Shown piece by piece: positions 1 through 64,000 of a DNA stretch of 64,000 nt (within the stretch, counting starts at the first letter, position 1; each line of letters begins with the position of its first letter). The notes beneath the pieces were generated by a model. The model saw only the letters and a list, made by a program, of their open reading frames with translations, was not told the origin of the DNA and searched no databases. Both the position numbers and the translations under genes were made by a program. The stretch is taken from assembly GCA_037379345.1 (NCBI GenBank), contig CM074514.1, positions 14,136,001 through 14,200,000 on the forward strand. Direction: 5' to 3'. The stretch is from Perna viridis (taxonomy: Eukaryota).

Positions 1-1093
1 AAAATTTTCAATTTTTGGGTTTTTTCGGGTAGGGTATATTTACATCCAGAAAACTATGTCCACACCCAAGAAACAACTTTATATCTTTACATATGATAAA
101 CCATTTAAAATGAATGTATTCACTGAAAATGAAGTTGTTCCTTGCACAAATATGACCAGAAAGTGACCAAAAAGTACAAATTTTACAGAATATCTGAATA
201 TTTGTAAACTTCTAAAATTTGTCTGTCCTTTCAATGCAAGAATTGTTAGTCTTTATGTCTCATATATGATGTATTCAAGTCTTCCAAATTCATAATTAAA
301 TCATTGAACTGATTAATTTTCAGTTGAATTTAAGGCCAAGACCCTTTATCACCCCTTCTGTATTAATTTTTTATGGAATTAAATTCAAATATTAAGAATC
401 AATTTGCTATTTTGTTTGGGATTATTTGAATCATACAGTGTGTACTGATTGTTCTTTATGAATTAACAACACTGAAGCTAGTTATACAAAATAAATAGGA
501 AACGACTAATCAGAAAACTTCTTACATATCAAATTAAATTATTTAAGGAATGTAACTAATATCTGAATATATTATCTTGTATAAAGAACTTTGGTTTCGA
601 TTTACGCAGATTAAACAGCAAAGCAGTTCATAGTTTTTTTCAGCGTAAATGACACAGAAGTTCTTTATACAATATAATATACTAGTTTCATTCTTTATAA
701 TTTTATATTTTGGCAAAAACTATAAATAATTTACATTAGTTTATTCCAATACACACGCCTTTTTTCAGACAGGATAATTTCATTGGTGAAAGTGTCTGGT
801 GAAAAGAAGCATGGTTAAAAGTTCATGACCTTGTTTATTGATCAAGTGATAGGAACATTTTGTATCCAAGATAAAATAAAAAGGATGGCATCTTTTCTAA
901 CAGTAAAAATGTTCATATTAAATTATTCAGTAATACATGCACCAGTTACATGCTTCAGTTAAAAATGATCATTATCCCAATAACCTTTTGAGTAAAAATA
1001 AAACAAAAAAAAAACCTGCAATATATTTACAGGGAATGCATTCTTTACACAATAATATATTTCTATTGATATTGAAACTCTTCTTTTTGTTAG

Positions 1094-4000
1094 ATCTCTA
1101 GAAAGTAGACTGGTACCTATGAAAGATCCAAGTGTGGTTGTCCTTATCACCAACTCAAATGTTAAACATGAATTGACAGGATCAGAATATCCTACAAGGA
1201 GACGGCAGTGTGAAATGTCAGCCAAGTTAATGGGAAAGAAAAGCCTTCGGGATGCATCTGAGAAAGATTTAGAAGGTATTGTGTATTAGCATTGAACCGC
1301 CTTGGTGGTCTTAGGGTAGCATGCTGTTGGGATTGATCCCTGGTCGTGTCAAAACCAAAGACTTTAAAATTGGTAGTTACTGCTTCTCCACCAAATACAC
1401 TGTTTTAAGAGGACAGAGTGACAACTGGTTGGCTTGGAGTCAGAATAATGAGTAGGATGATGTGCCCACCTGCGGGCTATTGCTTCTGTGAGCTAGCACA
1501 ATAAAGATCTGGCTGAGGGCGTTGGGACTAGTACAAAGCAGTTCTCATCCTGTAATACGATGCTTAACCATAATCAATCAATTATTAAATTGGTGTATTA
1601 GCATTGTATAGATGTAACAATGTCACTCCATCCTGGTCAAATATGTATCACAATTCTTGGCTGATTCACATTGTGATTTTATTAAATAGGGCACATTTGT
1701 GTTATTTTAAACTTCAAAAAATTACATAAAAAAAGAAACATATCCCTTACTATCTAGCTGTTTACTTCCTTTTTAGCTAATTGAGGAATCTGAAAAAAAA
1801 AATGTTCCAGTATAGATTTCCTGATTGTTACTGAAAATATCATGATGCACGGATGGTGGATTGTTACCCCTATAGCATTACATTTTCAATTACAGAGATT
1901 GTTCTCATTGTATTTTGTTTGTTTTTGGTTTGAATTTTTTTTCTTAAAGGGAAGAAGTAGCAATACTGAAGATAGAAATGAGGGAAACTTCTTAGACTAA
2001 ACAATGCTTAAAAGATATGACAATTGATGGAGACCAAATTGCACAAGACAAAGAAACTGGAAAACTAATAGCATGAATTGCAGTGAAGATGGAATTTAAT
2101 TTGAAAATTTGAAATTTGAATTTAAAAATATAATTCCCCATTGCGACTCAGTTTGATAGCATGTGAATTAAATAACATATGGTTGATTAAACTCGTACAT
2201 GGTAATTACTTGTAGCTCATACATGATAATTACTTGTAGATAACAAGGACAAGTTAGATGAGGAGACATATAGAAGAGTTCGCCATGTGATTGGTGAAAT
2301 AGCTCGGACTGAAGAAGCAGCTAATGCCTTAGAAAATGGTGACTACAAAAGATTTGGACAGCTTATGGTTGCTAGCCACAATGCATTAAGGTACTGGTGT
2401 AAAAATTTGAGGGACAAATATAGTAGTATCAAGTCTAATTAAACCATGCAAAGTGAGAAATGAAGTCACCCAAATATTTTGTGGGCAAAATTTTAGTTGC
2501 CATTCACAAAACAATGATTTTGTCTGATGTTGCCTTCTCAATCATTTTCTGTGTACAGGCTCTTTCATATAATTAATATGCATGTCCAGATAATGTATCA
2601 AACAGGAAGAGTATATGGAAACTAGTATGTCAGTTGTTTGTTAAACAATTGAAAGGTCTTTCCCTTGAAAACTATTTCTTTGAATTATTCATGTAAAGAC
2701 ATTTGGTTTGATACATAACACGCTACCTTCTACAAAAGTTTGTTATTTTTTGCAGTTTGGTATCCTAGTCAAATGCAATTCTCAATGTTTTAAACATTAT
2801 TCTTGTGATGTAAACTTGATGACCTTTCATTAGGTATACAACAACCCTACTTTCGTTGTTCTTTAGAATTTTGCACTTATTAACCCCAACTGGGTTCTTT
2901 TTCTGTTTAAAAAAAAATATTTGAGATGTACACATTATTAATTTGATATGTGACAATCTAATTATATGAAAAACTTTAGTTTTGCACTCATTGACCTTAT
3001 GCGACTCATTTTTTCGGGACAAACCATCGATATTTCGGATGTACGCTTTCAGACCTTTCATTTGATATACAACAACATTACCTTCTAAGAACTTTAATTT
3101 TTTACATTTAATGACCCTACTCTTCGAACATGTATTAATTATCAAGGTTGAAACTCTGATTTTTGAAATGTACTTATTTAGACCTTCAAAATGGATTTTA
3201 AAATATATACCCTTGCTCTGAAAAATTAAAATTTCAATAGATCCAAAACGAGACAAGATATCTCAAATCTGAAAAGAGTATGATAACCTACAGAACATAT
3301 GCAACAAAATTACAAAACAATTTGGGCAATTGCAGAGCTCATTTTGAGCACACTGATTATTAAAATGTGATGCAATAATAATCTCCAGAGCAGAAAGTCA
3401 TAGAGACATGAAACTACCACCATACATCTTAGGATTACTTGACCTTGATGAAACAAACAAGGTCAACATCATACAATTATGTCAAGGTCACAAACTGGAT
3501 TCTGGAAAACATTAAAATTCTCATAACTTTTGAACAAACGGTCTGACAGGTGTAAACTTGGTCTCAAAATGAATGGCTTATCAAGAAGGTCATTTCATGT
3601 GCTGTATGTATGCACTTACCACTTATCGTTTTCTTATATTAAGGCCTGTAGTTTGCAGTGAGAAGGCTTTCTAGCACTCTATGACCTTTGACCTTGGATG
3701 CAAATGAAAGGTCACATGGACTAAAGATCATCGATGAAGGTCCCATGTTTCTACAACTTCTGGTTCTCGAAATATAAATATTAAATCTTAAGTATGATAT
3801 TTCAAGGGATATAACTCCTGTATGGTTTGATAATAAAATACATGTTCATGTTTATTCATTAGGTCTTCTTCTTGTGTACATGAAACAGTTTTTAGATTGA
3901 TTTTATCTATTATGGTTTTCAAGATATGAGCAATTAAAAGGAATTGTTTTAAGGGGGACATAACTCTTAAAGATGATAATGAAATCCTTAGCAGGGTTAT

Positions 4001-7000
4001 TTTCTAATAGAACATGATCACATCTACATGTTCACCAAGTATGATAATAATATCCTGAAAAATGAGTTGGGGGGCCATGTTGATAAGACCCTAAAAAGTG
4101 GGAGATAACTTCTACAATGGATGATGAAATTCTTCAAGGGGTTATCCTGTAAAAGTCATAAATGAGATCTATCGATGGTCCAAATTTGGTAATGATATGT
4201 TGAAAGATGACGAAACAGGGCCGTGTCAAAGTAAATGTTGGAAGGAAAAAAACTAGCACTCTGTGACCTTTGACCTTGGGTGCAAATGAGCTTTATCGAT
4301 GGTCCAAATTTGGTAATGATATCTTGAAAGATGATTAGGGGAGAGCATGTCAAAGAAAATTTTGCAAATGACGAAAGAATAATAATAATAAAAAAAAAAC
4401 ACATTAGAAAAACAATAAGGTCTTTCCCCATGTAGGGAAAGCCCTTAACAAGAAAGAAAACCATTAATGCAGCATGAAAATTTGCTACATATACCTTCTA
4501 TTGAGAAGAGGATGAAGATTATAGTATATGTCAGATATTTCATGCATTTCAAATCTTGTATATTAAGAATATTTACTATTCTAGAAACAGATATATTATA
4601 ATTACATATAAGGAATTATACATACACAACTACATGTATGTCTGAGAGTTGCATTGCATTACTTGATTGAGAAAATCCGCTTCTCATTCACTTCTCTCTT
4701 CTATTATGTCTCTTCTCTTTACTTTGAAATTTGAAGTGATACAGATTCAAGTTGCTTTATCTCACTCCAGAGTAGAAAAAAAGAGAGAGCTAGATTCTTA
4801 GAAGTTTCTTTTTTATATAACATAAAATGTACTTTGAAATACTTTGTAAGTGTAAGAACAAATAATGAAAAACTTTGAAAAAGGAATTCCTTTATATGTT
4901 AATGAAATGCTCAGAGTACACTTTAATGGCAGAACCAAGGGGCTCGTTGTTGCAACCCAACTTTTTAATGCAAAAGTTAACAAAATAAAAGTATGGAATT
5001 TCAAAAACTCTGGATCTATCCCTGCACTTAATAGTGAAAAAAGAATAAGGTTTTAAATTAAATGTTTCACAGAGATGATTATGAGGTATCCTGTCCTGAG
5101 TTAGACCAGTTGGTAGAAGCAGCACTGGAGGTTGATGGCGTGTTTGGTTCTAGGATGACAGGGGGTGGCTTTGGTGGATGTACTGTTACATTGGTGAAAC
5201 AGTCAGCTGTTAACAGTGCTATTGACCATATAAAGGTATGTATTATTGTATTGGCTGCCTAGCTGTTAACAGTGCTATCGACCAGATAAAGGTATGTATT
5301 ATGATATTGGCTTTTAACAGTGCTATTGACCATATATAAAGGTATGTATTATGGTATGGCTGCCTGGCTGTTAACAGTGCTATAGACCATATAAAGGTAT
5401 GTATTATGGTATTGGCTGCCTAGCTGTTAACAGTGCTATCAACCATATAAAGGTATGTATTATGGTATTGGCTGCCTGGCTGTTATCAGTGCTATCGACC
5501 ATATAAAGGTATGTATTATGGTATTGGCTGCCTAACTGTTAACAGTGCTATTGACCATATAAAGGTATGTATTATGGTATTGGCTGCCAGTGAAACAGTC
5601 ATCTGTTAACATGCTATTGACCATGTAAAGGTATGTATTATAGTATTGGCTGCCTGGCTGTTAACAGTGCTGTAGACCATATAAAGGTATGTATTTTGGT
5701 ATTGGCTGCATAGCTGTTAACAGTGCTATTGACCATATAAAGGTATGTATTATGGTATTGGCTGCCTAGCTGTTAACAGTGCTATCAACCATATAAAGGT
5801 ATGTATTATGGTATTGGCTGCCTGGCTGTTATCAGTGCTATCGACCATATAAAGGTATGTATTATGGTATTGGCTGCCTAACTGTTAACAGTGCTATTGA
5901 CCATATAAAGGTATGTATTATGGTATTGGCTGCCAGTGAAACAGTCATCTGTTAACATGCTATTGACCATGTAAAGGTATGTATTATAGTATTGGCTGCC
6001 TGGCTGTTAACAGTGCTGTAGACCATATAAAGGTATGTATTTTGGTATTGGCTGCATAGCTGTTAACAGTGCTATTGACCATATAAAGGTATGTATTATG
6101 GTATTGGCTGCCTGGCTGTTAACAGTGCTATTGACCATATAAAGGTATGTAGTATAGTATTGGCTGCCTAGCTGTTAACAGTGCTATTGACCATAGAAAG
6201 GTATGTAGTATAGTATTGGCTGCCTAGCTGTTAACAGTGCTATTGACCATATAAAGGTATGTATTATGGTATTGGCTGCCAGTGAAACAGTCAGCTGTTA
6301 ACAGTGCTATTGACCATATAGAGGTATGTATTATGGTATTGGCTGCATAGTGATACCAGTATTATTGACCATATAAAGGTATGTATTATGGTATTGGCTG
6401 CCTAGCTGTTAACAGTGCTATCGACCAGATAAAGGTATGTATTATGATATTGGCTTTTAACAGTGCTATTGACCATATATAAAGGTATGTATTATGGTAT
6501 GGCTGCCTGGCTGTTAACAGTGCTATAGACCATATAAAGGTATGTATTATGGTATTGGCTGCCTAGCTGTTAACAGTGCTATCAACCATATAAAGGTATG
6601 TATTATGGTATTGGCTGCCGGGCTGTTAACAGTGCTATAGACCATATAAAGGTATGTATTATGGTATTGGCTGCATAGCTGTTAACATTGCTATTCATCA
6701 TATAAGGTATGTATTATGGTATTGGCTGCCTGTAGTTAGTTATATCTAAAAATTGAAGATAAATCTGAGTCTCTAACAGAGTCTTATGTAATGCTGGTAA
6801 TTGCAGTTATTTTTGCAGTGTATTTATTCACAATCTGTGATTAGTTATGAAGTTTAAGTGCCTGCCAATATGCATATGTTAACTATCAACATCAGAGAAA
6901 TGCTTGAGAACTTGACAATTATTATACTTAGTGAAACAGTCAGTTAACAGTTTTATTTCACTATTTCTACCATCCAATATTAAGTGAAAGAAATATCCTA

Positions 7001-7526
7001 TTGCACATTATATCATCTATATAATTACTTAACCATATAAAAATTAAATTTAAAAACTATATTTAAAAAAAAACATGTTAGGAAAGGCTTATGAGACCCA
7101 AACTTTTCAATACAATAACTGGACATTTGAGGCTTCAGTATAAAACAATAGATGTTAACATTGTTTACATTTTATGTACAGGTAAACAAATGTATTGGTA
7201 TTCACTATGATAAAAAAAAAATTGTAGGGTAATAGACACTTGATATCAGAGTGATATTTTGTTTACTTATGATGAATCTGATCAACAACCAAACAATTTC
7301 AGGAACATTTTTTTATAAGAAATGAAAAGTTTCCAGCAAAAATCAGATTTCAACCTCAAATTTTAACAATTATCTCCCTTATTTCATATTTCCTCCTTTT
7401 CTTTGTTTACAAGTATATAACAGAAAACTTTCATTGTTCTTGTTTTCTTTTTAGCAAAGGTATAGTGGAAGAGCAACCTTTTATGTTTGTCCACCATCCT
7501 GTGGTGCAATGGCAGTTCCTGTTTGA
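1094..7526 (+). CDS. GALK1: Galactokinase 1, copy A (5'-partial; last four coding exons)
   Basis: Exons 1094-1275, 2240-2390, 5073-5235, 7455-7526 (182/151/163/72 nt), all GT-AG and in phase. They translate to [40 protein letters not shown]...[10 protein letters not shown]...[20 protein letters not shown]...[12 protein letters not shown]...[17 protein letters not shown]. This includes GHMP motif III, and exon sizes match human GALK1 exons 5-8 as I recall them. Upstream exons lie before the window. Confidence 0.95.
1295..1592 (+). mobile_element. tRNA-headed SINE (Meta/MESC-domain-like) with 14-bp target-site duplication
   Basis: Degenerate A/B boxes (TGGTCTTAGGG, GATTGATCCC), central AAAGACTTTAAAATTGGTAGTTACTGCTTCTCC block and AATC-repeat tail. 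Flanked by GTGTATTAGCATTG at 1281-1294 and 1593-1606. Domain name is from recall. Confidence 0.8.
3250..4447 (+). mobile_element. Non-autonomous Helitron/Helentron-like remnant (left boundary uncertain)
   Basis: Repeated TGACCTTTGACCTTG and GGGAGATAACT-type motifs, an internal duplication, and a 3' hairpin AAGGTCTTTCCC-catgta-GGGAAAGCCCTT at 4417-4446. Confidence 0.5.
5206..6731 (+). repeat. 56-bp minisatellite (~27 copies) made of the GALK1-A exon-7 end plus its 5' splice site
   Basis: Unit GCTGTTAACAGTGCTATTGACCATATAAAG|GTATGTATTATGGTATTGGCTGCCTA. The first copy is the real exon/intron boundary at 5235/5236. Confidence 0.95.
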
Positions 7527-7976
7527 AGATTAGAAAATTTAGCCATTGCTACCTAATTCATAGCATATTATTATTTATTTGAATCTCATTTGGGGAATTC
7601 ATAGATACTTAGGCACTCTTTAACTTGGGGTAAAATGTGATAATGGGAATGATATTTTTTCTGCTGTATTTTGTTAAGGAATCTCATTGTGGATATTGTA
7701 TGTTTTATGTGTGTTTAGGAGTACAATGTACTGTAAATTTGGAAATTATTGAGATGTTTTACTGTTGTGAAAATGTGGATGGATCAAAGTGGAAATTATT
7801 TCTATGGCATCCTGGAAGTTAAGGTAAAAATGACAATCAAAATGGTGAACAACACATTAATTTCTGAATCTCTATGATTAGGGTTGATGCTAGATATTTT
7901 TATTGTTGAACATTTTATTTTGAAATTTAACTGTATGCTATTTTTACAAGTCAAACTATTACATAAGATCTTTTAA

Positions 7977-8166
7977 TATGAGTTGTTCATTATGCTGAAA
8001 AGGTCAGTTCTGTGTATGAGTTGTTCAGTAAGCTGAAAAGGTCAATTCTATGTATGAGTTGTTCGGTATGCTGAAAAGTTCAATTCTATGTATGAGTTGT
8101 TCGGTATGCTGAAAAGGTCAATTCTATGTATGAGTTGTTCAGTATGCTGAAAACGTCAATTCTATG
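7977..8166 (+). repeat. 38-bp tandem repeat x5 in the GALK1-A 3' UTR
   Basis: TATGAGTTGTTCAGTATGCTGAAAAGGTCAATTCTATG repeated five times. Confidence 0.9.
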
Positions 8167-8167
8167 C

Positions 8168-8173
8168 AATAAA
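8168..8173 (+). terminator. Candidate polyadenylation signal of GALK1-A
   Basis: First AATAAA I found after the stop codon, followed by GT/T-rich sequence. Confidence 0.5.
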
Positions 8174-11100
8174 TGTTGATTCATTAACATAGAAATTGTT
8201 ATTGCATGTGATTTAAAAAAAAAATACAATTTTTGTAGTAATCATTATCTGTATCAGAAATTGTGTTAAGACAACTAATGTTGCAGGATTATTGTTGTAA
8301 ATTGTTATCTCTTAATACCTATGTAATATTGCTGTCATTGTTCACTCTAAATTGATCAATAGATCTTTTGGTAGAGAAAGAGTTTAGAAAGAATATTAAA
8401 AATTTTAATACATTTTCTTGCCCTTTTTTTTCTTATCAATAAGATTAGATTAATAATATAATAAAATACTCACTCTGAAGTTCTAATGTGCAAGAAAATT
8501 TTTGCAAATGTACTTATTCAAAGTTAAAATTTTAACTGTTAAGAGGCTATCCATGTAATAATCAGAAACATCCTAAGATATTAATGGGAAATTTTATCCA
8601 GTGGATTTTTTGGTTCCAATATATTGTTTATATCATATATATATGTCCAATAGAACAATTTTTTTTTTAAATCGACATTGGATGGCTCAGAAATCGATTT
8701 TACAGTTCTGAAGAAAGCAACCAAATTTTGCACAAAATAAAAGAGTTATCTCCCTTTTTCAATGGATTATGCTTTCTATCTAATATATTTCTCTTTAACT
8801 GATGTAATTAATCAAAAACCAACATTCAACTTTGAGAAAGGAGGCATTTGTGATATGAAATAGATGAAAAAAATTTTGAAAACAAAATTTGTCAAGTGCC
8901 ACCCACTACCTGGTTTTTCTTTGGATTCCCTCTTTAAGCCGTAATTGTTAACAGATAGCAAACAAAATACTATTACTCACCCTTTGCACTTAAATTTTTC
9001 ATTGGCAAGAATTAGAAGACTGAGAAGAATGCAACACGGCTTCAACATATTCATTCAAACCTTGTTTTTGATTAGCAGTAAAGTTGATAGTTCCATGTTT
9101 AATTTGCCTGATTTAAAATGTTTTGATTTTCTAAATTTATTTTGACTTAATAAGGATCTGCTATCTTAAAAGAACTAGAAATCAAATTAGAGTGTCAGTA
9201 GTTATTTACAATATGAATCTCATTCCTACAATTGCATTGTTTTATATATTTTTAAGCAGAGAACTGAAGGCCACTTGTTTAAATAATGTGATTGGCAGCT
9301 CATATAAAGTTACTTGTTGAATTAAATTTATAGATCTGGGTTTTATTTATGTGTGATTATTTTTTTTTTGTGCCTTGTGATGCTTATGTAAAGGGTCAAT
9401 AACCTGGATACAATGTATATTTTATCTGCAAAACATCAAGACATTTATTGAACAGAACCAACTTCTTTCCCAGTGTTACATCCAGGGTTCTACCCCCAGA
9501 AGCCCATCCTTCAATTTTGTTGGAAATTTTGATTTATTTTGCAAGAAATTGGACAAAGATAAGCAAATGATGGCCTTGTATCTCCCCTTTAATTAATTAT
9601 AGATCTGTCACTGTTTCCCAGTGAAATACAGTGGGTCTGTAGTTTCCAGTTTCCTTCTGTCCATCTGTTTGTTTGTCACAGTGATTTTCCAATCATTTTA
9701 ATATTCTTTTATGATATTGACTTTATATTTGGTGTATAGCTTAATCTAGATGAGTTACAATATTAATTTGAACTTTTTATTTGGCTGAGTTGTGGTCATT
9801 GAACTTGTATATTTGATCAAATTTTCAGTTGTAAGGACATTTTTTGGATATATAAAGACATTACCTTAATAACGGGTATGTTCATTTGTAGCTATATTTT
9901 AGTTTTAAAAAAATGTACAGTTTTAGTTGGAATTTTGTTCAAACCAAATTAATTTTTGCTGAGTTGTGGCCCTTGCTCTTAAATATTTTGATAAAAAATT
10001 TCCATAATTTGTTGGAAATTTGTTAAGATATGGACTTGTTCTTTTGTACATATTTATATCTAGATGTTTTACAGTTTAAGGTCAAATTTATTGTGGTCGA
10101 ATGATTTTTTTCACTGAGTTATGCCCCTTGAACTTGTATTTTTTTTGTCACAGTTATAAAGTCTTTTGTTTTCATTTTGTAATTGGTTGGGGTCTGTGTA
10201 TTGCTATTTACAATTTTCAGAAAATCTTGTATTAAGTATCCCGATTCTCAATGTAGGTAAAAAAAGTTACATGAATGAACCACATGACAGTTCTTAGATT
10301 TAAAAAAAGAATGCTTTTTATATGACTGCAAAAAAATTGTGGTCGTATAATGTTATGGCATAGCTGTTGGTGTTCTCGTCTGGAGACACTTTGTTTCCAT
10401 GCGATAACTTTAGTTTTGATTGATCAATTGTTCTGAAATTCTGATATGATTTTACTATCCAATAAAGGAAGGTTCCTTTATAATTTGGACTTTGTAGCCC
10501 ATACTGTTTTAGAAAAAGGGTGAAATTAGGTGTTATACAATGTATTAAAACTCATGTAGAATGTTTGTTTGTTTGGTTTTTTTTTTTTTTCGAATTAATT
10601 ATTCCTTTTTTATTGTGTTGAGGGGTCTAAGGGCCGTCACCTAAAAAAAAAAATTGAATTTTATTTTTGGTCGGATTTCGAAATTTTTTTATTATTGGAT
10701 TCCTAAAAAAATCCCTGCCTGTATTTTGCATACAGATTTCATTCAGAGATATTTCATGGAGGATAAAAATGATAGAATAGGCTACATAGAATTATTTGTC
10801 TCAGTTGGCAAAATTCCTTAATTCTTTTCATTTGTCCTAATAGTACTGTTTATTCTTTGGACCATTTTCATACTTTCTGTTTATCTTGATTTTCATTTAG
10901 TGTTTCTTCTTTTTTGAAATGAATACAAAAATAGATAAGGGTACAATGCATATTCAAAATATTTTTTTTAAACCAAAAATGTTATCTGACCCATGTTTTT
11001 TGGGGGATATGAGGCTCAGAAACAAACAAACAAATGATTGTTTGTGGCATTATATGTTTCGGCATGATTTCATAAACATATACTTAAAAGACAGAAAAAA

Positions 11101-12914
11101 ACATGCAGTATAAACAGTAATAAAGTCATGTCTGAATTACATCATAAAATGTATCTTCATGGAATATTACTTGTGTATTTAATTGAATGATATGTTTAAA
11201 GCACATACATTAATAGACTTGGCACCTCTTCCATTTTCATTGAAGTGAGTGGGATACACACAGTGATTACCCCCTTCAAAATCAAAAATAAAATGTGAAA
11301 AGCCATTATATGACTTATAATGAATTTTCTGTTTGTTAAGAGCAATAAAAACTGAACAGGATTATCCTGCCTATAATGAGATATAAGAACAATTTTTGAA
11401 GTGCTGTTGAAGCATTTCGTAACTTGATTACAGTATTGTTTCCATTTACATTATTGATATCAATTCTACAGAAGGGAGTTACACTGACTGAAGTGTCTTC
11501 ATTCCTACTTTTTAATTTAAATTGAGTAATTTTGTTGCATGCATTTAAAAAAACTATAAATTATTCATCAAGCAGAAACTTTTGACAGCAGAAAGCCAGA
11601 AGCATTAACAATACCCTGCAGAGAGGAGATGATTTTCTGAATTCAGATTCTATTTTTGTTTGTGGCGAAATAAGGATTTTTTTCTACAGATTTCACTTTG
11701 AAATCCAGAAACTTAAACTGATTTTAATATTGAGTTTACTTTTCAGAATCCTGGGGAAATGGCCAATGACTCCTACTCCCTCCCCAAACCGTAGGCTAAC
11801 AGGCATAACAGATAAAAAAAAATATATCAGTGGTGAATCCAAGGGTGGGGGCATATTTTGGAAAGTTTTAATTGGTTCAAAATTTTGGCAATAATGAGCT
11901 TATAATTACCTAGAACACCCCCTTTTCTTTAACCTCTGGACCCAACCATGGTACTTTATACCTGCTTTGTAAATTAAAGGGTAAAAAACTTCAACATAGA
12001 CTAATGCTTATTTGACAGTACCTGTTACTTCAATATAAACACTTCATCCACCATCTTAGAAAAGACTCAAGACATAGAAGGAAATAGGCAATATAATTTA
12101 AGTTTGAAATGGCATTAGTCACGCCTCGCGTCAATTCTGATACAAATGTACTGTCTTATTCTAAATAGCCATAAGCAGCGTATTTGCACATTATTAATAA
12201 CATCATTGTTTCACGTTTACTGCATTTTAACAACTACATTTTATTGAAATTGTTATATAAAGGATCTTGTCAAATAATTGTAAGTATTGCTTGAAATACA
12301 AGCTTTTAAATGTGAAGATAATACTAGTTTAATATTCTCAAGTAAAATTAAAGCAGTTTCTGCCAGATTTTTTTTTCACTTACATTAAAGTTCATTCAGT
12401 TTATTGAAGAAGATGTTTATTATGATTCATTGTGGCTTCTGTGTGATTTGTCCCGTATCATAGTAATGCCATTCAAGTAGCTTCCTGCCGAACAGGAAAA
12501 CTTGTCAACATTATAGTCATATTGTCCATAGTGAGAAGATGATATGAGACAAGGGTATAGCTTTATGATCGGGACCAGATATGTGTATTGCCTTATGACT
12601 AAACAGACCTACTTTACAGCTGTCTATTTTGTAAATCCACTATCAATTTTCGATCAAACAGATATTCCCTGTGCAAAGTCCACAATATCAAGCGTTTACT
12701 TAAACATTAACATACTCACCAAACATATTTTTGAATGTATATCCTCAATTCAGACGAGTTTTATAACTATACGGAAGTCTTAAACATGAAATTCTATCTT
12801 GTCGGCACAGTATACCTTTTTACATGTATCCTGATATCCCTCGACTTGACCTCCACTGTGTGACCCCTATTAGATAAAGAGAAATATCTTACAAATTTGA
12901 ATATATATAATGTA

Positions 12915-15900
12915 ATGGCTACATTTATACCAGAAGTTTCTGAGTTGTTATCCACTGCTAGGGAAGCATTTGTGAGGCAATTTGATGTTGAACCAGAAAA
13001 AGCAGCATACGCACCTGGACGTGTGAACCTGATCGGAGAACATACTGACTATAACGACGGATTCGTGCTACCAATGGTTTGTTACACTGAAAATGACTAC
13101 TGCACAACCAGAAACACCATTTAGTATGTGTTTCAAAAAATCTCAAATCACTATTTTCAAATTTTGAGGCTTCAGAGATCTGTCTTATATATTTTATCCC
13201 CCCCCCCGAAAAAAAACAACACACACATTGCACACCCCTTCAACTGCACGAAATTTCAGATTAACTACCTAACTGCCAAGAAATGTCATGCGTACTGAAA
13301 TGTTTTTGGACGTACTGTATTTTAATGAGCTTATTTGTTTGTTCTTTGCATTTTTCACTGGGGTAAAGCGGGTGACCGTAGCGGCCGTTACGGTCATCCA
13401 AAGATTTAGGATGGAAATTCGGATAAGAATAATTTCCTTTAATAAAGTTGTGCTTTAAAGTTATTCAACAAAATAAACATGACGAGTAGTAATTCATAAA
13501 TACTTGATATTTGAGGCTGGAAGCACATGGGTAAAACGTATGGTTAATGAGAAATTACAAGGCAAATATATTTAATTCCTTGTTAAAAGTAACGGCGGGA
13601 TGACCATAACGAAGAATCGGTCTTCTTTTTCTAAGGATGACCGTAACATGCGACAAGAGATGTCCGTAACATGAGAAATATTTCGTAATGAGAGTTTGCA
13701 CTTTACCATAATGATTAACGTTGAATTGCACAAGATTTCACTGAATAATGTTAAAACTGATGTACTTAATAAATTACTTCCAAATGGCTTCTGCTACAAG
13801 CAGTGTTTTGTACAAAATACTGAAAAAAAATACACCTTAAACTATTTAGCACGTTAACGTTGAATCAATGGATTTGGCGATCCATATTTGACTTGAAGAC
13901 TTTCCTGATGTTTCCCTGGGAAAAAGTCCTAAATATAACAACCGGACAGAAAAGTTCCCTCGTGTTAAGTAATGCAGAAACATCATGATAATGTATATCT
14001 ATGGCTGCCGCGTGCGGTAAGGAATATTGATATTGTTGGCTTGCATACGACTGGGAGTGTATGTGTGGCATACAATTTCTATTTTCATATTATAATTCTA
14101 TGTGAGATCTGAACTGTTTTGAATATAATAGAAATGAAAAACAGCTTTGATAGAAAATAGACATAAGAGGTAATCTTTTATTCATATCAAATGATATGAG
14201 AATATTAAGTGGTAGAGTTTTTGGTGATTCAATACACACACACACATAAAGATCACAGGGGTAAAGCGGGTGACTGTAACGGCCATTATGGTCATCCACT
14301 TTACCCTAGTGATCTTTGTGTTGGTAACAGGAGTTTGGTGTTTATTCCAGTTATTGCTGGTGTGGATGTGAACTGTGTAATAATGTTTGGGTTCAGTATA
14401 GTGCCGTCGGATGATATTTGATACACGCTGTGTGTGATATCTGTTTCAAAGATGAAATAAAGAAATACATAAAACGAAACTTAGAAATTGTTACACTTGA
14501 AAATAGAAGAATATTTATATTGTAGGCACTTCAGATGGCGACTGTCGTCGTCGGAAGAAGAACTAGTAACACATCTTGTAGATTGTTAACTCTCGCAGAT
14601 ATCGGAGATGAAACCTACGTGGAGTTTCTAGCACCCAGAAAAGATCAACGACTTCCAACAAGTCCTATACATTGGTCGAACTATGTTATAGGCGTTGTTC
14701 AGCATTACCACGGTAATAACCAATGCTTTTCTGGCTGTTACCACTGAAGCTGTAAGATTAATACAAATTCTTAATAGAGTTTTAAAAAGGCGGTAGCATA
14801 CATGTGGGATGATGATTGGGTTTTTTTTACGGTCTTGACTGTCCTTACGGGTCTCGCACGACCGCCCCTTACGGGGAATCTGTTTGTAATGCCGGTTAGT
14901 AGTAGAAGGTAGCGGAGCCCAGCCTTCGGGATACCTGACCGAAGAATTCAGTCAGAGTATGTCCTACTAGCGGCTGGGCTGCTGTGTTGACGCTCTGGCC
15001 TACTCCCAGACCCCACGTGGGTCACCGCTCCAACTGTTTGGGAGTACGTCAACGTGTAGAGTGCACATACATGTGTATGCGTGTCTTAGTACTTATAGTA
15101 GATTGTGGTAAATAACGAGAAACGTCCACTGAAATGAATCTCTCTCGGATGGTTGAGAAGAAGCCACCATTTTCTGGCACTAGGTCTAACCCTATTCAGC
15201 CATACAAAACTAATCAATAATCCTTATAAACTGTGAGTAGAAAACCATTTAACTCTGAGGGGTGGGACTGGCAGGTTTTGAAAATAAATATTCTGACCTA
15301 CACCTCTTTAAAAATAGATTTTTTTACTTCAGTCCCGACATCAGTAGTATTACAATAACCACTGCAGGTAAATTGTTTTAAGAGGCCATACTCTTTGGTT
15401 CATGGCTGTTTCTGGTATTATGTAGCAAATGACAGTTAAACACATTTTATACCATACTTTCCTCATTATTTCAGGTCCTGTGTTTCCTTTTGACGTAGTA
15501 ATCGTCTCTTCAGTCCCGTTTGGCGGTGGTGTGTCTAGTTCTGCATCACTGCAGGTTGCTATATACACCTTGTTGGACGAATTTAACAATATTCAAACTG
15601 GAAGGGTATCTTTGAAGGACAAAGCCAAGAGGTGTATGGACGCAGAACACGAGTATATCGGTCTCATGGACGGAATAATGGATCAGTTTATATCATTTAC
15701 GGCACAAAAAAAACATGCACTTTTGCTTGATTGTAGGTATATCAACATGCTTCTCATATCATAAATAATATAAAATAGAGGTTTGGAGATCTATATCACA
15801 ACTGGGTTCAGAGAAATGAACATTGAGACGTTTGGTTTCTATTGGCTTAATTACCATCACTACTGTAACATATACTCCTATTGTATGTTTGAGTTACAGA

Positions 15901-18900
15901 GTCACAAAAATCATAATGACTGTGACCCAATGAACAAGTGAATCACATGCAATTAGGTGAAGAAAAAATATCTTTTTTTAACTTCCTGCTCATACTCATT
16001 TCAAATAAGAACAAACAATTTGCAAATTTAACCAGTAAAGCATCGAATTTCTTGTAAAGACCATTACCACAGTTGATTTTGTTTTTTCCTGCTACAGTAA
16101 ATTTTGTTTTCAAGGTCACTGGAGAGTTTTCAAATCCGTATACAAGAAGCTTCGGTGATAGTGCTATTGACAAATTCAAACGTTCGCCATGAACTAATAA
16201 ATACTGAATATCCTACACGAACGCAGCAGTGCAAAGATGTAGCCGCAGTCCTGGGTGTTGGTAGTCTCCGTGATGTATCTTTACAACAACTTAAAGGTTA
16301 AGTTCCATTATGTATGTCAACGGGGGACCAATTGCAAATACAGGGACAATTTGAGGCAAAAATTGGCAAATTATAGTCTTGATCCCCTTTTATAACTTTC
16401 CGGATTTGACCCCTTTTTCAAAATTAATTTTCTCGACCCACACTTGGTTATTATTATTTAAGGAGATTCTGACCTCCACAGTTAGACTAGTGCATGATTG
16501 AAAAAAATATGAAAAAAGATATTTCAGGATTCCATAAAATAGTAATATTATTGCAGAACTTCTAACTGACTATTTATTTAATACGTATGCTAGTTAGAAC
16601 AATATTGCTTTGAATGAGGAAATTTTCAGGTGATTATGCTAGCTTTTTTATTGTATGCAAGGTTTTTTAATGAGTTTCAATACTGATGTTTATTTTGAAC
16701 CACGGTTTAATTAAGCGTGTTTTGTCCTAAACCTAAGCCTTGACCTTTGGCAATCTATATACTATCTGTAAGTTTACCTGTACACCAACCTATCTTTATC
16801 AAGGCTTTTAAAGACTATTCTTATTTTTTGACACGTATTTGCTTCCAGCCGTGAAGTTACATGGATAAGTATGTCAAAATGAGTCTTTACAAAATTGTGA
16901 ATAGATATTTGTAATACTTACAATATCTTAAATCATTCTTGAATACGATTCTAAGCTTAAAGTATTTGACACAAGTCTTTTCATTTGCAGCAAAAAAAGA
17001 CCGAATAGACCCTGTACTTTTTAAAAGAGCGCACCACGTGATAACAGAGATCAAACGTACATCAGAGGCAGCCCGAGCTCTTGAAAGGAACGATGTCGTA
17101 ACAATGGGACAACTTATGGTAGATAGTCACAACTCTCTCAGGTCTGTCGACGGGCTTGGTTTGCAAGTGAAGACATTGACAAGCAATTTCCAAAGTTTCC
17201 AAGAAATAGCAATGACTTTAAAATTTATCTTTTTTTAAGAAAAAAAAAACTGATTCAAACCATTATATCAGACATGAAACAGAAGAGGTTTAATTGAAAA
17301 TTTTATGATCCCACTACCCGACAAGAAGATGTCATGGGCTATACCTGTTCCTTCATAATCCAAATAGGATGTCACCAAGTCTGGAAATAGCTTACCAGTA
17401 CAACTTCATGATTAAATCAAATGTTGATATTCAACACGATACCAGTGGACGGCGTAGTGTGTTCTTGTTTGATTTCTCAGGGCCGTAACTACCATTGGGG
17501 CAATTGAGGCAATTGCCTCCCCTAGAATTTCGGCAACAATAATTTTTTTTCTTCTAAATATAATTGCGCATTTGAAAAATCGATTCCCAGAGAAACTGAA
17601 ATCCGTTTTCTGTGGCAATTGTTTGCTACCGTCGTTGATAAAAAAAAAAAAAACTTGACCGCTGTAGTTGTTAATATTACGAAAACCCAGTACATGTTCA
17701 TACAGTGGCTTGCTCCCACTATCAAATATGCGGCCTCATTAGTATGTAACCTATAGTTATATACTAGTAGTGTCGTATATTTGATAAAGGGAGTAAGCCA
17801 CTGTGATGTACATGAATGATTTACCAACCCGAAATGACTTTCCTCAAGAAGTAGTAAAATGCAACAGGTCAAGTTGAAGTGTATTAGAGACTTTAAACTC
17901 TTTTTGAATGCTTGACAAAAAAGATGGATAATCAAAAAAATTATTTTAGATGCAAACCAAGTGCCAATTTCAAGGATTATTTTGGTGTTCGGGGGTGATT
18001 TAGCATTACAGTAACTCGGGCTTTGGAGTTCAGCGGAAAAATGAATCACACTTCGTCCTCCGATATTTCAATTGGAGTGTCCTAAGTGTAAACTGGTCGA
18101 TTTGAGTGGTCCCTTATATCCAAATGTATGATATGGTCAAAGCTACAGACAAAACAATATCAGTGAAAAAATTATGGAACCCTTTTAAGTCAATAATTAA
18201 AGGACTGTAGCCATATGGGTGGTGGTAAGAAAATCCACTTTCGGGGCAGAATATAACAATAATATAATAAGCGTATAGTGTGTACATCTTTGTTATTTTT
18301 CAAATCTACCAGATTATTAAAATTGCATGTATTTTGTAAAGGAAGATCTGACCAATAGGGCCGAAATTTAAGATAGAGAAAGAAAATGTGGAATAATGTC
18401 AAATGATACATACAAAAACAAATAATTACTTTTGTAATATATATATTTACATCAATTCAAGAAATCATGTTCCCAAACTCCTGGAATATGTCCAATTTTA
18501 TGCCATTACATAAAAAAAATCTGAGGCCCTTAATCGCCGGCCCCTAACCCCTGCCTCCTATGTAAAGGAGTCTTATGTTGAAACTAATCTGACACCACTC
18601 TGTGTTAATTATACCCGTTATAGAAAAAAGATTGAAATTGGTAATTTTTATTTGAAAACCTTTCATAATGTCAGAAAACTAATTCTTGTAGAGATGATTA
18701 TGCAGTATCATGTGCGGAGCTTGACGAATTGGTGATAGCAGCACTAGAAGTTGAGGGTGTATACGGATCCAGGATGACCGGTGGTGGTTTTGGCGGTTGT
18801 ACAGTCACTCTTGTCAAACCTTCATGTATTAATCAGGTCATACACAATATTCAGGTACCCATCTTAAATGACTAAAACGTTGTATTGTAATACTTTAATA

Positions 18901-19189
18901 CTATAACATTGCACTTCGAGAATAATTTTTTGTTGGTGTACTTTGTATATAAATCATTGCTGATCGTGCTTGAGAACTTCTAATATTCAAACCTCTTATG
19001 GAAGTCGATATGCTGTATGAATATTGTTACAAAATGCGACTTACTCAAATAATCGAAATCGGGTAAAGATGAACATCGCTGCATGATTAATTTTACTATA
19101 TTATCTTTCTTTTTCAGACAAAATACTCAAAGAAAGCGACTTTTTATATCTGTAAGCCATCAGGGGGATCAACAGGAATAATTGTTTGA
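12915..19189 (+). CDS. GALK1: Galactokinase 1-like, tandem paralogue B (complete, 7 exons, 392 aa)
   Basis: Exons 12915-13076, 14526-14712, 15475-15736, 16115-16296, 16991-17141, 18692-18854, 19118-19189 total 1179 nt and are open. Motifs: [26 protein letters not shown]...[16 protein letters not shown]. Confidence 0.95.
13356..14321. mobile_element. Non-autonomous DNA transposon with ~45-bp self-palindromic TIRs, in GALK1-B intron 1
   Basis: Left end CACTGGGGTAAAGCGGGTGACCGTAGCGGCCGTTACGGTCATCC. Right end reverse-complements to CACTAGGGTAAAGTGGATGACCATAATGGCCGTTACAGTCACCC. Subterminal GGATGACCRTAAC repeats lie at about 13597-13670. Confidence 0.65.
14807..15065 (-). mobile_element. GC-rich, highly structured SINE/LINE-tail-like insertion in GALK1-B intron 2
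   Basis: Candidate 10-bp TSD CATACATGTG (14797-14806 and 15066-15075). Minus strand ends in a stem-loop, then A8, then (ATC)n. Several long self-complementary stems. Confidence 0.55.
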
Positions 19190-20690
19190 ATACCTTTATA
19201 ATACATGCAACATTATTGTTATTTTCCTTGATGAGATATGTTGTTTTTTTTTCAAATTCAGCATTTGTGTGCACTGAACAGTTTTAGTTTGATTTTATTT
19301 GTACTGTATTCATCATCTCACAAGTTGATTTTGATGGATTTAAAAGAAAACTTTAATTTCGTAACTCGAACTTGGATTTCCAATTAATTCGATGAATGTG
19401 ATATGATGAATGTGAGTCACATAGTAGACGTATTGAGATATAATTTATTGACAATGACAACGTGACAACAGTTTTCGCTTCTTTGCACAACTTTTAAATA
19501 AAAGGCTAGAGGTAGCTGTAATTCTACTTGAAAAAGGATCGCTACCTATCCGTTTTAGCCCTAGCCACCAATAGGCAGGCATGGGCATAGATCAAACTTA
19601 CAATCAAATTTCCAGTAAAAAAAATTCTATTACACTTCACCTGATAAAAGAATGGAAAATAAAATTAAAAGAGCTTTATCGAACTTACATCACCATTCCA
19701 AAAAAAAAAAAATAAATAAATAAAATAAACACAAGGCGAGATATTATGCAAGTTTTCTAGAGGTTGTTCTTTATACTTTTTTGTTTTGGATTGTGGCGTT
19801 TTTGAATTGTTAAAATGCTTAGTCCGTCTATACAAACCTTAAAGCATTGTAAGTTAGAGCTATTGGAGCTTACAGTTAATTGTGAGTTTATCCGCGTGTG
19901 AACTCTATCCGACAATGCATCTCTTGGTCGACACAAATCGAGTGACTTGCTTAAAAAACAAACTAAGCAGACATAACTTTGCTTACAATGCATGGCAGGA
20001 AAAAAGACAAATGTCAAAAATACGGAGATAAAGGCATGAGAAGAACCAAGCAAGCATTGTCAATATTTAAAAACTTAAAATACAAATCGAACACACCTTT
20101 CACAGCATCCATTTTATTTTTCAAAGTGTTCAACCTTTACAAATACGGTTTTGAGCAAACATTAGATTGTTTATGACAACATAAATAATAATAATAAAGA
20201 AAAAGAAAATATTTGATGAATTTTAATTAAACAAAGCACTATGCATTTAATTAACATTGATTCATCACACAGGTGCAAATACTGACAGGTAACATGACTA
20301 TATTTAGTAATAAATAATTTCTATTTATATCACAGTTGTGGCTTTTCTTATTTACAAAGCATCTGATGCTGGGCCTATACACCTCCCTCTAGAAAATACA
20401 TTTTTAGCTTTATAGGTGCAAAAACCATCAATAAAAAGATACTGGCAAAAGTATGACAGACGGAAAGAACAAGAATTAAACCTTATTATGCAAAAGAAAC
20501 AAAGAAAACATAACAACAGACAATACACATAACAAATTGCCCAATAAAGAAGTCAGTATGGTATCACAGTAACAATGATCCAGGCATAATACTGATTCTC
20601 AGTGACAGGTTTTATATTGTTGTTGGCTCCTAAAAAAGTCAGTTTACTCTTTCTCTTCTCAGATTTTGATTTAGAGTTCATTTTTTTTCA

Positions 20691-24813
<4,123 letters not shown>

Positions 24814-25522
24814 CTTGGGTGGTGGAAATGAAGGCTCGGCTTCTGTTCAAGAAAAAAAAAGAACAAAAGTTATAAAGTGGATGCCATAGAAAAAAAATAG
24901 TGGGTTGGGAATGTCCATTCAATACATTCCAATAAAATAACCCAATATCATAAAATTTGTAAGCAAATATATCATTTACCCTGTGTTGATATATATAAGA
25001 CATTGTATATGCTGTAATATTTCCCTTGGTCGTATGTAGCAACCAAAAGCACCACAGTGTATATATCAGGTAAATATAAAAATGCTGTTTCTATCATAAA
25101 CTAAAAACCAAAATGCAGGTTTTGATCAAGAGAAATATAATTTTTGCAATAATTTATAACGTAAAAATAAAAAGTTTAGTAAATGGTAATATAAAACTTA
25201 ACATTACGATTACTGCTGGAGTAGCTAAGTAACTTCAAATTGTTCTCAAGTGAGTTTTGAAAAAAAAGATATACGTAATTCTATAAATATCGATAAGTTA
25301 TACGTGTAATTTGAAATCTTCTTTTCTTGTATACCTCTACAAATGTATTTCAAAGTTAATAAAAAAAACATTTTTTATCAAACGAAATGTTAATTAACAA
25401 ATACCTGATGTGAAACAGTCCAGACACCCAACGAATATTACAAGATATTAAGTATGATAAATTTCAATGATTGTTAATCCTCGTTCTATTTAAATGGCCA
25501 CATACAAATTAGAAATAGTCAA

Positions 25523-25561
25523 TGTTTACGATCCGACCGCTGCTTAGAGACACCAAGCAAC
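25523..25561 (-). promoter_or_regulatory. Putative tektin promoter: forkhead (FOXJ1-type) site plus overlapping RFX X-box-like motifs
   Basis: TGTTTAC at 25523-25529. GTTGCTTGGTGTC and GTCTCTAAGCAGC on the minus strand at 25539-25561, just upstream of the probable first exon. FOXJ1/RFX control of motile-cilia genes is established. Confidence 0.5.
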
Positions 25562-26887
25562 GGGGAAGGAAAAGTGCTCTGGTGCACTATCGATCGAAAT
25601 ACGCTTGAATAGAGCATGAAATACAAGCGACAAGGGCCAGATATTAATGTCATATAAATCCATATGCTGTTAATAATGTGTCGTAATCATATCATGTATG
25701 TTTAAAATATCATGTTTCGTGACTGGTCATATATATTTTAAATAGTTACGGCTTATTACGTGTTGTACACAATCAATTATGCCTCATTGTTATTCCATTT
25801 AACAATTATTGTCACAATGAGTTCTGATATTATTTATTCGGTATTAGTAATCGACTTGGTTGGATATCAGTCTTTTTGCTTTTTCCAATTTTACGTATGA
25901 AGATGAAATACAAGATAGAGAAAGTGGAAAGAGAAACTGTCCAGTGAGGAACCGGTGGGTGGGGAAAGGGGGGGGGTTTGCAGGCCCCATCTTTGTTGGA
26001 TAATGTTAATTTCGCGCAAAAATTGGCATTATTGAGCAAATATTGCCCTGAACTCCCTTTTTCAGGACTACTCCTTTTCAAAATCTCCGACACTGCTGCT
26101 TACCTTCGACTGTCAATCTCACGTAGTAAATACAAAAAGTACTGGTATTCTTCCAATCATATATAAATTTATACATACTTTCAAGAAGGCGCTTAGTACT
26201 AGCATAGGACTAGCAATTTTGCGTCTTCAGATTTATTTTAGTTCAATACCAAATATCAATTGAATTATTAAACTAATTCGTAATCATTTCGTTAAAAATA
26301 TGTTATATTAGATCCCATAGTGGGTATATTTAGAATAAAAAAAAACATAACTAATCAAGTTTCATTAATTTGACGAACTGTGTAACAAATAAATAATAAA
26401 TGAATAAGTTTTATTTAGAAATTAGAGTCGGTATGCAATACATAATAATATTAAATAATGTCACTGCCTGTCATGCAGTACCATATTATTCACCAGATTT
26501 TTACTAAATAGTTATTGAAACTGCATAAAATCCTTGAATTCTATATTTCAATGTGAAGACCAAAAAAGTTATTAAATCGGATCTTGTCCTATGCCACACC
26601 CTCCCCCCTTTTCCCCCACGCATTTTTTCCCGTCCTCCTGAAAACAATAAATAGTAACATATCAACCACCCAAAAGTATTTTTAAAGAAAGAAAGGATGG
26701 ACTTACCACAGTCTGTGTACAGTTTTGCACACTGACATCTGTGGCCACTTGGCAAAATAGCAGATATCATCTTGAAAATTAGTTTTTTGCTTTTGAAATT
26801 TTGCGCCTCACAACATATTTAAACTTCCCGAAATGCACCTGTAGTTGTGGGCGTTACCAAAACCAAGGGCGATAATCTATAAACAAT

Positions 26888-29800
26888 ATGGCGGACGTTC
26901 CAGCGGATGCACCCCAACGTGAGTTGAATTATCATGCAGTTGTTCTCATTAGAGTTTGACAGTAGTGTTTATTGATTTAGAATTGTAGACATTGTTATAT
27001 TGTTACAGTCTATTAATTTGATATACTCGTTTTTATTTTATATTATTCGAGCTTATGTTATTTTTTCCTACATTTGTCTGTCAGAAATTAAATGGAAACG
27101 TGAATTTCAGTCATTTGACTTAGTTATTAGAATTCTTACAGAATTAACATTGGTCTGTTATAATCACTGAAATGATTTTGTTTTGGCACGTCGATAAAAT
27201 TTTAACACAAAATTGCTTTGTGAATTACACTGTCGAAGAGAAACTGTTTTCTTGGGCTTTGAAACAAGTCTATTTTTATATCTCATCAAAATTCTCATGT
27301 CACTAATCACTAAACTATATTGCATGCTTATTAATTTCCCCTAAAGTGCTTGAGTGTAGCTTATTTCAAATTGTAATATAATAATTCCCTTTTAAGTATA
27401 GTATGAGTAATTTTACTCTGATGACATGTTATGACTTTTACATACGTATATTGAATTTTGTTGACAAGTTTTCTTCTTAAATCAAACTTGCAGATGATAC
27501 AAATGTCAATGGAAAATATCAACTCATGTAGTAGCCAATAATTTAAATTTTGATGTCATTTTACTTGTAAATTTGTCTGTAGATTGTCCAGGAACACAAA
27601 GTGTATCAGCTGGTAAAGTTGAAGCTTGTGCTGGGTGTCCAAATCAGTCAATTTGTGCCAGTAGTCAACCTAAAGGCCCAGATAAAGGTCAGTACTCAAT
27701 AAAAAAGGATCAAATTTGTGACTGAGACCTGTAAATTTATATTTTCTGTGAAATGCAATAATTATGCTTCTCTTTAAATATGCCTAGCCTATCTTCCTAG
27801 AAGGGAAGTATTATGGCATACTGTTCTTTGTCCACCTGTCATCACACATTGCACAGTAATTAAAAATGCTTCCACCAATTTTTATGAAACTTCTGTAATT
27901 TTTCCTCTCTTTGATGAGCTCTTTTTCAATTTTTATAAATTTCCAATTTTAATTTGTTTTTGAGTTACTAACTTGGCTTTTTTCACTCAAAAAAGAGTAA
28001 TCTATTCCTCCAAAATCTTAGACCAGTTTTCACCAATCTCAAATTATTAGTTTCTATTGATGTGAGCTATTTTTTAAAATTTTTATAAGGTTTAAAATTT
28101 TATATTTTTCATGCTATGGGACTTAATATCATCAAAATTGAGTGTTTTCTCCTACAGTTAGTATGTAGTACAACAACTCAAATAGTATTCCACATATTTC
28201 TATGAAATTTTTGTGAATTGTATTTCTATTTATGTTAACTCTCTTTCTATTTTGATAAAATTTAGATTTTACATTTTTGAGTCCTGGGAAGTTGATCTTT
28301 TGATACTGAGTAATTTCCATATTGATCTATCATGTCACATCCATTCCTTCTGTATCGTGTATTTGGATTGATGCATATCATAGAAGCATGTTTTGGGTGA
28401 TTTTGCAAGTTTATCCATAAGCCTTACAAACTTTGTCAAGAAAAAGTCCTATTATGCTGGAATATATCAAAATGTGATAAAACCATTTTTGTGTACAGAA
28501 AATATCATATAAAGTTGTTATTCAATAGGCAATTCAGAAGGTATAGAATTTGGACAAACCAACATGTAGTAGCTGAATGTTTTATACATTTTTTTTGTTT
28601 TTATTTCTATCTTTATTGCCAAAGTCGATACAAACTGAAAGTTTACATTTCATTTGAATTATGTTAACACTAGATTTAAATGTATAAACCCAAATTTTGC
28701 CACAGAATAACAGATAGTGTTTGTTGAAATTATACATTAATAAGGCTAATTTAATAAAATGATTCTAAGAGGTCTGTAAATAAATTTACCAGTGCCAAAA
28801 TTACACAGTTCTTTCTTTTCCATCATTTGTTCTCATCAGTTTAATAAATTTGTACATTTTTGCTGATGTATTTCCCTTTGTGTCTCAGTCTGTCCACAGT
28901 TTGTAACAAAACACAAATACTTACAGATATTATAATTTCTTTACCATGTTTTTTTTTGTCCTTACGGAAGGAAACTCCATTTCACTTTTAGTTATTTTCT
29001 TATTTTTATTTCAGAGTTAAGGGACTTTGACTATCATAAAGGAGGGACAGTTGTTCATTTGCTTTAGGGCAGCTGTTTATTAAAAGTAAAATATTTTAAT
29101 ATATAGTATTTGCCAAAGTAAATGGTACATCATACAAGCTGATTAGTAAATGTAGTTCTGACTGTGTTATCTATCATCTCATTAGCACAAAACCAGACAG
29201 ATTTATCTTTAGGCTTTAGTAAAGATTCAAAGAATTTTCTATAGGAACATTGTCTTTAAGGTATCTTACATGTGTTTTTGTTGCAGATGTTGGTGAAATA
29301 AAAAATAGATTATCTTCTGTGAAGCACAAGATAATTATATTATCAGGGAAAGGAGGTGTTGGAAAGAGTACTTTTACAGCTCATCTAGCTCATGGCCTGG
29401 CTGCTCAACCTGATACCCAGGCAAGTAACAGCTCATCTAGCTGATGGCATGACTGCTCAACCTGATAATTGTGTAGGTTAGAGCTCATCTTGGTCATGGC
29501 ATGCTGCTCAACCTGATAATCAGGTAGGTTACAGCTTATCTAGATCATGGCCTGGCTGTTCAACCTGATAATCAGGAAGATTACTGCGCACCTAGCCCAT
29601 GGCATGATTGCTCAACCTGAAATTTGGGTGTTACAGCTAAATGAATATTGGTATGGCACAATTGCATTGTCAATAGACACTTTCTTCAGTGCAACAAACC
29701 AATATAAAACTTTGTATAGACTTATTTCAGGGCCAATTTCAATGAAGTTTTATTTACTGGTAAAGTATTGAAACTTTTAGACTTTTCTGATATTCTGAAT

Positions 29801-32800
29801 CTCATTGTTGTATTTAAAATGTTGATTTATGGTTCCATTAAAGTTAGTCAAAAATGGTTTTAAAATAAAACTGCTGGATTTAAAATAAAGGGAGTTTTCA
29901 ACATACATCATGTACTGAATCTAAGCATACGTTAGTTTCTTGATATAAGATATTGGCAGTTGGTCAAATGATCTCTATAAAGCATTTAAAAATGTAAAAG
30001 AAACTACATTATATACTCAGTCTTAAAGATAAAAGATTGCTATGTATTGAGTGTGTTAGCTGGAAGCTCAGTGACCTGAAAAAGTCAGTTTCTTTAGCTC
30101 AGAACCCTACAGATTCATATGATTTCTGTAGTTAGCAATTTATGTGTAAAATGGAAGCATGTATGTGCCAGCAAAACATGAACTATGCCTTCATTTCAAT
30201 TTGAGATGGGACAAGAAATGTTTTTATCAGATATTTGTACACTGCTAACATTGTTCAAGTATTTAATTTCAATTTAAAGAATCAGACAAAAGCAATGTGG
30301 ATATTTATACTAAAAGTATTTCTATTTTCCCTAACCATTCCTTGTTTTTTTAAATAGCACCAAAAGAAATTTATGAATGGATTTTTGATTTATATGCTAT
30401 AGAATGAGGGTAAGTGATGTTTTGGAAAGCAGTTCCAGAGAATAATTGGTAATTTTCGAAAATTTAATAAAAAGTTGGCCACTAAGTGGTGCTGCCCGGC
30501 TTAAACTACAATCTAAATTCTTGTCCATAGTATTGTAGTAGACAACTGTACATATTTGGCTAGTTTATAGTACTAAAAATCTCACATTTTCTCCTCTCTG
30601 AGATATGAAATATCTATTGAAAGATAATTGGCCATAATGTCACCTCTTGAAGATACCAAAATAACTTTTAAAGATAACAGTAATATTCAGTAGTATCCAA
30701 TGCCAAACACATTATTTTACCTGGGATTAAATGGACTATTTATTGGGTGATAATTGTTTCAGAATTATGGTTGAACTGTTTGATCAAGTTTCTTAAGGTC
30801 AATATTTGATTACAATTGGGGAAAGGATAAGTCAGAGGCTATCACAGGTTCCATAATGGGGCTCAAATATTTAAACTTCACGTTTATCTAGAAAAGTTTT
30901 CCACCAACTTTTGTTCAATAATGGTTAGTATGTTTACCTCTCTAGACAATCAATATCATTATTGACGAAAATTGTCTTAATTGACCAATTAACCTGTTAA
31001 AAGAGTTGGAAAATCAGAACCATCCGTTAGAAGGTTAATGTCAGGCTGAATTGATTTTTGAATTATTTTATGCCCTCCAATTTGGCATAAATGACCAATT
31101 GATCAATTAAAAGTGATATTCATTAGTAACAAACTTTGTTCTGCTTCTACCTGTAAAAAACAACAACAAATGTTAACTTACCACTTACAATTTCAAACTG
31201 TATCAAATGACAGACACCCTACATCTACCTTTAAAACTTCTACGTCCGGTTATACCCTATCAACAATACCTAGTGCCATGACAACACACTACCCATAAGG
31301 CCGTTGTCCCAATGAATTGATCTATAGGTAAAGCTACGTAGAAGTTCATATTGTTGATTGCTTCATTGGTCATTTAAAGTTACTCTGTTACGTTTCATAT
31401 TGCAGATCTTTGAAGTATAATATTTAAACTAACTGTTTAGTTTAAGAAAATTATATTAGTTCCATTGTCTTGTTTTTCAATTATCTTAGATTTAAATAAT
31501 TTTATCTTCAAACCATCTGTGTTGTATACTTGATATTTTATTAAAAGTACTTTCCGTTTAACAGATTTAAGTTAGGAAAATGAGGATTAGTATTTTATAT
31601 TCGGGGGTATTCATTCGTGTTAAATTATGGAAGTGATTATGTCATGGAATACCTGAGATAAACAGAAGTGAGAAAACTTGATGATTGAAAGGTGTATAGA
31701 CAGGAAGATTTAACATTATTTACATTTTAATGACTTTCAATTTCAAGTGAAGTCTTGAGACATCTGTTTACATACCGTGCTTGGATCCTAAATGCACATG
31801 TCTCTGAATTTAACAACTAATTTTTTTAGAGATGAATATTTGGTGTCAAAAAATTTTAATTGATATTGGATTGAAAAGTGTTTGTAAAAGGGAAAAAAAT
31901 AAAAAATGGCCTTGATAAATATTCTTTGAGAAATCTATTACATGTAATTAGAATTGTTAACAACATACCAGTATTCTGTATAAATTTCATAACTAATACT
32001 GTAAAAGTATTTATTTGCAGGATGTACTAGGTGTCACCATTTTCTCAGTGATCATAAAAGTGTGGAAAAAAGTACCTGTGAAATTCATTTTCAACACTAT
32101 ATGATCAATTTCCTTTTTTTAAGAGTCCTCAATGATTGATACCCATGAATATGCTCACTTAACAGAATCAGTGAAAATTAGCATTATGAAATTAATAAAT
32201 TAAGCAAAACACAAATACCCTATATCACACTGACAGTAATTTGAGGTGTTTTATGTGTTAAAGTTTGAAGAATTCGGTAGTAGATAGACCTTTACTATCT
32301 ATATACCTATGAAATAAAAGAACATTTGAGTTCCATAAATGTGGAATTTAGTGAAATGCCTTTACAGCATCCTATTTTATAAAGTTTTTGGTGACCTGGA
32401 ATGAATATGATACTTTGAATGAAATACCTTGATTAAATTCAAAATAAAAAAAAAAGATATTGTAACAGTGTCAGACAATCCATAATTGATGATCAAAGCC
32501 TGAAATAAAAAAATAAGATAGATTGTGTTCTGATAAGGATGTGTTTCAGGCTAACTGCAGCAATTGATTTCAAGTGAAAAAAGGAATTGATTATTCAAAT
32601 TTGTAGTAACTGCCCTTGTAAGGACTCCTGCATTTGAAGAATTACTCAGACTTATTAGTGCAAATAAATGTGAAAAGTGTTTATGCACGTAAATTGTCTA
32701 ATTATGAAGGTGTGTCATCTCTAAACATTGCCTATGGTGGTAATAATATCAGTGAAACATGACAGAAAATCATGGATATTAGTGGTAAACATTTTTGTAC

Positions 32801-35800
32801 TTTCATCCAAATTCACCATGAGTTGGTAAAAAATTTTAATTCTAAGTACAGCACTATCCAATGATATTTACCTATGAGAAAATTTCAATGTTTTCATTGC
32901 AAACTCCTAAAAGGCCTTAGAGGTTATTTCCATTTTCACATAATTAGGAATTGGAAAAACCTTTCGTAGGCTTCGTTTTGAAATTAACAGATAAAAAAAT
33001 TAATGGTTTACAATTTCAAACATTAACCCATTTTATTAGTGTACAAAAACAAGTAGAATTTGATATTAATGTCATGATGAAAACATAATACAAAAAAAAC
33101 TTTCTGCTATAAAGAAATCTTGAAAACCTTTCTTGTATTCAAACTAAGTTAGACAAATAGTTTACTCTACAAATGTTATACAAGTCATTTTTGTGTGAAA
33201 TTTTATGATCCTTGCATGACAATTATTTAGACTAGTTAGCTTATTAAAAGCTGTAATGATCTGAAATTAACAAGCAGGTAACACAGTTAACACCTGAGTT
33301 TTATTGATTAATTCTTTCTCTAACAACTGTCACAAAAATCCCACCACATTAAATTTTTACAGGAAAACTATTAAACACCAGATATTCCTTGAATAATTAA
33401 TCTTGTTGGTTAGGTTAGTATACAGAGACAGGCTATGGTAACCTTGTGGGTACCTTTATCTATGGTAATAGTATAATTCTCTCCAGTGCAGTTCAATTAT
33501 GTTTCAGAACATTGCACCTGTGACAAGCATGAAAAAGTTCTAATTATTTATGACTTCATTTAAATCTATTGTTATAGAATTCTCATTTAATTTCATTGAG
33601 AAATTCTTTGTGGGTTCTATGACATTTGTAAGATTTCATGATAGTCTTATCAATGTAAAAGATAATAGGTCAGTTATCAAGAGCATTAATAAAAAAAAAA
33701 CTAATAGAAAATATTGGTGATAAAAAAGCTACATGGGGTATTATATAATTAGGAACAATTATGACAAGGTGATAATTTTGTACCAGTTTCCAGTACCAGT
33801 TACAATGTACTCCTATTTTGTATTGTGATCTCAGTTGTTATAGGAAAGTGATTTAAATGAAAATAATTTCACTTATGTTCCATTCAAGCACTCTGTCGGT
33901 GAACATCCTTAGTTTGTCATGCATATTTGACTTTCAAAGCAACATCCTTCAAAATCAGACTTCGACATTTACCTTCTTATATTTCTGTAATCTATTTGGA
34001 ATTAATGAAACCCATTGATACAAGTTATTCTTTTATCTCCAATGTTCATTTTGTATTAAACAATTTTTCACTGACATTTCAGTTTTACTTCTCTATTGCT
34101 TTGGACTACTTGAAATCTTCACTTTTAGCATCAGAGCATATTGCAGTAGTCACATGAAAGTGTGATTGCTTCTTTCATTTCATGACAGTTGAGTTTTACA
34201 ATGATAAGGACTATTATTTTACCACAATGTATACCATCATGTAGAATGTAAAAGTTGTAACCAGTAAGTAGGAGAGAATTGTTATTCAGACAAGAATTTG
34301 AATGTTGGCCTATTGCCACAGTTGAGGTGTCTGGTTTCTATGTTGTATTAGGTATCAAGCTGGCCAACCCTGGTATACTATTAGGCTTACATTTCTTTTA
34401 AGTTCAGGTTTAAGGTCACAGCCTTTGTAAACTGCAAAATCTTATTACAGATTAGTAAAAGGACATTTCTTTTAATTTCATATAATTTGTAATTAAATGG
34501 TTCATGCAAAGGGATCAAAATTAATCCTAAAGGTTTAATCTGCTTTATGATGATCTATTGATACAATAAAACAATAATAACCAGCCATGACTGTAAGAGA
34601 GTAATCAAGGGAACCAAGATTATAGCAGAAATCAAAAGAATGTAATCCAGGGACAAAGACCAGACATGGAAAACAGACATACCCAACAAAGAACATAAAG
34701 TAACTAAAATCATACATACAAAGTAACAAAAGCAAATGAGCAACTCAGACTCCACTAAAAACTGGGAGCATGGACCAGATGCACCGGGATTAAATTGGGA
34801 TTAAACATTTTATTTTCTATAGAACTTTTTACTGTGAGTTAAATTTCTGGTATCTATTCCAACTAATGATCCTTTCCTTGTCCTGGGAAAAATTTCTAGA
34901 ATGGTTCAAGGTGAACTATGCCTTAACTGTATTACTTGACTCTAATGAATGACATATCAGGCATTGTGTGGAACACTTACCCTCCAACTATTACAATATG
35001 TATAGTCATATGACTAAAAAAAAAACATATACTTTGATACTTGTAAGAATTACAAGCCGTTATTCATGGTTGTGCTTTGAAATAGAAAATAACTTGTCTC
35101 AAGGAGCTGAAAGTAGTTTCTCACCTTTGCAATGGTAAAATTTGATATTTGAATCCACTTCAAAATTTTTCTTTTATGAAAGAAATAATACCTGAAGATT
35201 TACATTTTGACAGCCCTTTAATGTCTATGTCATACCTGTGTATCTGAAAAATAAATCATTCTATGTTTATCTTAACCTGAATATTACGTTAATCCTCACC
35301 TTTTTGAGGTCAAATGTCATTTGACGGTAGCTAATCAACTTGCTTAACTACTATTATGAAAGATTTAGGTCCTTTTGTGTTGCTTATTTAACATCATTAA
35401 ATAAGCATAGAATGAAAACTAATAAATGGCTATCCAGATTGAATAGTCGCTTTTTGTTGTTTGTTTTTTAGCTGATAAAAAGAAGAATCTCTGTTAAGAA
35501 GATTGATATTCATTTGATAACAGACCATTTAAATAAATTCTTCAAAATGTAAAGTGTATACCTTTTTTGGTTAATTAAAGGTATGATAGATAGGTAAGGT
35601 GTTTGTGATTGTGCTGATATGGAAATCTTTTAGAGGTTCACACCATGTCTAGCGGGGCTGTAAACGATTCAAACCATGTCTGTGGAAGCTGTCAAGGATA
35701 GAATCATCCATTTATTTTATGGCTACGAGATTTGGAATTTATTATTAACAATTTTATCAGTGGTTTTAAGGGTTGAAAAATGATAAGATATCGAATTCTA

Positions 35801-38800
35801 TTCAAAGATTTCAAGAAAATCATGAAATAAACCACTTACAGAACCTTTGTCATTGAAAGAAAATATTAACTTCAATGCAAATATTCAGGAATAGAATGGG
35901 TATGGAGTACCCTGTTTTTTGTCCCGACTAGATAAATCAGTGCTTTGAAGTGTGAATGGTGTGTAAAGTGTAGACAGGGTGGATCAATGGTGAGCATCCT
36001 TCAGAAAAATTGACTGAAGTAATGCTATAGTAGTATAGATGACAACATCAAAGTTTTCCTAAGTCCTTAATTGTATTCTGCCAGTTATGCTTACCTGTGT
36101 AGAACTGGAAAGTAAAATAACCAAACCAACAATCAAAACAAATATGAATTTGTCAAACTACAATGTCCTATAGCTAGGCCACAAAAATAACCAACCACTG
36201 AAAATTGTTCTGCAAATTATAAATCATGAAATGAAGTCAGTATCATAACCTGTAACACTATCAGACCAGAATCAGGAAGGATTGAATATTTCCATTTTAG
36301 TTGTTGTTTATTATGAAAATGGGGGGGGGTAAGTTATATGGTAGCTTTAGTCCTTTTCAGTATAGTGCCTTGTGTCTTATTAGTAACAGAATACTGATTT
36401 CTTTCAACAATATAGACTAATAGACTAAAAATTATGAAGTATTTATTGGTAATCAACAGTAAATTCGGTCTTGTGACCTGCCAAGGGAAAGCAAAATTAT
36501 GGTCACCTATGACAGGTGGTCTTTATATATAGGTTAATTTTACATATTATGGACATATAGAGATAGTATGATGAATACAGATAGTCACGAAGACAGCTCT
36601 GACTGTACCATATTTTGAGGATGTAATTAAGCCAAATCTTGTAAGATACATCGTTCATACGTTATGACTAGTATACGATATAATGAAGTTGACAGTCTGA
36701 TTTTGTGTCTAATTTCCACAAGAGGTACTCAAAAGTTCACACATGAATCAAATATTTGCATTCACTTAATCTTATAATACAAACATGGACTGTTAAGGAC
36801 AAATTTTATCAATTAAGTGGCAATTTATATTGTACATGGTTCAAACAATGCTAAATATGTATGCTTTTGAATTTTAGCTAATTTGTTATTCAGAGTTGCC
36901 AAAGGAATTCTATCTTTCCAGCTTTTGTTAATATTTGAATTCTTCTTCCATGTTGTCTACTATCTTGAGGTATTATAATTTATGCCATATCAGTCTGATC
37001 TGTTAATTCATGTATATACTTATTTTGTCTGCCATACCTCATATTAAGATTTGCCTTATATATTAAAGTCACATTATCATTATGATATGAAATATATGCT
37101 GTTCATGAGAAGCAGGTATCAGTTTATTAGGAAATCATATTTGAATTGATGATATGATGCTTTGTGCCATGCAGAGTACCAGTATAATTCCTTCTTTTTA
37201 AGGCCACTTTTAAGCAAAAGCATGTTTTAATAAGCCTTTGATCCATTAAATTGTTTGATATAAAAATATTGATTTAAATTTTCCCATTTTACCAGTAGTT
37301 AATGTACATGTTGACAAGAAAGCTTATCCATTCTTATATATAGTGTATACATTTTTGATATGTAAATTACCCCCTTTAAACAAATTTGGTGTTTGGTTCC
37401 AGTAGACTTGAGACATTAGCTCACACACGTATATCAATAAATAATAATTCTTTTATATAGTATTCTTTACTGCCCATCAATGTGAAAATTGTGTATTATT
37501 CCTGCTAAATGTAAGGTGGTGACTTTATTCCACTGATATCAGTATATATATAAGTAGGGTTTTGATTTGAAATTTGTGTTTTATGTCAGCAAGGACAGTA
37601 AAATGATAGGATTCGTGTGGGAGGCAAATTGGATAATAACTCTTGCATCAATGACCTAAATAGAAAGAGTTTTTTGATCATGGAAGAATTTTTGATTAAA
37701 TATTCTTTCATTGCAATAGGAAATGGATGTTTAACTACTTGTGATAATCAGAGTGTGAATTTACTGTTCAAAGTTTTTCCCCATCTCTCTTTGTAATTTG
37801 CTTCTTCACCTTTTTACTCCTAGTCATACCAGGAATATTTTCCATTTGGTATTAGAAATGATTCCTTTTAACCCATGAATTTCATTGGTATTGCCACCTG
37901 ACATTTATATATGTTTACAATGTATAGTTTTTTAATCCTTTTAAGATATGCTTTATACCAATATATGGATTATAAAGTGTCATCTGGATTTAAAACTATT
38001 TATGACACTCTTGTCTCGTTCTATGTAATATATCCCATTTCAAACAAATTCTACTGTATTCAAATATGACTTCAGTCTAGATTTTTTTGTACATGTAATT
38101 GGAATCTCAGGATAATGGAGCATCTAAAGAAGGATTCAAACACAATTTGCTGTAGAAGATTTATGATTTCTTTCATTTATTGAGAAATTATTTCAAGGCA
38201 AATAGCATAATGACATATTTGCTGAAAAAAATGACTGTAAGAACCCACAGGCAACAACTTATCCAAAGATAAGGGGTCCATGATATTCTGTCACACTGGC
38301 CAAAATATGTCTCCTGCAGTCTCCATCAAAAGAGAAACTGGTAAGGGATCCATGATATTCTGTCACACAGGCCAGTGTACACGTCTCCTGCAGTCTCCAT
38401 CAATAGGGAAACTGATACAGGGTCCATGATACTCTGTCACACTGGCCAATATACATGTCTCCTGCAGTCTCCATCAAAAAAGAAACTAATACAGGGTCCA
38501 TGATATTCTGTCTCACAGGCCAGTATACATGTTTCCTGCAGTCTCCATCAATATGGAAACTGATACGAGGTCCATGATATTCTGTCACACAGGCCAATAT
38601 ACATGTCTCCAGCAGTCTTCATAAAAAGAAACTAATACAGGGTCCATGATATTCTGTCACACAGGCCAATGTATGTTTCCTGCTGTCTCCATCAGAAGAG
38701 AAACTGGTATGAGGTCACTGATATTTTGTCACATAGGCCAATATATTTCACCTGCAGTCTCTATCAAAAAAGATAATGGTATGGAGTCCATGATAGTCTG

Positions 38801-41800
38801 TCACACAGGCCAATATATGTTTCCTGCAGTCTTCATCAAAAGAGATAATGGTATGGGGTCCATGACAGTCTGTCACACAGGCCCATATATGTTTCCTAGT
38901 CTTCATCAAAAGAGATAATGGTATGGGGTCCATGATAGTTTGTCACACTGGACCATAAATGTTTCCTGCAGTCTTCATCAATAGAGATAAAGGGTTTATG
39001 CAAGTCTTTCACAAAGGACCATACTTTGGTATATGTCTCCTGCAGTCTTCATCAAAAGAGATAAAGGGTTTATGTAAGTCTTTCACACAGGACCATACAT
39101 TGGTGTATGTCTCCTGCAGTCTCAATCAAAAGAGATATGGTGTCTATCACAAAGGGCAAAATATGCCTTCTGCAGTCTCCATCTTTTTTGTCTTTTTTCA
39201 TTTTGTTAAATTCATAATTGTTTTACAGTTTTTGAATAGACTAGGTTTTGTAAATTGTTTTAAATTGTCTATATATAACACAAGTTAAGTCAACTTTTTC
39301 TTAGGCCAAAAAATATGATAGTCTTGTTTCCTGCTATACCAGCAAGAAAAAAAAAAGGATAGGTAGGTAAGGAAATTATTTTGTTTTTCAAAAAAATTTA
39401 CATTGAGTTAATGGGAAAACAATCTAGATTTTAATGGTGTTTGAGCCAAAATGACCATAAAATGTTTAGGGTAGGTAGGGTAGCAGGAAACAGGCATATT
39501 TTTTTGCCTTAGCTGCATTACTGTGCTGTATACTTGATGTTAATGTTTCAAATAAAGCATGACCTCAGTGTCAACATTTTTCCTTTGGTCTCCCAATCAA
39601 AAAATGAGTAACTTAGCTCAAACTTAATTTAAATACTTTTACTGTTTTACACATACTTACTTTTCACATTGTATACTTTCTGTTTCAGATCGGTGTTTTA
39701 GATGTAGATATTTGTGGTCCATCTCTGCCCAAGATACTAGGAGCAGAAGGAGAGCAGGTAACATGTAAACATTTTCAAACTTTTTTTTTTATGGCCAGAC
39801 TCTTGTTTCATGACAAAATATTCTTATAAGTCAGGGTAGATTTTCCTCCATACAATAGTAAAAGCTTCTTTTATCTTCTGTATAACATTGAATGGATGGG
39901 ATGCAACCATGGTTGAAAATCAGAAAAATTTAACATTATTTTTACATTTTGTCTTGCCTCCACTCTTATGCCTGATTTGCAGACTGTTAATATTTCAAAA
40001 CCTTTAATGCAATATTGAGTGTTATTGAATTATACAAAGAAATGAATAGAATGAATGCTCTTTCGTTGAAAGGAAATATGCATTGTGGGAGGTGTTTTCC
40101 CTATCTGCCAATGTAAGATTATTGATTTTTCTTCTTGACAACAGTATTACCTATTCTTATTGAAATTTTCCTATAGAGTTTTAATTGACAAAGATATTAG
40201 ACAAGTATTGCATTGGATTTAAACTTATACACATAAGAATTTAATCTTGAATTTTGTCAAACAACCCCATATGATGTTGGATTTTATATGGATTATTTAA
40301 AGTCATATTTAGTATCCTACAAATTTCTTAGTGCTTAGGTTCTTATATGTTATTGTCAAAATATTTTATTCCAAATTATGTTTAAATTGTGTTTTATTAA
40401 AATAAGTTAAGAATGATCTCTTATTAGCTGGAAGTATTCTTCAGTAAACATGCCAGTAATTTTTGATAAAAAAAACATTTCCACCTTGAAATTATGAGAT
40501 TTAGAAGTGATTTGTGAACAGTAACTTTTTCTGAAAAAAAAAGAAGAATTTTAAAAAATAATAAAAAAACATTAAGAGCTAAGTCGATTTTGCATAAGGA
40601 TATAGTGAGTCTTCCATATATTTAGATGAATAAAGGTTGAAAAAGAGTTATTTCTTGGTAAATAATTTTTATAATTGCAGGTACATCAAAGTGGTTCAGG
40701 ATGGTCTCCTATAGTAAGTATACAGGCATTGATTGTCAGTGAATTGTAAAATTACAAGCTGTTACATTTCAACCTTGCTTCTACTGATAGATTGAGGGTA
40801 TCATACTGTTTTACCCTTGTCTTTCCGTCTGTCAGTCTGTTGCTTATTTTGTAACAGTTTCCTTTTCAACATACTTGTCTTATTCACTTGATATGTTGAC
40901 ACCATCCTATTATAGATGCACTATATTTCATTCTACGGTGTCAACTCCCTGTTTGACAGCTCAGTTATATTTTGACCATACAAAAGTATTACAAGTAGGA
41001 ATTGGCTCTCATATATTACTTTTGATAAAATGATAGGAAAAATGGTGAAATGATTAATTTTTATATACCAGGTACTACTGCAAAGTAAAATTATTACAAT
41101 CTCATTCTTTGACTGGTAGTAATTGTGCATATACAATACCTGACCAGTGTAGATAGTTTCTTAAGCTGTTTAAACCAGAAAGTTCAAGAAGTTTTTTTGT
41201 TCAATAACTATCATTACCTCAGGCTAGGGACAAACTGGAATGAAGGTTAAACTACCAGTACTATCACAGTGCAAATAGGTTTCAGGGCAAAATGGTCTTG
41301 ATTGGTTTATTGCTGTTTTTTTCTTATGTATTACAGTTTTAATGCTTTGGTTATCATATATACAAGTCCAATTAAAACTTAAACATTTGACAATGGATAT
41401 CCTGTAATGACATTTTCCAGAGCACCTCAGAGATTTACATAGAAAAGTCTGTTGAAAATTATTCCAGAAAGTGAAAATCTTGGCCATCAATATTTCTTGA
41501 CATAATACATTTCTCATTCCTTTTGATTTTGCACTTAGATAAATTAGAAAGTTTCGATAGAATAATTTTATAGCTAAGGTCCATTAATATTTATAACCTT
41601 TAATGTAGATTGCTTTTTAACTAAATTCAATGACAAGGATTGACACATAATAAACAATAAGTTTTGTATCGGAATATCAGAGTATTCCATGTTCAAGATG
41701 AGCCACAACTCAAATAGTCTATTCAATTATATCCAAATCTTAGGTATAAGGGAGTCAAATTCTTTACACTTGTGGCTCTGTCCATCTTGTGTAGCATCTG

Positions 41801-44800
41801 CACACTTGCAAAACAATTTCTACAGCAATAAAACAAATGTGTGCTATTTTGACAGTAGCTCTGTATGAGTATACCTTATCATAGCATGTGGTCTCAAAAC
41901 TAGGCAACACCAACTTTCTGCTTGGTAACTGTTCTTGTTCAGACATAAAATTTGTATTACCTAATTTCGTGTCCTACTTATCATCACAGGTTCTTGTCTT
42001 GACTGTAACTTTTTAAGGTATGCCATACAGGTTTTTAGTTCCACTTCCTGTTAAATAATAAGCAGGATAACGTTTAGCTTATAGTAGATCTTGTTTTAGT
42101 AAAACTTGATGTGTGCAGCACTGTGTTGTTGCTAAGTTACTATCAACTAGTAAAAGTAATGGTATTACTCCCTTGATAATTTATAATTCTATCATGGTAA
42201 ACATGGATTGTTTTGTCAACCATAGCCTAGGTATGGGTAAACATATATAAGGTACCTTTATGTCAATGATAGTGCATGAAAAAAATGATTTTTTATTAAT
42301 TACATGACAAAACTGATTATAATTCAAACAAAATTACATAAAGTATTATATCAGTGTTTACTATGCAGTATGGATTAACTCACTTTATTTATGGAAAATT
42401 CAATGAAAGAAAGTTCTCAATCAGAAAATGGAACACGATTTCTTGTCCTCACAAACAATGTAAAATGTATCTATTTATAAAGAGGTGGTCTTTTGTTGTT
42501 TTAGCAGTTTCATGTCCTCTCAAGTTTAAACTTTTGCTTTGTAATATTGTACAGATTGATATTTGTCAATGCTTTCATTGCTGTAAAACTTATCGATATT
42601 AAGTAAAAGTGTGAAAAAGAAAGTTTATTTCAGAGAATTAGTTATATTAATGTTTTTGCTAAGAAACAATGAGTCTCTGGTAGCTACTGTTAGCTGCTAT
42701 ATTTGGCAGTATTGTTACTAAAATAAGTGATTTGTGCCTTTTTCATCCAAAAAATGTTTCAAATTTTCAATATTATACTTTTTTTATTTTTAGTATGTAG
42801 AAGACAATCTAGCTGTGATGTCTGTAGGATTTTTATTATCCAGTCCAGAGGAAGCTGTGATATGGAGGGGTCCAAAGAAAAATGGTATTTGTACTCTTAG
42901 TCGAATAAATCATATATAATAAACGTGTGCCAGTTTTTTATACATGTGAATGTTAAAAAAATGACTATGAAATGTTTGAATAGACATGCTCCATCTCATG
43001 AGATATTACAAAAAATATTACAAAAAAATTACATGTCATCAGTCTTTAAAATAAAGTTTTTATAGCAGTGGCCCACTGACCATATTTCAGAATTTTTTGT
43101 GTGTTTTAATTATTTTTATTTGGCCTTTGGTAGACTTGACTCTTAAATACAGCATTTTATGGAAGAAATAGGTACCTACACTTGTCCCTTATAAAGTCAG
43201 AAATTTCTAATACTTATGAGAGAAATTCATAGCCTTTTCACTAATTCTGCCATATTCACTCATGAGAGAATTCTAAAAGCTCGTATAAGAAATCCCAAGT
43301 CTATGCATAAGAACCTATCAGTCTTAGGACTGCTTGTTTGTGTAAGTTGACTCATTTAAAAAAAAATTAGTAAATGATGTTTGATTTGTAAAAGTCTTCT
43401 ATTTGTTTGGTGGTCAAGATAAGATAAGTATATGACACAGACTTAAGGGTAGAATAAAGACTATAGTTATCTGTGTACACGCCCACACCAATGTACTGTC
43501 ATAATGTTGTCATTTTTTTGTTGAACTAAGTCATATTATTACTACAAAGTAAATGTTAAACCTTATAAATTAGACTGTTATACAGCTAAAAAAAAATGAA
43601 ATGAGAAATCTGTCTGCAAGTGTAAAGTACTTTATAATGCTGTCTTCATGAAATGACTATCTTTTAAAAGTTTGAATAGTGAATTTTGGCCTTTGAGTTT
43701 GAGAAAGATTACTTGTTTTATTTGTTGTATAAAATAAAAGACTCACAAAGGCAAAAAAATAGAGGTAAAAGTACTCTTGTATTAACAAATAGTAATGTAC
43801 TATAGAAACATTGAGACATTTATTCAACAAAAAATTCTTATGAGAGGGGATCATCCTGTTTTCAACATGGACGAGTAAAATTCTGATATAGAGAGTACCA
43901 AATATCTATAAATGATTGAAAAGATAATTACAAAAAATATTTCAATTGTATGTGACAGATATAAATAGGATTATCAATTGGGAAGAGTAAATAACCAAAA
44001 TACGATCACAAGTGTCAAAGAACGCCTAGATTAAACAAGTGTGCAAAACTGGTTCCATGCACGATTAAATCTTTATACGTTCTTGGTACAAGTGGTCATA
44101 TTTTGGTTATTCACGATAACCAATTGATTATTCTATTTATATTAAAGAATTCTTCCATTATTCATTGCTATTTTTCATATGAATTTTGAATTTTGTGAAA
44201 GGGCGGATTGATATTTGTGTTGTGATGTTTTATGGCAAAAGTCCAAGATTGAAATTACCAAATTTATTTCACAGTCTGAGTTATCAAAATTTTTTACACC
44301 GGGAACATTTGGTAAATCACTGCTATCTAGATAATAAATTATGTTATGCCACTGTCTGTCTATCTGTCTGTCTATTCACCTGTTATTTCACAAAACAATA
44401 ATGATTGTAAGCTTTACTGTTTAGTTACATACACTACTACTGAATACCTACATTAAAACAATTGCCATAGAGGTGTTAAGTTTTTTCTACCCTGCCACAG
44501 GTAGGTATGAGGTATCATGTGAGGTGATAAGTATTTCTACCCTGTCACAGGTAAGCATGAGGTATTATGTGTAGTGCTAAGTTTTTTCTACCCTGCCACA
44601 GGTAGGCACAAGGTATTATAGAGTAATCAAGGGAACCAAGGTTATAGCGGTAATGAAAAGAATGTAATCCAGGGACAAAGACCAGACGTGGAAAACAGAC
44701 ATACACAACAAAGAACATAAGGTAACTAAAATCATACATACAAAGTAACAAAAGTAAATGAGCAACTCGGACTTTTCTAGAAACACCCGCCGAGTTGCTC

Positions 44801-47800
44801 ATAAAAAGTCAAGTCCGGGGTAGACAAACGAGGAAAGGAAAACTATGACCCGTTGAATAGATCAGTTTTCATGGTGCTGATGGATACACCATAACGATCC
44901 ACGAGTTTATGATGACGACCATAAAACTTCTGTAGTGATGACTTCAATCTTGTAGCAACATAACCCTGTTCCAGAAGCCTATTTGTTAGAGTTCTAGCGT
45001 GATACAAAAAGTCTGCATAGTTTCGGCAAGCTCTGGCATAACATATGAGTTGTGATATGAAAACTCCATACGCAGGAGCCGAAGGGATGTTGCCACAGAT
45101 GAAAGGAAAGTTAACAATTCTGAATGAAAAGTCATCATGTTTGTCGTAATGTTTGGTCAATAGTTTTCCGTTACCATCGATTTCTAAGTATAGGTCAAGA
45201 TATGAGGCTGACTTCACAGTGTCTGTAGTATCCTTTATCTCAAGTTCTTTTGGGTAGATGCGATGTATCAAATCCCCAAAATTAGGATTGTTTAAAGATA
45301 ATACGTCATCTATATAGCGGAAACTGAGATTATGTGAGGTGTTAAGTATTTCTACCCTGCCACAGGAAGGCACGAGGTATTAAGTGAGATGTTAAGTTTT
45401 TTCTACTCTGCCACAGGAAGGCATGAGGTATTAAGTGAGGTGTTAAGTTTTTTCTACTCTGCCACAGGAAGGCACGAGGTATTAAGTGAGGTGTTAAGTT
45501 TTTTCTACCCTGCCACAGGTAGGTACGAGGTATTATGTGATACCTTCAGAGATATTTTGTGGTTGATTGCCTGTCTGTCTGGCCACCAGCAGTTTCTAGA
45601 CAATAAATTGAAAATGGATCAATTTATTGTTTTGAAACTCTGCACAGTAATATATAATACGTTTAATTTTCAGTTAAATCCAAAAAAAGATTTGTTAATG
45701 CTGACACATTTGTATGGTGATATGTTTTTTGCCAACTACTTCTGTTTCTATGTATGTAATATATTAATTACTTTATATTCTTTGTTTTGTTTTTCCATGT
45801 CCTGTTTTTGTCCCTGGATTACATTTTTGTTATTTCAACTATAATGTTTGTTCCCTTGATTACTCTTTATGCCGTAACTCAGATTGGTAAAAATAATTAG
45901 TTTTTAGAAATTTGTTGTACATCATTGTATTGTAATTGATTTGTGTGGTCAGTCATCCTGCACTTGTTTTTTGGGGTTTTTTTTTTGTTTTTGTTTTTGT
46001 TTTTTTTTTCAAGGAGAAAACCTCACAAAATTATTCAAATTTTTACTTTAAATGAGAAAAGTATGATCACATGGAGGAGGACATGAACATGTTGCCTTCA
46101 TCACTATTATTCTCTTCAGATGATAAAAATTCACATCACTGACTTTTACCAATGTTATATAACACAAATGTATATATGTACTTTTAGGTATGATTAAACA
46201 ATTTTTGAGAGATGTAGATTGGGGAGAGTTGGATTATTTGATAATTGACACCCCACCTGGTACCTCTGATGAACATCTGTCTGTAGCTCAATATTTAAGT
46301 GAATCCAGCGTAGATGGAGCTGTAATCATCACAACACCTCAGGTAAGGTACACCTCAGACAGGGTTAAACTAACTGCAACTGAGATTTGTATCATTTAAA
46401 GATACACCTCAGTTTGGGCACACTTATAGGTGTAGATGAGCTGAACCTGTTACAGCTTCTATGACACATTTCAGATACATTTCATTTTCACACCATACCT
46501 TAAAGTAAGATACACTTCTCAATACTTGAAGCTATGACAAATTTTACATGTGTAAAAGTAAAAATGGCACCAAAATGGTTACAGGACCTAATGTTTTAAT
46601 TGTGTAAGAAATGATGTAACTTAAACTGTTGAAGTATTAATAAAACAATGAGATAATCAAAAATCAGAGGTGATCATTTCAAAATTGGCTCTTAAAATCA
46701 ACCAAAAATCACTGTAAACATATTAGGAATTATTGTGGCACTGCATCCAAATGATAATTGAAGAAACTGTCAGGGCAAAACATGTAAATCAGCTGTCATT
46801 AGGTCGGTCAAATTTTCTTGTATACCGTAACTTCTGTTATGGTGATCCATTGGTATAATAAATATAAATGAACAAAGGGAGATGATTCAAAATACTACTT
46901 TAAAATGTTACTGTTTGAAAAATGTAGTAACTGCTCTTGGAATTTAAAAAAAAAGAAAGAAGCAATTTTTTTTGGACATACACACACACAACATTGAAGG
47001 AGATTCATAAAAATGGTGTAGTGATTGAAATGTGGGATATTTATCAAATCACTGTGTCAAAAAGTTTGCATGACTTAATTTAGTATGTTAACACATTAAC
47101 CCGAAAAAAGGCTAAAATGAAATACAATAAAAATATGATTTACAACATCTGGTCAGTTCAGTCTATGTAACTTTTACTCTTTTAAAAATAAGCACCACAT
47201 GTTCATATTGTAAACGTGTCAATGTGTGATATGATCTATTACGTAAGTATGTATGGTGTCTAACTGATAAACAGTTTTATAAGTGTTGCATTAACACAGT
47301 ACCTGTTACAGATAGATGGATAGAATCAGCCCATGATGAACTACCAGTACCTACATTATATTCTTTATTTTGTCTTTGTAGGAAGTGGCCTTACAAGATG
47401 TTAGAAAAGAAATAGGATTCTGTAGGAAAGTAAACCTACCTATTATAGGTGTTGTAGAAAATATGAGTGGCTTTATCTGTCCCAAATGTAAGGTAAATAA
47501 CATTATCTTTAAGTGACAGAGTTAAAATTATTGCAAGTTCTGCCAGATTTTCAAAGAAAATGTCTCTTGAGTTCAAAACAAATATCAGTCCTTTAACAGG
47601 GGCATAGCCAGGGTATTATCAATACTATGACATGGATACATTTAAGATGTGATCTATCTTTTAACAGGGCCATAGCTAGGATGTGATCAGTCTTTTAACA
47701 GGGACATAGCTAGGCTGTGATCAATTCTTTAACAAGGGCGTAGCTAGATTGTGGTCAGTCCTTTAACAGGGACATAACTAGGATCTGATCAATCTTTTAA

Positions 47801-50800
47801 CAGGGGCATATCTGGGATGTGATCAATTCTTTAACAGGGGCGTAGTTAGAATGTGATCAATTCTTTAACCGGGGCATAGTTAGAATGTGATCAATTCTTT
47901 AACAAGGGCGTAGTTAGAATATGATCAATTCTTTAACAGGGGCGTAGTTAGAATGTGATCAATTCTTTATCAGGGGCATAGTTAGAATGTGATCAATTCT
48001 TTAACAGGGGCGTAGTTAGAATGTGATCAATTCTTTAACAGGGGCGTAGTTAGAATATGATCAATTCTTTATCAGGGGCATAGTTAGAATGTGATCAATT
48101 CTTTAACAGGGGCGTAGTTAGAATGTGATCAATTCTTTAACAGGGGCATAGTTAGAATGTGATCAATTCTTTAACAAGGGCGTAGTTAGAATATGATCAA
48201 TTCTTTAACAGGGGCGTAGTTAGAATGTGATCAATTCTTTATCAGGGGCATAGTTAGAATGTGATCAATTCTTTAACAGGGGCGTAGTTAGAATGTGATC
48301 AATTCTTTAACAGGGGCGTAGTTAGAATATGATCAATTCTTTATCAGGGGCATAGTTAGAATGTGATCAATTCTTTAACAGGGGCGTAGTTAGAATGTGA
48401 CAATCCTGTAACAGTGAACATAGCTAGGATGTGATCAGTACTTTAATTTGGGCATGGCTATGGTATTATCAATCCTTTAACAGGGGCATAGCTAGGATGT
48501 GATCAGTATTTTAACAGTGGCATAGCTAGGATGTGATCAGTATTATAACAGTGGCATAGCTAGGGTATGATCAGTACTTTAATCTGGGCATAGCTATGGT
48601 ATTATCAATCCTTTAACAGTGGCAAATCTAGGATGTGATAAGTATTTTAGCAGTGTCATAGCTAGGGTATGATCAGTACTTTAATTTGGTCGTAGCTAGG
48701 GTATTATCAATCCTTTAACAGGGGCATAGCTAGGTTGTGATTAATCCTTTATTAGTGGCATAGCTAGGGTATAATCAATCCTTTAACAGGGGCAAAGCTA
48801 GGGTATAATTAATCCTTTAACAGATAACAGATAGCTTTAATGATAATTTCAATAACAGGGACTTGGCTAGGGCATGGTAAGTCCAGTAACAGGCAGGTAG
48901 CATGATTAATGCATTAACATGGACAAAGCTATGGTTTGATAAATCCAGTAACAGTGGTTTAGCTTGGGTACGACAAATTTGATAGGTGATAAAATAAAAA
49001 GCCTCCCCACAATACCAAAAGGTAAAATATTTTTTTGGGTTATTTATACTATGGGAAGCTCTGGAAGCTGATTAACTTTCAACATTACAACAGCAAAAAT
49101 TGAGTCTTGGGTATAGGTGATTTACAATAAATTCTAAATAAAGAATTAGAAAACAAAACAAAAAACAGGATGCAAAGAGACAACAATCTTAACCAAACTA
49201 TAAAAAAAAAACAAAAAACAGCTAAATGTATGTGTAAACAGTTTATATGGACCTAGAAAGAGAGTAGGGTGAAAGAAATAGTAGTCCATTTTTTAGACAT
49301 AAGAGACTTGACTGCATGAAATGAAACCATTTCATCATTTGTATGATAATTTATTAAAAATACAATTTTACTAATTTAAAAACACCAAATTCACTGAAAT
49401 GCTTTTAAAAACCTACCTATCTTTGTCTTGTGAATAAAAAAAAATCACTATACAATGAATGATTAATGGAAGAATGAAAATAAACCTTCATGATTTATAT
49501 TGTAGAATGAATCCCAGATATTTCCTCCTACAACAGGTGGAGGAGAGAAGATGTCTGAGGAAATGAATGTTCCTTTCTTAGGAAAACTCCCTCTTGATCC
49601 TAGAATAGGTATATATACTGTTGTACTTAATAGGATTTAGTGCTAACTTTTCCCAAAGGTTATTGTAACATTAGATATTTTTCTTGGTGAAGTTAAATTT
49701 TTATTGAGCAATCATCATCTTTATATGTAAATACTTGTAAGGTTTCTAATACAGACGTTCTGTATTTGTGTTCATTTATATTTCTTCCTTTATTTTAAGA
49801 CCATGCTCATAATTATCAAAGACCATAGCTGTTTAAAAAAAAACAGGCCATTTGTTTGCCCATTTTCATGTTGTTTTTTTTTTGCATTTTCATCAATGGA
49901 CAAATGGTGATCATACCTAACAAGTAATATGAGGGAGGTGAAACTTTTTATGCTCCCAAAGAAACATTGATTAAAAACACCTCTGATAATTTTTGTCAGT
50001 TTTTATATATTATTCTTATAACCTTTCGATATGGTAAATTTTGTAATGATATACAGTTTTAATTGTTCTGACACATTTTCCTAATTGACATGGTCTGAAA
50101 TGCCTATGGGCAGCTATGTCCAGCATTCATAAGGAATTATGGATTGTCATGGTCGGAAATGTCTTTGTGTCAAGTTGTCAGGCATAGGTAAACATTATGG
50201 TTCCTATAAACTTTCATTTCCTTTTGTTTCGATTGTGTAATTTTTAAGTACCCAAGAATTATGGGTAATACTTATTAAATCATTTTCGAAAATATCTGGG
50301 CGCCATTCTGCAGACTGTTATGGCCAACCTTATCTTGGAAAAGCAATGATTCCATTTGTATTTTATCATCTAAACTAGTGAATAATTTCCAAGACAGGTT
50401 TGGTTCTCAATCACAGTTACAAACTATACGCAAATGAAGCTGCTGTGATGCTATTTTCAAGCTCCTGAAATTGATGCTTTTTCTGGCCGTAAGTAGTCAG
50501 AACCCAGTTGATAACGATCCCTTTGGGAGTGTATAAGTGTACAAATCTCTATATGAAATTATACCACTTTGTGCCATACCACAAAAGGAAGTTTGGGGGG
50601 GGGGTTTCAGGATTGTGATGAAATTTAGGAATTTTATTATTCCTTTATATATCATACCCCTCCCCTTTTTTTGTAAATATTGGATCCTCCACTGATTTTC
50701 AACAAGAGGAGTTGAAAGATCTAAAAAGGAATTATTTTGTCAATGTATATTGAATGTAACACCCTCAGTGGTCTCAGTGTTCTATGCTCACCTGGCATGC

Positions 50801-53247
50801 ATGGGGTCATGTGTTTGATTCCTTGCCAAGTCAGACAAAGACTTTAAAATTGGTGGTCACTGCTTCTGTGTCAAGCAAGCTTCATTTTAAAGATCTTTGA
50901 ACACCTTCATTATGTGGGTGAAATTAAGTGGCTTCAAATATTTAATTAAAATACCAAATTGTGTACTATATCAAGCCTGTATATTGTGTCTATATTTGCT
51001 CTAATCTGTTCAGGGTTTGACCATTTCAGTTGTATCAAGTTGTACTCTGTATTCTGCTTTTTCCTTTAAAACGCACTGAATAGAAAAGAACTATCAGTTG
51101 ATGAAATTATCTTTTGAAAAGGTGTGCAATATCTTATTTTTATAAAAGCCCTTCAAATGTCTGTTTTAAAGTTTATAAGGGTCCATGACAATCAAATTAG
51201 ATCTATATATAGGATATATTTGTAAAACTCAAGATTCATGTCTGGTTCTACAAAGATGTTCACAAACAGGCCCAGGCCTCAATTTCAATTTGAGATTTTT
51301 TATGAAACTAGACCCAGATCATATTGTTACATTAGTTCACATCTTGTAAAATTGCAAAACATTTGACGTCTTACTATGAAGCAGTCACTGTCACAAATGT
51401 GGCTAATTCGATCACACAAGCATGTCCAATGTTCAAATATCCAACAAAACCTATTATGCTCTTTTTATGAATTTGATGTAGCTTAGAGAGATGATATTTC
51501 CTTGATATCTTTACCATATATATATATGTGTGACCAGTATGATACATATTCATATTCATCGATGTGTTCTAAGGGTGTAAACCGACAATCATAAACAAAC
51601 TATTTTAAATTGTTAAAAAACAACATCTACTATATGCAAAATATTTGACAGAAAAAAGAAATGATTACAAGGGGTGATACAGAAATTTTTAAAAAGTTTG
51701 TATTCACGATTAATTCAGTTTGATATCTGGTATACCATCACAGATCATATGGTCCAATTTGTTCGAAATGGGCGAAGAGTGGCATTGTATTTCTTGGTTG
51801 TTCAAAAGTTGACCATTTTTTAGTTTCATGCTCATAACTTCATTCTATTTCCGTTCTCTTTTTTTATGAAATTGGCTCAATTGAATACCAGTACTTAATT
51901 TATGGCACCAATGAGTTCACGTTTATTAAAGGTAAGTGGCACTAATTTAACGCTGGCACAAAAATGCTATGGTGCAAAAGGAGGCATAATTTGTGCTGAA
52001 ACGGATATTTCATATCCATAAGATTGGTGTTAACATTCCTATGTTAAGCCATAATTAGACATTAAGCTCTTACTATTTTACAAGTTTGTTTATTGGTTGG
52101 TTCATGGCCTTAGAAAACATCTTAGGACTGGTTACTATAGCTCAAATATTTTGCATTCTGTTTTTGCTATAGTGCAGGTACAACAAATGAACCATAAATC
52201 CATAATAACTTAATAATGAATAAACGAAAAGGAGAACACAATCTCAATATACTGGTTCTCATAGGATACAATCTGTGAAACTAAAACCTACATCTGAGAA
52301 ACTGATGAAGGAATGCTCCGACTGGGTGACACCGCCAAACTCTCCTGTCTGTTTGAACATCTGATGTTTATTTACGACATATTCGTTACAACAATGAAGA
52401 CTGCCTTTGTGGGAACGATTAGTTTGTGATTGTTTGACGTATTAATTATGGGACATGTTTGTGACATCGGTCATGCTTGTGGGACCAGACATGTTTTGAG
52501 TCCTATATAAATAGTAGCACTGAATGGAACAATTGAGAGGTCTAATTTTAATTAGATTAGGGTCCATGAGTAAATCTATCACTGATAAGCATTCATTCTC
52601 TGTAGATATTCTTATATCCAGAGAAAAAAAATAATAATATGTTTAGTGTTGTCATTTAATTGTATTGATTGAGTCGGTAAATTTGACATAATCCTTTTTT
52701 CTCTTTCCAGGTAAATGTTGTGATGAAGGAAAGTCCTTTTTAAGTGCTGAACCGGACTCACCTGCCACAAAAGCCTATGTAGAAATTATCAGTAGTAAGT
52801 ATTCTGCAGTTAAAAATTAAGTTTATTTATATGTTAAAAATGTAGTTTTTGTTTTACTGTCCAAGCTTAGGATTGTGAATTGATTTGGCAGGAAAGTTTA
52901 CCTGCGTGATGAGAACCATAATCTGTAGGATGGAGAGATGGTTTTCTAGTTAGACATAGAAAGAATTAAATAATTATGTGTATAGCTGATTGAGCAAATT
53001 TATTCACTTCCAACATTGACTTTTTCTTTGAACATTTCATGTTGAATTATCTAATATCTAGTATTTGATGAAAATATACCAATATATAACCTGTTGTTTT
53101 AAGTGCATGTTTTAAATATTAAGTTATCTAATTCGTAAACAAAAAATGTTCACATTTGTTTATATTATTTTTTCAGAAATTCAACATTATTGTAAACAGT
53201 TTGTCCAGAATCGTAGCACAGACACTGGGGAGACCACTGCTAGTTGA
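26888..53247 (+). CDS. NUBP1: Cytosolic Fe-S cluster assembly factor NUBP1 (Nbp35), 11 exons, 328 aa
   Basis: Exons 26888-26918, 27583-27687, 29287-29420, 39689-39757, 40681-40713, 42794-42884, 46188-46342, 47382-47492, 49506-49608, 52711-52794, 53177-53247 total 987 nt. Motifs: N-terminal CPG...C-x2-CPNQSIC Fe-S motif, deviant Walker [43 protein letters not shown]. Intron 3 is GC-AG. Confidence 0.97.
29376..29638 (+). repeat. ~52-bp tandem repeat x5 made of the NUBP1 exon-3 end plus donor site
   Basis: AGCTCATCTAGCTCATGGCCTGGCTGCTCAACCTGATACCCAG|GCAAGTAAC followed by four diverged copies. Confidence 0.9.
34597..34787 (-). mobile_element. Penelope-like element 3'-end fragment
   Basis: Matches the 3' tail of the RT-bearing copy at 44620 (...GTCCCTGGATTACATTC...CCCTTGATTACTCT). 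Confidence 0.85.
38277..39183 (+). repeat. ~72-74-bp minisatellite, ~13 copies, NUBP1 intron 3
   Basis: Unit TCCATGATATTCTGTCACACAGGCCAATATACATGTCTCCTGCAGTCTCCATCAAAAGAGAAACTGATACAGGG, with a sequence gradient along the array. Confidence 0.9.
39304..39508. mobile_element. PIF/Harbinger-type (Tourist-like) MITE
   Basis: TIRs GGCCAAAAAATAT...CTTGTTTCCTGCTA / TAGCAGGAAACAGGCATATTTTTTTGCC, with TTA on both flanks. Confidence 0.65.
43959..44142. mobile_element. Fold-back (palindromic) MITE-like element
   Basis: ATATAAATAGGATTATCAATTGG...AATAACCAAAATACGATCAC pairs with GTGGTCATATTTTGGTTATT...CCAATTGATTATTCTATTTATAT, and pairing continues to the centre. Confidence 0.7.
44470..45541 (+). repeat. 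~51-bp minisatellite (3 + 4 copies) interrupted by a Penelope-like insertion
   Basis: Unit GAGGTGTTAAGTTTTTTCTACCCTGCCACAGGTAGGCATGAGGTATTATGT at 44470-44619 and 45329-45541. Confidence 0.9.
44620..45328 (-). mobile_element. 5'-truncated Penelope-like retroelement (RT C-terminus; probably Naiad-type with C-terminal RT)
   Basis: Open frame [12 protein letters not shown]...SASYLDL...[12 protein letters not shown]...AYGVFISQL...LQKFYGRH ends at 44843 with no downstream GIY-YIG domain. ATTAT is duplicated at both junctions. Confidence 0.85.
45725..45868 (+). mobile_element. Degenerate Penelope-like 3' tail, inverted relative to the 44620 copy
   Basis: TTTGTCCCTGGATTACATT...GTTCCCTTGATTACTCTTT. 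Confidence 0.7.
47587..48830 (+). repeat. 34-bp minisatellite, ~36 copies, NUBP1 intron 8
   Basis: Unit TTTAACAGGGGCRTAGTTAGAATGTGATCAATTC, with a homogeneous core at about 47820-48400 and diverged flanks. Confidence 0.95.
50758..50892 (+). mobile_element. Truncated copy of the tRNA-headed SINE seen at 1295
   Basis: TGGTCTCAGTG (A box), GTTTGATTCC (B box), AAAGACTTTAAAATTGGTGGTCACTGCTTCT. Confidence 0.7.
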
Positions 53248-53545
53248 TTAATGTAATATATACACCTTTGAAGCAACGATCAGGCCAAGAAAATATTCTG
53301 TGTTTCTGTTATTTGGACTGGTTCTATTATTTTGTCTACCCTTTTACTCAGATATTTTTTGTCATTTTCTCTAACATGCCAGAAATTAGAATTTTTTCCC
53401 TCAGAAACTTGTGAAATGTTACATGAACAAATTTATACTTAAAATTGTATTCCGTACTCGTCATCTCTAGAGTATGTACCATTGGAAGCACAGATATTTT
53501 ATGGTTGGCTTAATACACTAATTAAGATACAGATCTTACTGATTG

Positions 53546-53551
53546 AATAAA
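53546..53551 (+). terminator. Candidate NUBP1 polyadenylation signal
   Basis: AATAAA about 300 nt after the stop codon, followed by T-rich sequence. Confidence 0.5.
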
Positions 53552-54581
53552 CTGCTGTTTATTTTTCTGTCATTCATTTCATCAAATTGTTATTTTCACT
53601 GATGTTGATGACATTTATATTTGATACTTCGTTCTCACTTTATTAACAAAGTACTGTAGGTTAAATTCTAGTAGTGTGAAATCCTAAACCTTTGACAAAG
53701 CTGAGATGAAAAAACCTTAATTAAATTACCATTGTTAAAAGAGTTCTTTATACGAGAACATGTGACATTATTGACATTTTGATGTGAGTATAGTGTAGCT
53801 GCTAATTTCATTTAATTTCAGTCAGTTAAAATACTATTAGCAGCAGTTATATTTTCGAAATAAATTTATGAAAAAATATCATAATTTGAAGTTGTCTTGG
53901 ATAAGGAAGAGTCTACTTTGGGTCTATATTTCCTTCAACATTACAGTTTCATGTTTTTCTTCTATGTTCAGAATAGTATTTTTGTGTTAAAGTTACATAT
54001 TTACATTCATTCTGTGTTTTAAAAAAAAACAATGCTGTGTTATATATTTCATCTCACATCAGTTGGAATTTCATATATACATTGTACTAATCTTGGGTAG
54101 AAAGCCCATACATGTTCCCAATGTTGGGGTTCGAAATTTTATTACATTTCCAGACTGAGCCTTTACCCCTGCAGCATTTTGTCAGAATTTTGGAATGATC
54201 ATGATAATCAGAAAAAGGTTGACATTAAATTATATTTGGAAACCTGTTCATCCACATTTGTTCTGATAGCATTACATCTAAGGCACTATCCATAAGCAGA
54301 AAAGGAAGGCTGGGATCTTTTTTTAAAAAAAAAACAATATTCTGAATTTAGTAAAATAATTATTCTATATTTTCCCTATTCCTTAACAAGGTAGATTTTC
54401 AAATATTGATTTTGTTTGCTGCTGAAATAAAAATAATGCGCTGGTACTAGAAATAAAAAATGATCTTGTTCAACATGAAATCATGGGATAAAAATTGTAG
54501 TTGTCAATATGCTAACTTAAAAGTCATTTTGCCACTTTCGTTGTGGCCAAAATTGTGTCAGATATTACATCACAATCCAAA

Positions 54582-54976
54582 TTACAGCTTGTTGAAATAG
54601 ACCAGTTCTTATTTCAAGTTATCTAGGCTAGTGAGTAATTTAAATAGCTTGCTTGGTAGAAATCTACCCTACATTTTACCAATGTGTCTTAACTACCACA
54701 GACCACCTGTGTGATCTTTTAGACACTGTTTTTAAATTTTGAATAACTGTCAATTATGATGACCTTATCCTTTAAATTTGCCATTCACCATCATAATTGA
54801 CTGCAGTTTAAACTTACAAGACTGTCCAAAAGATCACCCAGTTGTTCTGTGGTAGTTAAGCAGCACACATTGGTATAATGTAGAGCAGATTTGTACCTTA
54901 AGAGTTATTTAAATCACTCAATTGCCTGTCTAGATTTGTATTGAAATAAGAACTGGTTTATTTCAACTAGCTGTAA
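54582..54976. mobile_element. ~395-bp fold-back MITE (Tc1/mariner-like ends)
   Basis: TTACAGCTTGTTGAAATAGACCAGTTCTTATTTCAA ... TTGAAATAAGAACTGGTTTATTTCAACTAGCTGTAA. Arms pair over ~180 bp, with TA outside CAG..CTG. Confidence 0.8.
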
Positions 54977-56138
54977 GAGCTGTATGGAGTTAAAATCTTG
55001 TATCAGTGTTGGCATCTGCGGTCGTATCAAGCTGTGTCATGTGAAGTATTTTATTGTAAAAAGAAGACATTTTTTTTGTCTGGATTGTCCCTTTATACTA
55101 ATTTGAACTTAGGTCACACCAATCCTATAAATTATTTTAATGGAGCATTCCACAGGTGTTTGTCCAATGATGACCAATTACATTAATGTTTGTCACATTT
55201 CCCTAAAATTGTACACAGTCGTGTCTGATGGTTTTAAATAAAGTGTTTTGTTTGCTGTAGTTTCGATCTTGGTCCATTTCAAAGGAACACCATGATTTTA
55301 TATTATTCTAAAAAGGGGTTGGGTACTTTTAGTTGTTTACCTTGTCATGATGAATTAAACGGCCGTTCACACAAGGAGCAGGGTAAGCACCGAATAGAAC
55401 TACCTTAGATCCCCGAGTACTTGAAAACAATGTTACAAAGAATGTAAAGACTCACTAAGAATTCAAATATAAACATCGAACCTTTGTCAAATACAATATT
55501 TTTAACCATGTGCATTGTTCATATACTTGTTCCATATGTCAATATAGTTTGTGATTCGAACCTGCTGTTTTTGATTTTTATGTTTAGTTATTTTATAGTC
55601 TGCGGAATTATTTGGACGTGATAAAAATTACCGGTTTCCAATTTCTGTACCACTGAAAAATAAAAATAAAATGAAAATACAAAAATTCATATACGGGGAT
55701 ATTGTCTAGACGCCGAATCAATAAAAACTCAGAGGGGCCCTTGTTCCTATCAGTGACCGGTTACACACCCCCTAAAAAAAATAAAAAATGGAAAATTCTC
55801 GGCCTTTAATTTTATTTACGCCCCTAGTCTGAAACCCTGGATCCCAGTAGACTTTAGAAAGTTGTACAGCAGAAACGTTTGCTTCATTTTTTTCGAGGGT
55901 GGAGAATAGAGTATAACGATGAATAACCGTATTTGTAATGTTTTAAATACAACGACCCCGCTATGCATTTCTGTCGCGATTGTTCTACAATAAGAAAGGA
56001 GATGAACACGTTTGTGCATTGAACACTATTACGGGGAGGCGAAAGTAGCTTTTAAGTGCAAAATCGGTTTTCAGTTCTATTTTTTTATACTATTTTATGT
56101 CTATACTTGATAATAAGACAGTTTTACAATGAAGTCCC

Positions 56139-56651
56139 TCCCCGTGCAGGTCCGGGTGTTAAAAGAATAGACCTGAGCAGCGCTAAGCTTGTCGTAAAAG
56201 GCGACTAAATAGTGCTCAGAACCCTAGCCGGGGGCTAGGGCGCTCTGCCCACAAAGCAACTGGGATGTGTGCCCCAGGTGGTGGAATGGCGTACCCCTGG
56301 CGTGTTACATGCTGGGGTTGTCAGGCTATAATACGAAAAACTTGACCGCAAACCATAGTGGTGCACCGTGTTGGGAAAGATGCCACTTTCCTCGCACGTT
56401 AAAGAACCCTACTGTGGTATTCTCCCGGAGTAGGAACCATAGGGCTCCGCCACAGGAGGCTAAATTGCCCGACCCTACCCACCTCTCCCTATTTCCAGTG
56501 GCAATCAAAATTTGTCGACCCCATTGTCCTTGTGTCCCATCCCTTTTTCATTTCATCATCATTTCATGTTCATTTTATCATCAATTTCATGTTCATCGTC
56601 TGAATATAGCTGAAATATTGCTGCTCGGACGTTAAACCCCAACAAACAAAA
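56139..56651 (+). mobile_element. Young 513-bp SINE-like retroposon with structured non-tRNA head
   Basis: 11-bp TSD AATGAAGTCCC (56128-56138 and 56652-56662), Deu/Nin-like core GCACGTTAAAGAACCC, LINE-type tail ATATAGCTGAAATATTGCTG...GACGTTAAAC followed by (CAAA)n. Confidence 0.85.
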
Positions 56652-57119
56652 AATGAAGTCCCAGACGTGAGCATGGCTGGTGTAAAATATTGTTCAGCTG
56701 TTTATAAAAGCTCTTAAAAATAAGCATATTGATATATCATAAAGGTAAACATGAGCTATCTGTGCAATCTCAAATTAGTGTGCGCAAATGTAATATAAAA
56801 TCTAAGGAATTTACAATATATCACATCATGCTTTGATGTCAAAATAATCTTTAAAATCATTTCTATGAATTTCAGCTTAGGGAAAATAACACGAGAAATG
56901 TCGATGATTCCAACAGTTATCTCAGTACCGAGAAAGAAATATGAGCTTAATCACAATGAATGTATGTTTCCCTGTCCAATAGTGAAAAAAAACTTTTCCG
57001 TAGAAAATAGAAAATCTAAATGACATATTATTTTAATCAATAAACAGAACTTCATCAGTACTATAACGCCCGACGTCAACTAAGTTCTGAGCAGAATAAC
57101 TAGAAAACGAGAACGTGGC

Positions 57120-57350
57120 CAGGGGCGGATTCAAGCGTGAGCGTGGCGGGCGTGCGCCCCCTAAAATTTGCAAGGCATGGGTATATATAGGCGGTTTTAG
57201 GTTGAAACTTCAAATTTCTTGCTAATTTTACCACAAAAGATACCTACATTGCACCCACTCTAAAAGAATATTTCAAAATTTAACTTGAAAAAAATTTTCA
57301 AAATTTTTACTGTGCGCCCCTCCTAATCTAAAATCATGGATCTGCCCCTG
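57120..57350. mobile_element. MITE with CAGGGGCGGAT TIRs and 5-bp TSD
   Basis: CAGGGGCGGATTCA ... TGGATCTGCCCCTG flanked by GTGGC on both sides. Confidence 0.8.
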
Positions 57351-57439
57351 GTGGCCTACCTTTTATTTCACACCAATATTACGCAAACTTTGTAAAGAAT
57401 AATGTGTTTTTTTGGAAGGATGGCTACGTATACCTCTCG

Positions 57440-57717
57440 GACAAGAAATCCAAAATTTTAGTGTGAATTACGTTGTTTTCTTTATATTTCTTTGTTAATT
57501 TCCCGCCAAAAATAAATGTTTAAAGACGAAATATTGAAAAATCAAGAACCGTGACCCCTATTTTTTATTTCATATTCCAATGTAACTTGGTTTATTTAAG
57601 CCATATGCAAAGAATCAGGCAAATCTAGATGTAGTCCATTTTGGTATCGTGCCACTACGACGGACGAACATCGGTATACCATATTTATGTTCCGTCCAGA
57701 CAAACGGGTGTATAAAA
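57440..57717 (+). mobile_element. Helentron/HINE-like remnant
   Basis: GACGGACG micro-repeat followed by terminal hairpin-like TTCCGTC...ACGGGTGTATAAAA. Confidence 0.4.
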
Positions 57718-57740
57718 TTTAGGCAGCTTACAATACAATT

Positions 57741-58187
57741 TATGCCAGGGCTTACCGTAACTAAGCGGTCTTATTGAACAGCGCTAGACTTCTTACAATT
57801 ACGCTTCTGGAACATGTTGCTACAAGAATGAAGTCATCACTACAGAAGTTTTATGGTCGTCATCATAAACTCGTGGATCGTAACGGTGTATCAATCTGTA
57901 CCACGATAGTTTTCCTTTCTTGTTTCGTCGACCCTGAACTTGACTTTTTATGAGCAGCTCGGCGGGTGCTTCTAGAAAAGCAGAGGATACTTACCCTACC
58001 GATGCACCTGGTCCAAGCTCCCAGTTTTTAGTGGAGCCTGAGTTGCTCATTTACTTTGGTTACTTTGTATGTATTATTTTGGTTATTTTATGTTCTTTGT
58101 TGTGTGTGTCTGTTTTCCATGTCTGGTCTTTGTCCCTGGATTACATTCTTTTGATTTCTGCTAGAATCTTGAGTTTTTATCACTCTT
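57741..58187 (+). mobile_element. Degenerate Penelope-like fragment (RT end plus full 3' tail)
   Basis: Encodes a disrupted ...[17 protein letters not shown]. Tail shared with the 34597, 44620 and 60705 copies. Confidence 0.85.
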
Positions 58188-58420
58188 GAACGAATAAAAA
58201 TAATTGAAATACGGAACAGCACAGTGATAATACAGTTCACCAAGTAAAATGTAATTTCGGATTTGGAATGAACAATGCGAGAAAATGTGTACTATCTTTT
58301 TTTTTCAAATAGTACGTGTACTTGTGTACTTGGTTTTTTTTTTTAATGAAGAGAAAATCGATTTATCATAACGAGCAGTAATGTTTAATGAACTTTTATT
58401 CTTTAACATCTTAAAATTAT

Positions 58421-61400
58421 TCAATATAAGTATCCTTCTTTAACACTTGGGGAACTATCACTTGTTCTGGGAGGCCTTAGATAACACATGGTCGATTTTA
58501 AAAGTTCTTCCTTCTCTACATTTTCTTCATCATGAATTATCTTTTCCACGATAGGTTTAAGTTGTTCTTGATACCTGATGTTTCTATCGCTCATACATCG
58601 TTTGGCTACTTTTCCACTTTCACAACGATGTAGATTTTTCTTGTCTTGTTCTATGTTTTTTGTGGCTTGTTCTACGACTATTTGGATGGCCTGTTCTTGT
58701 GAAATCTTCAAAATCGTTTTTAAAGGACTGCGACGGAATCTATTGACTGCTTTTACTGCCACGGCAGCTGTCTTGAATTTTTTCAATGATTTCACTGCTG
58801 TACTAAATTTATTTCCAGATTTTGTAACTTTCTTTGGTTCTAATTTAGAGCATGTTCCTAAAACAAATATAATAATTAAATATCCATATAAAATTCAGAC
58901 ATTTATGGTAAGCCAAAGTGGACAAAAATCAATATTTTAAAATAATAAAAAAATCTTGTAATAATAGAAATTCATTTTGTAATATTACAAATTCCTCAAT
59001 TAGTAATATTATAAAATATCAGAAAATTTTGTCATGTGAGAAAATTAATTTCTAATATTACAAAATGAATCTCATCTATTATACAATGAATTTCTAAATA
59101 TTAAACAAATCACTTTGCAATATTGCAAAATTAGTTATATTTTTTAATATTACTGAATAATTTTCTAATATTATAAAAATAGGTTTTGATACCAAAAAAA
59201 AACTTTTTTATGTATTAAAATATTTGTGTACAACAGAAAATGATTTTCAAATATTTAAAATAAAACGATTATTTTTTTTTATATTAGGAGTATTATATTA
59301 GGAAATCTTAAATTAGATATCTATTTTGAAAATTAGAAAATGGATTTGTAATATTAAAAAAAAATATTTTTCAATATTATAAAATGATTTTGTAATATAA
59401 AAAAATCAAAGGAATTAAAAATTCGTAATTGAGTACAACAAATTCATGTTCGAATATTAAAAAAACATTTTCTAATATTGAAAAATCCTTTTCTAATTGA
59501 ATTTTTAATATTAAAAAAAAATTTGTAATAACAAAAAATCAAAAAAAAGAAAACACCTATTTTTGTCCACTTTGGCTTGCTGTAGACATTGCCACTGTTA
59601 GAGGTGATTTGTTGATGGTGCAGAAAAATCCACCTTTCAAATGATGTTTTGATATGCACGCGCCTTTTTTCTACGTGATTATAATCCATTTTTGCATAAA
59701 GATATTTATTTCAGAGAGAATCATACATTCTACACCCACAACTTAACCAAACCAAGAACGACAACCCTTGCAAAATGCCCAATTTCTTGTACCATCTATA
59801 AAATATCGCAACCGAATGTATAACTGAGACAGGTTATTTGGACTAGAATTCTGCCCCTTGTCACTTGACAAATTTAATTTAGAAAACTTAAACTTTATTC
59901 ACTTCAAATACACAAAAGATACATCTACTGTGTTACATGAATACCATATAACATGTTATGTCTATCGAGTTCACTGTAACCTCTGACCTTGTTGAACTGG
60001 AATAGCCCAAAATAAATACCAGTTTTGCTAAATGAATTCGTCTATTGAATTGATAACAATGGAGCTTAAACTATGTGGTCATTTTAATAGACACCTTCAT
60101 TCATGTTGTTAAACAGACGAAAGTAAGAGATTTTTACCTACAGAGGGTCACACCTACAGGTAAAAGACTTGGTGATTATCAACTTCAAAGGAAAAGACTT
60201 AAGATTTTCATAACTATAGGATGAAAGCGGAATTGTATAATTTGACTAGTGGACATGTTCATACTAAATTATGCAAAGACTTGGACTAACTTCTCATCAA
60301 ATTTACTGATACAAAGATTTTTTAAACATACATTAGCTAATATGGAAAACTTATACATGTATTACATAAAAACAATACTTTAATTTTTTTTAACTGGATG
60401 TTCGCATTATACAGAGTGTATTATGACTTTTCAAAGTCATGACACACTCTGGATAATGGGACCATCCTGTTGCAAATTTGAATTTTTTGTTTTTATGTAT
60501 TTTTCTCAAAACATATGATTACATGTAACATAAATATATAGAGAACTATAACAAATGGGAAAACAGAATATAATTGTTATTTGAACACTGATTTCACCAG
60601 TACAGGAGCTTTTTTTAATTCCTTCACACTCCAATGGTCACCTACTGAAACGCATAACGAGTACATTTTTCCATATGAAGAAGCAAATTCTCCTACAGCA
60701 GTTTAAGAGTAATCAAGGAAACCAAGATTCAAGCGGGAATCAAAAGAATGTAATCCAGAGACTAAAAACTAGACATAGAAAAACACACATACACAATAAA
60801 GAAGAAAAATAACTAAAATAATACATACAAAGTAACAAAATAGATAAGCAACTCGTACTCCAATAAAAACTGGGAGCATGGACCAGGTGCACCGGTAGGG
60901 TGAGCGTCCTCCGCTTTTCTAGAAACACCCGCCGAGTCGTTCACAAAGATCCAAGTCCGGGTAGACGAAAGAGGAAAGGAAAACTATGACATCATGAACA
61001 TATTGGTTTTCATGGTGCAGGTGGATACACCGTAATGATCCACGAGCCGAACTGTCTATTTAAACGACCACAGGGTTTAAGCTCCATTGTAACTAGTTCA
61101 ATAGAAAAAATCATTTTGCAAAACTGGGCTATCCAAGTTCAACAAGTCAGGAGTCGTAATCAACACAATGTAATGTCTTTAAAATGTCATCTGATGGATA
61201 CTACATGTAACGTTGAATGTAAATACTCCGAGTGACCATGATAAGATTAATAAAATTTAAATTTTGGTCTGTATCTGTTTCTGAATAAGAACTGCAAGTG
61301 AATTTTGTGGGTTGACTGTTACATATAGAAAATTAAGGAACTGATTTGTTCAAAGGGGTCCTTTATCTGGTCAAATATAAAATGAAATGGAGACTGGGTT

Positions 61401-63600
61401 TTCGTATAGTATAATTTAGGTTTGACAAAAAAAAGGAACACGAAGTACATGTATATATGAGTTTGGTCTGTGTAAATGAATGTTTTACACCTATAGAGAG
61501 GCAATGTTACCTTCATTTGTCTGGAGAATTTGTTGACTTAATCTTCTTCCAACTGGACCAGTCACTCCAGTTAGCTGAGCTGTTGAGTTGTTCTTTATCT
61601 GTGGTATCTTAGTTAAATCTACAGAGCTTCCACCAGTGCTGAATTTTAAATTATGGGATGACTGACACTACTTGACATATGTACACATCGAATTTGGTTC
61701 CGATTAATGCGACCAGGAATTCCCGAGATATATGGATGATGCAGATTTTTTTATGTCTCTACCATATTTGCAAATTTGACCATCATAGCACTTAACTTAT
61801 TTTAGAAATGAAACGTATAAAATACGTGGTGATCTTTTTCCTGACAAAAACTTCCAATGTATTGACTATTATTTACAGATTATCAAACTGAGGTCCTGTT
61901 CCATGATTTTTTTCGTATTGCTAGTTTTAATGTGCATGGTTTGTTTTGTGCATTGAAAAATTGATATTTTTGCTCGCTTATTCACTTGAAATTATACTTG
62001 AATTCATGCGGTATTCAGTGACGAAATAAGAATCATTACCTGTGAACCTCCGCTACTGCCTCCAGCATTTCCTTCACGCGTGTGGTTTTTGTTGGCAATA
62101 TCTGTTGGTCACAGTTAAAGCCATGCTCAGTGGTTGGATCAATTTGTACTCGATTATCCGTCACTGAAAAAAATCTTAACATATTCTAACGACGTTAAAC
62201 TGGTTCACATTTTAAATGTAAATTGATCAAGGTGGTTTCAGAAATACTCTCTACTGATTTGTGTTTTTGCAATGTTCACATCTATAGTCAACCAAACAAA
62301 TCGATTTGCTTCGGTCGTCTTGTAACTTTATCTAATTTTGCAGTTTTAAATTTGCGTTGCGTTTAATTTAATTTCATTCTTCCTTTTTCATGTTTTCTCT
62401 TCTTTGCTACCATGCGATACTACACTTTTTTACAACCCCATTGCTCTTTATTCAGCAAATTAATACGTTTAAATTACAATCACTTATTCTAAAATCCTCA
62501 TTATACAAGTTTGAAATCATGAAATAAAAATTTCAAGTGATTAAAATAAATAACATTAGGAGCTTGTTTGGAGGAAATAAACCGTCATCAGAGACTTGCA
62601 AAAAAATAACGTGCATCAGATATGTAAGAAGGCAAATCTAGATTAAGGAGGAACCATTTCATTTTAATGAGGGAGGGGGAGGGGGCTAGGATCAAGTTTA
62701 CAATCCTGTCCTTTTTATTTTGAGAAAATTTAGGTCATGCCTTTTTTACTCATTTTTTTTATAATATAAAAAAATATTAGGGCAGTAATGAATGCTTCCT
62801 TTTTACTTTTTTCTTATGGCCTGTCCTGGCTTTTCGTTTCTTGAAAATTTCAATCCTGCCTTTTTACTTCAAATTTGATCCTAGCGCCATAAAAATCAAA
62901 TGGTAGTTCCCTTAGACGTAACGTCCGCGACCCCACCCACATTTAAAAAAGTGACTGTGCTAGGGCCAAAAAAAAAAGAGAGGAAAGAAATGGCATCCAT
63001 GTTAGAAAGAGTTAATTGATTGTTATTTGTTGGGAAATATAAAACCAAATTCACTGATGAATTAAACTAAAAATGAAACGATTGTAGAAGGTAAAATGTA
63101 AAAACCGTTTACCAGCTTGTATGGACATAGCTGACACAGAGGAATCTCCGGCTCCTTTCAGCGGCTTACTCATCCATTTATGTTTAATTATCTCGACTAT
63201 GACAGGGCGCAAGACTGGGTCAGGACTAAGAATATGGTTGAGAAGACCTCGACAATCTGAAAAAAAATAATTAGCATCTCCTTACGGGTATAGTTCTTTC
63301 GCATGTTAAAATGTTTTAGTGTAAGTAAGTTATCATTAATAAATACCATATAGATGGTTGCCTGAAGTTGCATTTTTGGTTTATTTAACAAATGCATGTA
63401 ACGTATATGGTCCAAGTAAATTGAAAAGTAGAGATTTATTTTTAGGACTTTATGAAACAACAGTCTTGAAACAAAGCATTCCTAACCTCTTGAAACATAT
63501 CTGGAGAACACGAGTTTCTCTGTCATGCTATCCCTCAATATATCAATATCATTGTCTCTAAACGGCAATTTCCCACACAGCATACAATACAGACATATTC
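58421..63600 (-). CDS. Ser/Thr protein kinase, CAMK group (TSSK-like), 5'-partial, with long C-terminal tail
   Basis: Exons 63600-63487, 63256-63113, 62163-62040, 61638-61511, 58857-58421, all GT-AG with compatible phases. GICLYCMLCGKLPFRDND corresponds to subdomain IX and DCRGLLNHILSPDPVLRPVIVEIIKHKWM to subdomain XI. Subfamily assignment is inference because the catalytic loop is outside the window. Confidence 0.85.
58904..59584. mobile_element. Non-autonomous IS3EU-like DNA transposon in the last kinase intron
   Basis: TIRs TATGGTAAGCCAAAGTGGACAAAAAT / ATTTTTGTCCACTTTGGCTTGCTGTA, 6-bp TSD GACATT (58898-58903, 59585-59590), AT-rich internal repeats. TAY..RTA ends with a 6-bp TSD are IS3EU hallmarks. 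Confidence 0.8.
60392..60471. repeat. 80-nt near-perfect inverted repeat (38-bp arms)
   Basis: AACTGGATGTTCGCATTATACAGAGTGTATTATGACTT-ttca-AAGTCATGACACACTCTGGATAATGGGACCATCCTGTT. Confidence 0.8.
60705..61046 (-). mobile_element. Penelope-like 3' fragment
   Basis: Same tail and last RT codons as the 44620 and 57741 copies. Confidence 0.85.
62646..62912. mobile_element. Harbinger-type MITE
   Basis: TAAGGAGGAACCATTT ... AAATGGTAGTTCCCTTA. Confidence 0.55.
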
Positions 63601-64000
63601 CTGAAAGGAAAAACTATTTTATGAAATATATAATTTTCAACGTTTGTCAACTACGGAAGGGGAAGCTCTGGACCTCCCAACATGCAGAAAAAATAATAAA
63701 TTATGGTAAAGCGAAGTAGATATAACTGGCTTACAGTGTCTACACGTACACTAGGTAAACTACGTTTAAGCTAGTTGCTTCTGTGGACCCATGTTAGTAC
63801 TACGCAGTCTAATACCTATATTTAACTGTTATGCAACATAAACTGGTGGTACTGACGTTTTAAAAATGTTACAACAAGCTCCTCTCAAGCTCTCAAAACG
63901 AAAAATTAATACAAAACAAAAAAAAATCGAAAAATCTCTTTCTTCTATCAAGATGATTAGACAGTTTAAATTTATCACTTTATATACGATGATATATGTT

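Follow-up and report, generated by a model that had tools for sequence, protein, structure and literature searches.

A donor-spanning minisatellite in a galactokinase gene of the mussel Perna viridis

The galactokinase locus and its repeat array

The analysed DNA, referred to here as the window, is a 64,000-nucleotide stretch of Perna viridis (assembly GCA_037379345.1, contig CM074514.1, positions 14,136,001 to 14,200,000 of the forward strand). It carries the galactokinase gene GALK1-A, an intact-looking second paralogue in tandem, GALK1-B (~12900–19190; 42–72% identical over the compared exons and 72% across the exon bordering the array), and, after GALK1-B, a tektin gene on the minus strand (~20700–24850). 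The penultimate coding exon of GALK1-A matches Pfam GHMP_kinases_C (E=1.6e-10), and its best PDB matches are galactokinases of 391–399 amino acids (6q3w, 7rcl, and 1wuu; residues 315–367, E=2.5e-22). The match to N-acetylgalactosamine kinase is weaker (E=1e-9). Judged by these similarities, the array-bearing gene is a GALK1 galactokinase, as originally predicted, with a GHMP kinase C-terminal domain closest to galactokinase and an intact frame. No stop interrupts the translation of the four exons in the window; the 5' exons are located in the adjacent stretch (L009). Upstream, exon 2240–2390 has a 3' splice site that is itself duplicated (24 bp x 2, at 2192–2239), and the downstream AG is used in spliced contigs.

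The intron behind the penultimate exon contains a minisatellite of 27.0 copies with a 56-bp unit (TRF score 1805). Its opening unit starts within the exon and straddles the exon–intron boundary, the position of which is confirmed by spliced contigs. In each unit, about 24 nt from the intron start precede 30–42 nt from the exon end, and the 5' splice site is thereby repeated down the intron. The array holds 27 donors, with GT beginning at 5236, 5292 ... 6652, 6707, which agrees with the predicted 27 tandem copies of an exon end plus 5' splice site. The motif AG|GTATGT, expected in almost every unit, is present in all 27, preceded by A (AAG) in 26 and by G (GAG) in one. The array thus adds 26 donors (5292–6707), all of them (26/26) with AG|GTATGT. 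The 26 donor-to-donor units measure 56 bp (17 units), 55 bp (four), 50 bp (two), 66 bp (two), and 67 bp (one). The three long units bear a longer copy of the exon end, and their alignment suggests that the first duplication was about 67 bp long or that the exon seeded the array twice.

The array also has higher-order structure. The predicted duplication of a six-unit block of about 346 bp was borne out, as units 4–9 and 10–15 differ by 0 edits and the block measures 346 bp. Units 21–24 likewise repeat units 1–4 (1, 0, 0, and 0 edits). The proposed extension of this repeat to unit 25 failed, since unit 25 is 3 edits from unit 5 and nearer to units 3, 16, and 23 (2 edits). The perfect blocks indicate recent turnover. 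They are not proof of the ongoing unequal exchange that had been claimed.

It is highly improbable that the assembler inflated the array or its exact 346-bp duplication. Such an error would fit the 383 bp of perfect identity and the lack of any observed read across the full array. Against it, the array holds at least 15 distinct unit variants. The independent DNA run X5, which differs from the window by several flanking SNPs, has a summed contig depth of 429–2151 in the first unit versus ~56 in the unique flanks. This 8- to 38-fold excess implies that a multi-copy array exists outside this assembly, depth not being equivalent to copy number. In run X10, a rare 50-bp unit occurs beside normal ones (contig loose end at 6588). 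The array is found in runs from other animals, whose short-read contigs carry no array length. When the exon was searched against the assembly, the GALK1-A locus was the single candidate place, in a search that ignores common words and leaves uniqueness unproven. At most, the exact copy number of the array is in doubt.

Table 1. Coordinates of the features at the GALK1-A locus and of the splice-site-spanning arrays in the surveyed stretches (L numbers)
Feature	Position	Strand	Evidence or remark
GALK1-A penultimate coding exon with an 11-residue motif; last 30–42 nt are the exon-derived part of the unit	5073..5235	+	Pfam, PDB matches, spliced contigs X10, X11, X13
Minisatellite, 27 copies	5205..6731	+	TRF, unit alignment
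Authentic 5' splice site, donor 1, AAG|GTATGT	5236..5241	+	Contigs of depth 220–228 joining to the 7455 exon
In-frame TAG met by any transcript retaining the first unit	5260..5262	+	Translation
Internal exact repeat of 383 bp, offset 346 (units 4–9 = units 10–15)	5385..6113	+	Unit comparison
67-bp unit, longest exon copy (42 nt, 1 change), with frame-preserving pseudo-exon option 6291–6323	6257..6323	+	Alignment, acceptor scores
229-bp exact copy of 5248–5476, offset 1143 (units 21–24 = units 1–4)	6391..6619	+	Unit comparison
GALK1-A last coding exon (23 residues, stop), strong acceptor	7455..7526	+	Splice joint, acceptor score, translation
GALK1-B control: equivalent exon, 263-nt intron 18855–19117, last exon; without array	18692..19186	+	TRF, exon comparison
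VPS8 exon array, 39 bp x ~99	L086:9933–L087:3617		Pfam
VPS8 exon array, 84 bp x 5.9	L087:4443–4937		Pfam
VPS8 exon array, 59 bp x 6	L087:7646–7997		Pfam
Donor-spanning array, TTL exon	L049:5856		Pfam
Other donor-spanning arrays	L025:8298, L174:5853, L174:7464, L175:3043, L177:2429, L062:7459		Exon-like by anatomy
Other donor-spanning arrays	L097:6029, L159:6938, L161:571, L179:27–3976	-	Exon-like by anatomy
Acceptor-spanning arrays	L153:2591, L150:7745(-), L102:4645(-), L038:939(-), L016:6622, L017:5581		By eye; L150 alone passed the strict blind test

Donor choice and the fate of the spare splice sites

Translation beyond position 5235 yields VCIIVLAA and then a stop, the premature termination that had been predicted for read-through. 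Every later donor lies behind this stop, and the full-length enzyme is therefore obtained only from the first donor, as had also been proposed. Were a later donor to be used, the protein would lose its last 23 residues, gain 8 others in their place, and stop at 5262.

The choice of donor was followed in assembled contigs, the only form of the sequencing runs that was examined; runs X10, X11, X13, X15, and X16 are not on record as RNA. The contigs of X10, X11, and X13 skip introns at GT..AG and hence derive from spliced transcripts. The missing RNA label weighs neither for nor against any reading, and the same holds for stretches of intron without coverage in these runs. In all three of these RNA-like runs, the dominant contig leaves the genome after 5235 and resumes at the last coding exon. 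The tables of X10 and X11 are nearly identical and possibly represent one data set, and the three runs carry two study codes. Across 6540–7800, in four runs of four study codes, the sole listed joint leads to 7455 and occurs in three of the four runs. The true exon lies upstream of this joint in X10 and X13; X15 has just 28 letters upstream, of ambiguous origin, and the joint is absent in X16. Contigs within the array are 31–86 nt long, jointless, and of depth 2–8.7, compared with 2–3.3 for other intronic contigs. No joint from a later donor is listed in the contigs, which were compared over 5236–5345 and 6540–6731 of the array, contigs being an assembly product that drops rare forms. In units 9, 15, 16, and 18, the final 30 or more letters are identical to the exon end, and use of their donors would look the same as use of donor 1; in addition, RNAs containing the stop may be degraded. 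Splicing from the first donor (5235) is dominant, and later donors may be used rarely. In the assembled contigs, 5235 was the only donor found, which is one half of the outcome named beforehand as marking a neutral VNTR, the other half being no effect of copy number.

A different expectation is that the array acts as a leaky regulatory repeat, in which donor 2 or 3 is chosen in a minority of transcripts, these being truncated or degraded, and copy number tunes the GALK1-A level. This is unlikely. All 26 extra donors are intact and equal in strength to donor 1, rare forms can be missed in contigs, and two extra donors are used in human IFI6 and in CBS according to the accessible text of PMC1557585. 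The available part of PMC10078293 likewise describes effects of repeat length on splicing at many human loci. On the other hand, no variant unit end joined to 7455 is listed in the four runs. Human F7, as excerpted in PMC1557585, uses only the first available donor, which would make distant copies and copy number largely irrelevant.

Sequence constraint on the spare donors bears on the same question, and the original prediction had asked whether GT positions are more conserved than the rest of the unit. In the GALK1-A array, the eight columns from -2 to +6 carry none of the 27 distinct substitutions, with 3.9 expected (P=0.012–0.016), which would suit selection on the spare donors. The signal is weak: GT alone gives P=0.375, columns -3 to +6 give P=0.054, and some invariant eight-column window is expected in 30% of permutations. 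This array had moreover been singled out for its intact donors, and the test was redone on 14 donor arrays outside the window (four with a Pfam-confirmed exon, five from the blind exon test described below, and five by eye). There, columns -2 to +6 show 40 changes versus 36.8 expected, and GT shows 13 versus 9.2. GT is kept in 168 of 208 downstream copies, and a few of the misses are cut-off last copies. Extra conservation of GT was thus not upheld, and the GALK1-A signal was gone in the independent arrays. Donor columns in these 14 arrays change at the background rate, which implies that spare donors erode no differently from the remainder of the unit, as those of neutral repeats would, and this also counts against leaky regulation.

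Each unit formally runs from GT to AG, and the array had therefore been likened to back-to-back 56-nt introns with zero-length exons. Recursive splicing through such AG|GT junctions, or the birth of an intron by tandem duplication, is very improbable. Scored as acceptors, the AGs at the 26 unit ends range from -1.7 to +1.1, and the three true GALK1-A acceptors that were scored all lie higher (2.4, 4.0, and 11.6, the last being the real 3' site of the array intron). These scores come from an approximate matrix, a crude measure on which two true sites score low. The units are just 50–67 nt long, and the normal joint is the only one listed. These results lower the probability of zero-length exons without reducing it to nothing, and the comparison with stacked introns found no support.

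One frame-preserving option does exist. Among 50 pieces of at least 9 nt running from an AG to the next donor, only 6291–6323, which encodes 11 residues, preserves the frame and is free of stops. The suggestion of a 33-nt pseudo-exon is correct as to frame and unsupported as to splicing: its acceptor scores 0.3 and no contig shows the piece spliced, although the contig comparison covered other parts of the array. Some internal AGs score 5.8–6.3, yet the resulting pieces of 19 or 21 nt either change the frame or include a stop.

Intron gain by tandem duplication, the model that the array was thought to resemble, meets a further obstacle in the paralogue. GALK1-B has an intron at the identical phase-0 position, without an array. 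An intron common to both paralogues predates the gene duplication and the array, and no intron has been gained. A literature search for the position of the human GALK1 intron found no relevant paper among the matches listed. In favour of intron birth stands the hypothetical proposal of Ebner et al., in the accessible part of PMC3087553, that amphioxus "mirages" (tandem copies of exon–intron boundaries) are a path to new introns.

Taken together, the array is best read, with a probability of roughly 85%, as an intronic minisatellite spanning the boundary of an intact galactokinase gene, in which the first of 27 donors is used and the 26 extras are silent, neutral passengers. A short segment across the boundary would have been duplicated in tandem (possibly about 67 bp first and later mostly 56 bp) and then amplified by slippage or unequal exchange. 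Growth would proceed into the intron only, because the exon must stay single. Its tolerance would come from the spliceosome's choice of the donor furthest upstream, a rule that is experimental in human F7 and assumed here. The locus itself is ordinary: it adds one case to the donor-reiterating minisatellites, and its observed spliced RNA is normal. A preference for the first of several identical donors, which is experimental in mammals, is thereby suggested for an invertebrate as well.

Donor-spanning arrays in the wider genome

A second donor-spanning array (52 bp x 4.8) lies within the window at 29374–29620, where it follows an exon in a NUBP1-like gene (Pfam ParA). Its first donor is a GC site, CAG|GCAAGT, and a later copy reads CAG|GTAGGT. 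A stop falls within the first unit, and the full-length protein would therefore need the GC donor. This array may offer a natural test of donor position versus strength. The window contains further repeats. A 50–51-bp intronic minisatellite at 44473–45540 is split in two parts, with about 700 bp between them; this spacer holds a 178-amino-acid open frame on the minus strand that has no Pfam match and bears a resemblance to part of a retroelement reverse transcriptase. Minisatellites away from splice sites occur at 7977–8166 (38 bp), 38273–39137 (72/74 bp), and 47584–48823 (34 bp), downstream of the GALK1-A stop or within introns of the NUBP1-like gene.

Arrays of this type were also surveyed in 180 stretches of 10 kb (1.8 Mb) on 15 contigs of the same assembly, 159 of them at round-number places and 21 beside the window. 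Four donor-spanning arrays outside the window follow Pfam-confirmed exons, at three successive VPS8 exons and one TTL exon. Confirmation by Pfam is insensitive: the four arrays came from 92 candidate frames in the first 1.0 Mb outside the window, where one zinc-finger match was a coding repeat. In the second 0.8 Mb, none of 72 candidate frames was confirmed, and a lone cadherin match lay beyond the end of its array. Among the arrays at L049, L025, L097, L159, L161, L174, L175, L177, L179, and L062, only that at L049 has a Pfam-confirmed exon. The L179 array comprises 53 copies of 73 bp, L159 and L161 have similar exons with differing arrays, and in L062 almost an entire short exon is repeated.

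A blind test required an acceptor, an open frame with a codon score, and a donor inside the first unit, and was applied to 139 arrays with at least 2.5 copies and a period of 20–120. Eight donor-type ends were found among 258 usable ends, versus 1.0–1.5 expected at array-free positions (P ~1e-4, or 0.003 with the hits grouped into six presumed genes). Acceptor-type ends numbered 1 versus 1.3–1.9 expected, with no excess. Donors were in 2.6- to 8.3-fold excess across 15 settings (P 4e-6 to 0.07), and acceptor enrichment was absent in all of them (P at least 0.23), despite several acceptor-spanning arrays recognised by eye. Strong donor words in array consensus sequences were in moderate excess over shuffles, with 14 versus 6.1 ± 2.6 for arrays of at least three copies and 7 versus 3.8 ± 1.9 for those of at least five. 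The codon model was built from 1,122 codons, GC content was unmatched, and arrays of both types that the eye readily recognises escape the test. The neutral reading of the GALK1-A array is supported by this recurrence: four Pfam-confirmed arrays outside the window, eight found by the blind test, and the additional NUBP1-like array within it.

About 380 exon-like donor clusters pass the blind test, and roughly 2% of them have an array. Extrapolating 8–14 arrays per 1.8 Mb to 723 Mb gives some 3,000–5,500 arrays, a figure scaled from a small, clumped, and unannotated sample. We regard as tentative, with the odds somewhat against it, the broader idea that 5' splice sites themselves seed minisatellites, such that arrays lie across donors at about 3–8 times chance, not across acceptors, and number some thousands genome-wide. 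Selection can only remove arrays, and the excess would therefore have to come from biased mutation at exon ends, for which transcription- or splicing-coupled slippage or repair are candidates. If so, about 2% of exons would be followed by a series of spare donors, which would make the genome as a whole a natural test of first-donor choice. Neither a precedent in mussels or other bivalves nor a genome-wide count was found in a literature search, most subscription papers being outside its reach.

The donor-side excess is more useful than the locus, as it indicates that arrays are frequent and donor-skewed in the 1.8 Mb surveyed. If an annotated genome-wide count confirms it, it would point to mutation bias at exon ends and provide thousands of natural cases of 5' splice-site selection. 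Donor-reiterating arrays are also a warning to annotators about false micro-exons.

Comparison with known systems

The exon of GALK1-A matches GALK1 structures (6q3w, 7rcl, and 1wuu), and the mussel differs in having two tandem paralogues, with an array in A only. The closest splicing parallel is the 37-bp VNTR in IVS7 of human F7. As described in the accessible portion of PMC1557585, its first unit lies across the exon–intron boundary, the donor is reiterated, and the first donor is used; in minigene experiments, the most upstream of the identical donors was picked. GALK1-A is alike in that its first unit spans the boundary, its donor is reiterated down the intron, and the upstream-most donor is used. 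It differs in being an invertebrate gene with a 56-bp unit, 30–42 exon bases per unit (four in F7), and higher-order blocks. F7 is a VNTR studied with minigenes, and GALK1-A is known from one assembly and contigs. The same portion of PMC1557585 lists IFI6 (6-16), with 25 pseudo-sites of which two are used, CBS IVS13, with two extra donors used, and LMNB2 and PDGF, in which only the first donor is used. The 25 pseudo-sites of IFI6 are comparable to the 26 extra donors of GALK1-A.

Amphioxus mirages have been described in Adh3, troponin C, the globins BflGb6 and BflGb9, and PGBD5, with splicing undisturbed, in the available text of PMC3087553 and PMC3902484. As far as that text goes, they share with GALK1-A the tandem copies of an exon–intron boundary, a unit within 10–160 bp, several genes per genome, and normal mRNA. 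They belong to another animal group and have been described one gene at a time, at boundaries of both kinds, whereas the excess in the blind test here is at donors only. The tandem-duplication model of intron gain by Rogers, as summarised in the accessible part of PMC3087553, also involves duplicated segments bearing AG|GT. In GALK1-A, in contrast, what was duplicated is the donor of an intron already present and common to GALK1-B, and there is no new intron position. By its sequence layout, as compared with the available parts of these reports, the GALK1-A array is a donor-reiterating intronic minisatellite of the F7 IVS7 and amphioxus mirage kind, which is already known.
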